In this document: positions 1 through 54,597 of the stretch, one piece after another
How the letters are laid out: each line of letters starts with the position of its first letter
Position numbering within the stretch: position 1 is the stretch's first letter
Origin: Pseudomonadota bacterium
GTDB taxonomy: Bacteria; Pseudomonadota; Alphaproteobacteria; SP197
NCBI GenBank assembly: GCA_027592745.1
Contig: JAQCLG010000002.1
Location: 1-54,597, forward strand
Direction of reading: 5' to 3'
Length of the DNA: 54,597 nt
Notes under the pieces: generated by a model
Told to the model about the DNA's origin: nothing
Database searches by the model: none
The model's input: only the letters and a program-made list of their open reading frames with translations
Translations under genes and position numbers: made by a program

Positions 1-375
1 CATGGGACCCGCCACGCGGATGGTGGTGCGTCCTTCGGTGACGTCGACGATGCCGACGCTGGTCCCCGCAAGGCCTTCCTCCAGGGCGTCCGTGATCGCC
101 CTCTCGGCACCGACCGGGCCGACCAGAAGCCATTCCTGCGGTCCCAGCCAGAGGGCGGTGATGTTGTTGCCCACGGCGACCGTGTTGGGCTCGGCAGGGA
201 GTTCGACGCCCACGGCAGCCTTGACGGCCGCGGACGCAGCCTTGCCCCGAAGGTTGACCTTGGCCAGGTACGGGAGTTCGGCCAGAACGAGGCCCGCACC
301 TGATGTTTCGGCACCGGCACGCGCATCGAGCGCGCGCTGGGCGAGCGGGCTTTGCCGCAGATAGCTCTCAACCAC
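1..375 (-). CDS. soxG: sarcosine oxidase gamma subunit (partial; C-terminal part lies beyond the window edge)
   Basis: Absent from the ORF track because no stop lies inside the window. Manual minus-strand translation from GTG (375..373) gives VVESYLRQSPLAQRALDARAG...LAELPYLAKVNLRG...ALWLGPQEWLLVGP, which is SoxG-like. The start overlaps the soxA stop. The position completes the soxB-D-A-G gene order. Confidence 0.7.
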   Translation of the reverse strand, partial: MVESYLRQSPLAQRALDARAGAETSGAGLVLAELPYLAKVNLRGKAASAAVKAAVGVELPAEPNTVAVGNNITALWLGPQEWLLVGPVGAERAITDALEEGLAGTSVGIVDVTEGRTTIRVAGPM

Positions 376-3373
376 GCAGACGCTCCCCTTCTTCATCGAA
401 GAACACCGGCCTGGTGATCTTGGCCCGCACCACCTTGTGTTCCAGCGGGATGGCCACCGTTTCGCCGATACGTCCGGCACCGCCGCGGAGCAGCGCCATG
501 GCGATCGAGCGGCCGCAGTTGGGGCTGTAGTAGCTGGACGTGACCCAGCCTTCCATCGGCACCGGCTTGTTGCTGTGCGGCGAGGGCGAGACATGGGCGC
601 CCTCGGGGATCACCTCGTTGGGATCCTCGGTCAGGAGGCCGACCAGTTGCTTGCGGTCGTCGCGCAGGGTGTCGGGACGCTCAAGGCCGCGCTTGCCCAG
701 GAAGTCGCCCTTCTTCTTCGACACGATCCAGTCCATGCCCAGATCGTAGGGCGTCGTCGTGCCGTCCGTATCCTGGCCTGCGATGATGAAGCCCTTCTCG
801 GCGCGCAGGACGTGCATGGCCTCCGTGCCGTAGGGCGTGATCGAATACTTCTCGCCCGCGGTCATCAGGGCGCGCCAGAGCGCCAGCGCGTAACTCGCCG
901 GCACCTGCACCTCGAAACCGGTCTCGCCCGAGAAGCTGATGCGGAAGATGCGCCCGGGTATGCCGGCGATCTCGCCGTCCTGCCAGGTCATGAAGGGGAA
1001 GGCCTCGTTGGAAAGGTCGGTCGCTGTCAGTTCGGCAAGCAGGCGGCGGCTGTTGGGGCCTGCGATCGCGATGGCGGCCCAGTGGGTCGTCACCGAGGTG
1101 CAATAGGCCTCGAGGTCGCGCCACTCGCACTGGAGCCATTCCTCCAGCCAGTTCAGCACGTTGGGCGCGCCGCCTGTGGTCGTCGACATGAGGTAGCGGT
1201 TCTCGCCGATACGCGCCGTGACGCCATCGTCGAAGACCATGCCGTCGTCCTTGCACATCAGGCCGTAGCGGCAGGCACCGACCTTCAGCGTGGCGAAGTT
1301 GTTGGTGTAGACGCGGTTGATCAGTTCCAGGGCGTCGGGCCCCTGGATGTCGATCTTGCCCAGGGTCGAGGCATCAAGGATGGCAACCGAGGTGCGCGCA
1401 GCCAGGACCTCGCGGTCGACTGCCTGCTTCACGGTCTCGCCGGGGCGCAGGTAACAGTACGGCCGCTTCCACTGGCCGACATCCTCGAAATGGGCGCCGT
1501 GCTGTTCGTGCCAGTGGTGCATCGGCGTCTTGCGCACCGGATCGAGCAGCTCGGGGCCGCTGTTGATGCCGGCAAGCGCGCCGACCGTCACCGCGGTGTA
1601 GAAAGGACGGAAGGTGGTGTGGCCAACCTCGGGGACGTCGACGCCGCGCAAGCCGGCCATGATGGCCAGGCCGTTAACGTTCGAGGTCTTGCCCTGATCG
1701 GTGCCCATGCCCGTGGTGGTGTAGCGCTTGAAATGCTCGACCGAGCTGTAGTTCTCGCGATGGGCGAGCGCGACGTCCGACGCGGTGACATCGTTCTGGA
1801 AGTCGAGGAAACGCTTGGCGCCCTTGCGCCCGCAGGGCACGTCCCAGAGGGCCTGGAGGGCAAGGACGCCATCGCCGGGGCCGGCATCGCAGGCGGGCAC
1901 GGCGGGTTCCTCGCCCTCGAACCCGGCATCGCGCGCGGCGGCGCTACCGGCACGGCTGCCTTCGGCAAGCGCGGCCATGAGGCTGAAGCTGCCGTTGACG
2001 GCCCCGGCCTCGCGCGACTTCTGCGCCGCCGTGGCCGGAACGAAGGTCGCCAGATCCGCGTTCCAGGCAAGCTTGCCACCCGACTGGGAATAGAGATGGA
2101 CGGTGGGGTTCCAGCCGCCCGACATCATGACCAGATCGCAGTCGATGGAACGGCGCGCCCCGGCAACATCGCTGCCGTCCTGGGTGAGCGTGGCGACCTC
2201 GACCTCGGAGACCTGCTTGGTCCCGCGCACGCCGGTGATCACGCTGCCAGCAACGATCTCGATGCCGCGTTCGCGCGCCAGGCGGACCAGGGCACCTTCG
2301 GGCTGGGCGCGGCAATCGACGATGGCGGCGATGGCGATGCCGCCGTCGGAGGCATCGATCGCAGCACGATAGGCGCTGTCGTTGTTCGTGAAGACGACGG
2401 CGCGGTTGCCCGGACGGGCGCCGTATCGGTTGACATAGGTGCGCACGGCGCCGGCCAGCATCACGCCGGGCCTGTCGTTCTCGGCAAAGACCAGGGGGCG
2501 CTCGATGGCGCCGGTCGCCAGCACGACCTGCCGCGCACGGACCTTCCAGAGACGCTGGCGCGGACCGTGGCGTTTCCCCAGCGGCAGGTGATCGTTCACC
2601 CGCTCGACGGCGACCAGATAGTTGTGGTCGTGGTAGCTCACCACCGTGGTGCGCGAAAGAACGCGAACCTCGGGCATGCCGGCCAGATCGTCGATTACGT
2701 CGCCGGCCCAGTCGGCCCCGTCCCTGCCCTCGATGCGGTCGCGCGAGGCAAGCAGGCTGCCGCCGAACTCCGACTGCTCGTCGGCCAGGATCACACGGGC
2801 GCCGGTGGCACCTGCCGCAAGCGCAGCGGCAAGACCGGCGGGCCCGCCGCCGACCACCAGGACGTCGCACCAGACGCTGCGCTTCTCGTAGGTCTCGGGA
2901 TCGGGTTCGGTCGGTGCCTTGCCCAGGCCTGCGGCAGAGCGGATGAATTTTTCGTAGAACATCCATGCAGCGGCCGGCCACATGAAGGTCTTGTAGTAGA
3001 AGCCCGAGGGAATGGCCTTGGAGACCATGTTGTTGATGGCGCCAACGTCGAAGCCGACACCCGGCCAGGCGTTCTGGCTTTCGCTGACCAGGCCGTCGAA
3101 CAGCGCGATCTGGGTCGCGCGCGTGTTGGGTTCGGTATGGGCGCCGACACCGAGCTGGATCAGGGCGTTGGGTTCCTCCGGCCCCGAACCGACGATGCCG
3201 CGGGGCCGGTGGTACTTGAAGCTTCGCCCGACCAGGCGCACGCCGTTGGCCAGCAGCGCCGAGGCCAGCGTGTCACCGGCAAACCCCTCGAGGTTCTGAC
3301 CGTCGAACGTGAAGCTGACGCGCTTGCCGCGATCGATGCGGCCGCCGTCGCTGTTGCGGAACGCCTGGGTCAT
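368..3373 (-). CDS. soxA: sarcosine oxidase alpha subunit
   Basis: ORF 368..3475. The start is moved to MTQAFRNSDGG (ATG at 3373), which overlaps the soxD stop (ATGA). It has a dinucleotide-binding motif VLVVGGGPAGLAAAL and a C-terminal GcvT-like folate-binding region. The length of about 1000 aa is typical of heterotetrameric SoxA. Confidence 0.9.
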   Translation of the reverse strand: MTQAFRNSDGGRIDRGKRVSFTFDGQNLEGFAGDTLASALLANGVRLVGRSFKYHRPRGIVGSGPEEPNALIQLGVGAHTEPNTRATQIALFDGLVSESQNAWPGVGFDVGAINNMVSKAIPSGFYYKTFMWPAAAWMFYEKFIRSAAGLGKAPTEPDPETYEKRSVWCDVLVVGGGPAGLAAALAAGATGARVILADEQSEFGGSLLASRDRIEGRDGADWAGDVIDDLAGMPEVRVLSRTTVVSYHDHNYLVAVERVNDHLPLGKRHGPRQRLWKVRARQVVLATGAIERPLVFAENDRPGVMLAGAVRTYVNRYGARPGNRAVVFTNNDSAYRAAIDASDGGIAIAAIVDCRAQPEGALVRLARERGIEIVAGSVITGVRGTKQVSEVEVATLTQDGSDVAGARRSIDCDLVMMSGGWNPTVHLYSQSGGKLAWNADLATFVPATAAQKSREAGAVNGSFSLMAALAEGSRAGSAAARDAGFEGEEPAVPACDAGPGDGVLALQALWDVPCGRKGAKRFLDFQNDVTASDVALAHRENYSSVEHFKRYTTTGMGTDQGKTSNVNGLAIMAGLRGVDVPEVGHTTFRPFYTAVTVGALAGINSGPELLDPVRKTPMHHWHEQHGAHFEDVGQWKRPYCYLRPGETVKQAVDREVLAARTSVAILDASTLGKIDIQGPDALELINRVYTNNFATLKVGACRYGLMCKDDGMVFDDGVTARIGENRYLMSTTTGGAPNVLNWLEEWLQCEWRDLEAYCTSVTTHWAAIAIAGPNSRRLLAELTATDLSNEAFPFMTWQDGEIAGIPGRIFRISFSGETGFEVQVPASYALALWRALMTAGEKYSITPYGTEAMHVLRAEKGFIIAGQDTDGTTTPYDLGMDWIVSKKKGDFLGKRGLERPDTLRDDRKQLVGLLTEDPNEVIPEGAHVSPSPHSNKPVPMEGWVTSSYYSPNCGRSIAMALLRGGAGRIGETVAIPLEHKVVRAKITRPVFFDEEGERLRG

Positions 3374-3666
3374 CGGCTGCCCGCCTTGTTCGCATCGATC
3401 GCCGGCGGCGGCTCGTCGATGCCGTAGATGGCAAAGATCTCGTGGGTCACCGTCGAACGCGCGGCATGGAACCACTGGCGGCAGCCGTGGGCATGGAACC
3501 AGCGCTCATAGTGCAGACCCTTGGGGTTCTTGCGCATGAAGAGGTAGTGGCCCCATTCCGCATCGGTTGCGGTCGCGGGGTCGGGACGCACGATATGGCC
3601 CTCGCCGCCACAGGTGAACTCGGTCTGCTCGCGGGGGCCGCAGTGGGGGCATTCGATCAGAAGCAT
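3370..3666 (-). CDS. soxD: sarcosine oxidase delta subunit
   Basis: 98 aa starting MLLIECPHCGPREQTEFTCGGE, with a later HAHGC Cys/His zinc motif. It lies between soxB and soxA. Confidence 0.9.
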   Translation of the reverse strand: MLLIECPHCGPREQTEFTCGGEGHIVRPDPATATDAEWGHYLFMRKNPKGLHYERWFHAHGCRQWFHAARSTVTHEIFAIYGIDEPPPAIDANKAGSR

Positions 3667-3677
3667 CTTTCGTTCCC

Positions 3678-4934
3678 CTAGTGCGCCACGGCCGCGGCGC
3701 CGTGTTCGTCGATCAGGAAGCCGGTCTCGAAGCGTTTGAGATCGAACGCCTCGTTGAGACGGTGCGGCCGGTCCTGAGCAATGGTGTGGGCAAAGACCCA
3801 GCCGGAACCGGGCGTCGCCTTGAAGCCGCCGGTACCCCAGCCGCAGTTCATGTAGAAGCCCTCGACCGGCGTCTTCGAGACGATCGGGCTGGCGTCCGGG
3901 CAGGTGTCCACGATGCCGCCCCAGGTGCGCATGATGCGCAGCCGCTTGACGATGGGGTAGAGATCGCAGAGCGCCTCGAGCTGGTGCTCGATGACGTCGA
4001 GCGAACCGCGCTGGGCGTAGGAATTGAAACCGTCGATGCCCGCACCCAGGACCAGTTCGCCCTTGTCGGACTGGCTGATGTAGACGTGCACGGTATTGGA
4101 CATGATGACCGTGTCGAGCACCGGCTTGATCGGCTCGCTGACCATGGCCTGCAGCGGGTGGCTTTCGACCGGCAGGGTGAGGCCCGCCATGTTGCCCACG
4201 ACCGTGGCGTGGCCCGCCGGCACGGCGCCGATCTTCCTGGCCTTGATCGGGCCGCGCGTGGTCTGGACGCCGGTGACGCGGCCGTTCTCGATGTCGATGC
4301 CGGTGACTTCGCAGTTCTGGATGATGTCGATCCCGAACTCGTCGGCGCGGCGGGCATAACCCCAGGCCACGGCATCGTGGCGGGCATTGCCGGCACGGCG
4401 CTGAATGGAGCCGCCCAGGACGGGATAGCGGATGTTCTTCGAGATATTGATGATCGGGGCAATCTGCTTGATCTGTTCGGCCGAGATCATCTCGTAGTCG
4501 ATGCCGTTGAGCCGGCAGGCATGGCCGCGGCGCGACAGTTCCTTCAGGTCGTGTTCGTTGTGCGCCAGGTTGATGACGCCGCGCTGGCTGAACATGACGT
4601 TGTAGTTGAGATCCTGCGAGAGGCCCTCGAACAGCTTGAGCGAGTGTTCATAGAGGTGGGCGCTCTCGTCCCAGAGGTAGTTGGAGCGCACGATGGTGGT
4701 GTTGCGCCCCGTGTTGCCCCCGCCCAGCCAGCCCTTCTCCAGGACCGCGACATTGGTGATGCCGTGTTCCTTGGCCAGGTAATAGGCCGTCGCCAGGCCG
4801 TGGCCGCCGCCGCCGATGATGATGACATCATAGGAGGGTTTCGGCTCGGGACTGCGCCACGCCTTGGGCCAGCCCCGATGATAGTCGCGGGCCTGCCGGA
4901 GCAGACTGAAGATGGAGTATTTCATCTTGGCCAT
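3678..4934 (-). CDS. soxB: sarcosine oxidase beta subunit
   Basis: ORF 3678..4973. The likely start is MAKMKYSIF (4934), and an alternative ATG lies at 4925. The FAD motif [18 protein letters not shown] is present. The length of about 418 aa fits SoxB. Confidence 0.9.
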
Positions 4935-5064
4935 GGTGGTCCCGCATACGCATGCAACTGCGTTTTCGATCACAGAGCGAAAGGCAGCGCAAGCTATCGA
5001 GTGACCCGTTTGCCAAATGGCCCACAGGCGACATCGCCTGCCGGATTGGGTCCCTGCGTTGCGG

Positions 5065-6030
5065 TCAGGACCCGCGCAGTTGGCCGGAACGGATCATCGC
5101 GCCGATCGCGGTCAGCACCATGCGGGAGCAGACGGTCGCCCCCAGGCCGCTGGGCGGATCGTAGTCGCAGCCGAACTCGACGATGTCGAGGCCGGCGATC
5201 CAGCCCCTTGCGGCAATGCCGGCGATCAGGTCGAGCACGTGGTGATAGGCCAGGCCGCCGGGAGCGAGTGCGCTGACGCCGGGGAAGTCGGCAGGATCGA
5301 TGCCGTCGCAATCGATGGTGACCAGGAACGTGCCACCATCGGGCAGGTGATCGAGCGCTACGGCGATGCCGCCTTCGCGGACAGCACGGGCGGTGACCAG
5401 CCTGGAACCCCAGGCCCGGGCATCGGCCACCTCGGCGACCCGGGCGCTGCCGGTGCCGCGCAGGCCGACCTGGACCATGCCGGTGATCCAGGGCATCTCG
5501 GAGGCCCGCCGCATGGGACTGGAATAGCCGTAGCGGGAGCCATGGACCTCGTCGCGCCAGTCGAGGTGCGCGTCGACCTGGACCACGGTGAACGGTCCCT
5601 GCCCTTCGTAGGCGGCAAAGAAGGGGATCGGGACACTGTCGTCGCCGCCCAGGACGATCGGCACGGCGCCGGCCTGCAGGATCGCCTGCACCGCGGCGGT
5701 CGCCATCGCCCGGTTGGCCGCCCCGTCGGCAGGCAGAGGACTGCCCGGCACATCGCCGCAGTCGACGATGCGGGGGTCTGCCGCCGTGCCCGAGAGAACC
5801 GGCGCACCGATGTCGAAGTCGTGATGATAGAGGTGCGAAGGCGCCGAACGGGCGCGGATGGCCGTGGGCGAACCCGCGCTTTCGTTGACCGGGCTTTCGG
5901 TGTCGTAGGTCGTGCCGTAGGGGATGCCGAGGATCGCGATATCGGCTTCCAGCTGCGCGAGGTCGGTGACGACCGGAACGCCGGCAAAACTGCGCCCGCC
6001 GGGCGGCAGCCTGGTTTGTGGACCGGTCAT
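5065..6030 (-). CDS. arginase/agmatinase-family ureohydrolase (guanidino-compound hydrolase, substrate unknown)
   Basis: 321 aa with family motifs DAHLD, DCDGIDP and DIVEF. The first metal motif reads GGDDS instead of the usual GGDHS. Confidence 0.75.
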
Positions 6031-6063
6031 GCCCGGCTTCCTTCCGTATGGAACCCTGGCGCC

Positions 6064-8145
6064 CTACTCGGCCGCGTCCTTGCGGTGGAAGATCGGCTCG
6101 ACCTGCTTCAGTTCGGCCAGCGGGATGTGGCACTTGATCATGTGTCCGCCTTCGAACGTCTGGTTGGGCGGTTCCTTCTCGTTGCAGATCTTGCCGATGT
6201 AGCGCGGACAGCGGGTCGAGAAGCGGCAGCCAGAGGGCGGGTTGATGACCGAGGGCATCTCACCCTCCAGGCGGATGCGCTTCTGCTCGATGTCGGGATC
6301 GGGGATCGGCACGGCCGACAGGAGGGCTTCCGTATAGGGATGGTAGGGCGGGTTGAAGATCATGTCGGAGGGGCCCTGCTCCATGATCTGGCCCAGATAC
6401 ATCACGATGATCTCGTCGGAGATGAAGCGCACCACCGACAGGTCGTGGCTGATGAAGAGCAGCGTCGTGTTGAAGCGCTTCTGGACGTCGTTGAGCAGAT
6501 TGATGACGGCGGCCTGGACCGAGACGTCGAGCGCCGACACGGGTTCGTCGACAATGACCATCGAGGGGTTCCCGGCAAAGGCGCGCGCGACCGCGATACG
6601 CTGCTTCTGGCCGCCCGAAAGCTGGCGCGGCTTGCGCGTGGAGAACGCCTTGGGCAGGCGCACGACGTCGAGCATCTCGCCGACCAGTTCGCGCACCTTC
6701 CTCGAATCGTTCTCGATGCCGAACTTGCGGATCACGCGGCCGATGCAGTGGCCGACCGAATGGCTCGGGTTCAGCGTGCCATCGGGGTTCTGAAAGACCA
6801 TCTGCAGGGCGCGGATCAGCTTGGGATCGCGCTTCTGCACCGGGATGGCGGCGATGTCGGCGCCTTCGAACATGATGTGGCCGTCGGTCGCCGTTTCCAG
6901 GCCGGTCAGCACCTTGGCGAAGGTCGACTTGCCGCAGCCGGACTCACCGACGATCGCAACCGTGCGGCCCCGCTCGGCATTGAAGTTGAGGTCCTGGTTG
7001 GCCTTCACGTAGTGGCGCGTGTTGCCCGAAAGGATGGCCGAGAGCGACATGTCGGTGAGTTCGTAGAACTTGCTCATGCCGTCGATCGCCAGGACGGTGT
7101 CGCCGCGGCGCTCCTCGTCGCCGTGGCCCGAAGTGGTGGCCGTGACATGCTCGATCTCGTCCTTGCGGACGCAACGGACGTGATGCGTGTCGCTGCCGGG
7201 TTCGGCCAGCAGGGGAATCTCGCCCTGATCGCAGACGCCACCGACGAAGAACTTGCAGCGCGGTCCGAAGGTGCAGCCCGGCGGGCGTTCGTGGGGCAGC
7301 GAGACCTGGCCCGGGATCGGCACCAGCGTGCGGCTGTGCTTGTCGGCACCCAGGGTGGGGATGCAGTCGAAGAGGCCGAAGGTATAGGGGTGCTTGGTCT
7401 GCTTGAAGACCTCGCGGATGGTGCCCTCCTCTGCCATCTCGCCCGAGTACATGACGCCGACACGGTCGCAGACCTTCACGATCAGGCCAAGGTTGTGGCT
7501 GATAAAGAGCAGCGTAGTGTTGAACTTCTCACGCAGAGCCGCGATCAGGTCGATCACCACGGCCTCGACGGTCACGTCGAGCGCGGTGGTGGGCTCGTCG
7601 AGCAGGAGCAGCGAGGGATTGGACAGCATCGCCATGGCGATGACCACGCGCTGCTGCTGACCGCCCGAGATCTGGTGGGGGTAGCGCCGCATCACCGTTT
7701 CGGGGTCGGGCATGTTGACGTCGCGCAGCATCTGCAGGCAGCGCTCGTTGGCGACCCGGTCGGAAACGCCTTCGTGGAAGATCAGCACTTCCTTGAGCTG
7801 GGTGGCGATGGTCAGGCTCGGGTTGAGCGCGCTCATCGGCTCCTGATAGACCATGGCGATCTTGGAGCCGCGAATCCGGCGCAATTCCTCGGGCGACATG
7901 CTTGCCATGTCGCGGCCCTCGAACTTGATGGAGCCCTTCACGATGCCGCCGTTGGTCCCCAGGTAGCTCATGATCGCCATGGCGACCGTCGACTTGCCGC
8001 AGCCGGATTCACCGACCAGGCCATAACTCTCGCCCCGCTTGAGCTTGAGCGAGAAGTCGGGAACCGCCGGGATCTCGCCGATGCGGGTAAAGTAGGAGAT
8101 GCCGACGTGGTCGATCTCGAGGACGTAGTCTTCTTCCTGGGCCAT
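6064..8145 (-). CDS. ABC transporter ATP-binding protein, fused double ATPase (Dpp/Opp-type)
   Basis: 693 aa with two Walker A motifs (GESGCGKST twice) and two ABC signatures (LSGGQQQR and LSGGQKQR). Confidence 0.85.
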   Translation of the reverse strand: MAQEEDYVLEIDHVGISYFTRIGEIPAVPDFSLKLKRGESYGLVGESGCGKSTVAMAIMSYLGTNGGIVKGSIKFEGRDMASMSPEELRRIRGSKIAMVYQEPMSALNPSLTIATQLKEVLIFHEGVSDRVANERCLQMLRDVNMPDPETVMRRYPHQISGGQQQRVVIAMAMLSNPSLLLLDEPTTALDVTVEAVVIDLIAALREKFNTTLLFISHNLGLIVKVCDRVGVMYSGEMAEEGTIREVFKQTKHPYTFGLFDCIPTLGADKHSRTLVPIPGQVSLPHERPPGCTFGPRCKFFVGGVCDQGEIPLLAEPGSDTHHVRCVRKDEIEHVTATTSGHGDEERRGDTVLAIDGMSKFYELTDMSLSAILSGNTRHYVKANQDLNFNAERGRTVAIVGESGCGKSTFAKVLTGLETATDGHIMFEGADIAAIPVQKRDPKLIRALQMVFQNPDGTLNPSHSVGHCIGRVIRKFGIENDSRKVRELVGEMLDVVRLPKAFSTRKPRQLSGGQKQRIAVARAFAGNPSMVIVDEPVSALDVSVQAAVINLLNDVQKRFNTTLLFISHDLSVVRFISDEIIVMYLGQIMEQGPSDMIFNPPYHPYTEALLSAVPIPDPDIEQKRIRLEGEMPSVINPPSGCRFSTRCPRYIGKICNEKEPPNQTFEGGHMIKCHIPLAELKQVEPIFHRKDAAE

Positions 8146-8149
8146 GTGG

Positions 8150-9109
8150 TCAGTCCCTCATCGAGATTTCGCGCAGGCCGTCGGCCAGCAGGTTGAATCC
8201 GATCACGAGGCTGGAGATCGCGGCGGCCGGGATGATGGCCATGTAGGCCTTGCCTGGCACGGTCACCATGACCGAGGCATCCGAGACCATGCCGCCCCAG
8301 TCCGGATCGGGCGGCGGCAGGCCCAGGCCCAGGAAGCCCAGGATGCCAATGGTGATGACCGTGTAGCCCATGCGCAGGCAGGCATCGACGATCAGCGGGC
8401 CGCGAGCATTGGGCAACAACTCCACGACCATGATGTAGAGACCGCTTTCGCCCCGGATCTGCGCCGCCGAGACATACTCCAGGCTGCGCAGGTCGAGCAC
8501 CAGGCCGCGCACGATGCGCCCTATCCCCGGCGAAGCCGCCAGCGTCACCGCGACGATGATGTTGAGCGCGGAACCGCCGAACACCGAGATGATGATGATG
8601 AAGAGGATGATCAGCGGGAACGAGAGGATGATGTCGCTGACGCGGCTCACCGCAAGATCGATCCAGCCGCCGAAGTAGCCGGCTGCCATGCCCATCGTGA
8701 TGCCCACGAAGTAGGCGCAGACCATGGCCACAGGAGCGATGATCAGGGTGGCCCGGGCACCGTAGGCCAGCCGCGACCAGATATCGCGCCCCAGGATGTC
8801 GGTTCCCATCCAGTGGTCGCCGGTGAACGGCGAGACACCGCCGAAGCCGAGCATGTCCTGGGCGTTGGGATCGTAGATCGTGATGAAATCGGCAAAGACC
8901 GCGACGAAGACCCACATGCCGATGATCGTGACGCCGATCATGGCGGCCGGCGATTCACGCAGCAGGCCGAAGTTGTAGAACAGCTTGCGGAGGCCGACGC
9001 GGTCGGGCTGCTCGGCACTGGTGGCCGTGGCGCCGACCGCTCCCGGGTGCCCCTTCTGCTGGCTGGGCGTCTCCGCGAGGTCGGCGTGTTCCTGCGTCCT
9101 GTCTGTCAC
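8150..9109 (-). CDS. ABC transporter permease (DppC/OppC-like)
   Basis: 319 aa polytopic hydrophobic protein. Its stop lies 4 nt upstream of the ATPase gene. It has the general DppC-like layout. Confidence 0.8.
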   Translation of the reverse strand: MTDRTQEHADLAETPSQQKGHPGAVGATATSAEQPDRVGLRKLFYNFGLLRESPAAMIGVTIIGMWVFVAVFADFITIYDPNAQDMLGFGGVSPFTGDHWMGTDILGRDIWSRLAYGARATLIIAPVAMVCAYFVGITMGMAAGYFGGWIDLAVSRVSDIILSFPLIILFIIIISVFGGSALNIIVAVTLAASPGIGRIVRGLVLDLRSLEYVSAAQIRGESGLYIMVVELLPNARGPLIVDACLRMGYTVITIGILGFLGLGLPPPDPDWGGMVSDASVMVTVPGKAYMAIIPAAAISSLVIGFNLLADGLREISMRD

Positions 9110-9119
9110 GCGGGCCTCC

Positions 9120-10133
9120 TCAGGTGAACCGGATACGGGGATTGATCAGCATGTAGCCGATATCGCCGATGAGCTGGGTCGATACGGCGATGAAGACGGC
9201 GACCAGGGTGGCAGCCTCGACCAGGGCGATATCGCCGAACAGGGCGGCTTCCAGGAGCATCCTGCCGAAGCCGGGGTAGCCGAAGATCTGCTCTGTGACG
9301 ACGACGCCGGTGATCAGGAAGGGAATTTGCAGCAGGATCACGGTGAAGGGCGCAATCAGCGCGTTGCGCAGCGCATGACGCAGGATCACCGTCTTGTAGG
9401 GCAGCCCCTTCAACATGGCCGTGCGGATGTAGGGTTTGGTCATGACCTCGACCATGGAGCCGCGCACCATGCGCGCGACATAGCCGAAGTCGTAGAGCAC
9501 CAGCACCGCCACCGGCAGGACCATCTGGGAGGCCCAGCTCCACTCGTCGAAACTCTGCATGCTCGCCGTGCCCGGCAGCCAGCCCAGCAGCAGCACGAAG
9601 ATCGCCATGAGGAAGACGGCAGATGCAAACTCGGGGACCGATGTCAGCGCGATGCCCGTGTAGGACAGTCCCCGATCGAGCGTACTGCCTTCGCGCATTC
9701 CCGAAAGGACGCCAAAGAGCAGGGAAAGCGGCACGATGATCGCAAAGGCGATGCCGGCCAGGATCAGCGTGTTGCCTAGCTTGCTCCACATGACGTCGTT
9801 GACCGGCAGCTTGAACTTGGCCGAATAGCCGAAGTTGCCGAAGTACTGGTCGCCGCGCGGATCCTTGAAGTTCAGCCCCAGCTCCGGATCCTGCAGGGGG
9901 TCGGGGATCACGCCCATGAGCACACCCAGCCAGCGGAAGTACCGCTCGTGCAGGGGATCGTCCAGGCTGAGCCGTTCGAACAGGATGTCCTTCTGGGCCT
10001 GCGTCGCGTAAGGGCCGAGCGTCTTGCTCGCCACGTTGCCCGGCGAAAACTCCATCAGGCCGAAGAGCAGGCACGAGGCCACGAACATCGTCGCGACCAT
10101 CATGGCCAGCCGTTTCAGGATAAAGACAGTCAT
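9120..10133 (-). CDS. ABC transporter permease (DppB/OppB-like)
   Basis: ORF 9120..10160. The start is placed at MTVFILKRLAMMV, a typical DppB-type N-terminus. The protein is polytopic. Confidence 0.8.
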   Translation of the reverse strand: MTVFILKRLAMMVATMFVASCLLFGLMEFSPGNVASKTLGPYATQAQKDILFERLSLDDPLHERYFRWLGVLMGVIPDPLQDPELGLNFKDPRGDQYFGNFGYSAKFKLPVNDVMWSKLGNTLILAGIAFAIIVPLSLLFGVLSGMREGSTLDRGLSYTGIALTSVPEFASAVFLMAIFVLLLGWLPGTASMQSFDEWSWASQMVLPVAVLVLYDFGYVARMVRGSMVEVMTKPYIRTAMLKGLPYKTVILRHALRNALIAPFTVILLQIPFLITGVVVTEQIFGYPGFGRMLLEAALFGDIALVEAATLVAVFIAVSTQLIGDIGYMLINPRIRFT

Positions 10134-10297
10134 GTCCCCCCGCTGTGCCGCAAAGCCCACGGAACCACGAGGACCGGTTTTCCCGGTCTCTCTGAACGTC
10201 GCCCCTTGGGGTCATTGTGAGGAGCGCGCGAGGCACTGTCCATAGCGCACCCGGGACCATTTGGCCCAAACGCCTGCCGGGCGCACAACTGCGCCAG

Positions 10298-13200
10298 TTA
10301 TGCGGCTGGCTGTGGCGTTTCCCAGCGCACGATCTTCAGGTCGAGCACGAAGATCGCGTAGAAGACGGGAACGAGGAGCAGGGTCACGACCGTGGCGATG
10401 ACGAGCCCGCCGATCTGGGCATAACACAGGGGCTGCCAGAGCGGCCCGCCCTCCATCGCCAGCGGGAAGAGTGCCAGGACAGTCGCCCCGACCGTGATCA
10501 GGACCGGGCGCAGACGGATGATGCCGGCATCGAGCAGCGCCTCGTGCAGGCTCTCGCCCTCCTCCCGCTTCTCCTCGATGAAGTCGAAGAGCACGATGAC
10601 ATGGCTCACGATCACACCGATCAGGGCAATGATGCCGAGGAAGGCCATGTAGCCGAAACTCGACTGCATCACGAGCAGGCCGGTCAGCGCACCGACCACG
10701 CCATAGGGCACCGCCATGAAGACGAGCAGCGGCTTGACCGCGTTGCCGAACTGCAGGACGAGCGCCAGGTAGATGCCGGCGATGGAGATCATCAGGACCT
10801 TGCCGAGCTGGCCGAACCCGTCGGACTGGCGCGCCTGCTCGCCGTCGATCGCCATCTGGTAGCCCGGCGGCAACTGCGCCTCGAAATCCGCCAGCCGGTC
10901 GTGCACGGCATTGAAGACATCCGATGCCAGGGCGCCCTGCACCGGCAAGGCGTAGACCGTGATCGTCGGGAAGTGATCGAGCCGGCGCAAGCGCTGCAGT
11001 TCCAGGCCGTAGTCGAGATCGGCCACCTGGAGCAGCGGTACCTTGCTGTCGCTGCCGCTGCCATAGACGTAGAGGTTCCGCAGGTCGCCGAGGTTGGCGC
11101 GCTCGGACAGCGCCATGCGGGCATAGATCGGAATCTGCTTGTCCGAAACGCGCATGGTGCCGACCTGCTGACCGGAAATGCCGCCCGAGGACGACGAGGC
11201 GATGTCGGCATTGGTGAGCCCGGCGAGATTGGCACGGTCGTTGTCGATGTCGAGGCGCACGCGGAAGACCTCGCCGCCCCAGTCGTCGCGCCCGCGGGCA
11301 CTCAGCGGCGTCGAGTGCAGGATTTCCGTGGCCTCCCGCGCCAGCGCCATCAGCGTGGCGATCGCGCGGTCCTCGTGTTCCGTCGCGATCGTCGCGCGCC
11401 CGCAGAGGCGCACCGCGACGGGATAGTTGACGGGGTTGGTCTGCAATTGCCGGACATCGATGAAGGCACCGGGGATCGTCTCGCTCAGGGCCTGCTGCAG
11501 CAGGGGGATCAGCGGCGGCATGTCCTCCTTGTCGACGAGGTTGACCAGGATCTGGGCGTAGGAGGGATCCTGCTGCTGGGGCGTCACCGAAAACCAGAAG
11601 CGCGGCCCCCGCCGCCCACGAAGGTCGCCAGGGACTGCAGGACCTCGCGCCGCGCGCCGTCCTCTCCGACACTGTCGATGGCGTACTGCGCGACGACATC
11701 GCGGACCACCTGCTCGGCAGCCTGTGCCGCCGCCGACGTGGCGTTGAGGTTGTCGCCGTTGTCCATCCAGACGTCGATGTAGAACAGGCGCTGGACGTCG
11801 TCGGGAAAGAAGGAGGTCTTGAGGTGGTGGGCGACCACGACGCCACCGGCCAGGATCAGGAAGGAGGCGAGCAGGACCTTCTTGCGGTGGGCGATGGCGA
11901 AGCGGCCGACCCGGTAGTAGCCGCCCGTGAATCCGCTGCTGCGCAGCTCCTCGATGCTCCGCTCGGCGCGGCGGCGCGGCCGCAGGATGTAGTAGCCCAG
12001 CAGCGGGATGAAGGTCATCGACACCAGGCGCGAAGCCAGCAGGGCGCAGGCCATGACGACCGGCAGGCTGTAGAGGAAGTCGCCCTGGTCACCGATGAGC
12101 AGCAGGAAGGGCAGGTAGGCGACGATGTTGGTGATCGTCGCGAACATGATCGCCTTGGCCAGCTTCGTGGGCCCAAGCCAGGCCGCCAGCACCCTTGCCT
12201 TGCCCGCCCCCAGTTCGCGCTTGATGGCGTCGTTTGCAACCACCGGATCGTCGACCAGCAGGCCCAGGGTGATGATCAGCGTGGCGATCGAGACCTGCTG
12301 GAGCTGGATGCCCAGCACTTCGATCATGCCGAAGGTGAGCATCAGCGTGATCGGGATCGCCAGCATCATCAGCAGCGCGGAGCGCCATTCCCAGAAGCCG
12401 ACAAGGGCAATCAGGACGACGAGGACGATCGCCTCGATCAGGGCGCGCGAGAACAGGTCGAGGTTGTCTGCGACCTGCTCTGGCTGGTCCGAGACACGCG
12501 CGAAGATCAGGTCGTTGGGCAGGATCGTGCCGAGTTCGGCCAGGGTAGCATCGACCATGTCGCCGAAGACGCCGATCTGCTTGTTGTCGCGCATCTGGAT
12601 GGCAAGGGAGATCGCCCGCGAGCGCTGCCAGGTACCGTCCGGAGCCTCGTAGCCGTACAAGTTGAGCAGCCGCGGCGGCGATTCGTAACCGTCGCGCACC
12701 GTAAGCACATCGCGCAGGTAGACCGGGGCACCGTCGGCATCGGTGGTCGCGATGACGTTGCCGATCTCGGCGGCGCTGTTGAACTGGCCGGTCGGGTCGA
12801 TCAGCACCCGGCCGTCGCCGACATCCATCAGGCCGCCGGGGATCGCCGTGTTGCGCACCGAGAGCACGTTGGAGAGCTGTGAGGGCTGCAGGCCGTAGGA
12901 GGCAAGCCGTTCCTGGGAGTATTCGAGCCATACCCGCTGATCGACATCGCCAGAGGATTCGATCTTGGAGACCAGCGGCACGGTTTCCAGCGTGCGCGAG
13001 ATGAGATCGATGAAGTCGTCGAGCTCTGCATAGCTGTACTTGTCGCCGCGGACCTGCTCAAGGGCTTCCAGCGTATCGGCGGGATCGCGGATCAGGGCAG
13101 CCTGCCAGGCATCGGGGTGGAAGCGCAGGTCGCCCAGATTGGCACTGACGAACCGGCGCAGCATGGCCCGGAGGTCCTCGTCGTCCTGGGGCAGTGCGCT

Positions 13201-13935
13201 GTCGATGCCGACAAATCCGGGCCCGACAATCTGGCGGACCACACCGGCATCACTCCGCTCGGCCAGGGTCCGGGCGAAATAGGCAAGCACGGGACGCACT
13301 GCCGCGAGGTCGACCGAGCGCGGCAGGGCAACGACGATCGCGACGCGGCCTTCCTGTTCCTCAGCCGGCAGGGTGGCGCGGTCGGCCTCCAGGGCGGCGG
13401 CAATGTCGCGGGCGCGCACCTCCAGTTCGATGTCGCCTTCCTTCGGGCTGGCGACAGTCAGCAGCAGGGCCGCGATGTCGCCGAAGCCGGCGTTAAACTG
13501 GATGGGCCCGGCGCCGTCCGGCAGGCTGTCGTTGAGGGCATTGAGCTTGAGGTTGATCGCGTCGAACTCGCGTTGCGGGTCGTCGGTCGCCTCGTCGAGC
13601 TGGATCTGGATGATCGAGACGCCGGGCATGCTGAGGGACTGGATGCCGTACTTGCCGGGCTGGGGCGGGTGAATTTCCGCGCTTTCCGAAATCGTCTGCT
13701 CGATCAGGCGGGTCAACTGACGGTCGACCGTCTCGGCATTGGCCCCGGGCCAAGCCGTCACCGCCGAAGCGACACGCACCGGGATCACCGGGTCCTTGAG
13801 ACGCGGCATGCTTTCCCAGGCAAAGGTGCCCCAGGCGATGACGAGCGCCAGCAGCACGAATGCGACCGAGCGATGCTCGGCAAAGAACCCCGCCGTGTTG
13901 TGCTGCTGCTCGATGCCAGCCCTGCCCGCGCTCAT
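10298..13935 (-). pseudogene. RND efflux transporter permease, split by a 1-nt frameshift
   Basis: ORFs 11584..13935 (783 aa) and 10298..11587 (429 aa) are the N- and C-terminal parts of one RND pump. Frame 1 reads ...ATFVGGGGRASGFR*. Shifting one base near 11603..11610 gives GGGGPRFWFSVTPQQQDPSYAQILVNL, continuous with ORF 2. Confidence 0.8.
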
Positions 13936-15041
13936 GGCACGACACGGATCCGGGCGCCGTCCGAAACCGTGTTGATGCCGACCACGACCACGCTGTCACC
14001 CGGTTCCAGGCCCGAGGTGATGCCGATCCGGTTGCCGTAGACCTGGCCGATCGTGACATCGCGCAGCCGCGCGACCGTGCCATCCTGATCCGTATCGACG
14101 ACATAGACGGCATAACCCTGGGGATCGTTGCGCGAGCGCACCAGGGCATCGACCGGCACGGTCGCCGCCGGCGCCTGGGTGGCATCCTGGCGCAGGGAAA
14201 GCGAAGCGATCATGCCGACCAGCAGCCGGCCATCGGCATTGGGCAGGGTGACCTCGATCTGGAACAGCCGGGTGGAGCTGTCGGCCGAAGGCGCCACGGA
14301 GGTCACCACACCGTCGAAGGTAGCATCGGCAATGGAATTCACGGTAACGCTGAGCGGATCACCGATCCGGACGCTGCCGAGCATGCTGTCGGGCACGCCG
14401 AACTGCGCCTTGACGCTGGAGGTATCGGCCAGAACGAAACCCTGGGTCTGGGGCGAGACCAGCGTGCCGACCTCGACATCGACCTCCAGCACGACACCGG
14501 CCATGGGCGCCGTCAGATCGGTGCGCGAAAGGTTGGTCCGGGCGCTGTCGAGGCTGGCCTGGGCGTCGCTGACCTGGGCGGTCACGCTGTCGACCTGCTG
14601 ACGGGCGTCGTCATAGTCGGTCGCGGTGGCGCTCTGCGCGTCATAGAGCGCCTTGGTGCGCTCCCAGTTCGCCTTGGCGTTGGCGAGACTTGCCTGCGCC
14701 GAAGCCAGCCCGGCCTGAGCGCTCTGCAGGCTGTCGTCGTAGTCGGAGGGATCGACCGTGGCGAGGACATCGCCCTTCGACACGATGTCCCCGGCCTGGA
14801 TCTTGCGCGTGCCGCTGCCGTCGGGCACCTGCATCAGCGTGAGCACGGTGCCGCTGACCTGGAAAGAGACCGAGACCTGGGTGTCGGCGGCGATGCTCGC
14901 GGTATAGGTCACCGCGTCGTTCTGGGGCGCCAGGGCCACGGTCTCGGCGCGCACGGACGGGATGGGTGCAGGGACCGTCGGGTCCTCGTCGCAGGCGGCA
15001 AGCAGGAGCACGGCCAGCGCCGTGAGCACGGCGGCTCTCAC
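13932..15041 (-). CDS. efflux RND periplasmic adaptor (membrane fusion protein)
   Basis: 369 aa with lipoprotein signal LLLAAC and a Q/A-rich coiled-coil hairpin. The GTG start overlaps the OMF stop by 1 nt. The stop overlaps the RND start (ATGA). Confidence 0.85.
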   Translation of the reverse strand: MRAAVLTALAVLLLAACDEDPTVPAPIPSVRAETVALAPQNDAVTYTASIAADTQVSVSFQVSGTVLTLMQVPDGSGTRKIQAGDIVSKGDVLATVDPSDYDDSLQSAQAGLASAQASLANAKANWERTKALYDAQSATATDYDDARQQVDSVTAQVSDAQASLDSARTNLSRTDLTAPMAGVVLEVDVEVGTLVSPQTQGFVLADTSSVKAQFGVPDSMLGSVRIGDPLSVTVNSIADATFDGVVTSVAPSADSSTRLFQIEVTLPNADGRLLVGMIASLSLRQDATQAPAATVPVDALVRSRNDPQGYAVYVVDTDQDGTVARLRDVTIGQVYGNRIGITSGLEPGDSVVVVGINTVSDGARIRVVP

Positions 15042-16375
15042 TATTGTTCTCCTATTGCGCGGGACAGTTCGGCCTGCGCCTCGTAGGCATCGAGCACGGC
15101 CTCGAAGTAATTGTCGTTGGCTTCCGAAAGATCGTGTTCGGCATCGAACAGGTCGCTGAGAAGCGCAACCTGTTCGTTGTACCGATTCTGGGTCACCCGC
15201 AGCTTCTCCTCGCCCGCCTTCTGCGAAACCCGCGCCGCCTCGATGGCGGCCAGCGCGTTCTCGATGTCGCGCAGGCTGGCATTGACGTCGGCAATGACAT
15301 CCGCCCTGGTGCTTGAGAGGTCGTTCATCGCCTGGCTGACGCTGATACGGTCGCCCGCGATCGTGCTGGAGCGGCGGCCCCAGTCGTAGAACTCCCAGGA
15401 GAGGACGACGCCGACATAGAGCGAATCGTTGGGCAGCAGGTCGTCGTTGTTGTGCGAGTAGTCGACGATCAGGTCGACGTCGGGCAAATAGCCGTACTCG
15501 TCGATCGCGATCTGTTTTTCGGCCAGCGCGATGTTGAGCTCTGCCTGGCGCATCTCCGGGCGCTGTGCCAAGGCAACGGCACGGGCGGTCTCGCCGTCGA
15601 CGTCGACCACTGGGGCGACAAGCAACCCGGTGACCTCGAACGGCTCCTGCGTGTCGCGGCCCATGAGGTTGTTGAGCTGTTCCTTCTGGCTCGCGATGTC
15701 GTTGACCTGCTCGAGGGCCTGCAGCCGGGACTGTGCGAGTTCGGCCTGGGCGTCGAGCAGCTGGTACTCCAGCGCCGTCTGCTCGGCGACCTGATCGGTG
15801 AGCTGGCCGACGAGGGATTCATAGAGGGCGATGCTCGCCTGGCTGTCCTCCAGCGCGCTTTCGCTGGCCAGGATCTGATAGTACTGCTGCTTGACCTGCT
15901 GCGCGGTGTCCTGCAGTTCCAGGCGCAACTGCTCGGCCGCGATGCGCTCCTAGATCGACAGCGCCTCGACCTCCAGCATGACGGCATAGATGCCGCTCAG
16001 CGACTGGGTGACGGTCAGCCCGACGGTCGTCGACAGGCTGCTCGAGGTGCCGATGTCGGTATCGTTGGCCGGGATCGGTCCGGTCGCCGGGAAGGTGCCG
16101 AAGGCGCCCTGTTCGAAGGTGTAGTTCTGGGTGATGAGATTGCTCACCGACTTCACCGTCGCCTTGAGCTCGGGGAAGTAGTCGGCCTGGGCGGCATCGA
16201 TGTCCGTGCCCGACTTGTCGATATCGAGGTCCGCATTGACGACCGAGGGATTGTCGATCAGGGCAAGCGCGATCGCCTCTTCCAGGGTCAGCACCGGGGC
16301 GCCGTCCTGCGCAGACGCGCCAAAGCACAGCGCCAACGACACCGTCAGAACGATCGAGGCGACGCTTCTGACCAT
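15041..16375 (-). pseudogene. TolC-family outer membrane efflux protein with one in-frame TAG
   Basis: ORF 15950..16390 carries a signal peptide (MVRSVASIVLTVSLALCFGASAQD). ORF 15041..15928 is in the same frame. Reading through gives ...EVEALSI*ERIAAEQLRLELQDTAQQ, with TAG at 15950..15952. The combined length of about 445 aa is normal for an OMF. Confidence 0.8.
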
Positions 16376-16455
16376 CGGTGCCCCCGGCATGGTGTCTGTC
16401 CGAACCCTTCGGCGATGCTACCTGTCGCCACCCTGCGGAACAACCACTGCGGGCA

Positions 16456-16815
16456 TCAGGCCGTGCGCGCTGCGATCACCGAAACCTGCAGTCGCCAGGC
16501 CGCATCGGCCAGTCCGGCGATGCGCACGGTCTGCGCGACGTGATGGCGCACATGGCGGCGCTGCTCGGCGGTCGCGGCTTCAAGGTCGGAACGGTCGGCA
16601 AGGTCGGTCTCGACGGCAACGATGTGGCGCGGCTCGAAATTCTTCTCGGCGAGCGCATCGCAAACCCCTGCCCAGACCAGGGCCGCTTGCCCGGCAATGT
16701 CAGGAGGCGTGGCATTGCGCTTGTCGACGGGAACCTGAGCGCCGACGATCACCAGCGTCCGGCTCGCCGGAACCTCGACCGCCCCCTTCAGGTACTCCGA
16801 TACCGCCTTGACCAT
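16456..16815 (-). CDS. hypothetical protein
   Basis: ORF 16456..16869. The start is placed at MVKAVSEYLKG. No family was recognised. It lies directly upstream of the efflux operon. Confidence 0.4.
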   Translation of the reverse strand: MVKAVSEYLKGAVEVPASRTLVIVGAQVPVDKRNATPPDIAGQAALVWAGVCDALAEKNFEPRHIVAVETDLADRSDLEAATAEQRRHVRHHVAQTVRIAGLADAAWRLQVSVIAARTA

Positions 16816-16903
16816 GGCCTTCTCCCCGATTGGCGCCGCATCGTGGCTGAGAATGACCGAGTGGGGCAAGATGCTATCGGTTCAACCCGCTTGGAGATGC
16901 GCG

Positions 16904-17224
16904 ATGACACTGGCCCGGCTCTATCTGCTGCTCGTTGTCGTGGGTGTGGTAGTACCCGGCGCTGAATTCGTTGCCTGGCTCTCGATCCATGGTCTTGACG
17001 TGCATGGCTTCTTTCGGGACATGACCGCCAACGGAATTGCCCGCTTCTTTGCCTGGGACGTCGTGATCTCAGCGCTTGTCGTCATCCTCGTCGCCTGCGC
17101 CGACAGACACTGTATCCGTCATGCCTGGCTGCCGGTCGTCGGCACGCTTTGCATCGGTGTGTCGTGCGGCCTGCCGCTCTATCTCTACCTCCGGCAACGT
17201 GCCATCGACACTGGCGCAGCCTAA
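16904..17224 (+). CDS. small integral membrane protein (DUF2834-like)
   Basis: ORF 16808..17224. The start is placed at MTLARLYLLLVVVG. It has three hydrophobic segments. The family call is from memory only. Confidence 0.45.
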   Translation: MTLARLYLLLVVVGVVVPGAEFVAWLSIHGLDVHGFFRDMTANGIARFFAWDVVISALVVILVACADRHCIRHAWLPVVGTLCIGVSCGLPLYLYLRQRAIDTGAA

Positions 17225-19209
17225 ATCTCCAGCGCCAGCTTGCGCCCTTCGTAGATCGCTGCGGCCGCCTTGCGCGGAGCCAGGCCATCGCCGATGGCAT
17301 GCAGCGAGAGGCCGGGCCGGCCATCGAGCGCATCGAACAGGGCACGCTCGGGCCGGTTGACGGTCGCTAGCACCAGGCTGTCGAAATCGTGGCTTTCAAC
17401 CTCGCCGTCGAGCGAGGAACGGAAGGTCGCCGTGTTGTCCTCCCAGGAAAGCAGCGCGACCTCGACCATCTGCGCGACCTTGAGCTCGGCCATGCGCCGC
17501 ATCAGCGGCGCCGTGGCCGCCGGGCGCACCAGTTCGGGCGCAATCATGGGGTGGCGCGTGGCGATGGTGACGGCATGGCCCTGCTCGGCCATCAGAAGTG
17601 CGGTGCCCGCGGCCTTCCAGTTGCCGAGGTCGTCGAGCACCAGGACGCGGTGACCGAAGTCGGCGATGCCTTCCAGCACGTCGTCGATGGCAAACACGTT
17701 CGATTGCGCGACACCCGGCAGGCTATCGCGAAACGGCATGGCGCGCTGGTAGCCGTCACGAGCCGGCACCGAACCAGTGGCGACGATCACCTCGTCCCAG
17801 TCGGCAGAGGCGATCTGCTCGCTGGTCATCGCGCTGCCCATGCGGACCTCGACCTGGAGCTTGGTGAGCTGGGTCTCGTACCACGCAATGAGATCGGCAA
17901 TGGCGCCGCGGCGGGGCTGGCGCGCGGCAAGGGCGAACTGGCCGCCCAGGCGCTGCGACTTCTCGGCCAGGGTGACGCGATGGCCACGTTCGGCGGCGAT
18001 CCTGGCGGCCTCCAGGCCGGCCGGGCCGCCGCCTACCACCAGCACCCGCTTGGGTCGTTTGGCCGCCGTGACGCCGCCGTCGCCGCCCCATTCCCACTCG
18101 CGCCCGGCCGAAGGATTGACCAGGCAGGAGATCCAGTAGTCGCGCGCCCGTCTGCCCCAGCACATCTGGTTGCAGGAAATGCACGGACGCACGTCTTCGG
18201 CCCTGCCCTCCCGGGCCTTGTTGGCCATGTGCGGATCGGCGATCTGGCCGCGCACGATCGAGACCATGTCGGCCATGCCGTCGGCGATCACCTGCTCGGC
18301 ATTGGCCGGCGTGCGCACATGGCTTTCGGCCTGGACCTTTGCGTGTTTCACCACGGACTTGATGGCCTGGGCCAGCGGCGGGCCGACCATCTCGTCGTAC
18401 ATGAAGGTCGGGATGATCTGCGAGAAGTCGTAGAAGCTGCCCGAACCGACCGAGACGTAGTCCATCAGGCCGCGCTCGTCGTGCCAGGCGACGATGCGCT
18501 GCATCTCCTCGAGCGGCAGGCCGCGCTTGGTGAGGTCGTCGCCCGAGATGGATAGGCCGATGACGTAGTCGTCGCCGCAGGCCTTGCGGATGCGCTCCAG
18601 GATGGTTGCGGTGAAGCGGCAGCGGTTCTCCAGCGAGCCGCCCCAGCGGTCCTCGCGCCGGTTGGTCAGCGGCGACCAGAACTGATCGGCCAGACCGTTG
18701 TAGGCCGCGAGCAGGTCGTTGCCGTCGAGCCCGGCACGATGACTGCGCTGCGCGGCCTCGATGTAGCGGTCGATGACATGGCCGATCTCGGCATCGCTCA
18801 TGGCGTGGCTGCCGGCATGGTCCTTCAGTGAGGGCAGGCCCGAGGGCGACCAGTTGGCCTCCCAGGAATTGTCGAAATCGGCGTGCTGGCCCGAGTGGTT
18901 GAGCTGCTGGACGATGGCCGCGCCCTCGGCATGGACCGCCTCGGCGATGGCGGTCAGGCCCGGGACGATCTCGTCCGACCGGCGCAGACGACCGCGGGTC
19001 AGCGCACCGTGCTCCTCGACCGATTGGCCCTCCATGACGATGAGGCCGACACCGCCACGTGCGCGTTCGCGGTAGTAGGCTAGGTGCCGGGCGCCGGGCA
19101 GGCCCTCGTGGCTCATATTGGCCAGGTGCGGCCCGAAGGTCAGCCGGTTGCGCAGGGTGAAATGGCGCAGCTTCAGCGGCGTGAAGAGATGGGGGAAGTG
19201 CTGGTTCAT
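17221..19209 (-). CDS. NADH:flavin oxidoreductase / N-methylproline (StcD) or dimethylglycine (DgcA)-type demethylase
   Basis: ORF 17221..19425. The start is placed at MNQHFPHLFTPLKLRHFTLRNR. It has an OYE-like FMN domain, a Cys cluster (RPCISCNQMCWGR) and an FAD/NAD domain (VLVVGGGPAGLEAA). Length 663 aa. Confidence 0.8.
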   Translation of the reverse strand: MNQHFPHLFTPLKLRHFTLRNRLTFGPHLANMSHEGLPGARHLAYYRERARGGVGLIVMEGQSVEEHGALTRGRLRRSDEIVPGLTAIAEAVHAEGAAIVQQLNHSGQHADFDNSWEANWSPSGLPSLKDHAGSHAMSDAEIGHVIDRYIEAAQRSHRAGLDGNDLLAAYNGLADQFWSPLTNRREDRWGGSLENRCRFTATILERIRKACGDDYVIGLSISGDDLTKRGLPLEEMQRIVAWHDERGLMDYVSVGSGSFYDFSQIIPTFMYDEMVGPPLAQAIKSVVKHAKVQAESHVRTPANAEQVIADGMADMVSIVRGQIADPHMANKAREGRAEDVRPCISCNQMCWGRRARDYWISCLVNPSAGREWEWGGDGGVTAAKRPKRVLVVGGGPAGLEAARIAAERGHRVTLAEKSQRLGGQFALAARQPRRGAIADLIAWYETQLTKLQVEVRMGSAMTSEQIASADWDEVIVATGSVPARDGYQRAMPFRDSLPGVAQSNVFAIDDVLEGIADFGHRVLVLDDLGNWKAAGTALLMAEQGHAVTIATRHPMIAPELVRPAATAPLMRRMAELKVAQMVEVALLSWEDNTATFRSSLDGEVESHDFDSLVLATVNRPERALFDALDGRPGLSLHAIGDGLAPRKAAAAIYEGRKLALEI

Positions 19210-19219
19210 CGGCCCGCCC

Positions 19220-21205
19220 TCACAGCGACATGGCGACGCGGCGACCGTCATAGATGGCGCCCGAAGCGAAGTGGAAGGCGATGCAGTCGCCCGCGGCATG
19301 GACATCCGGCGTGCCGGCAAGCGCAAGGAACAGCGCGTCGTCGGACTTGGGCGTCTCGGCCAGGACCAGCGTGTCGAAGGGTTTGCTCTCCTCGGCGCCG
19401 GTCGGCAGATGACGGATCGTGGCACCGTCGCCCCGCCAGCGCATGACCGCGCTCACCGGCCGCATGTCGGCTCCTGCCCTGGCCAGTCCCTTGCGGATCG
19501 CCTTGTCGGTCGAGCCGCGCGCAGCCTCCATGGCAACATAGGCATCGCTGGTGACGATGGTGACCTCATGGCCTTCCTGGGCCAGCTTCAGCGCCGTGCC
19601 TGGGCCGGCCCAGGAACCGCCCAGATCGTCGATCACGAGCACGCGCCTGCCCGCAGCGACCCGGCCCGAAAGCACATCGTTGATCGAGCAGACGTTGCCG
19701 AGCTCGACGCCGGGCAGGCTGTCGACTTCCGGCAGGCCGCGCTGGTAACCGGTGAGCGGCGGGCGCGCGCCGGTGGCGATCACCACCTTGTCGGCCCCGA
19801 AGGCGCGCACAGCATCGGCATCCATCGCACGGCCGCGGCGCACCGCCACGCCGAGCCGGGCAAGTTCGGCCTCGTACCAGGCCAGGTGCGGTTCGATCTC
19901 GTTGCGCATGGGCTGGCGCGCGGCCAGGCGCCAGTCGCCGCCCAGGTGGTCGCCGGCCTCGGTGAGCGTCACCTTGTGGCCGCGCTCGGCGGCCACACGC
20001 GCGGCCTCCATGCCCGCGGGACCACCTCCGACGACCAGCACCTTCAGCGATTCCGGTGCGGGCGAGAAGCCGTCGCCGCCCCACTCGAACTCGCGCCCGG
20101 CGGAGGGATTGACCAGGCAGGAAATCCAGTAGTCGCGCCGGCGTCGTCCGATGCACTGCTGGTTGCACGAGATGCAGGGTCGGATCGTCTCGGCCTTGCC
20201 TGCTGCCGCCTTGTTGGCCAGATGCGGGTCGGCGATCTGGCCGCGCACGATGGAAACCATGTCGGCCAGGCCTTCGGCGACGATACGCTCGCCGTTCTCG
20301 GGTGTCTTGACGCGCGCCTCGCACTGCACGCGGGCATGCTTGCACACCGCCTTGAGCCGGCCGGTGAATTCCTCGCCCTTCATGGCCTGCTCGAAGACCG
20401 GCGGGATGATGGTGGTGAAACCCCAGTAGCTGCCCCGTCCGAGGGTGACGTAGTCGATCAGCGCCCGTTCGTCGTGCCAGGCGACGGCCTGCTCCAGGGA
20501 GTCGATGTCCTGGACCTCGGCGGCGCCGGGGTCGATCGCCACCGCCAGGCCGCAGACGAAATCCTCGCCGCAGGCCTTGCGGATACGACTGTAGATTTCC
20601 GTGGAGAAGCGCATGCGGTTGTCGAAGCTGCCACCCCAGCGGTCCTCGCGCCGGTTGGTCAGCGGCGACCAGAACTGCTCCAGCAGCGCCGAATAGGCGG
20701 CCATGATCTCGATGCCGTCGAAGCCTGCCTGCTTTGCCCGACGCGCTGCGGCGACGTGGCCCTCGATGACTTCCTCGACTTGCGCGTCAGTCATGGCGTG
20801 GCTGCCGTCGCTGTCGAACATCGAGGGCAAACCCGAGGGCGACCAGTTCTCAGCAAAGCTGTTGTCCCAGTCGCCGTGGGCGCCGACGTGGTAGAGCTGC
20901 TGCACGATCGCGGCGCCGTGGCTCTTCACTTCCTCGGTGATGCGGCGAAAGTGCGGTATGACGGCATCGCTGTCGTGCAGGAAGTTGCCGCGCACGATGA
21001 CGGCGGTGCGGTGGACCGGCACCGGCTCGACCACGATCATCGCCGCACCGCCCCTGGCGCGCTCCCGGTAGTATCCCAGGTGACGTTCGCCGGGGATGCC
21101 TTCCTCGCTCATGTTGGCGGTGTGCGCCCCGAAGACGATGCGGTTCTTCAGCGTCAGATGGCGCAGGGCCAGCGGCGCGAAGAGATGGGGATAAGGCGAC
21201 GTCAT
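19220..21205 (-). CDS. NADH:flavin oxidoreductase / StcD-DgcA-type demethylase, tandem paralog
   Basis: 661 aa starting MTSPYPHLFAPLALRHLTLKNR. It has the same architecture as its neighbour (RPCISCNQQCIGR and VLVVGGGPAGMEAA). It lies 10 nt upstream of its paralog. Confidence 0.8.
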   Translation of the reverse strand: MTSPYPHLFAPLALRHLTLKNRIVFGAHTANMSEEGIPGERHLGYYRERARGGAAMIVVEPVPVHRTAVIVRGNFLHDSDAVIPHFRRITEEVKSHGAAIVQQLYHVGAHGDWDNSFAENWSPSGLPSMFDSDGSHAMTDAQVEEVIEGHVAAARRAKQAGFDGIEIMAAYSALLEQFWSPLTNRREDRWGGSFDNRMRFSTEIYSRIRKACGEDFVCGLAVAIDPGAAEVQDIDSLEQAVAWHDERALIDYVTLGRGSYWGFTTIIPPVFEQAMKGEEFTGRLKAVCKHARVQCEARVKTPENGERIVAEGLADMVSIVRGQIADPHLANKAAAGKAETIRPCISCNQQCIGRRRRDYWISCLVNPSAGREFEWGGDGFSPAPESLKVLVVGGGPAGMEAARVAAERGHKVTLTEAGDHLGGDWRLAARQPMRNEIEPHLAWYEAELARLGVAVRRGRAMDADAVRAFGADKVVIATGARPPLTGYQRGLPEVDSLPGVELGNVCSINDVLSGRVAAGRRVLVIDDLGGSWAGPGTALKLAQEGHEVTIVTSDAYVAMEAARGSTDKAIRKGLARAGADMRPVSAVMRWRGDGATIRHLPTGAEESKPFDTLVLAETPKSDDALFLALAGTPDVHAAGDCIAFHFASGAIYDGRRVAMSL

Positions 21206-21281
21206 GAGCGGCCGGCCTGTTGTCGGAAGATAGCGGGGAGCCTAGCTTGACGCGGCCGACACATGAAAGGGCCAATCGGAC

Positions 21282-21920
21282 ATGACCGCAGCCAGCTATC
21301 AGGCGCTGACCGACATCGCGACCATCGCCTGGCGCGCCGCGGCAGCCCAACCCTTTGCCCCCCGCACCGAACTCGACCGGGCGGTCACCCTGCTTTCTGG
21401 CCTTTCGTTCGCCGGTCAGGCGAGCCCGCGCAGCCACGGGGTCGTGGAGCGCCACCTCCGGCCGCGCGCAGTGCGTCATCGCCATGCCGGTGCGCTGCTC
21501 GACACGCTGCTCGAGACCGCCCCGACGATCGACTGGATCGGCGGCGACAGCGGCTATGGCAGCGAGCCGGGCATGGAGGCGTTCTGCGCCAACTATGCCT
21601 TCTGTGCGCTTGCCGGCCCGGCGCGCTGGGCAACGGGCTGCTCGGCGGTTTCCGACGAGGTCGGCTTCAACTTCACGGTCCAGGGGCCGAACGTCACCTA
21701 TCCCGACCACGCCCACAAGGCGATCGAGCTCTACTACGTGGTCTCCGGCAAGGCGCTGTGGAAACGCGGCGATGAACCCTGGGTCGAGCGTTACCCCGGC
21801 GAGGTCATCCTGCACACCGCCGGCATGCGCCACGCGATGAAGACCGCCGATGAGCCTCTGGTGGCCATGGCAGTCTGGATCAGCGATATCCAGGCGCCAC
21901 TGGTCGTCGTGCGGGCGTGA
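21282..21920 (+). CDS. cupin-domain protein, DddL-like (DMSP lyase family) candidate
   Basis: 212 aa with C-terminal cupin metal motifs YPDHAHKAIELYYVVSG and HTAGMRHAM, ending PLVAMAVW. The resemblance to DddL is recalled from memory, not searched. Confidence 0.5.
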   Translation: MTAASYQALTDIATIAWRAAAAQPFAPRTELDRAVTLLSGLSFAGQASPRSHGVVERHLRPRAVRHRHAGALLDTLLETAPTIDWIGGDSGYGSEPGMEAFCANYAFCALAGPARWATGCSAVSDEVGFNFTVQGPNVTYPDHAHKAIELYYVVSGKALWKRGDEPWVERYPGEVILHTAGMRHAMKTADEPLVAMAVWISDIQAPLVVVRA

Positions 21921-21930
21921 TCGGGGCGGG

Positions 21931-22842
21931 CTAGACCTGTGGCAGCGGATGACGCTTGCGCATGCCCGTGACAGCGTTGAAGACGATGCCGATCAGCACC
22001 AGTCCGCCGCCTATTAAGGTGGCGGTGACGGGGATCTCGTCGAGCAGGACCGCGACCCAGATCGGCCCGAAGATCACTTCCGTCAGCGACAGCATGGCAA
22101 GTTCCGCGGCCGGCACGTTCTTTGCGCCGCCGATGAACAGGATCATGCCGAGCGTCATCTGCACCATGCCCATCAGCGCGGTGACGACAAGGTCGTTGGT
22201 CGAGACCGCCAGGCCCTCGCCGCCCGAGAGCGCCAGCGTGATGCCACAGGCACTGGAGATCATGGTGCCCAGCACGGCCGAGGGCAGCATGTCGTTGGCA
22301 TTTCCGGCGCGAATGCAGACCGCGAACATCGAGAAGGCGGTCACCGCGACCAGGGCCATGACATCGCCCATGTAGCGGCCCGAACCCAAACCGCCGCCGA
22401 CCATGGTGGCAATGCCCGCCGCGACCGCGACCATCGCCAGCAACGTGGCGCCGCGCACCCTTTCGCGCAGCAGGACCCAGGCGATCAGCGCCGTGATCAT
22501 GGGCGATGCGCCCAGGATCAGATTGGTGTTGGCCACGTAGGTCATCGAGAGCGAGAACATGTAGCAGATGTTGGCCGTGGCGATGGCGATCGCCGCGGCG
22601 ACGCCCCCCACGCCCATGGCCCGGAACTTACCCAGCAGGCCGCCGCGGTAGCGCCAGGCCAGGTAGGCGCCCATGGTCAGCCACATGAAGGAGGTGCGGT
22701 AGGCCACGATCTGCCAGACCGTGGCGTCCTCGATCATGCGGAACAGCAGTCCGCCCAGGCTCCACATGAAACCGCCGGCGGCGACCATGAGGACGCCGCG
22801 CAGATAACCCGCCGGCCGCGGCGCAACGACGGCGGCGCTCAT
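21931..22842 (-). CDS. DMT-superfamily (EamA-like) transporter
   Basis: 303 aa with about 10 hydrophobic helices and a duplicated EamA-like layout. The start overlaps the stop of the upstream VOC gene (ATGA). Confidence 0.8.
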   Translation of the reverse strand: MSAAVVAPRPAGYLRGVLMVAAGGFMWSLGGLLFRMIEDATVWQIVAYRTSFMWLTMGAYLAWRYRGGLLGKFRAMGVGGVAAAIAIATANICYMFSLSMTYVANTNLILGASPMITALIAWVLLRERVRGATLLAMVAVAAGIATMVGGGLGSGRYMGDVMALVAVTAFSMFAVCIRAGNANDMLPSAVLGTMISSACGITLALSGGEGLAVSTNDLVVTALMGMVQMTLGMILFIGGAKNVPAAELAMLSLTEVIFGPIWVAVLLDEIPVTATLIGGGLVLIGIVFNAVTGMRKRHPLPQV

Positions 22843-23195
22843 GCCTCATGCACCTGCAGGAAACCCAGAGGATTGCCGAAGGGGTCGAAGAAGTCGCAGG
22901 TCGACAGGGTGGCATCGACTCGTACCGCCGGACCGGCCTCGATACCGAAGGCTTCGTCGAGAAATGCGCGCGCCACCTCGATGTCGTTCACCGCGAAACG
23001 CAGCGGACCTGCGTGACCTGCCTCCAGCCGTTCCTGAAGCTGCAGCCAGAAACCCGGCACGACCTCCCATTCGACGAAATCCTCGCCCATGCGCACATCG
23101 GGTTCGCGCCCCAGAAGCCTTTCGTAGAAGGCTTCGGCGACATCAATGTCGCTGACCGCATACCGGACGGTCACCATATTGGTCGCTATCGGCAT
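22839..23195 (-). CDS. VOC (glyoxalase/bleomycin-resistance) family protein
   Basis: ORF 22839..23270. The start is placed at MPIATNMVTVRYAVSD. The sequence FYERLLG...DPFGNPLGF is typical of small VOC proteins. Confidence 0.6.
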   Translation of the reverse strand: MPIATNMVTVRYAVSDIDVAEAFYERLLGREPDVRMGEDFVEWEVVPGFWLQLQERLEAGHAGPLRFAVNDIEVARAFLDEAFGIEAGPAVRVDATLSTCDFFDPFGNPLGFLQVHEA

Positions 23196-23306
23196 TATCC
23201 CCGCCCCTGCTGGCGTGCCGAGATTGCCTGCAGCGCGATCTCCATTGCCAGCAAATTCACGCGCCCGCACGGGACGCCGGGTAAAGGAGGATCGCCGATA
23301 CCCGGC

Positions 23307-24842
23307 TCAGCTCACAAGGTCGGGCAGCTCGCCCCGACGCCGGTTCATGAACGCCTGCAGCGCCTCGTCGACGGCGGGGTCGAGGTCGGGTGCCTGGTAT
23401 TGCGACAGCCGCCATTTGGCGGTGGCGGCGGCGCGCTGGTCGAGGGTGCGGGCGCCTTCGGCCTCCCACTGCTCGAAGCTGTTGTTGTCAGCCAGTTCGG
23501 GGATGAAGAAACCGTTGAGATAGTTGCGCTGGGTGTGGGCGCAACCGAGATAATGGTTGCCCGGCCCGACCTCGCGGACCGCTTCCATGGCCAGGCCGTT
23601 TTCCGAAAGGTCGATTGCCTTGGAGAAGGACTGCAGCATGGCGATCTGCTCGCAGTCCATGACGAACTTGGCATAACCCGCCGAGAGTCCGGCCTCCAGC
23701 CAGCCCGCCGAATGCAGCACGAAGTTGGTGCCGGCAAGCAGCGTGGCGGTCATGGTCTGCATGGATTCATAGGCCGCCTGGGCATCGGCGACCTTCGAGC
23801 CGTTCAGCATGCCGCCCGATCGCAGGGGCACCTTGTAGCGGCGCGCGAGCTGGCCGACGCAGTAGATCATCTGCAGCGTCTCGGGCGTGCCCATCATCGG
23901 CGCACCCGACTGCATCGAGACGGTGGCAAGGAAGCTGCCGTAGACCATCGGCACGCCCGGCTTGACAAGCTGGCTGTAGGCCAGGCCCGCGGTCACCTCG
24001 GCGTTGAGCTGGGCGACTGCGCCGGCGGTGGCGACCGGAGCCATGGCGCCGGCCATGATGAAGGGCGTGACCAGTACCGCCTGGTTGTGCTGGGCGTAGT
24101 GGCGCAGCGAACCCAGCATCGAGGCATCCCAGACCAGCGGCGAATTGCAGTTCACCACAGAGGTCATGACCGTGTTGTTGGCGACAAAATCCTCGCCGAA
24201 CAGGATCTCGACCATCTTGCAGGAATCATAGGCGCGATCGGGAGCCGACTGCACACCCATGAAGGGTTTGTCGCTGTACTTGATGTGGCTGTAGACGATG
24301 TCGAGATGGCGCTTGGGCACCGGCACGTCGATCGGTTCGCAGATGATACCGCCGCTGTGGTGCAGCACCGGGGTCATGTAGGTCAGCTTGATGAAGTTCT
24401 GCAGGTCGTCGAGCGTGGCGTAGCGGCGCACGTTTTCCAGGTCGCGCACGAAAGGCGAGCCGAAGGTCGGGGCAAAGACCGTGTTCTTCCCGCCGATCTC
24501 GACATTGCGATCGGGATTGCGCGCGTGCTGGGTGTACTGCTCGGGGATCAGCGCCAGCTTCTCGGCGATCAGTTCCCGCGGGATGCGCACCCGTTCGCCC
24601 TGGACATCGGCGCCGGCCTCCTTCCACTGCGCAAGGGCAACCTCGTCGCGGAAATCGATGCCGATCTCCTCGAGGATCGTCATGGAGGTGTCGTGCAGGA
24701 GGTCGATGCCGGCGGAATCGAGCAGTTCGTACACGGGGATTTCCCGCGTGATGTAGCGCTTCTGGACGATCGGACCGCCGATGCGTTCGGCGCGCCGCGC
24801 CGCGCGGCCGCCGCGGCGACCCGCCTGTTCCATAGTCGCCAT
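23307..24842 (-). CDS. MttB-superfamily (trimethylamine methyltransferase family) methyltransferase, non-pyrrolysine type; substrate unknown
   Basis: ORF 23307..24944. The start is placed at MATMEQ (24842). The 512-aa reading frame is uninterrupted, with no internal TAG. Strings such as VFAPTFGSPFV, VVNCNSPLVWD, PFIMAGAMAPVT and GTNFVLHSAGWLE are characteristic of the MttB/MtgB family. Confidence 0.85.
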   Translation of the reverse strand: MATMEQAGRRGGRAARRAERIGGPIVQKRYITREIPVYELLDSAGIDLLHDTSMTILEEIGIDFRDEVALAQWKEAGADVQGERVRIPRELIAEKLALIPEQYTQHARNPDRNVEIGGKNTVFAPTFGSPFVRDLENVRRYATLDDLQNFIKLTYMTPVLHHSGGIICEPIDVPVPKRHLDIVYSHIKYSDKPFMGVQSAPDRAYDSCKMVEILFGEDFVANNTVMTSVVNCNSPLVWDASMLGSLRHYAQHNQAVLVTPFIMAGAMAPVATAGAVAQLNAEVTAGLAYSQLVKPGVPMVYGSFLATVSMQSGAPMMGTPETLQMIYCVGQLARRYKVPLRSGGMLNGSKVADAQAAYESMQTMTATLLAGTNFVLHSAGWLEAGLSAGYAKFVMDCEQIAMLQSFSKAIDLSENGLAMEAVREVGPGNHYLGCAHTQRNYLNGFFIPELADNNSFEQWEAEGARTLDQRAAATAKWRLSQYQAPDLDPAVDEALQAFMNRRRGELPDLVS

Positions 24843-24959
24843 CTCCCGAACTCCCCGATCATGCCGTCTGGGGGCACTTTCGGGCCACGTCGCCCGGCCT
24901 GTCAAAAGCTCAATTGGCGACGGGTTCTGCGGTCCCGGGGCCACACACCGGCCACTTCC

Positions 24960-25036
24960 GTCGCGATTTGTTCGCTTGCGCCCGGGAATGATCGGCCGAT
25001 GTCGCGATCACGACACCGCGTGTCGCGATTATATTA
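24960..25036. promoter_or_regulatory. candidate operator/promoter in the mttB-corrinoid divergent intergenic region
   Basis: Three copies of GTCGCGAT (core palindrome TCGCGA) lie at 24960, 25001 and 25022. The spacings are 41 and 21 bp. The last copy abuts an AT-rich TATATTA (25030..25036), which is rare in this GC-rich DNA. Confidence 0.3.
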
Positions 25037-25111
25037 GCCCCCGCGGGGCCGGGGGAACTACGTCTCGCTTCGGGCAAAGGGGCCCGACGCACGCCAGAGC
25101 TGGAGCCTGTC

Positions 25112-25822
25112 ATGGCCGACGAAGAGGATCTCGACCTCAATACCCTCGACGACGACGAACTTGTGCAGCAGATGCACGAGGACCTCTACGACGGCCTGGC
25201 CGAAGAGGTCTGCACGGGCGTCAACATCCTGCTCGGTCGCGAGTGGACCCCCTACAAGGTCCTGACCGAGGCCCTGGTCGAGGGCATGCGCATCGTCGGC
25301 ATCGATTTCCGCGACGGCATCCTGTTCGTGCCCGAGGTGTTGCTGGCCGCCAACTCGATGAAGGCCGGCATGACGATCCTTCGTCCCCTCCTGGCCGAGA
25401 CCGGCGCGCCCAAGCAGGGCTCGATCGTGATCGGCACCGTCAAGGGCGACATCCACGACATCGGCAAGAATCTGGTCGGCATGATGCTGGAGGGCGCCGG
25501 TTTCGACGTCCACAACATCGGCATCAACAACGATGCCGACGCCTATCTGGCCGCACTGGAGGAGCACAAGCCCGACTTCCTCGGCATGTCGGCCCTGCTG
25601 ACGACCACCATGCCCTACATGAAGGTCGTCATCGACACCCTCAAGGAGCGCGGCCTGCGCGAGGACTACATGGTCCTGGTGGGCGGTGCGCCGCTCAACG
25701 AGGCGTTCGCCAACAGCGTCGGCGCCGATGCCTATTGCCGCGATGCGGCGGTGGCGGTCGAGACGGCCAAGACCATGGTCGCCGAAAAGCGCAAGTCCAA
25801 CTCGGCCGGCGCCGCAAACTGA
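25112..25822 (+). CDS. cobalamin-binding corrinoid protein (MtbC/MttC/MtqC-like)
   Basis: 236 aa with the B12-binding DxHxxG motif (GDIHDIGKN) followed by SALLTTT and GGAP. Confidence 0.85.
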   Translation: MADEEDLDLNTLDDDELVQQMHEDLYDGLAEEVCTGVNILLGREWTPYKVLTEALVEGMRIVGIDFRDGILFVPEVLLAANSMKAGMTILRPLLAETGAPKQGSIVIGTVKGDIHDIGKNLVGMMLEGAGFDVHNIGINNDADAYLAALEEHKPDFLGMSALLTTTMPYMKVVIDTLKERGLREDYMVLVGGAPLNEAFANSVGADAYCRDAAVAVETAKTMVAEKRKSNSAGAAN

Positions 25823-25826
25823 TCTG

Positions 25827-26438
25827 ATGGCGAAGCGCGACCACAGCCTGGTGATTGCCTGCGGCGCGCTGGCCTGGGAGATCATGGCCCTGGTCCGCGC
25901 CAACGGCTGGGATGCGTTCGACGTGGAATGCCTCCCGGCCAACTGGCACAACCGCCCCGAACGCATCCCGCAAGGCGTACGCGAGAAGATCCATGCCGGC
26001 CGGGAGCGCTATGACCACATCTTCGTGGCCTATGGCGACTGCGGCACCGGCGGCATGCTCGACGCCGTGCTGGAGGAGGAAGGGGTGGAGCGGATCGGCG
26101 GCGCCCACTGCTACCAGTTCTTTGCAGGCGAGCAGGAATTTCTCGACCTTCACGACGCCGAACCCGGCACGTTCTATCTGACCGACTACCTGGCCAAGCA
26201 TTTCGAGACCCTGGTGATCAAGGGCATGGGCATCGACCGCCACCCCGAACTGATGCCGATGTACTTCGGCAACTACACGCGCCTGATCCACCTGGCCCAG
26301 ACGCAGGACGACGCGATACGACAACTGGCCGAGGCGGCGGCCCATCGGCTGGGGCTGCGGTTCGAATACCGCTTCACTGGCTACGGGGGCCTGGCGCCCC
26401 TGCTCGACAAGGCCCAGACCGCAGGAGCACAGCACTGA
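25827..26438 (+). CDS. DUF1638 domain protein
   Basis: ORF 25686..26438. The start is placed at MAKRDHSLVIACGAL, 4 nt after the corrinoid gene stop. The protein is about 200 aa. The family call is from memory of DUF1638 genes next to corrinoid methyltransferase genes. Confidence 0.65.
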   Translation: MAKRDHSLVIACGALAWEIMALVRANGWDAFDVECLPANWHNRPERIPQGVREKIHAGRERYDHIFVAYGDCGTGGMLDAVLEEEGVERIGGAHCYQFFAGEQEFLDLHDAEPGTFYLTDYLAKHFETLVIKGMGIDRHPELMPMYFGNYTRLIHLAQTQDDAIRQLAEAAAHRLGLRFEYRFTGYGGLAPLLDKAQTAGAQH

Positions 26439-26743
26439 TGGCGACCCTGACGATCGTTTACTGGCGCGACATTCCCGCCCAGGTCATTGCCAAGGCCGGA
26501 CGCACCACGGCCAAGCGGGTGCTGCCCGAGCGCTTCGAGAAGGCGATCGACCAGTCGGCCATGCGCGCCAAGCTGCGCGACACCGATTCCTACCTCGAGC
26601 ACTGGCGCCGCAGCGATCCCATCGCCTGCGGCGACGACCTGGAAGCCGAGGCCGAGGCGCTGGCGACCCGGCTCGACACCGAATACAGCGACGACGTGCT
26701 CGTCGCCCACATCAAGAACGGCGGCCTCAAGCCGGCCGACTGA
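26438..26743 (+). CDS. small conserved protein of unknown function (resembles proteins annotated as 'virulence factor' domain)
   Basis: 101 aa starting MATLTIVYWRDIPAQVIAK. The start overlaps the DUF1638 stop by 1 nt (TGATG). Confidence 0.45.
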   Translation: MATLTIVYWRDIPAQVIAKAGRTTAKRVLPERFEKAIDQSAMRAKLRDTDSYLEHWRRSDPIACGDDLEAEAEALATRLDTEYSDDVLVAHIKNGGLKPAD

Positions 26744-26757
26744 CAAGGGGATATCCG

Positions 26758-27663
26758 ATGAAGACCAAGGGGCAACTGGAAGCCAAGCTGTCGCGTGGCG
26801 AATTCGTCATCACTGCCGAAACGACGCCGCCCGACGGCGCCGACGAGGCCAGCGTGATGGACAAGGTCGGCTGCCTGAAGGGCCTGGTCGACGCGGTCAA
26901 CGTGACCGACGGCGCCGGCGCCCGCAGCCACATGTCGGCCTTTGCCTGTGCCGCGATCATGGCCCGCAACGGCATCGAGCCGGTGCTGCAGTTCACCGTG
27001 CGCGACCGCAACCGGCTCGCCATCCAGGGTGAGTTCATCGGCGCACCCGCCATGGGCATCCCCAACATCCTGTGCCTGCACGGCGATGCCATCACCAACG
27101 GCGACCAGCCCGAGGCAAAGCCGGTCGAGGACGTCGACAGCAAGGGCCTGATGTCGATGGCGCGCATGCTGCGCGACGAAGGCAAGCTGCCCTCGGGCCG
27201 CGAGATCAACCCGGCCCCGGGGCTGCTGATCGGCGCCGCCGACACGCCGCGCGACCCCGAGCCCGGCTTCAAGCCTGCCGGCCTGCAGGGCAAGATCGAC
27301 GCCGGCGCCGACTTCTTCCAGACCCAGTTCGCCTACGATATCGAAGTCCTCAAGCGCTACATGACCGTGCTCAACGATGCCGGCATCACCGAACAGGCCC
27401 ATTTCATCGTCGGCGTCGGGCCGCTGATCTCGGCCAAGTCGGCGCGCTGGATGACGCAGAACCTGTTCGGCGTGCACGTCCCCGACCACGTCATCGCACG
27501 CCTCGACGGCGCGGAGGACCAGAGGGCCGAAGGCCGCAAGATCTGCGCCGAGTTGGTCGAGCAGTTCAAGGAAATCACGGGCATCAGCGGAGCGCACCTG
27601 ATGGCGCCGCGGGGCGAGAAGCTGATCGCCGAAACCCTGACCGAATACAAACTGCGCGGCTGA
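26758..27663 (+). CDS. methylenetetrahydrofolate reductase (MetF-like)
   Basis: 301 aa with MTHFR TIM-barrel strings: FVITAETTPP, VNVTDGAGA, LQFTVRDRNR, ILCLHGD and DFFQTQFAYD. Confidence 0.8.
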   Translation: MKTKGQLEAKLSRGEFVITAETTPPDGADEASVMDKVGCLKGLVDAVNVTDGAGARSHMSAFACAAIMARNGIEPVLQFTVRDRNRLAIQGEFIGAPAMGIPNILCLHGDAITNGDQPEAKPVEDVDSKGLMSMARMLRDEGKLPSGREINPAPGLLIGAADTPRDPEPGFKPAGLQGKIDAGADFFQTQFAYDIEVLKRYMTVLNDAGITEQAHFIVGVGPLISAKSARWMTQNLFGVHVPDHVIARLDGAEDQRAEGRKICAELVEQFKEITGISGAHLMAPRGEKLIAETLTEYKLRG

Positions 27664-27689
27664 TCGGCCGCGTTCCGGGAGTGGTGCCC

Positions 27690-28171
27690 ATGCGCGCCGT
27701 TCGTCATTGGTCCGTTTGTAATGCCAGAGGCCTGATGCGCCTCTACGACCTGTTCCAGAGCACCATCGTGGCGCTGGAACCGGTCGTGCGGCGGATCGGC
27801 TACGATCGCCTGGAACGGCCGGTGGCCGCAGTCGAACACGCCATCAAGGGCGCCATGTTCGACTGCCAGATGTGCGGCCAGTGCGCGCTTTCCTCGACCG
27901 GCATGTCGTGCCCGATGAACTGCCCCAAGAACCTGCGCAACGGTCCCTGCGGCGGCGTCCGCGCAGACGGCCATTGCGAGGTCAAGCCCGAGATGCCCTG
28001 CGTCTGGGTCAAGGCCTGGGCCGGCGCGCAGGCGATGATGAGCGAGAACATCCTCGACGTGCAGCTGCCAGTCGACAACCGGCTGAAGGGGCAATCCTCC
28101 TGGCTGCGCATCATCCGGGAGGTCCGTGCAGGTACGCTGCCTCGGCCGGCATCCTCGGCGAGGAAGGCGGC

Positions 28172-28175
<4 letters not shown>
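27690..28175 (+). CDS. Cys-rich MTHFR C-terminal-domain / MetV-like protein
   Basis: ORF 27072..28175. Candidate starts are at 27690 and 27735. It has eight Cys within about 50 residues (CQMCGQCALSSTGMSCPMNCPKNLRNGPCGG...HCEV...PCVW). The stop overlaps the next start (ATGA). Confidence 0.65.
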
Positions 28176-29259
<1,084 letters not shown>

Positions 29260-29263
<4 letters not shown>

Positions 29264-30168
29264 CCGAAACTGTCATCAGCTCGGCGACTAAGACCGTCAT
29301 CATCGGCTTCGACCGCCCGTTCACGGTGATCGGCGAGCGCATCAACCCCACGGGCCGCAAGAAACTGGCCGAGGAGATGGCCGCGGGCGACTACAGCCGC
29401 GTGCAGTCCGATACCATTGCCCAGGTCGAGGCCGGCGCCCATATGCTGGACGTCAACGCTGGCGTGCCGCTCGCCGACGAACCGCAGATGCTCTACGATT
29501 CGATCAAGCTGGTGCAGTCGCTGACCGACATCCCCCTCTCCATCGACAGCTCGATCGTGGCCGCCCTGGAACGGGGCCTGGAGGCCTATTCGGGCAAGGC
29601 GCTGGTCAATTCCGTCACCGGCGAGGAAGAGCGCCTGGAGGTAGTGCTGCCGCTGGTCGCCAAGTACGGCGCTGCGGTGGTCGCGATCTCCAACGACGAG
29701 ACGGGCATCTCGGAGGATCCCGACGAGCGTTTCGCCGTCGCCAAGAAGATCGTCGAACGCGCCCAGGACTACGGCATCAAGCCCTGCGACGTCGTCGTCG
29801 ATCCGCTGGTCATGCCGATCGGCGCCATCGGCCAGGCGGGGCGCACCGCCTTCACCATCATCCGCCGCCTGCGCGAGGAGCTGAAGGTCAACACGACCTG
29901 CGGCGCCTCCAACATCTCCTTCGGCCTGCCGGCGCGCCCCGCGCTCAACGCCGCATTCCTGACCATGGCTGCGGCCAGCGGCATGACCTCGGCAATCACC
30001 AATCCCCTGGAGCCCGAGATCATGTCGGCGCTGCGTGCGGCCGACGTGATGAACGGCGTCGACAAGAACTGCCGCACCTGGATCTCGCTCAACTCGGGCC
30101 ACGGCAACCAGGGCGGAATGATCTCTGAGGCGCGCGCCAAGCGCCGGGAAGGACGTCGCCGGTCGTGA
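29260..30168 (+). CDS. methyltetrahydrofolate:corrinoid methyltransferase (pterin-binding, MtrH/AcsE/CmuB/MtqA-like)
   Basis: ORF 28603..30168. The start is placed at MTETVISSATK (29260, ATGA overlap). Strings include FTVIGERINPTG, LDVNAG, SIDSS, LVNSV and GASNISFGLP. Confidence 0.8.
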
Positions 30169-32186
30169 GTGAAGATCCCCTCGTCGTATTCACCCCCTCG
30201 GGCCGGCGCGGCCGCTTCAAGCGAGGCACGCCGCTGCTGCAGGCCGCGCGCGAGCTCGGCGTCGATCTCGATTCGGTGTGCGGCGGTCGGGGCATCTGCA
30301 CGCGCTGCCAGGTCAACATCGGCGACGGCGAGTTCGCCAAACACGGCATCACGTCCAACAACGACCACCTGACGCCCTATACCGACGCCGAGGAGCGCCA
30401 GCAGAAGGACGGGCGTCTGGCGGCCGGGCGCCGCCTGTCGTGCCAGGCGCGCATCGGCGGCGACCTTGTCGTCGACGTTCCCGAAGAGAGCCAGATGCAC
30501 CGGCAGATCGTGCGCAAGCGCGCCGATGCCCGCGCGATCGAGCTCGATCCGGTGGTGCGCCCGATGTATGTCGAGATCGCCCCGCCCGACATGAACGAGC
30601 CGGCCGCGCACCTGCGTCGCCTGGAGGCTGCGCTCAAGGAAACCTGGGGTGTCGAGATCAACGGCGTCGACGTGCATGTCCTGCGCAAACTGCACAAGAC
30701 CCTGGAGGACGGCGCCTACAAGGCGACCGTGATCGTGCGCCGGGGCAAGCGCATCGTCGATATCCGCTCGGGCTTCCACGACAAGATCTACGGCTTGGCC
30801 GTCGATGTCGGCTCGACCACCATCGCCATGCACCTGTGCGACCTGCTGACCGGCGAGGTGCTGGCCTCCGTCGGGCGCATGAACCCGCAGATCCGCTACG
30901 GCGAGGACCTGATGAGCCGGGTCAGCTACGCCATGATGAACGAGGGCGGTGCCGAACTGATGACCATGGCCGTGCGCGATGCGCTCAATGGCCTGGCCCA
31001 GGAGGTTGCCGCCGAGGCCGGCGTGCCGCTCACCGACATCATGGAGGTGACGATCGCCGGCAATCCGGTGATGCACCATCTGGTGCTCGGCCTCGATCCC
31101 ACGCCGCTGGGCTTTGCGCCCTTCGCACTGGCGACCGACGATGCCACCATCCTGCTCGCCAGCGACATCGACCTGATGCTGAACCCGGGCTCGCGCATCT
31201 ACGTGCTGCCCTGCATCGCCGGACATGTCGGCGCCGATGCCGCCGGCGTCGTGCTCTGCGAGATGCCCTACAAGGCCGAGGAGATGACGCTGATCGTCGA
31301 TGTCGGCACCAATGCCGAGATCGTACTGGGCGACAAGCACCGCCTGCTGGCCGCCTCCTCTCCCACCGGTCCGGCCTTCGAGGGCGCCCAGGTCAGTTCC
31401 GGCCAGCGCGCCGCGCCGGGAGCCATCGAACGCGTCCGCGTCGATCCCGAAACCCTGGAACCGCGCTTCAAGGTGATCGGCGACGACCGCTGGTCCGACG
31501 AAGAGGGCTACAACGTGCGCCCCACGGGCATCTGCGGTTCGGGCATCATCGAGGTGCTGGCCGAGATGTACCTGGCGGGCATCATCACCGCCGACGGCGT
31601 GATCGACGGCAGCATGGCGGAGCGCTCGCCGCGCATCGTCGCCCAGGACCGCACCTTCGCCTACATTCTGCACGAGGGCGAGCAGCGCATCACGATCACC
31701 CAGAACGACGTGCGCCAGATCCAGCTCGCCAAGGGCGCACTCTACGCCGGCGCGCGCCTGCTGATGGACCACATGGGCATCGAGACGGTCGAGAAGATCA
31801 CCCTGGCGGGCGCCTTCGGCAGCCACATCGATACCAAGTACGCCATGATCCTGGGCATGATCCCCGATTGCGACCTCGCCAAGGTCGGCTCGGCGGGCAA
31901 TGCCGCGGGCACCGGCGCCCGCATTGCCCTGCTCAACGGCCAGCTGCGCCGCGAGCTGGAGGAACAGGTCCGCCGCATCGAGAAGATCGAGACCGCGGTG
32001 GAACCCAAGTTCCAGGAGCACTTCGTCGACGCCATGGCGATCCCCAACAAGACCGCCAGCTACCCGAACCTGAAGAAGGTCGTGACGCTGCCCGAGCCGA
32101 AGTTCTCCGCGGCCGACGCCGAGGATGGCGGCCGTCGCCGCCGCCGCCGCGAGGGTCGGGGACGCAACGACGAAGCCGCCGAGTAG
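30165..32186 (+). CDS. corrinoid reductive activase (RACo/RamA-like): N-terminal 2Fe-2S ferredoxin plus ASKHA ATPase domain
   Basis: 673 aa. The GTG start overlaps the previous stop (GTGA). It has a plant-type ferredoxin Cys pattern (CGGRGICTRCQV...SCQA). It also has an ASKHA phosphate motif (LAVDVGSTTIAMHL) and GSGIIE. Confidence 0.8.
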   Translation: MSEDPLVVFTPSGRRGRFKRGTPLLQAARELGVDLDSVCGGRGICTRCQVNIGDGEFAKHGITSNNDHLTPYTDAEERQQKDGRLAAGRRLSCQARIGGDLVVDVPEESQMHRQIVRKRADARAIELDPVVRPMYVEIAPPDMNEPAAHLRRLEAALKETWGVEINGVDVHVLRKLHKTLEDGAYKATVIVRRGKRIVDIRSGFHDKIYGLAVDVGSTTIAMHLCDLLTGEVLASVGRMNPQIRYGEDLMSRVSYAMMNEGGAELMTMAVRDALNGLAQEVAAEAGVPLTDIMEVTIAGNPVMHHLVLGLDPTPLGFAPFALATDDATILLASDIDLMLNPGSRIYVLPCIAGHVGADAAGVVLCEMPYKAEEMTLIVDVGTNAEIVLGDKHRLLAASSPTGPAFEGAQVSSGQRAAPGAIERVRVDPETLEPRFKVIGDDRWSDEEGYNVRPTGICGSGIIEVLAEMYLAGIITADGVIDGSMAERSPRIVAQDRTFAYILHEGEQRITITQNDVRQIQLAKGALYAGARLLMDHMGIETVEKITLAGAFGSHIDTKYAMILGMIPDCDLAKVGSAGNAAGTGARIALLNGQLRRELEEQVRRIEKIETAVEPKFQEHFVDAMAIPNKTASYPNLKKVVTLPEPKFSAADAEDGGRRRRRREGRGRNDEAAE

Positions 32187-32189
32187 GCT

Positions 32190-32897
32190 TCAGTCGGCTC
32201 CCGTGCCGGTCCGACGACCGTCCGGGCGAAGCCCGAGTTGGTGGTCGATGTAGTCGTGGCAGATCACCACGGCCTTCTGCCTCGTCGTCGAGCCCGCCCC
32301 GATCGCAAGTTCGAGCCAGAGTCCGTCGATCAGCGCGATCAGACCGGTGGCCGCGCCTTCGGTATCGATGGCAATCCCGAGCTTTTCCGCCGTCGCGCGG
32401 AACTGCGCGAGCGAACGGTTGCGGTAGCCGACGTAGAGCTGCCGGTTGGCCTCGCGCACCACTTCGTTGAAGCGGATTTCGTGCCAGAGCGCCAGGAATG
32501 CCGAGCTGCTCGTTTCGGTGAAGACCTGCGGTGAAAACATCGCCCTGGGCACGGCCTTCAGGCGCGCCAGGGGTTCCTCGCCCGCGCGGGCGACCTGCCG
32601 GGCGATCTCGGCGGCGACGGCGGTAAAGAGGTGGTCGAGCGCGGCGACCAGCAGTTCGTCCTTGCTGGCATAGTAATGCCCGATCAGCCCGTGGCTGGTT
32701 CCGGCTGCGGTGGTGATCGCACGCACCGTGGCCCCTGCCACGCCCTTCTCGGCCAGCAGGGCGATGGTCGCCTCCATCAGGCGCTGGCGCCGGAACTCGT
32801 TGATCTCGGGTTGGGTGCCCGGCCGTCCGCGTGTCTTCGTCGTCAAAGCAGCCTCCTGACAGGCGCCCAGTGTAGACCACCGGAGCGTTCGAGACAT
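32190..32897 (-). CDS. TetR-family transcriptional regulator (BetI-like)
   Basis: ORF 32190..33044. The start is uncertain, with candidates at 32912, 32897 and an internal TTG. The HTH region is RRQRLMEATIALLAEKGVAGATVRAITTAAGTSHGLIGHYYASKDELL. Confidence 0.75.
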   Translation of the reverse strand: MSRTLRWSTLGACQEAALTTKTRGRPGTQPEINEFRRQRLMEATIALLAEKGVAGATVRAITTAAGTSHGLIGHYYASKDELLVAALDHLFTAVAAEIARQVARAGEEPLARLKAVPRAMFSPQVFTETSSSAFLALWHEIRFNEVVREANRQLYVGYRNRSLAQFRATAEKLGIAIDTEGAATGLIALIDGLWLELAIGAGSTTRQKAVVICHDYIDHQLGLRPDGRRTGTGAD

Positions 32898-32964
32898 CCG
32901 GGAACTGGACATTTGTCCAGCTTCTTGCCACGCTGCGTTCTCATACCAAAGCAGGAGCCAAGCG

Positions 32965-33798
32965 ATGGGCAATCTCAGCCGGCTGCCATCGGACACCAGC
33001 GTCGCCGCGATCAACGCCGCACTCGATGCCGACGGCGTCGTCATTGTGGAGCATTTCTACGACGCAGACTGGGTCGCCCGGTACAATGGCGAGGTCCAGC
33101 CCTTCATCGACAACCACAAGCGGACCTACACCGGGGTCGATGTCTTCGACGATTTCCTTGGCCATCACACGGTTCGCCTTCAGGGCCTTCCGGCCAAGAC
33201 CCCTGCCCTGATCGACGCGCTGATCGATCCCCGCATGCTTGCCGTCATGGATCACCTCCTGCTGCCGCTCTGCACCGACTACATCCTTTCGGCGGCCGAA
33301 CTGATCGAGATCCGCAAGAGCGAGACGGCCCAGAGCCTGCACACCGACAACAACTCCTAGCCGACGGCGATCCAGGGCATGGGGCCGCTCTGCGTCAACG
33401 CCATGATCGCGCTCACCGACTACACCGCAGACAACGGCGCCACCCTTGTGGTGCCGGGCAGCCACCTGTGGTCGAAGGGCCGCGTGCCCCAGGCCGAGGA
33501 CATCCATCCGGCCGAGATTCCGGCAGGATCGGTGGCGATCTTCAGCGGCGAGACCATCCACGCCGGCGGCACCAGCACCTCGGAACGCATCCGGCGCGGA
33601 CTTTCGGTCTCCTACTGCGCCGGCTGACTGCGCCCGGTGGAGAACTGCTACCTCAACCTGACGGTCGACCAGGTCGCCGCCATGCCCGAGCGCGCCCAGG
33701 AACTGCTGGGCTTCGACGTCTATGACGTTACCGGTCGCGGCAACGGCGTGCTGGGTTACTACGAGATGGGCAACCCGAAGGACCTGTTCAGGACCTGA
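32965..33798 (+). pseudogene. PhyH-family Fe(II)/2-oxoglutarate dioxygenase with two in-frame stops
   Basis: Three same-frame segments read ...QSLHTDNNS*PTAIQGMGPL...ETIHAGG...SYCAG*LRPVENCYLNL...DLFRT. The first stop is TAG at 33358..33360 and the second is TGA at 33625..33627. The HxD...H iron ligands are visible. The joined length of 278 codons is normal for the family. Confidence 0.8.
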
Positions 33799-34550
33799 GA
33801 GGCTGCCGCCAGCCCGACGTTGGCGACGCGGCGGCTCTCGTCGTCCATCAGCGGCGCGACGATGCGGGCGGTCTCGCCGTAAAGCGCCAGTGCCGCTCTG
33901 CCCCGCTCCATGGGCGGCACCGCCTCGTGGCCCGCCGCAACGCGAAAGGCCGCCTGCCAGTCCCACTCCCCAGCCATGAGACCCAGAGCGATGGACAGCA
34001 GGCGGTTTTCGGAATCGATGAATCCCCGCCGGTGGACCACCATGGCCTCGGCGAGGCCGAGAACCATGCCCATGACGCCATAGAGGACCTGTGCCTCGCG
34101 TTCCGCGGCGATGCCGGATGCGATCTTCAGGGCCTCCTCGGCATGCTGGGCCGTTTCCGATGCGACATGGCGATCCGCCTCCTGTGCGATCCCCGCCCAC
34201 GCGAAGTTCTGCGCCTGGTTGATCAGCCGCGCGGCACTGCCGCCGGGATCGTGGAGCACCACCGCATTGCGCAGTCCCGGCACCTGCCAGACCGCCTTGC
34301 CCGGAACACCCATGGCCACCGCCAAACGGGCGGGCTGCATGGTCTTAACCGTGACCAGCCTGCCTGCCGCATCGACGTGGCACTCGAGGCGGCCATGGTC
34401 GTTGGGCGCGGCGACATGACGGTTGAGGTCGATGTCACTCAGCGGCCCCGCATCGCCGCGCGCATGGCTGCCGAGCAGAAGCAGCGACAGCGTGCGACCA
34501 TCGACATAGCGCGCGACGAGGTCGTCGCGATCGATCGCCGGAAGCGGCAC
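33759..34550 (-). CDS. nucleotidyltransferase-domain protein (Pol-beta superfamily)
   Basis: 263 aa with the motif GSHARGDAGPLSDIDL (GS...D.D) near the N-terminus. The 3' end overlaps the PhyH pseudogene 3' end by about 40 bp. Confidence 0.6.
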   Translation of the reverse strand: MPLPAIDRDDLVARYVDGRTLSLLLLGSHARGDAGPLSDIDLNRHVAAPNDHGRLECHVDAAGRLVTVKTMQPARLAVAMGVPGKAVWQVPGLRNAVVLHDPGGSAARLINQAQNFAWAGIAQEADRHVASETAQHAEEALKIASGIAAEREAQVLYGVMGMVLGLAEAMVVHRRGFIDSENRLLSIALGLMAGEWDWQAAFRVAAGHEAVPPMERGRAALALYGETARIVAPLMDDESRRVANVGLAAASQVLNRSFGLPIS

Positions 34551-34553
34551 GTC

Positions 34554-35312
34554 CTACTGCGCCGCCTCGGCGCGCAGGGCGGCGCGCAGTTCGCCGCCGA
34601 CCTGTTCGGTGCCCAGTACCGTGCCGAGCGCGCCGCGGAACGCGCCGCGCGCGTAACTTCCCGCCACGGCACGGCAGTCCTTCATCCAGGTGAGTTCGTT
34701 GCCACCGGGACCGTCGAGGATCCCCGCGGCAGCCTCGCCCATTTCCACCGTCATGGTGGACGTCGCAGCCGTGTCGCGCGCGATGACGCGGGTCAACAGG
34801 GCCTCGCTCGACTCCGCGCTGGGGAAAGTCTGCAGCAACAGGTGCGGGTAGCGCGGGACCGCCGGAGCCGCCACCCGGGCGGTCTCGCCGGTGATGACGG
34901 AGACCTCGATCACGGCATCCTTGCGCTTCATCGAGGCGGTCACGGCCCTGCCCGTGCGCTGGACATGCGAGCGGGCGTATTTCTTCGGGTAGCCGAAGGG
35001 TTCGCGGCCGAGCGCCAGGGCATCGTCGGTATCGATGTAGCAGAAGGCGTAGTAACCCCCGAGCGTGTCGCCGTAGCGCGCCGGCACGATCACGCCGCCG
35101 CCGCAGAACGGCTCGACGCCCCAGGCGCTGCGCAGGGCGATGACCTCAATCCAGGCATGGGCCGAGACGAAGGAGAACGGCGTCGCCGCGAGCAGCCCGC
35201 GCACGGCCGCCTCGTCGACCTCGACCAGCACGCTGATGCCTTCGGCATCCTCGCTGCCGTAGGCCATCGAAGGCGGAAACAGCGGGTTGTGCACGGGAAT
35301 GTTGTTGGTCAC
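34554..35312 (-). CDS. acetoacetate decarboxylase (ADC) family protein
   Basis: ORF 34554..35420. The start is placed at GTG 35312 (VTNNIPVHNPLFPPSMAYG), preceded by GAGGAG. The string GREPFGYPKK is typical of the ADC family. Confidence 0.6.
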   Translation of the reverse strand: MTNNIPVHNPLFPPSMAYGSEDAEGISVLVEVDEAAVRGLLAATPFSFVSAHAWIEVIALRSAWGVEPFCGGGVIVPARYGDTLGGYYAFCYIDTDDALALGREPFGYPKKYARSHVQRTGRAVTASMKRKDAVIEVSVITGETARVAAPAVPRYPHLLLQTFPSAESSEALLTRVIARDTAATSTMTVEMGEAAAGILDGPGGNELTWMKDCRAVAGSYARGAFRGALGTVLGTEQVGGELRAALRAEAAQ

Positions 35313-35325
35313 GGTCCGGCTCTCC

Positions 35326-36291
35326 TCAGACGACGGCGCGGCGCTCCTCGCGCGGGGTGCGCCCGAAGTACTCGCGGTAGCGCCGGCTGAAATGAGAGGC
35401 CGACACGAATCCCGCGGCAAGCGCGATCGAAAGGATCGAGGCCGAACCCTGCATCAGCATCAGGCGTGCGTGGTGCAGGCGCAGTTCGCGGTAGTAGCGC
35501 GACGGCGTGCGCCCCAGGTGTTTCTTGAACAGCCGCTCGAGCTGGCGCGTCGAGAGCCCGACAGCATCGGCGATGTCGGGCAGCGGCAGCGGCTCCTCGA
35601 GATTGGCCTCCATCTCGGCGATGGCCGAGAGCAGCTTGGGATCGCTCACCCCGACGCGGCTCTGCAGCGCCATGCGCTGGTGGTCGTGGGCCTCGCGGAT
35701 GCGCTCGTGGATGAACTGCTCGGAGACCTTGCCGGCAAGTTCGGCGCCATGTTCCAGGGTGATCATGTGGAGGGTCAGGTCGAGCGCCGCGGTGCCGCCC
35801 GAGCAGGTTATGCGGTTGCGGTCGATCTCGAAGATGTCGTCGGTCACCTCAAGTTCGGGGTGCTCGTCGGCGAAACTCTCCATGTCCTCCCAGTGGATCG
35901 TGCAGCGGTAGCCGTTGAGCAGACCGGCACGCGCCAGGAGATGGCTTCCCGTGCACAGCGCACCGACGATCCCGCCCTGGCGCGCGATGCGCCGCAGCCA
36001 GGCCATGACGGTGCGGTCCTCGTAGCGATGGGCATCGATCCCGCCGCAGACGAACAGCGCCTCGCAGGTCTCGGTCTCGGCAATGGAGGCGTCGGCGAGC
36101 ACAAAGAGCCGATTGCTGGCCTGCACCGGATTGCCGTCCTTGGAGACCACCCGCCAGTCGTAGAGCTGGCTGCCGCTCATGCGGTTGGCCGAGCGCAGGG
36201 GCTCGACGGCGGCGGTGAACGCCATCATCGAGAAGTTGGGGACGAGGTAGTAGGTGAAGACCCTTGGCTGCGCCATGGCCCTGCCCGGCAA
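35326..36291 (-). CDS. GlxA-family regulator (DJ-1/PfpI-like domain plus AraC HTH; GbdR/CdhR/SouR-like)
   Basis: 321 aa. The N-terminal amidotransferase-like domain has LCTGSHLLARAGLL. The C-terminal AraC HTH has LSTRQLERLFKK...GFVSASHFSRRYREYFG. Confidence 0.85.
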   Translation of the reverse strand: MPGRAMAQPRVFTYYLVPNFSMMAFTAAVEPLRSANRMSGSQLYDWRVVSKDGNPVQASNRLFVLADASIAETETCEALFVCGGIDAHRYEDRTVMAWLRRIARQGGIVGALCTGSHLLARAGLLNGYRCTIHWEDMESFADEHPELEVTDDIFEIDRNRITCSGGTAALDLTLHMITLEHGAELAGKVSEQFIHERIREAHDHQRMALQSRVGVSDPKLLSAIAEMEANLEEPLPLPDIADAVGLSTRQLERLFKKHLGRTPSRYYRELRLHHARLMLMQGSASILSIALAAGFVSASHFSRRYREYFGRTPREERRAVV

Positions 36292-36333
36292 GAGGTCGAT
36301 TGCGACGTCAAGATGTCGTAAACCGGCAAAAAG

Positions 36334-37128
36334 TCAATCGGACACCGGTGAAGCCATCAGTTCCCGGGTTGCTGGGTTGTCGGGTGCGACTTCGACATTG
36401 TCGAAGCTCATCAAACCAATCAGGCGCGGCGGTTCACCCTCGATCGGCGTGACGCAATGAAGCGCGTTGCGGCCGCGAAACAACAGCAGGTCCCCGGCGT
36501 CCGGGTCGACCCAGCGGGCGGCGAAGGTATCGCCTGCAAGTACCGCGGCGATGGCGTCCTCGGCTGGATCGCCGGGCGAGCGTATGTCGGGAATCCAGCC
36601 GAACCGACCGCCACCGGCGGCCCTGCGGAAAAGCACGGACGCGACCGTCTCGTTGGCGTCGAAATGCCAGCCCAGTTCCTCGCCCGCCCTCATCACCGTA
36701 ATGTTGAGCGAACCCCGCGGTTCGCTGTAGCGCCAGACCGGTGCGCCGGGCGTCACCGCCCGCATGAAGGCGAGCATGGCCTCGCCCTCGTAGAGCGCCC
36801 TAAAGGGCGAGGCTGGGGGAATGTCCTCGCGCGCGACGTAACCGACGGCAAAGGTCACCGCGCTAGCCCTGGGGTGACCGTCGGGGTAGCTCGGGTCCGG
36901 CTTGCGGTAGTAGGGCGTGAAGCGGTTGTTGCTGTGGCGCGCCAGCGGTGCTGCCCGTTCCGCCTCCGCCAGGCATGCGGCAAGTCCGGAGGGGCGCAGG
37001 AAACCCGGCAGGTGCGCGCCGCTGTCCCGTGCCATCTGCGCACGGACACTCTCGACCAGCGCCATGCCGGCGGGAGAGTCCAGGCGATCGAGCGGGTAAC
37101 GCTCCAGATCGACAATCGAAAGCTCCAT
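36334..37128 (-). CDS. putative Fe(II)/2-oxoglutarate-dependent oxygenase
   Basis: ORF 36334..37263. The start is placed at MELSIVDLERYPL (37128), 1 nt after the channel gene stop. A candidate facial triad is WHFD...LHCV, with RLIGLMSF downstream. The family assignment is tentative. Confidence 0.4.
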   Translation of the reverse strand: MELSIVDLERYPLDRLDSPAGMALVESVRAQMARDSGAHLPGFLRPSGLAACLAEAERAAPLARHSNNRFTPYYRKPDPSYPDGHPRASAVTFAVGYVAREDIPPASPFRALYEGEAMLAFMRAVTPGAPVWRYSEPRGSLNITVMRAGEELGWHFDANETVASVLFRRAAGGGRFGWIPDIRSPGDPAEDAIAAVLAGDTFAARWVDPDAGDLLLFRGRNALHCVTPIEGEPPRLIGLMSFDNVEVAPDNPATRELMASPVSD

Positions 37129-37129
37129 G

Positions 37130-39460
37130 TCAGGTCCTCTCGCCCTCGCCCGGCGGCGCCAGGGCTTCCGTCGGAGGCGGACTGGATCCCGCGGCGGCCT
37201 CCTGCGCCGAGGAACTGTCGTCACCGTCTCCCTTGCCGATGGTTTCGGCATCGATGCGTACATGGGCGACGGGCGGCAGGCCCTCGCCCTTCATCTCGCC
37301 GAACCAGACGGTCATGTGGGGGAACGGAATCTCGATGCCGACCTCATCGAAGCGCAGCTTGATGCGGCGCAGGTACTCGCGGCGCACACCCCACTGGAAA
37401 CCGGCCACGGTCTTGACCCGGACGCGCAGCGTGACGGCCGAATCGCCCAGTTCGGTGACGCCCATGATCTCGAGATCGCCGACCAGGCGCTCCGCGAATT
37501 CCTCGTCCTCGCGCGCCCTGGCATCGACCTCGCGGATCACCTCCAGGACCTCGTCGGTGTTTTCCTTGTAGGCGACGCCGACGTCGATCACGGCATAGCC
37601 GAAATCGCGCATCATGTTGGTGAGCGCCGTGATCTCGCCGAAGGGCACGGTATGGACGTAGCCATCGATGTCGCGCAGCCGCACGGTGCGGATCGAGATG
37701 CTCTCGACCCCGCCCGTCTTGCCGCCGGCGACGATCTGGTCGCCGACCGAGAACTGGTCCTCGAAGAGCATGAAGGCGCCGGTGATGATGTCCTTGACCA
37801 GCGTCTGCGCGCCAAAGCCCACCGCGATGCCCACAATGCCCGCGCCGGCCAGCAGGGGCCCGATGTTCACCCCCATTTCCGAGAGGATCGTGGCCACGGC
37901 TATTGCGGCCACCGTCACCATCAGGACGTTGCGGAACAGCGGCAGCAGCGCCTTCATGCGCGGCGTCAGGGTGTGCGTCGACTGGTCGGTGAGGGCGCGT
38001 GCGATCATGCCGTCGCCCAGTTCCCAGACGATCACCGCGACCGTCGCGATCACCGCGACCGTCGCGATCACGCGGGCAACGACTTCGACACCATGCGGCG
38101 TGACGAACAGATCGAAGACGCCGACGCCCCAGGCCTCCAGCAGGGCGAGCGCCACCAGCCACCAGATCACCGCATTGAGCGCCCAGCTCAGGATCGCGAC
38201 GTAACGGTTCGAGCGGCGGTCCAGCCCGGGGAAACGCCGGCTCATATCCGTTGAGATGCGGAACAGCCGTTGAAGCAGCCGGCGCAGCAGGGTCGACGCC
38301 AGCAGCCCGACAAACAGGGCCACGCCCGTGCCGCCGAAACCTCGCATCAGGTAGACGAAACCGCCATGGACATCGAGCATCCACACGGCAAAGACGATGA
38401 AGACCGCGACGCAGGCCAGGACATGCCAGATATCGGCGAGGCGCTGGCGCAACACCCGGCCGGCGCCCGATTCCGGGTGATGCCGGATCCAGTCCGCAAC
38501 GACATCGCGCGACTGCAGGATGACGATCATCAGCATCGCCGCAACCGCGAACCCGACCAGGCGGATCAGCAGGGCTGCACTGGAGTCGGGCAGCCCGAAG
38601 GCGCTGAGCAGGTCGACCGCAAAGAACCCGTAGACGCCTATAGCCGCAAGCCGGCCGGTCCAGATGAAGAGATAGGCCGCCTGCTCGTCGCTCATCGGCA
38701 GGGGTCGCAGCGCCGCGGCCAGGGGCGAGAAGAGGCAGCGCGAAACGAGATTGACCAGGCGCACGGCGATCGTGGCATTGATCAGCGTGACGGCGACGAT
38801 CCGTGCCAGGCTGTTGGGGTCGATGAACATCAGGGCGACGTAACCGACCGTCGCAAATCCGGCGATCGGCACCAGCAGCAGCAGCGCCCGCCCCAGTGCG
38901 ACCAGGACCCGCTCTGCCCAGCCCATGCCCCGGCGCGCCTCCAGCCTGGCCAACTGCCGCCAGGTCAGGTGCCGCAGGATGAAGGCGAGCCCGACGGCCA
39001 GGACCAGGGTTCCCGTGACCTGCCAGAGCGCCTCGACCCAGCTGCGGCGCAGCATGGGCGTTTCGATCTGGACCTCGAACCAGTCGATCAGCCCGGAACC
39101 GTCGTCGAGTTCGGCGATCAGTTCCTCCACCGCGACATCGACATTGGCGAGCCGGTCGGCGATGCGGCTGACCAGGCTGGGTGCGGCCTCGGCCTCCTCC
39201 GCGCCCGCCAGCTCCTCCTGTGCCGCGACCAGCGCCTTGAGGTCCTCGAGAAACGCCTGGCGGCTCGCTTCATCCTCCAGGGTGGCAATCAGCTCCTCAA
39301 GCCCGCCCACGGTGATGACCGATGCAGATTCGCCACCCTGTGCGGCTGCGCCGCCTGCCTGGTCCTGCTGGGCCGTTGCCGGCACGGCCAGGAGCAGCAG
39401 CGCCAGGCACAGGGGCACCAGGCGCACGAGAGGGGGCAGCGGGAAACCAGGACATCTCAT
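37130..39460 (-). CDS. mechanosensitive ion channel, large MscK/KefA-like MscS-family protein
   Basis: ORF 37130..39511. The start is placed at MRCPGFPLPP..., which has a signal-like N-terminus. It has multiple TM segments. The conserved MscS core is GIVGIAVGFGAQTLVKDIITGAFMLFEDQFSVGD. Confidence 0.8.
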   Translation of the reverse strand: MRCPGFPLPPLVRLVPLCLALLLLAVPATAQQDQAGGAAAQGGESASVITVGGLEELIATLEDEASRQAFLEDLKALVAAQEELAGAEEAEAAPSLVSRIADRLANVDVAVEELIAELDDGSGLIDWFEVQIETPMLRRSWVEALWQVTGTLVLAVGLAFILRHLTWRQLARLEARRGMGWAERVLVALGRALLLLVPIAGFATVGYVALMFIDPNSLARIVAVTLINATIAVRLVNLVSRCLFSPLAAALRPLPMSDEQAAYLFIWTGRLAAIGVYGFFAVDLLSAFGLPDSSAALLIRLVGFAVAAMLMIVILQSRDVVADWIRHHPESGAGRVLRQRLADIWHVLACVAVFIVFAVWMLDVHGGFVYLMRGFGGTGVALFVGLLASTLLRRLLQRLFRISTDMSRRFPGLDRRSNRYVAILSWALNAVIWWLVALALLEAWGVGVFDLFVTPHGVEVVARVIATVAVIATVAVIVWELGDGMIARALTDQSTHTLTPRMKALLPLFRNVLMVTVAAIAVATILSEMGVNIGPLLAGAGIVGIAVGFGAQTLVKDIITGAFMLFEDQFSVGDQIVAGGKTGGVESISIRTVRLRDIDGYVHTVPFGEITALTNMMRDFGYAVIDVGVAYKENTDEVLEVIREVDARAREDEEFAERLVGDLEIMGVTELGDSAVTLRVRVKTVAGFQWGVRREYLRRIKLRFDEVGIEIPFPHMTVWFGEMKGEGLPPVAHVRIDAETIGKGDGDDSSSAQEAAAGSSPPPTEALAPPGEGERT
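38031..38071. repeat. perfect 18-bp tandem duplication inside the channel gene
   Basis: ATCACCGCGACCGTCGCG occurs at 38031..38048 and again at 38049..38066, followed by a partial ATCAC. It is in-frame and encodes VIATVAVIATVAVI on the minus strand. Confidence 0.85.
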
Positions 39461-39563
39461 GAGGAATTCCACAACGTTCACTGACGGGCCTCGGGCAGGC
39501 GAACGTGCCACACCGGCTGCGCCGTGGCATCATACCATCGTCCGTTTTCTCGGGGAAACCTGC

Positions 39564-40151
39564 GTGCCGCTGCTGCACCGATGGATCCTTCGCTGCATCC
39601 TGCTGTCAGGTCTGGTCGCGTCCCAGACGGCATGGGCCGATTTCCGCGCGGCCGAACAGGCCCTGGCCATCGGCCAGTTCGACAGGGTGCACGCCGAACT
39701 TGCACCGTTGGTCCGGGCCGGCGATGCCCGCGCCCTGAACCTGCTCGGTGTGCTGTACCAGAATGGCTGGGGCCTGGCGCGCGACCCCGCCGCAGCCGCC
39801 GGCTTCTACCGGCGCGCCGCAGAACAGGGGCTGACCCGGGCAATCCACAACCTCGGCCGCATGTACCGTTCCGGACTCGGCGTGCCGCCCGATGCCGGCG
39901 AAGCAGCCCGCCTGTGGAAGATCGCCGGCCGCCAGGGCTACGTCACCTCGCAGGCAGCGCTCGGAGCGCTCTACCATGCCGGAGACGGTGTCCCCCGGGA
40001 CATGTTCCGGGCCTATTTCTGGTGGTCCCTGGCCGCCTGGCGCCTCGATCTGGAAGCGGTCCGCGCGCGCGAGGACATCATCTATACGCTCACTGCCCAC
40101 GAGAAGGACGTGGCAGACCGGCTGGTCCGGGAATTCGTTCCCGACCGCTGA
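39564..40151 (+). CDS. Sel1-repeat (TPR-like) secreted protein
   Basis: ORF 38925..40151. The start is placed at GTG 39564, giving a signal-like N-terminus LLHRWILRCILLSGLVASQTAWA. An alternative ATG lies at 39459. The repeats are ALNLLGVLYQNGWGLARD, AIHNLGRMYRSGLGVPPD and ALGALYHAGDGVPRD. Confidence 0.65.
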   Translation: MPLLHRWILRCILLSGLVASQTAWADFRAAEQALAIGQFDRVHAELAPLVRAGDARALNLLGVLYQNGWGLARDPAAAAGFYRRAAEQGLTRAIHNLGRMYRSGLGVPPDAGEAARLWKIAGRQGYVTSQAALGALYHAGDGVPRDMFRAYFWWSLAAWRLDLEAVRAREDIIYTLTAHEKDVADRLVREFVPDR

Positions 40152-40260
40152 GGCATCCGCCTGCCAAGAGGCCTTCACATTCGCCGGCGCTTTCTTCTAT
40201 AAACCTCGTCAGGCGGCCGGGTGGTCGCGTGGCACAGGCTCTGGAATCAGGGGGACGACC

Positions 40261-40398
40261 ATGGATCACGTGGAATCTGAATGGACGCGCTCGGACGCGC
40301 AGGAACTCGATACCTACCGCGGCTTCATGCGTGTCTCGATGATCGGGACCATCTTGATCATCGTGCTGCTGGCCCTGATGGCGCTCTTCCTGCTATAG
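40261..40398 (+). CDS. aa3-type cytochrome c oxidase subunit IV-like small membrane protein
   Basis: 45 aa: MDHVESEWTRSDAQELDTYRGFMRVSMIGTILIIVLLALMALFLL. It has a single TM helix and a GGGGGA-type RBS upstream. The family call is from memory. Confidence 0.5.
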   Translation: MDHVESEWTRSDAQELDTYRGFMRVSMIGTILIIVLLALMALFLL

Positions 40399-40429
40399 GA
40401 GCGAGCTCTTCCCCGGTTCCGACCAGACC

Positions 40430-40885
40430 CTGCCCGGGCGGATCGTCTCGGGCGGCCGGACTGGCGTCGACCGCGCGGCACTCGATGTCGCGCTGGAGCG
40501 TGGCCTGCCGTGCGGAGGCTGGTGCCCAAGGGGACGCCGTGCCGAGGACGGACCGATCGATGTGCGTTACCCGCTCGACGAGACCCCCACGCCCGACTAC
40601 CTGCAGCGCACCGACTGGAACGTGCGCGACAGCGACGGGACCCTGATCGTGGCGCACCAGCCCCTGACCGGGGGCACGGCGATCACCGAGCGTTACGCGC
40701 AACGGCGCGGCAAACCCTGCCTGGTCGTTCATCCAGACGACAGCGCTGCCGCGGAGACGACCCGGCGCTGGATCGACGCGCACGGCATCACCGTGCTCAA
40801 CGTCGCCGGCCCGCGGGAAAGTGCCGGCACCGGTTCCTATGCGGTGGCACGCCGCCTGCTCGAGGCGGTGCTAGACGGCGCTTGA
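40430..40885 (+). CDS. YpsA/SLOG-type 'molybdenum carrier'-like protein; start codon unresolved
   Basis: The track ORF starts at GTG 40562. The same frame is open from 40379 and encodes the conserved N-terminus RIVSGGRTGVDRAALDVALERGLPCGGWCPRGRRAEDGPI. Upstream of that motif only CTG (40430) or ATC (40442) are available as starts. Confidence 0.55.
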   Translation: MPGRIVSGGRTGVDRAALDVALERGLPCGGWCPRGRRAEDGPIDVRYPLDETPTPDYLQRTDWNVRDSDGTLIVAHQPLTGGTAITERYAQRRGKPCLVVHPDDSAAAETTRRWIDAHGITVLNVAGPRESAGTGSYAVARRLLEAVLDGA

Positions 40886-42187
40886 TGCCTTGCGCGCGCG
40901 GCGGTCGCGGCGTGCCGCTGCGGCATCCTGCATCTGCCCGGTCCAGTAGATCGCCTGCGCGGCGATCCGTCCGAAGGGACCTCCTGCCCAGTCCAGGCCG
41001 AAGGGTTCGAACAGGCGGTAGCGGTCGCTCTGGCCGCTGATGCCTTCGGCCAGCAGTTCCCCCGCCACCGTGGTCGTGGCCATGCCACTGCCGCCGAAGG
41101 CCTGGCCGTACCAGACCCCGTCGCGCAGCCGGCCGATCTGGGGCATGCGATGGCGGGCGTAACTCATGGTCCCGGTCCAGGCGCTTTCGACACGGGCATG
41201 CCCCCTGAGCTGGGGATAGACGGTCAGAAGATCGTCGAGCATCAGGCACGCCAGGCGCGGCGGCTCGGCAATGCGTGCGGTCATGCGCCCGCCCCACAGG
41301 ATGCGCCCGTCCGGCAGAGCCCGGTAATAGTCCCCTGCCCGACGGGTGTCGGCCATGCAGACCTTCTTCCTGATCGCTGTCGCCAGCACGTCCTGCGGGA
41401 TCGGTTCGGTCGCCATGACGTAGGTCGCCACGGGCAGCACGGCACCGGAGACATCGGGCAGCACGCCCAGGCCGTAGCCGCCGCAGGTCAGCACGACATG
41501 GCGGGCGCGCACCTGGCCCCGCCCCGTCACGACCAGCTTTTCCGGCCGTTCGGTCTCCATCGCCGTCACCGCGGAGTCCTCGAAGATGCGCACCCCCGCC
41601 GCCTCGGCGGCGGACGCGATGCCCAGGCAATAGTTCAGCGGATGGAACTGGAAGGTCTGATCGCCGTAGAGCGCATCGAAATAGACCGGCGAGATGGCAA
41701 ATTCCTCGGCGACCTGTTCGCGCGGCACGAAGCGTTGCTGGGTGCCGAAGTTCTGCGCCATCCAGTCGATGTAGCGGTGCAGGTCGTCGGCCTTGTCGGT
41801 CCAGGTCGCGACCAGCACCCCGGTGGTGTTGGGTCCGCAGGCGATGGCGTGATCGTCGATCCGCCGGCGCACCAGGGCGGTTGCCTGCCCGGTCAGGTCG
41901 TAGAGCGCGCGGGCATGATCGAGACCCAGGCGGTCGACCAGGGTCGAGAGTTCCTGCGAATAGCCGCGCCCGACAAAGCCGCCGTTGCGCCCCGAGGCGC
42001 CGAAACCGACCGAGCGGGCCTCCAGCAGGATCACGGAAATGCCGCGCTGGCCCAGGGCCAGGGCGGTGTTGAGTCCGGCCAGGCCGCCGCCGACGATGCA
42101 GACCTCGGCTTCGTGCTCTCCCTCCATCGGTGGGCGGTCCGGACCGGCCGTGCGGGTCCGGGCGTAGAAGCTGTTGGGATAACTCAT
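40871..42187 (-). CDS. FAD-dependent oxidoreductase (DAO family, PuuB/OrdL-like)
   Basis: ORF 40871..42295. The start is placed at MSYPNSFYARTRT (42187), overlapping the upstream paralog stop (ATGA). The FAD motif is VCIVGGGLAGLNTAL. Confidence 0.8.
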   Translation of the reverse strand: MSYPNSFYARTRTAGPDRPPMEGEHEAEVCIVGGGLAGLNTALALGQRGISVILLEARSVGFGASGRNGGFVGRGYSQELSTLVDRLGLDHARALYDLTGQATALVRRRIDDHAIACGPNTTGVLVATWTDKADDLHRYIDWMAQNFGTQQRFVPREQVAEEFAISPVYFDALYGDQTFQFHPLNYCLGIASAAEAAGVRIFEDSAVTAMETERPEKLVVTGRGQVRARHVVLTCGGYGLGVLPDVSGAVLPVATYVMATEPIPQDVLATAIRKKVCMADTRRAGDYYRALPDGRILWGGRMTARIAEPPRLACLMLDDLLTVYPQLRGHARVESAWTGTMSYARHRMPQIGRLRDGVWYGQAFGGSGMATTTVAGELLAEGISGQSDRYRLFEPFGLDWAGGPFGRIAAQAIYWTGQMQDAAAARRDRRARKASSAV

Positions 42188-43497
42188 GCCGTCCTTCCGG
42201 CGCGTTTTCGCGCGCGTTTCGTGGCCATGCCGTCGATCCCGCGCACCCAGATGCGGTAGGCTTCGCCGTAGAGCTTGCCCACCGGCCCGCCGCACCAGTC
42301 GAGCGTGAAAGGGCGGAACAGCTCCCAGGTGTCGCTGGTGCCGGTGATCGCGCCGGCCAGCGCCTCGCCCGCCACCGTGGTCGGCCCCATGCCCTGGCCG
42401 CCGAACCCCTGGGCATACCAGAGGCCTGGCCGCAGCATGCCGATCTCGGGCATCCGGTGGCGCGTGAAGGCCATGATGCCCATCCAGACGCTTTCGGCCC
42501 TCACCTCACGGAACTGGGGATAGACCCTGGCCATGTCGCCCAGCATCAGGTGGCGCAGATTGTGGGGCTGGTGCACAAACGCCGTGCCCCGTCCGCCCCA
42601 GAGGATGCGGTTGTCCTCCAGGCGACGGTAGTAGTCGAGGCTGAAGCGGTCGTCGAAGACCGCGCAACGGGTCTTGATCGCGCCCGAGACCAGCGCCTCG
42701 TCGACCGGCTCGGTGACGACGATGAAGGTCGCGATCGGCAGGAAGGATGCGCCCAGTTCTGGCAGCAGGGCACGGTCGTAGGCGCCGGTCGCCACCACCA
42801 CCGTCTCGGCCGCGATGGTGCCGCGGGCGGTGTTGACGAGCTTGGGCGAACCCTCGCCCATCAGCGAGACCACGGGAGAATCCTCGTAGATGGTCACGCC
42901 CGCGACCTCGGCGGCCCGCGCGATGCCCAGGCAGTAGTTCAGCGGGTGGAACCAGAACGAGCCGTGATGGCGCAGGCCGTCGAAGTACATCGGCGAGTTG
43001 ACGTATTCCTCGGCGAGTTGCTCGCGCGGGATGAAATCGTAGCGTTCGCCGATGTGTTCGGCCTCGAACGCGGCCCAGCGCTTGAGCGCATCGGGATCGT
43101 CGTGCCACGAACCGCAGACCTGGTCGCGCACATTGGGGCCGCAGGCGATGCCGTGCCTGGCGATCCGGTGATCGATGAGGTCGACCGCCTCCCGCGTCAG
43201 CTTGACGAGCCGGACGGCATGGTCGAAGCCGACCTTGCGTTCGATCTCGTCGAACTCGGCGGCATAGTGGGTCCCGACAAAACCGCCGTTGCGCCCCGAC
43301 GCGCCCCAGCCGACCCGGTTGGCCTCGATCAGGACGACGTTCCGGGCGCCCCTCTCGGCCAGTCCAAGGGCAGTGTTGAGCCCGGCCAGGCCGCCACCGA
43401 TGACGCAGACATCGGCCTGCACGTAGCCCTCCAGCGCCGGTCGGGGCGGGCTTGCCGTCCGGGTGCGGGCATAGAAGCTGTCGATGTAGCCGCTCAT
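42184..43497 (-). CDS. FAD-dependent oxidoreductase (DAO family), tandem paralog
   Basis: 437 aa starting MSGYIDSFYARTRT, with VCVIGGGLAGLNTAL. It is collinear with the downstream paralog. Confidence 0.8.
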   Translation of the reverse strand: MSGYIDSFYARTRTASPPRPALEGYVQADVCVIGGGLAGLNTALGLAERGARNVVLIEANRVGWGASGRNGGFVGTHYAAEFDEIERKVGFDHAVRLVKLTREAVDLIDHRIARHGIACGPNVRDQVCGSWHDDPDALKRWAAFEAEHIGERYDFIPREQLAEEYVNSPMYFDGLRHHGSFWFHPLNYCLGIARAAEVAGVTIYEDSPVVSLMGEGSPKLVNTARGTIAAETVVVATGAYDRALLPELGASFLPIATFIVVTEPVDEALVSGAIKTRCAVFDDRFSLDYYRRLEDNRILWGGRGTAFVHQPHNLRHLMLGDMARVYPQFREVRAESVWMGIMAFTRHRMPEIGMLRPGLWYAQGFGGQGMGPTTVAGEALAGAITGTSDTWELFRPFTLDWCGGPVGKLYGEAYRIWVRGIDGMATKRARKRAGRTA

Positions 43498-43507
43498 CTA
43501 AGGGTTC

Positions 43508-44551
43508 TCACGGGCAGGGATAGGTATAGCGCTGGTGGATGTCCTCGAGACTCTTGAGCAGATCGTCGGACAGCGCGACCTCCAGGCAGCCCATGTCGGC
43601 TTCGAGCTGCGCCATCGAACTCGCGCCGATGATCGATGAGGTGACGAAGGGCTGGCGGGCGACGAAGGCGAGCGCCATCAGGCCGGGATCGATGCCATGC
43701 TTCCGGGCGAGTTCGACGTAGGTCCGCGTCGCCGGCTCGGCATTGGGCGGGCCCAGGTAGCGGGTGTTCTTCGGATAGGTCGTCATCCGCGCGCCTGCAG
43801 GGCGGGCACCCCCCAGATACTTGCCCGACAGCGCCCCCGCCGCCATCGGTGCATAGGCAAACAGGCCGACCTGCTCGCGCATGGCGATTTCCGCACAACC
43901 GGCCTCGAAGCTGCGGTTGAGCAGGCTGTAGGGGTTCTGGTTGGTGACAATGCGCGGCAGGCTCATGGTTTCGGCAAGATGGAGGAAACGCATGGTGCCC
44001 CAGGGGGTCTCGTTGGAGACGCCGATGTGGCGCACCTTGCCCGATCGCACCATGTCGGCGAGGACCTGGAGCGTCTCCTCGATCGGCACGGAATCGTCGG
44101 CTTCGGGGTGGCGGTAGCCGAGCTGGCCGAAGGTGTTGGTATCCCGGTCAGGCCAGTGGAGCTGGTAGAGGTCGACGTAGTCGGTCTGCAGCCGCTTCAG
44201 GCTGTCGTCGAGCGCGCGCTCCATGTGCCAGCGGTTGAGCCGGGGTTTGCCGTCGCGGATGAAGTCCAGGCGCTCGTCGGGTCCGGCGACCTTGGTCGCA
44301 ATGATGACCTTGTCGCGGTTGCTGCGCGCCTTCAGCCAGGTGCCGATGACCCGCTCGCTGTTGCCGTAGTGCTCGGCAGAGGGCGGTACGGCGTACATCT
44401 CGGCGGTGTCGATGAAGTTGACCGCTCGGTCGAGCGCATAGTCCATCTGGCGATGGCCCTCGGCCTCCGTGTTGTTCGACCCCCAGTTCATGCTGCCCAG
44501 GCAGATCAGGCTGACCTTCAGGTCGGTACGGCCGAGGTTGCGATACTCCAT
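43508..44551 (-). CDS. aldo/keto reductase (Tas-like)
   Basis: ORF 43508..44641. The start is placed at MEYRNLGRTDLKVSLICLGSMNWG. The string FIDTAEMY is present. Length about 347 aa. Confidence 0.85.
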   Translation of the reverse strand: MEYRNLGRTDLKVSLICLGSMNWGSNNTEAEGHRQMDYALDRAVNFIDTAEMYAVPPSAEHYGNSERVIGTWLKARSNRDKVIIATKVAGPDERLDFIRDGKPRLNRWHMERALDDSLKRLQTDYVDLYQLHWPDRDTNTFGQLGYRHPEADDSVPIEETLQVLADMVRSGKVRHIGVSNETPWGTMRFLHLAETMSLPRIVTNQNPYSLLNRSFEAGCAEIAMREQVGLFAYAPMAAGALSGKYLGGARPAGARMTTYPKNTRYLGPPNAEPATRTYVELARKHGIDPGLMALAFVARQPFVTSSIIGASSMAQLEADMGCLEVALSDDLLKSLEDIHQRYTYPCP

Positions 44552-44646
44552 GACATCTCCAAGTGTGGTGGCCGGGCATTCTAGCCAGCCGCGGCCGCGC
44601 GCCAACCGCTTGTTGGCCCAGCCTCCTGCCCTTAGTCTCACGGCCC

Positions 44647-45852
44647 ATGAACACAGCAGCTCTGCCGCCCCTGCGGCTTCACCGCAACTGGCTCTGCGAC
44701 CGCGACGCGTCCTATGGCGCGGTCCAGCGCGCCGTGATCGACACGGCGACCCGCAAGCGCGCCCTTGAAACGATCAGCGCCTGGCCGGGCTACGCACCCA
44801 CGCCGCTGGTCGAACTGCCCTCTCTGGCACGCAAGCTGGGTGTCGGCAGGATCCGGCTGAAACACGAAGGCAGGCGCTTCACCCTCAAGAGCTTCAAGGC
44901 GCTGGGCGGGGCCTATGGCGTCATGCGCATCCTGGAGCGCGAGACCGGCGCGGCGATCGACGACATCATGGCAGGCAAGGTTGCCGACAAGGTCGCCGGC
45001 GTCACCGTGTGCTGCGCCACCGACGGGAACCACGGCCGTGCCGTCGCCTGGGGCGCCCAGCTCGCCGGCGCGCGTTGCGTGATCTACCTGCACGCCCATG
45101 TCAGCCCCGGCCGCGAGGCAGCCATCGCAGCCTATGGCGCCGAGATCGTGCGGGTTCCCGGGAACTACGACGACAGCGTGCGCCAGGCCGCCCAGGAAGC
45201 CGCAGCCAACGGCTGGATCGTCGTCTCCGACACGTCCTGGCCGGGCTACGAGGAGATCCCGGCCTGGGTGAAGCAGGGTTATACCGTGATCATGGCCGAG
45301 GCGATGGCGCAGCTCGGCAGCGACCGGCCGAGCCACCTCTTCGTCCAGGCCGGTGTCGGCGGGCTGGCGGCCGCCGCCATCGCGCCGTTGTGGGAGGATT
45401 GGGGCGCCGAGCGTCCCCTGTGCACCGTGGTCGAGCCCCACGAGGCCGATTGTGTCTATCAGAGCGCGGTCCAGGGCAAGCTGGCCGAGGGTCTGGGTTC
45501 GCTCGATACGGTCATGGCCTGCCTCTCGGCGGGCGAGGCCTCGCCGCTGGCATGGCAGATCCTGGCGACCGGTGCGGATGCCTTCGTCACCATCGACGAT
45601 GCCTTCGCCACCCGCGCCATGGCGATGCTGGCCTGGGGCAGCGGCAACGACCCGCGTCTGGTGGTTGGCGAGTCCGGTTCATCGGGCGTGGCCGCGCTGA
45701 TCGCGGTCAGTGAGAACCCGGCGACCCGGCGCGCGCTGGACCTGGGCCCGGACGCCGATGTCCTGCTGATCGCCAGCGAAGGGGCGACCGACCCAGCGAT
45801 CTACACCGACATCGTCGGCAAGACGCCCGAGGAGGTCGGCGAAAGCCTGTGA
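44647..45852 (+). CDS. dpaL: diaminopropionate ammonia-lyase-like PLP enzyme
   Basis: ORF 44563..45852. The start is placed at MNTAALPP (44647). Strings include LKHEGRRFTLKSFKALGG (PLP lysine region), CATDGNHG and GVGGLAAA. Confidence 0.75.
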   Translation: MNTAALPPLRLHRNWLCDRDASYGAVQRAVIDTATRKRALETISAWPGYAPTPLVELPSLARKLGVGRIRLKHEGRRFTLKSFKALGGAYGVMRILERETGAAIDDIMAGKVADKVAGVTVCCATDGNHGRAVAWGAQLAGARCVIYLHAHVSPGREAAIAAYGAEIVRVPGNYDDSVRQAAQEAAANGWIVVSDTSWPGYEEIPAWVKQGYTVIMAEAMAQLGSDRPSHLFVQAGVGGLAAAAIAPLWEDWGAERPLCTVVEPHEADCVYQSAVQGKLAEGLGSLDTVMACLSAGEASPLAWQILATGADAFVTIDDAFATRAMAMLAWGSGNDPRLVVGESGSSGVAALIAVSENPATRRALDLGPDADVLLIASEGATDPAIYTDIVGKTPEEVGESL

Positions 45853-47279
45853 GCGTCCCGCTCGATCTTGCGATCCGGGGCGGCACCGTGGTGACCGCTG
45901 CAGACATGGTGCGTGCCGACGTCGGTGTGCGCGACGGGAAGGTGGTCGCACTGGCCGCATCCCTGCCCGATGCCCGCGAGGAGATCGATGCCTCCGGCCT
46001 GCTGGTGATGCCCGGCGGGGTCGATGCCCACTGCCATCTGGCCCAGCCCAGCTACGGCGGCGTGAGCTGCGCCGACGATTTCGAGAGCGGCACGATCTCG
46101 GCCCTGTGCGGCGGCACGACGACCATCATGCCCTTTGCTACCCAGGCCCGGGGCGAACGCCTGCGCGACGTGGTGGATGCCTACCATGCCCGCGCCCGAG
46201 GCAAGGCGGCCGGCGACTACGCCTTCCATCTGATCCTCACGGATCCGACGCCGCAGGTGCTGGGGCAGGACCTGCCGGCTCTCATCGCCGACGGCTACAC
46301 CAGCTTCAAGCTGTTTCTCACCTACGATGGATTTCACTTACAAGACAATGAGGTGCTGAATATTCTTGAAGTAGCACAGGAGGCAGGCGGTCTGGTCATG
46401 GTCCACGCCGAGAACCATGACTGCATCGCCTTCCTGGCAGAACGCCTGGTGCGCCAGGGCAAGACCGCGCCCCGGTATCACGCCGATTCCCGGCCCCAGG
46501 CCGTGGAACGCGAGGCCAGCCATCGCGCCATAGCCCTGGCCGAGGTCGCCGCTGCGCCGCTGTTCCTGGTGCACGTCTCGGCGGGTGAGGCCATCGAGCA
46601 GATCGCCTGGGCCCGTGCACGGGGATTGCCGGTCTTTGCTGAGACCTGCCCCCAGTACCTTTTCCTCGCCGCCGAGGACATGAACCGGCCCGGGTTCGAG
46701 GGCGCCAAGTTCATGTGCTCGCCGCCGCCCCGCGACCGCGCCAACCCGGAAATCCTGTGGCGGGCGCTGCAGAACGACATCCTGCAGGTGGTCTCCTCCG
46801 ACCATTCGCCGTCCCGTTTCGAGGGTCCGGACGGCAAGAAGGCCCACGGCGAGCATGCACCCTTCACCGAGATCGCCAACGGCATCCCGGGCCTGGAAAC
46901 CCGCCTGCCCCTGCTGTTTTCGGAAGGCGTGAACGGCGGTCGTTTCGATGCCTGCCGCTTTGTTGCTCTGACTGCCACAAATCCGGCCAGAATTTATGGT
47001 CTCTATCCGCAAAAGGGCACTATTGCCGTCGGCAGCGATGCCGATCTGGTGTTGTGGGATGCCCAACGGGAGGTCACCATCACGAATGCCGATCTGCACC
47101 ACAACGTCGACTACACGCCCTACGAGGGTCGCCGGGTGACCGGCTGGCCCGTGCGCACCCTGCTGCGCGGCCGGACTGTCTGGAACGACGGCCAGGTTCT
47201 CGCCGAGCCCGGCGAGGGCCGCTTCCTGCCCTGCGGCACACCTGCGCCCGTGCTGGCACAACGGGCGGCCCGGCCATGA
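45849..47279 (+). CDS. dihydropyrimidinase / D-hydantoinase (cyclic amidohydrolase)
   Basis: 476 aa. The GTG start overlaps the dpaL stop (GTGA). Metal ligand strings are [19 protein letters not shown] and SSDHSP. Confidence 0.85.
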
Positions 47280-47737
47280 GCGGGTTTGACGAACTCACCC
47301 TGTTGCGGCCCAAAGACAACGGGGAGCAGCCGGCATCGCCCGAGGAGGCCTTGCTCGAGCGCGTTGCCAACGATCATGCCGGTACGCTCTATCTGGTGCG
47401 GTTCACCTGCCCGGAGTTCACCTGCATCTGTCCCGTGACCGGCCAGCCCGATTTCGCCAGGCTCGTCATCGACTATGTGCCGGGCGACTGGCTGATCGAG
47501 AGCAAGGCGCTGAAGCTCTATCTGGCGAGTTATCGCAACCACGGCGGATTTCACGAGGCCACGACCCTTGATATCGCCGCGCGCATCACGGCGGCAATCA
47601 CGCCTGTCTGGTTGCGTATCGGCGGCTACTGGTACCCCCGCGGCGGCATCCCGATCGACGTCTTCCACCAGAGCGGCGAACCGCCTGCGGGCCTCTGGCT
47701 ACCCGAACAGGGCGTGCCGCCCTATCATGGACGCTAG
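47276..47737 (+). CDS. queF: NADPH-dependent 7-cyano-7-deazaguanine (preQ0) reductase
   Basis: 153 aa. The start overlaps the hydantoinase stop (ATGA). The catalytic Cys context is [13 protein letters not shown]. The QueF motif is ESKALKLYL. Confidence 0.85.
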
Positions 47738-47741
47738 AATC

Positions 47742-48221
47742 ATGCAGAGACGCTCCTTCCTGACCCTGACCGCCGGACTGGCGCTGTTGCCCCTCGCCGG
47801 GCAGGGCGACGATCTGGTCGCGCGCATCCAGGAGGCGCTGAACCGCCTGGGCTATTATGCCGGCTCGGCCGACGGCGTCGCCGGCAGCCGCACCGAACGG
47901 GCGATTGAAGCCTTCCAGGGCGAATTCGGCTATCCCCGCACCGGCGTCGCGAACCAGGCACTGCTGGGCCAGCTCGATACGGCCATCGCCGGCGGCGCGG
48001 CATCGCCCGAACGCCTTCTGCAGCGCGCCGGCCTGCTGCGTTCCTACACCCGCGCCGTCCAGGAGGCGCTGCTCGCCCGGGGTTTCGACCCCGGTCCGGT
48101 CGATGGCGCCATCGGGCCGCAGACGCGCGAGGCCATCCGGATCTACCAGGGCCAGAGCGGCCTTGCCGTGGATGGCGAAGTTTCCCGTGCCCTGCTCGCC
48201 GACCTGCTCGGCCTGGGCTGA
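47742..48221 (+). CDS. secreted protein with two peptidoglycan-binding (PG_binding_1-like) repeats
   Basis: The start is placed at MQRRSFLTLTAGLALLPLAG, which looks like a signal peptide. The repeats are LNRLGYYAGSADGVAGSRTERAIEAFQ and LLARGFDPGPVDGAIGPQTREAIRIYQ. Confidence 0.7.
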   Translation: MQRRSFLTLTAGLALLPLAGQGDDLVARIQEALNRLGYYAGSADGVAGSRTERAIEAFQGEFGYPRTGVANQALLGQLDTAIAGGAASPERLLQRAGLLRSYTRAVQEALLARGFDPGPVDGAIGPQTREAIRIYQGQSGLAVDGEVSRALLADLLGLG

Positions 48222-48240
48222 CGGGGGTGCCCTCGAAGCG

Positions 48241-48888
48241 ATGACCGGGGATCGCCAGACCGCCGATACCGCACGGCCCGCCGCCAGCGAGCGGCTGCAT
48301 ACGCCGGCGGCCCTGAACAACCGCGAACCGATCCTGGACGTGCTGCGCACGCTGGTGACGCCGGGTCAGAAGGTCCTTGAGATCGGCAGCGGCACCGGCG
48401 TGCATATCGCGCATTTTGCCGCCGGCATGCCGCAGGTCCACTGGCGCCCGTCCGATCCCGACGGTGCGATGCGTGCCAGCATCGCGGCCTGGTGCGCCGG
48501 CCTCGAACCCAGCGTCGATGCCCCCCTCGATCTGGACGTGCGCAACGCGGGCTGGTGGCAGCAGGTCGAGGGGACCGTCGATGTGGTCCTCTCGGTCAAC
48601 ATGCTGCACGTCGCCCCGCCCGACGCCTTTGCCGGGCTGGCATCCGGAAGTGCGCGGCTTCTGGCCTCCGAAGGGGTTCTGGCGCTCTACGGCCCCTTCC
48701 GCTTCAACGGCCAGTGCTGCGGCACCGGCAACGAACGGTTCGACGCCATGTTGCGGCGTCAGAACCCGGCCTGGGGCCTGCGCGACGTCAACGATGTCGC
48801 TGCCCAGGGCGCGGCAGCCGGATTTGCCATGGAGCGGGTGGTCGAAATGCCGGCCAACAATCACATGCTGCTCTTGCGGCGGCGTTGA
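48241..48888 (+). CDS. class I SAM-dependent methyltransferase-fold protein (DUF938-like)
   Basis: The start is placed at MTGDRQT (48241). It has the SAM motif I VLEIGSGTGVH, and NREPIL near the N-terminus. Confidence 0.6.
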   Translation: MTGDRQTADTARPAASERLHTPAALNNREPILDVLRTLVTPGQKVLEIGSGTGVHIAHFAAGMPQVHWRPSDPDGAMRASIAAWCAGLEPSVDAPLDLDVRNAGWWQQVEGTVDVVLSVNMLHVAPPDAFAGLASGSARLLASEGVLALYGPFRFNGQCCGTGNERFDAMLRRQNPAWGLRDVNDVAAQGAAAGFAMERVVEMPANNHMLLLRRR

Positions 48889-49027
48889 GAGCCCGGCGTT
48901 GCCAGCAGGCATGGCCTTCTGGTAGTGCAGCGCCGGGCGTGCAGAACAGGGAAGATGGCCGGTGCGACAAGGCGGCTGGGGATATAGGGATGCGCAGCGA
49001 GACGCCAGGAAGCGTCGCAACCGCTCG

Positions 49028-49699
49028 ATGCTGCGCGGGCTGGTGCTGATCGCCATGATCGCGGCGATCGCGTGGTACAGCTTCATGCAGGGCCGCGACC
49101 GGGCCGAGGCGCGGATCGAGGAACTCGAGGTCCAGGTCACGGAACTGGACCAGACGACCCTGAGCGCGCGCGAGGAAGCCGCCTCCGCGCGGGCCGAGAT
49201 CGCCGCGCTGCGCAGCGAGGCCACCACCTGGCGCCAGCGCTACGAAAGCGAGGTGCCCCAGGGCGACAGCGCCGTGCTCTGGCAGCTCCTGATCCGCCGC
49301 CTCGACGAGGGCGTCGGGCCCGACAGGCTGGCCGAGGTGATCGAGCTTGTCGCCAACAAGCGCGTCTGCGATGCCGAGATGACGACCAAGCGGATCATCG
49401 TGAAGACGCATCTGCACGGCGGCACGGATACCGCCGCGAGCTTTGCCGACGGCCGCATCACGGTGGACGGCGAAGGCGAGGTCGCCCACGACGCCAACAA
49501 CAATCCGGTCGCCTGGTACGACCCGGCCAAGCCCGCGAAGATCAGCTTCGTCGAGATCGGCGGTGCTACCGAGGTGATCGAAGGTTACCTGCCGCTCAAC
49601 CACACCATGCTGCTGGGCGGCGACGAGTGGCGATTCTCGGTAACCGAGGGGCCACGCAACTTCGCCCTGATCAGCGCCGAGCGGTGCGACTACCCATGA
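49028..49699 (+). CDS. hypothetical membrane-anchored coiled-coil protein
   Basis: ORF 48962..49699. The start is placed at MLRGLVLIAMIAAIAWYSF (TM anchor). An E/A/R-rich coiled coil follows. No family was recognised. Confidence 0.45.
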   Translation: MLRGLVLIAMIAAIAWYSFMQGRDRAEARIEELEVQVTELDQTTLSAREEAASARAEIAALRSEATTWRQRYESEVPQGDSAVLWQLLIRRLDEGVGPDRLAEVIELVANKRVCDAEMTTKRIIVKTHLHGGTDTAASFADGRITVDGEGEVAHDANNNPVAWYDPAKPAKISFVEIGGATEVIEGYLPLNHTMLLGGDEWRFSVTEGPRNFALISAERCDYP

Positions 49700-50283
49700 A
49701 CAGGCGCCAGGTCGACATCGACGCCGTGCTGGACTTCTGGTTCACCACACCCGGCGATCCGGAATGGGCGACCATGCGCGATGCCTGGTGGGACAAGGAC
49801 CCGGCCTTCGACCAGGCCTGCCGCGAGGTCGGCATGGATCTGCATGCATGCGCCCTGCGCGGCGAGCTTGAGGACTGGAGCGCTGAACCGCTCCCGGCCC
49901 TGGCGCTTGTCGTGCTGTGCGACCAGCTTCCGCGCAACATGTTCCGGGGCGCGCCGGCAATGTACGGCAGCGACGATCTCGCCCTGCGGGTCGCCCGGCG
50001 GATCGACGCCAGCGGCTGGCGGGCCGGCTATACCCCGGTCCAGCAGCTCTTCTCTCACATGCCGTTCGAACATGCCGAACGGCTCGAGGAGCAGGAACGC
50101 CATGTCGCCTTCGTGCGCGACGAATATGCCGGGCCAAGCAAGGAGGATTGCCTGAAGGCTGCAGAGCGGCATCACGAGATCGTCGCCCGGTTCGGCCGTT
50201 TCCCCCACCGCAACGCGATCCTGGGCCGCACGACCACACCCGAGGAAGCCGCCTTCCTCCAGGAACCCAATTCCTCGTTCTGA
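49696..50283 (+). CDS. DUF924 family protein
   Basis: The start (ATGA overlap) gives MNRRQVDIDAVLDFWF. The string RFGRFPHRNAILGRTTTPEEAAFL is characteristic of DUF924. Confidence 0.7.
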   Translation: MNRRQVDIDAVLDFWFTTPGDPEWATMRDAWWDKDPAFDQACREVGMDLHACALRGELEDWSAEPLPALALVVLCDQLPRNMFRGAPAMYGSDDLALRVARRIDASGWRAGYTPVQQLFSHMPFEHAERLEEQERHVAFVRDEYAGPSKEDCLKAAERHHEIVARFGRFPHRNAILGRTTTPEEAAFLQEPNSSF

Positions 50284-50304
50284 CCGTGCCGGTGGCGGCC
50301 GGGG

Positions 50305-51312
50305 TCAACCCGCGGCGTAACCTTCCAGCTTTTCGTGCAGCGTCCGGGCGATGGTCACGCCCTGGCTTGACGTGCGCGCGCGCGCCGCAAGGCGCCTTTC
50401 CCCGGGCAGCCTCGTGCCCTCCTGTTCGAGGATTGCGGCAAACAGGGCCTCGGCCCGTTCGTCGAAGCCTTCATGGAAGGCGTGGGTGTCGAAGGCCAGG
50501 AAACACTGACCGGTCCCCGGCGGGCCACCCTCGTTGCCGCCGAAGCTGGACGCCCGGTAGCCGAAGTTGGCGCCCGAAAGGCCGGCGGCCATCAACTCGA
50601 TCAGCAAGGCCAGGTTTGCCCCCTTGCGCCCGCCCGCAGGCGCCATCGTGCCCTTGAGTGCCGCGGCTGCATCGGTCGTCGGTTCGCCTTGCGCATCGAA
50701 GGCCCAGCCCGACGGAATCGGCTCCCCCTTCTGGGCGTGCACCATGACCTCGCTCTTGGCGATGACGCTGGAGGACTGATCGATCACCAGCGGCGCCCCA
50801 CCGGCGCGCGGCGCCGCGATGGCGATGGGATCGGTGCCGAACATGCCCCGCCTGCCGCCCCAGGGCGCAATGGCGGCGGGACCGTTGACGAAGGCAAGTG
50901 CCAGCAGGCCCTCCGAGGCCATGCGTTCGACATGGTAGCCCACGACACCGCAGTTGTAGGAATTGCGCACGGTCATGGCGGCAACGCCACAGCCCCGGGC
51001 GGCAGAGACCAGATCGGGCAGAGCCGCATCGATCGCCGGATGGGCAAAGCCGCAAGCAGCATCGACCGCCACGGCACCGGGCCTGGGCCGCGTCACCACG
51101 GCCGCCGCCCGGCCATCGACCTTGCCGCAGCGGACATGCTCGGCATAGGTCGGCAGACGTGCCAGCCCATGGCTGTGGATGCCGTCGGCTTCGGCAGCCA
51201 CCACTGAGGCGGTGACCGAGGCCGCATTGCGCTCGGCGGTGCCGCTGGCGACCAGTACGCGACGGGTCAGCGCGGCGACGTCGGCAAGCGTCAGGTGCAC
51301 GGTATCGCTCAT
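50305..51312 (-). CDS. Ldh2-family (type-2 malate/L-lactate dehydrogenase-like) oxidoreductase
   Basis: 335 aa with family strings GIHSHGLARLP, GTDPIAIAAP and GGRKGANLAL. Confidence 0.8.
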   Translation of the reverse strand: MSDTVHLTLADVAALTRRVLVASGTAERNAASVTASVVAAEADGIHSHGLARLPTYAEHVRCGKVDGRAAAVVTRPRPGAVAVDAACGFAHPAIDAALPDLVSAARGCGVAAMTVRNSYNCGVVGYHVERMASEGLLALAFVNGPAAIAPWGGRRGMFGTDPIAIAAPRAGGAPLVIDQSSSVIAKSEVMVHAQKGEPIPSGWAFDAQGEPTTDAAAALKGTMAPAGGRKGANLALLIELMAAGLSGANFGYRASSFGGNEGGPPGTGQCFLAFDTHAFHEGFDERAEALFAAILEQEGTRLPGERRLAARARTSSQGVTIARTLHEKLEGYAAG

Positions 51313-51320
51313 GCCGGCGG

Positions 51321-51701
51321 TCAGCCTTCGGTGGGGTTGCCGGCACCGACCCAGGCGCCGAAGCCGACGCCGATATGGCAGACGTCGTCATAACCCATAT
51401 CCCTGGCCGTGCGGCTGGCCAGCGCCGAGCGGCCGCCCGAAGCGCAGTAGAAGATCAGCGTCTTGCCCGACGAGATGCGCGGATCGTGCATCGGCCCCGC
51501 GGGGTCGAGTGCGAACTCCAGGAGGCCGCGCGAGGCATGGATGGCCCCGGGCAGCTTGCCGCTCTTCTGCACTTCCAGCCCGTCACGCACGTCGATGAAA
51601 ACGGCGTCCCCGGCATCCATGCGGGCGCGGGCCTGTGCCGGCGTCAGTTCGACGAGGCCCGTGCGGGCCTGTGCCATCATTTCCGAAATCGTCCTGGCCA
51701 T
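51321..51701 (-). CDS. rhodanese-like sulfurtransferase domain protein
   Basis: The start is placed at MARTISEMM (51701). The active-site loop is FYCASGGRS. Length 126 aa. The long upstream extension of the ORF looks non-coding. Confidence 0.8.
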   Translation of the reverse strand: MARTISEMMAQARTGLVELTPAQARARMDAGDAVFIDVRDGLEVQKSGKLPGAIHASRGLLEFALDPAGPMHDPRISSGKTLIFYCASGGRSALASRTARDMGYDDVCHIGVGFGAWVGAGNPTEG

Positions 51702-52234
51702 CACCCGAACCTCCCGCGGCCAACCGGCCGGCCCTCGAGAATCGAGGTGCCAACAGCCATAACCGCCGCTCCTGTGCGCGCCATGATGCCCACCCTGAAC
51801 GATGACGGCCAATGCAATCTCGTCGACTGCGACGCGACGGCCCGGGAAGCCGGCATGACGCGGATAGTGACGGCTCCCCGCAGGTTGATCGTTGCCGCCC
51901 TGGTGTTCGACGCCCCGGCACGCGCGCCTTCGTGAGCCCGGGCGGCGTCGCGCGCACGGACGGGAGTGTCCCGTCGCTGCATCGCGAAGCAGAGCTGATG
52001 GACTGAGCGGCGAAGCACCGACGTGTTTCCGTGCGCAGCCCGGGAATCGCTGACGCCATGCGCGATCGAGGCAAATCCGGCCGAATTTGACCGGTTTATG
52101 AACAATTTTGGCATCACGCATTGCTTGTGGCCTCGGCCAAAAGGGCTAAGGCACGGCTTGAGCGACTGGCATCTGCCGATGGGCATCGGCCGCCGGAGAC
52201 GATCTTGGGGATAGCCAAAGGGAGGAACCAGGTC

Positions 52235-53371
52235 GTGACCCAGAACAACGAGACCGACACCAGGGCAGCCAGTCGCCGTCGCTTTCTAACCGGAGGTGCG
52301 GCATCCGTCGCTGGCGCCGCCGCGGCGGTCGCCATGCCTAACGTGGCGCGCGCGCAAAGCGAGGTCGTGATCAAGATGCAGGGCGCCTGGGGCGGCGGCA
52401 TCTTCAAGGAGTTCGCACTCGACTACGTCGACCGCGTCAACCAGATGTCGGGCGGTTCGCTGCGCATCGACTACCTCGACGTCGATGCGGTGGTGAAGAC
52501 CGCCGAGATGCAGAATGCCGTCGACAAGAGCGTCATCGACGCGGCCCATTTCGTGGCCGCCTACTGGTACTCCAAGAATGCCGCGGCCTCGCTGTTCGGC
52601 ACCGGTCCCTGCTGGGGCTGGACCTCGAACCACCTGCTGGGCTGGATCAAGTACAGCGGCGGTCAGGCGCTCTACGAGGAACTGATCAACGACATCCTGG
52701 GCCTCAACGTCACCGGCTTCTTCACCAGCCCGATGCCGGCTCAGCCGTTCGGCTGGTTCCGCAACGAGATCAACACGACCGCCGACATCAACGGCCTGAA
52801 GTACCGCACGGTCAGCCTGGCCGCCAACGTCCTGCAGGAAATGGGCATGGCGGTCGTGCAGCTGCCCGGCGGCGAGATTCAGCCGTCGATGGAACGTGGC
52901 GTGATCGACGCGGCGGAGTTCAACAACCCGACCTCCGACATGGAGTTCGGCATACAGGACGTCGCCAAGAACTATTACCTGGCGAGCTACCATCAGTCGC
53001 AGGAAGCCTTCGAGATCATCTTCAACAAGGATCTCTACTTCGGCCTGTCCAACACCCACCAGGCAATCCTGAAGTATGCCTCCGAGGCGGCCTCGGCCGA
53101 CATGTCCTGGAAGTACCAGGACCGCTACTCGGCCGATCTGATCAAGCTGCAGGAGGGCTCGGGCGTCACCGTGCACCGCACCTCCGACGAGATCATGCAG
53201 GCCCAGCTCCGGGGCTGGGACGTGATCATCGAGCAGTTCTCTTCCGATCCCTACTTCGCCAAGGTGGTCGAATCCCAGAAGGTCTGGGCCAAGCGTGTCG
53301 GCGCCTACGAGCTGACCAATGCGCCCGACTACGCCGGGGCCTATCGCCACTACTTCGGCGATCCGATCTGA
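52235..53371 (+). CDS. dctP: TRAP transporter substrate-binding protein (DctP family) with Tat signal
   Basis: ORF 52121..53371. The start is placed at GTG 52235, preceded by AGGGAGGA. The twin-arginine signal is SRRRFLTGGAASVAGAAAAVA. Confidence 0.8.
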   Translation: MTQNNETDTRAASRRRFLTGGAASVAGAAAAVAMPNVARAQSEVVIKMQGAWGGGIFKEFALDYVDRVNQMSGGSLRIDYLDVDAVVKTAEMQNAVDKSVIDAAHFVAAYWYSKNAAASLFGTGPCWGWTSNHLLGWIKYSGGQALYEELINDILGLNVTGFFTSPMPAQPFGWFRNEINTTADINGLKYRTVSLAANVLQEMGMAVVQLPGGEIQPSMERGVIDAAEFNNPTSDMEFGIQDVAKNYYLASYHQSQEAFEIIFNKDLYFGLSNTHQAILKYASEAASADMSWKYQDRYSADLIKLQEGSGVTVHRTSDEIMQAQLRGWDVIIEQFSSDPYFAKVVESQKVWAKRVGAYELTNAPDYAGAYRHYFGDPI

Positions 53372-53395
53372 GCCTGCGGCATCCCGGATGACGGC

Positions 53396-53422
53396 CGGGG
53401 CGGCGCTGTGCGTGCCGCCCCG
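53396..53422 (+). terminator. intercistronic GC-rich stem-loop between dctP and dctQ (no U-tract)
   Basis: CGGGGCGGC, a 9-nt loop and GCCGCCCCG form a perfect 9-bp stem. It may act as an mRNA-stability element or partial terminator, as often seen after binding-protein genes. Confidence 0.4.
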
Positions 53423-53457
53423 TGCCGGTTGCCCACAGTCCAGTTCACAGGCCAACG

Positions 53458-53962
53458 ATGAACCGTTTCCTGGTCGCTATCGACAGTCTGTCCGCATCGG
53501 TCGGCAAGGCGTTTGCGTGGTGCATCCTGGTGCTCACCATTGCCACCGTCTATGAGGTGACCTCGCGCTACGTCTTCGGCCATCCCACGACCTGGGCCTT
53601 CGACATGAGCGTGCAGATGTACGGCGCGCTCTTCATGATGGCCGGAGCCTATGCCCTCTCGCGCAACGGCCATGTCCGCGGCGACGTCATCCACCGCCTG
53701 CTGCCGCGCAAGGTGCAGGCCGGCGCGCGTCCAGATCTATTTCTTCAAGACGCTGATCCCCATCGCCGGCGCCCTGGTCCTGATCCAGGGCTTTGCCGAG
53801 GTGCTGCGCTGCATCCACTGCATCCGCACCGGTGTCTGGCCCGAGCGCCTGGCCGACGTCGAGGAGACCGAGACCATGCTGATGCATGAGGCCGAGGACC
53901 TGCACGCCATCCACCATGACAACGAGGCCGAGAACCTCACCCGTCCGGGAGCGCCGCGATGA
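53458..53962 (+). pseudogene. dctQ: TRAP small permease (DctQ) disrupted by an internal deletion with frameshift
   Basis: The N-terminal part (MNRFLVAIDSL...HVRGDVIHRLLPRKVQAG) is in one frame. The C-terminal part (VQIYFFKTLIPIAGALVLIQGFAEVLRCI...) is in the +1 frame and ends with ATGA coupling to dctM. The frames switch within about 53722..53729. The expected third TM segment is absent. Confidence 0.7.
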
Positions 53963-54510
53963 CCGATCCGCAAATCGCGATCATGATGCTCTCGCTGTTC
54001 ATCGTGGTCGTGCTTCTGGGTTTCCCCATCGCCTTCACCCTGATCGCGATGGGCCTGGGCTTTGGCTATTACGCCTATTACGACGCCGACCGGATGCAAT
54101 CGGTCTTCGACAACCGCATCTTCGACCTGTTCGTGCAGAACACCTTCTCGGTGATGTCCAACGAGGTCCTGGTCGCGATCCCGCTGTTCCTGTTCATGGG
54201 CTACGTCGTCGAGCGTGCCAACATCGTCAACCGCCTGTTCTTCAGCCTGCAGCTTGCCGCACGCCACCTGCCGGGATCGATGGCCGTGGCGGCGCTGGCG
54301 ACCTGCGCCCTGTTCGCCACGGCCACCGGCATCGTCGGCGCGGTGGTCACCCTGATGGGTCTGCTCGCCTTCCCCGTGATGCTGCGCGCCGGCTACGACC
54401 AGCGCTTTGCCGCAGGTGTCATCTGCGCCGGCGGCTGCCTGGGCATCCTGATTCCCCCCAGCATCATGCTGATCGTCTACGCCGCCATCGCCCAGGTCTC
54501 TCCGGTTTGA
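53959..54510 (+). pseudogene. dctM: TRAP large permease (DctM), truncated after 183 codons
   Basis: It has a normal DctM N-terminus (MTDPQIAIMMLSLFIVVVLLGFPIAF...GILIPPSIMLIVYAA). It ends at TGA 54508..54510, whereas DctM proteins are normally more than twice this length. Unrelated lower-GC sequence follows. Confidence 0.75.
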
Positions 54511-54597
54511 TCCTCCCCCACTGAATTGGTCCATCCTGAAGTTTTGGAAGGAGGGCCAGAAATGGCGCTGAAGCGATACAAGCCTGAGGAGATCGTG
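54508..54597 (+). mobile_element. left end of an insertion sequence (IS3-family-like), partial at window edge
   Basis: Composition changes abruptly at TGATCCTCCCCCACTGAATTGGTCCATCCTGAAGTTTTGGAAGGAGG. A TG-initiated terminus is typical of IS3-family ends. An SD sequence and an ORF starting MALKRYKPEEIV follow. The exact boundary is uncertain. Confidence 0.5.
54562..54597 (+). CDS. transposase OrfA N-terminus (IS3-family HTH type), first 12 codons only
   Basis: MALKRYKPEEIV resembles the ...KR..PEEIV(AKLRQ) N-termini of IS3-family OrfA proteins. GGAGG lies about 9 nt upstream. Only 12 aa are visible. Confidence 0.4.
   Translation, partial: MALKRYKPEEIV

Follow-up and report, generated by a model that had tools for sequence, protein, structure and literature searches.

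Gene content and layout of the module

ORF calling together with Pfam and NCBIfam profile searches in the window (the whole 54,597-nt stretch of DNA that was analysed) recovered every gene that the original prediction had assigned to a corrinoid-dependent methyl-transfer module, at the coordinates listed below. The profile matches also back each of the family assignments made for this module, that of a VOC neighbour apart. Gene content, conserved motifs and synteny were observed directly, and the features are the following:

21931..22842, minus strand: EamA/DMT-family transporter, co-directional with the MttB homologue (PF00892, E 1e-21)
22839..23270, minus strand: small VOC-like protein, weak assignment (Glyoxalase_4, 21-22 bits, cutoff 27)
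23307..24842, minus strand: MtgB-like non-pyrrolysine MttB-superfamily methyltransferase, 511 aa (PF06253, E 1e-217)
24960..25030, no strand: operator-like repeats in the divergent promoter region, with three GTCGCGAT copies and an inverted repeat ATCACGACAC-N3-GTGTCGCGAT
25112..25822, plus strand: MtgC-like corrinoid protein, 236 aa (B12-binding cap PF02607 and B12-binding PF02310; DxHxxG motif as GDIHDIG)
25827..26438, plus strand: DUF1638 protein, putative accessory to corrinoid reactivation (PF07796, E 5e-30)
26438..26743, plus strand: 101-aa PF13769 ('Virulence_fact') protein (E 2e-22)
26758..27663, plus strand: methylene-THF reductase (MTHFR) paralogue a (PF02219, E 6e-33)
27681..28175, plus strand: MetV-like Cys-rich protein with nine Cys, DUF5981 (MTHFR/MetF C-terminal; PF12225, E 1e-26)
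28172..29263, plus strand: MTHFR paralogue b, widely conserved, MetF2 counterpart (PF02219, E 3e-35)
29260..30168, plus strand: MtgD-like, pterin-binding methyl-THF:corrinoid methyltransferase (PF00809, E 3e-29; PRK07535, 355 bits, cutoff 259)
30165..32186, plus strand: RACo/RamA-type reductive activase with 2Fe-2S and ASKHA ATPase parts (Fer2, RACo_linker, Raco_middle, RACo_C_ter)
32190..33044, minus strand: BetI-type TetR regulator, convergent with the operon end (TetR_N, TetR_C_6; the BetI models score 119 and 115 bits, slightly below cutoff, which is 118 for NF001978)
35326..36291, minus strand: GbdR-like AraC/DJ-1 regulator (DJ-1_PfpI, HTH_18; NCBIfam GbdR 384 bits, cutoff 480)

The gene for the MttB homologue is divergent from the operon that begins with the corrinoid gene. 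The eight plus-strand genes between 25112 and 32186 are joined by junctions of +4, −1, +14, +17, −4, −4 and −4 nt, in line with the short or overlapping stop/start codons that had been described, and the MTHFR b gene overlaps the pterin-binding methyltransferase gene by 4 nt. Because the junctions range only from −4 to +17 nt, they indicate an operon-like chain forming one transcription unit. On the other strand, the predicted EamA gene was borne out and is also found 3' of the MttB gene in the related loci L001, L007, L082 and L083, while the assignment of its neighbour to the VOC family stayed below the profile cutoff. A methyltransferase gene takes the place of the VOC-like gene in L082/L083.

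The arrangement recurs. Among the 80 closest related loci from one genome-collection scan, none of them from Rhodobacterales, the corrinoid gene stands beside the MttB gene in 52, about 39-44 have most of the chain, and synteny of the cluster extends to about 40-50. The gene order is the same in the Sinorhizobium loci L048, L077 and L078 and in CP090106.1, where bmt lies nearby; the annotated S. meliloti cluster, which is syntenic with that of the window, has both bmt and a glycine betaine/proline ABC transporter gene close to it.

The operator-like motif recurs at the equivalent intergenic position in L001 and L082/L083, in a spacer that otherwise differs, and its exact 9-mer has no other occurrence in the window. 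A TetR_C_6 regulator occupies the same position in L082/L083, and a regulator of the GbdR-like type also flanks the module in L007 and L082/L083. The O2-dependent neighbours that had been reported are real, but they form a mixed set of soxBDAG-family genes (positions 1-5093), DAO-type flavoproteins and a PhyH dioxygenase gene that is broken into three frames. The profile searches found no aa3 oxidase subunit IV gene in the window; the candidate, a small membrane ORF at 16808-17224, is a DUF2834 protein. Neither a glycine betaine transporter gene nor one for a canonical dimethylglycine dehydrogenase came to light in the window. The neighbours of the module in this lineage include a DddL-type cupin of the DMSP_lyase family and two Fe-S flavoproteins of the FadH/TMADH family, and in L082/L083 a Rieske oxygenase is found near it.

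The MttB homologue and its likely substrate

The match of the MttB homologue to PF06253 spans the whole profile (1-500 of 500). As predicted, its reading frame is uninterrupted, with no in-frame TAG, and the residue aligned with Pyl334 of MttB is Leu, as in MtgB of Desulfitobacterium hafniense (DhMtgB), which supports the non-pyrrolysine assignment. The protein is 56% identical to the S. meliloti protein 4YYC, itself 96% identical to the cluster-linked Sinorhizobium copy, and 44% identical to DhMtgB. Public annotation calls such homologues 'trimethylamine--corrinoid protein Co-methyltransferase', and membership of PF06253 agrees with that name. A genuine trimethylamine methyltransferase is nonetheless highly improbable: the amber codon is absent and Leu stands at the pyrrolysine position, the TIGR02369 score of 270 bits falls well short of the cutoff of 525, MttB structures are matched weakly (E 2e-36) compared with MtgB (E 2e-125), and trimethylamine is not used by D. 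hafniense MtgB.

Three of the four substrate-contact residues of MtgB are compatible in the MttB homologue. The carboxylate-binding R312 and H348 are conserved and Y97 is replaced by Phe, a change with which the D. hafniense enzyme keeps its activity; F356 is not conserved and has become Gly, and a Trp stands four residues past H348. Since the F356L variant of MtgB shows a Km raised roughly 800-fold, the binding pocket here must differ from that of MtgB. The Gly is present throughout the alphaproteobacterial clade of the MttB homologue, and the resulting Y/F-R-L-H-W-G signature is common to 81 of 87 sequences, the cluster-linked Sinorhizobium copy among them. Where these loci hold a second MttB copy, it has Gly or Ala at position 97 and Val or Thr at the pyrrolysine position, and to judge by these residues the second copies look like the ones that diverged in specificity.

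We consider it likely that the locus encodes a cobalamin-dependent demethylase module for quaternary amines, of the MtgBCD type, in an aerobic, Rhodospirillales-like alphaproteobacterium, with glycine betaine as the most likely substrate. The BetI-like and GbdR-like regulators and the soxBDAG-family genes of the window point to this compound. A possible, if doubtful, alternative is that the same relay serves a different onium compound with a carboxylate group, for instance proline betaine, gamma-butyrobetaine, carnitine or some other betaine, or conceivably the sulfonium DMSP. The F356 to Gly replacement at one of the four MtgB contacts and the Trp beyond H348 would suit such a substrate, R312 is also kept in MttB-family enzymes that act on other acidic quaternary amines, and aerobes hold several MttB paralogues of unknown specificity (four to seven in roseobacters; PMC12478193; bioRxiv 10.64898/2025.12.19.695462). 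The cupin and the FadH/TMADH-family flavoproteins near the module, and the Rieske oxygenase of L082/L083, argue in the same direction. However, the 81 sequences that share the signature include the Sinorhizobium copy, which has bmt and a gene for a glycine betaine transporter nearby, the regulators resemble those that govern choline and glycine betaine catabolism, and it is the second MttB copies, with their other residues, that have the appearance of altered specificity.

Corrinoid, folate and accessory proteins

The predicted corrinoid protein, pterin-binding methyltransferase and reductive activase were all confirmed at the domain level: both B12-binding domains accompany the GDIHDIG motif, PRK07535 exceeds its cutoff, and Fer2 is matched together with three RACo domains. 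The top NCBIfam matches of the corrinoid protein are the MtgC and MtbC corrinoid proteins, all under their cutoffs, and it is 74-80% identical to its counterparts in Rhizobiales loci. For the activase, the AcsV model (407 bits) and the RamA model (128 bits) likewise remain under their cutoffs.

The two MTHFRs and the Cys-rich MetV-like protein were also predicted correctly. MTHFR b, the Glu, Asp and Gln motifs of which align with human MTHFR, is 68-76% identical to its counterparts in Rhizobiales clusters. MTHFR a is 49% identical to MTHFR b and keeps the aligned motifs; among the best 80 related loci it is found only in L001, L007, L082 and L083, and it is a lineage-specific extra copy. The MetV-like gene adjoins an MTHFR gene in 39 of these 80 loci. 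The window showed neither an RnfC2-like nor an Hdr/Mvh partner gene.

Across 44 homologues of the DUF1638 protein, C12, C35, H41, C72, H94 and C95 are invariant, and its AF2 model (pLDDT 90.8) has no significant fold match in the PDB. The 101-aa gene of the original prediction is genuine, although its product belongs to PF13769 and is not of an unknown family. Its presence in 44 of the best 80 related loci makes it a conserved member of the cluster; the homologues listed are about 65-96% identical, with WRDIPAQ and C64 invariant, and the AF2 model (pLDDT 88.9) has no PDB fold match.

A DUF1638 homologue of Phaeobacter inhibens is required for methionine synthesis, and a RamA-like protein and DUF1638 have been tied to a split methionine synthase (Price et al. 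2018, PMC5764234). It is conceivable, though we rate it as rather unlikely, that the corrinoid protein, the pterin methyltransferase, the activase and DUF1638 mainly or also make up the core of a cobalamin-dependent methionine synthase of the split type, in which methyl-THF would pass its methyl group to homocysteine via an MtgE encoded elsewhere and the MTHFRs would run in the reductive direction. MetH is missing from about 70% of the marine genomes with MtgBCD (PMC12478193), and bmt/mtgE lies close to the cluster in Sinorhizobium. Against this, PF02574 (homocysteine S-methyltransferase, the MtgE module) was absent from the ORFs scanned across the 54.6-kb window, and an operon divergent to the MttB homologue with betaine-type regulators at its flank fits a catabolic unit. 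Such a role would moreover be compatible with demethylation and not exclusive of it.

Proposed relay and comparison with known systems

For the demethylase we infer every catalytic step from the homologous systems of R. pomeroyi and P. inhibens. The MtgB-like protein would bind a carboxylate-bearing betaine and transfer one N-methyl group to Co(I) of the MtgC-like corrinoid protein, from whose CH3-Co(III) form the MtgD-like enzyme would pass it to tetrahydrofolate. The MetF/MetV-type MTHFR proteins would then oxidize methyl-THF to methylene-THF, feeding C1 oxidation or assimilation. After oxidative inactivation, Co(I) could be restored through ATP-dependent reduction by the RACo/RamA-type activase with DUF1638, a step on which an oxic cell would depend in particular. 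Should glycine betaine be the substrate, further demethylation of the resulting dimethylglycine would fall to enzymes encoded elsewhere, and the soxBDAG-family genes in the window would fit the last demethylation step. Expression is probably under the adjacent BetI-like and GbdR-like regulators, via the conserved operator-like repeat in the divergent promoter. The present data support the original reading of a corrinoid methyl relay in an aerobe, from a non-pyrrolysine MttB homologue via the corrinoid protein to THF, with activase and MTHFR; its statement that substrate, direction of flux and electron acceptor of the MTHFRs are not deducible from sequence was also right. A more far-reaching view seems improbable to us, namely that the MttB homologue with Gly at the F356 position acts on another onium substrate and that the MetF-MetV-MetF' trio, PF13769 and DUF1638 form a new oxygen-tolerant complex for methyl-THF oxidation and corrinoid maintenance whose electron acceptor is not NAD(P)+.

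The methanogen MttB/MttC/RamA system shares with the window the Pfam family of the methyltransferase, a cognate corrinoid protein and an ATP-dependent reductive activase, whereas pyrrolysine is absent here, the similarity is distant (E 2e-36), and the methyl acceptor is coenzyme M in the methanogens and would be THF here. In Methylobacterium and Hyphomicrobium, CmuA/CmuB/MetF2 likewise bring methyl groups to THF aerobically by way of a corrinoid, and a dedicated MetF paralogue acts next. The CmuAB chloromethane dehalogenase pathway itself is ruled against by the lack of a CmuA-type methyltransferase-corrinoid fusion in the window: the 236-aa corrinoid protein is stand-alone, and the substrate-activating enzyme is of the MttB family (TIM barrel), a family other than that of CmuA. 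The acetogen MetF/MetV pair also combines an MTHFR with a Cys-rich DUF5981/MetV-like partner, and the MTHFR here is of the acetogen type, its best NCBIfam match being the YitJ-type C-terminal MTHFR domain; the differences are an aerobic host, a likely oxidative direction and two MetF paralogues in the lineage. The chemistry of MtgB/MtgC/MtgA of D. hafniense, from quaternary amine to Co(I) corrinoid, is alike, and its MtgB has the Leu, R312 and H348 in common with the MttB homologue, which has the compatible Phe at Y97 but differs in the Gly at F356 and the Trp past H348, and the corrinoid protein lies below the MtgC model cutoffs. D. hafniense and Eubacterium limosum, the source of MtpB, MtcB, MtyB and MthB, are strict anaerobes, unlike the present host.

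The closest likeness is to the aerobic MtgBCD(E) system of R. pomeroyi, P. inhibens and S. meliloti, which, compared at gene-set level, has the same set of MtgB, MtgC, MtgD, activase and DUF1638. Mausz et al. (PNAS 2025, PMC12478193) showed genetically that MtgB (PF06253), MtgC and MtgD of Ruegeria pomeroyi, with RamA-like, DUF1638 and MetF2 proteins, demethylate glycine betaine aerobically, and that MtgC/MtgD have a second role as a split methionine synthase; deletion of mtgB1, mtgC and gbcAB in P. inhibens gave the expected phenotypes (Hammer et al., bioRxiv 10.64898/2025.12.19.695462). The MtgB copies validated or induced in these hosts are MtgB1 (PGA1_RS07270) of P. inhibens and SPO2108 and SPO2134 of R. 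pomeroyi. Together with Price et al. 2018, this published work spans the gene set in aerobes with both genetic and proteomic data. The three studies contradict the earlier view in which only strict anaerobes had yielded characterised non-pyrrolysine MttB enzymes and cmuAB/metF2 was the best-known aerobic analogue. Synteny between the cluster in the window and the one of S. meliloti described by Mausz et al. would largely place the MttB homologue in a clade whose aerobic role and substrate had already been established. In both cases the hosts are aerobic alphaproteobacteria and a MetF paralogue lies beside mtgD. The window differs in that its parts, which lie scattered in the genomes of R. pomeroyi and P. 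inhibens, are gathered in a single compact divergent unit, in that two MTHFR paralogues flank the MetV-like gene, and in that mtgE is absent. As B12-dependent betaine demethylation in aerobes was first described in 2025, the cluster represents a good example of this system and not a new kind.

Gene content and layout of the module

Because the G+C content of the window is 67%, spurious long open reading frames (ORFs) are abundant, and genes were chosen by their third-position G+C followed by a check with profile searches. The genes of the module and the two adjoining minus-strand genes are listed below.

Genes of the methyl-transfer module and its minus-strand neighbors
21931-22842, minus strand: EamA transporter (PF00892, E 1e-21)
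22839-23270, minus strand: putative small VOC/glyoxalase-like protein (sub-threshold match only, 21-22 bits against a cutoff of 27)
23307-24842, minus strand: MttB-family protein of 511 aa (PF06253, E 1e-217, profile positions 1-500 of 500)
25112-25822, plus strand: corrinoid protein (B12-binding cap, B12-binding domain and the motif GDIHDIG)
25827-26438, plus strand: DUF1638 protein
26438-26743, plus strand: 101-aa protein (Pfam PF13769, 'Virulence_fact')
26758-27663, plus strand: first MTHFR
27681-28175, plus strand: DUF5981 protein (MetF C-terminal, MetV-like) with nine cysteines
28172-29263, plus strand: second MTHFR
29260-30168, plus strand: pterin-binding methyl-THF:corrinoid methyltransferase (PRK07535, 355 bits against a cutoff of 259)
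30165-32186, plus strand: activase with Fer2, RACo_linker, Raco_middle and RACo_C_ter domains

The profile searches and the gene spacing bear out the core of the original prediction, namely the presence of these module genes. As had also been claimed, the junctions in the plus-strand chain are short or overlapping (in order +4, −1, +14, +17, −4, −4 and −4 nt), and distances of −4 to +17 nt are typical of an operon. Two smaller genes have to be described differently: the 101-aa ORF is present but belongs to PF13769 rather than to an unknown family, and the ORF following the MttB gene, previously called a VOC gene, exists but matches that family only below threshold. An aa3 oxidase subunit IV gene, which had been named as a neighbor, was found neither by motif search nor by Pfam scans of the leftover small ORFs in the window; the sole unexplained small membrane ORF (16808-17224) is a DUF2834 protein. 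Elsewhere in the window, a PhyH dioxygenase gene (32965-33798, plus strand) is split over three frames, its counterpart in the related loci L082/L083 being intact (277 aa), and an AcrB-type pump and an outer-membrane efflux protein each occupy two ORFs (10298-13935 and 15041-16417, minus strand). These split genes are either pseudogenes or the result of assembly frameshift errors.

The MttB homologue and its regulatory surroundings

The MttB-homologue gene contains no in-frame TAG codon. The residue aligned with pyrrolysine 334 of MttB is a leucine (RSGGMLNGSK in the window protein), as it is in the betaine methyltransferase MtgB (RSGGGLNDSK), and the description of the protein as an uninterrupted, non-pyrrolysine homologue therefore stands. 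Its best match among solved structures is 4YYC, a 'putative trimethylamine methyltransferase' of S. meliloti (E 1.5e-194, 56% identity), followed by the glycine betaine methyltransferase MtgB of D. hafniense (2QNE/9YCE, E about 1e-125, 44% identity), while pyrrolysine-containing MttB (7XCL) is distant (E 2e-36). A genuine TMA methyltransferase was rejected on account of the missing amber codon, the leucine at the pyrrolysine position and the distance from MttB. A CmuAB-type system was likewise considered for the module and rejected, since the corrinoid protein stands alone and the window has no fusion of a CmuA-type methyltransferase to a corrinoid domain.

A study published in 2026 on the active site of MtgB defined four substrate contacts, with Y97 and F356 providing cation-pi interactions and R312 and H348 binding the carboxylate. 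In that study the Y97F variant was nearly wild-type, F356L raised the Km about 800-fold, and R312 was kept in all MttB-family members that use acidic quaternary amines. In our alignment the four positions are occupied in the window protein by Phe, Gly, Arg and His, respectively, with a Trp four residues past the His in addition to the Gly at the F356 site. The resulting Y/F-R-L-H-W-G pattern is common to 81 of the 87 aligned sequences, including 4YYC; the second, lower-identity MttB copies present in some loci have other residues at the Y97 and pyrrolysine positions. These contact residues point to a carboxylate-bearing onium substrate, of which glycine betaine would be one candidate that the sequence alone does not single out.

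The surroundings of the module were examined for regulatory elements. The activase gene converges with the gene of a BetI-type TetR regulator (119 and 115 bits with the BetI models, the latter just below its cutoff of 118), and 3 kb beyond the latter is a GbdR-like regulator of the AraC/DJ-1 type (384 bits against a cutoff of 480). In L082/L083 both regulator types flank the module as well, and in the related locus L007 the GbdR-like type does. The 269-bp divergent promoter region between the MttB and corrinoid genes contains, at 24960-25030, three operator-like copies of GTCGCGAT and the inverted repeat ATCACGACAC-N3-GTGTCGCGAT. These repeats are kept in L001 and L082/L083 despite a diverged surrounding spacer, and they could be where the BetI-like or the GbdR-like regulator binds. 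The entire window had no match in Rfam at gathering thresholds, and hence no detectable cobalamin riboswitch. At the edge of the window (1-5093, minus strand) lies a complete soxB-soxD-soxA-soxG-type heterotetrameric sarcosine-oxidase-family operon, soxG being clipped by the edge, and beyond it are genes for an arginase/agmatinase-family protein and for an Opp-type ABC transporter. Taken together, the regulators, the promoter repeats and the soxBDAG-family operon fit a catabolic regulon of the choline/glycine-betaine type, and none of them proves the substrate.

The window also contains a DddL-type cupin of the DMSP_lyase family (21282-21920, plus strand; PF16867, E 8.5e-24), adjoined by two tandem FadH/TMADH-family flavoproteins with OYE and Pyr_redox domains and an Fe-S cluster (17221-21205, minus strand). 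In L082/L083 such a cupin and one such flavoprotein are found near the module, with PhyH, SDR, GNAT, Rieske oxygenase and M55 peptidase genes in between. The best solved relatives of the flavoproteins are 2-naphthoyl-CoA and 2,4-dienoyl-CoA reductases, ahead of trimethylamine and histamine dehydrogenases, and a role as amine dehydrogenases that would extend the demethylation is ambiguous.

Recurrence of the arrangement and lineage-specific parts

A scan of one genome per species yielded at least 593 relatives, and the neighbor genes of the closest 80 were scored by tblastn with the window's proteins. The arrangement is repeated: the corrinoid gene adjoins the MttB gene in 52 of the 80 loci, and the pterin gene is present in 50, DUF1638 in 46, the activase gene in 44, the PF13769 gene in 44 and the MetV-like gene with the second MTHFR in 39, all of which are lower bounds since many loci are cut at contig ends. 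The main carriers are Mesorhizobium, Sinorhizobium, Rhizobium, Hoeflea, Shinella, Phyllobacterium and Aminobacter, together with some gammaproteobacterial MAGs. A plasmid search returned copies of the MttB homologue in Paracoccus, Sinorhizobium and Mesorhizobium, the tagged roseobacter mtgB genes being absent from the matches listed.

4YYC is 96% identical to a cluster-linked Sinorhizobium copy. In an annotated S. meliloti record, one strand carries genes for an ASKHA protein, a methyl-THF cobalamin methyltransferase, an MTHFR, an MTHFR C-terminal-domain protein, a 'virulence factor', a formyl transferase, DUF1638 and a cobalamin-binding protein, and divergent to this row lies the gene for a trimethylamine methyltransferase family protein; a few kb away lie bmt and a gene for a glycine betaine/proline ABC transporter. 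A PurU-like formyl-transferase-domain gene between the DUF1638 and PF13769 genes occurs in Mesorhizobium and Sinorhizobium (L012, 6560-7955; L084, 8755-9564) and represents a further link to folate C1 metabolism that the window lacks; a DUF4893 gene also occupies this position in Mesorhizobium. Some close relatives have a lone MttB gene, as in L081 (10001-11530), a locus of a 4.2-Mb genome in which the gene for an 82% identical protein lies outside the corrinoid cluster, beside ATP synthase and gcvTHP genes. The linkage of methyltransferase and relay can thus be absent even in near relatives.

Of the two MTHFRs, the first is rare, being seen only in L001, L007 and L082/L083; these are the window's closest relatives, with MttB proteins 69-85% identical. 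The two MTHFRs of the window share 49% identity, and both retain the aligned Glu, Asp and Gln motifs. The extra MTHFR copy is a lineage-specific addition to the pathway. The PF13769 protein is strikingly conserved (about 65-96% identity among listed homologues, with WRDIPAQ and one Cys invariant), and DUF1638 has six invariant Cys/His residues. Their AlphaFold models are confident (pLDDT 88.9 and 90.8, respectively) but have no significant fold relatives in the PDB (best E 0.48 for PF13769; best E 0.019 with TM <0.35 for DUF1638), so that the fold suggests no function for either.

Proposed relay and comparison with published aerobic systems

The best-supported account of the module is a four-step relay, each catalytic step being assigned by homology. 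The MtgB-like enzyme would move a betaine methyl group to Co(I) of the corrinoid protein, the MtgD-like methyltransferase would pass it from CH3-Co(III) to THF, and the MetF/MetV proteins would convert methyl-THF to methylene-THF; an ATP-dependent RACo/RamA-type activase would, with DUF1638, return Co(II) to Co(I). In P. inhibens, methionine synthesis proceeds through a split B12-dependent enzyme that requires RamA-like DUF4445 and DUF1638 proteins (Price et al. 2018, PMC5764234). The module may have a second role of this kind, but the homocysteine-binding module PF02574 had no match in any ORF scanned across the window.

The four-step relay has close published counterparts. In aerobic R. pomeroyi cultures on glycine betaine, choline or carnitine, two PF06253 proteins are induced together with MtgC, the pterin-binding MtgD, a neighboring MetF2, a RamA-like protein and DUF1638, and mtgC and mtgD mutants neither use glycine betaine nor synthesize methionine; in S. 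meliloti, MtgBCDE and the reactivation genes are co-localized (Mausz et al. 2025, PMC12478193). Deletions of mtgB1, mtgC and gbcAB in P. inhibens confirm oxic cobalamin-dependent demethylation of glycine betaine, and mtgBCD is present in 36 of 40 Rhodobacterales genomes (Hammer et al., bioRxiv 10.64898/2025.12.19.695462). The R. pomeroyi and P. inhibens work overturns the premise that the characterized non-pyrrolysine MttB enzymes come from strict anaerobes. The original observation is sound, and its reading as a corrinoid methyl relay is essentially right.

As a version of the aerobic MtgBCD pathway the module is among the most compact, with the substrate methyltransferase, corrinoid protein, THF methyltransferase, activase, DUF1638, PF13769 protein and MetF/MetV set in one divergent unit plus likely regulators, which makes it a handy template for reconstitution of the complete relay. 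It could further help to give roles to DUF1638, the PF13769 protein and an aerobe's MetV-like MTHFR partner, which published models leave unexplained. Its value lies in adding soil/freshwater-type relatives of the Rhodospirillales to the range of a pathway described in 2025 and in flagging an extra, lineage-specific MTHFR, rather than in a new category.

The window module has the same protein set as the aerobic MtgBCD system of R. pomeroyi and P. inhibens and shares its gene order with the cluster of S. meliloti. This largely places it in a clade whose aerobic role is already established, an outcome that the original prediction had itself named as a refutation. The accounts of the aerobic MtgBCD system examined here do not discuss the PF13769 or MetV-like proteins, and only these two and the extra MTHFR go beyond the published models. 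The module thus belongs to a known, recently described system and is not a novel one.
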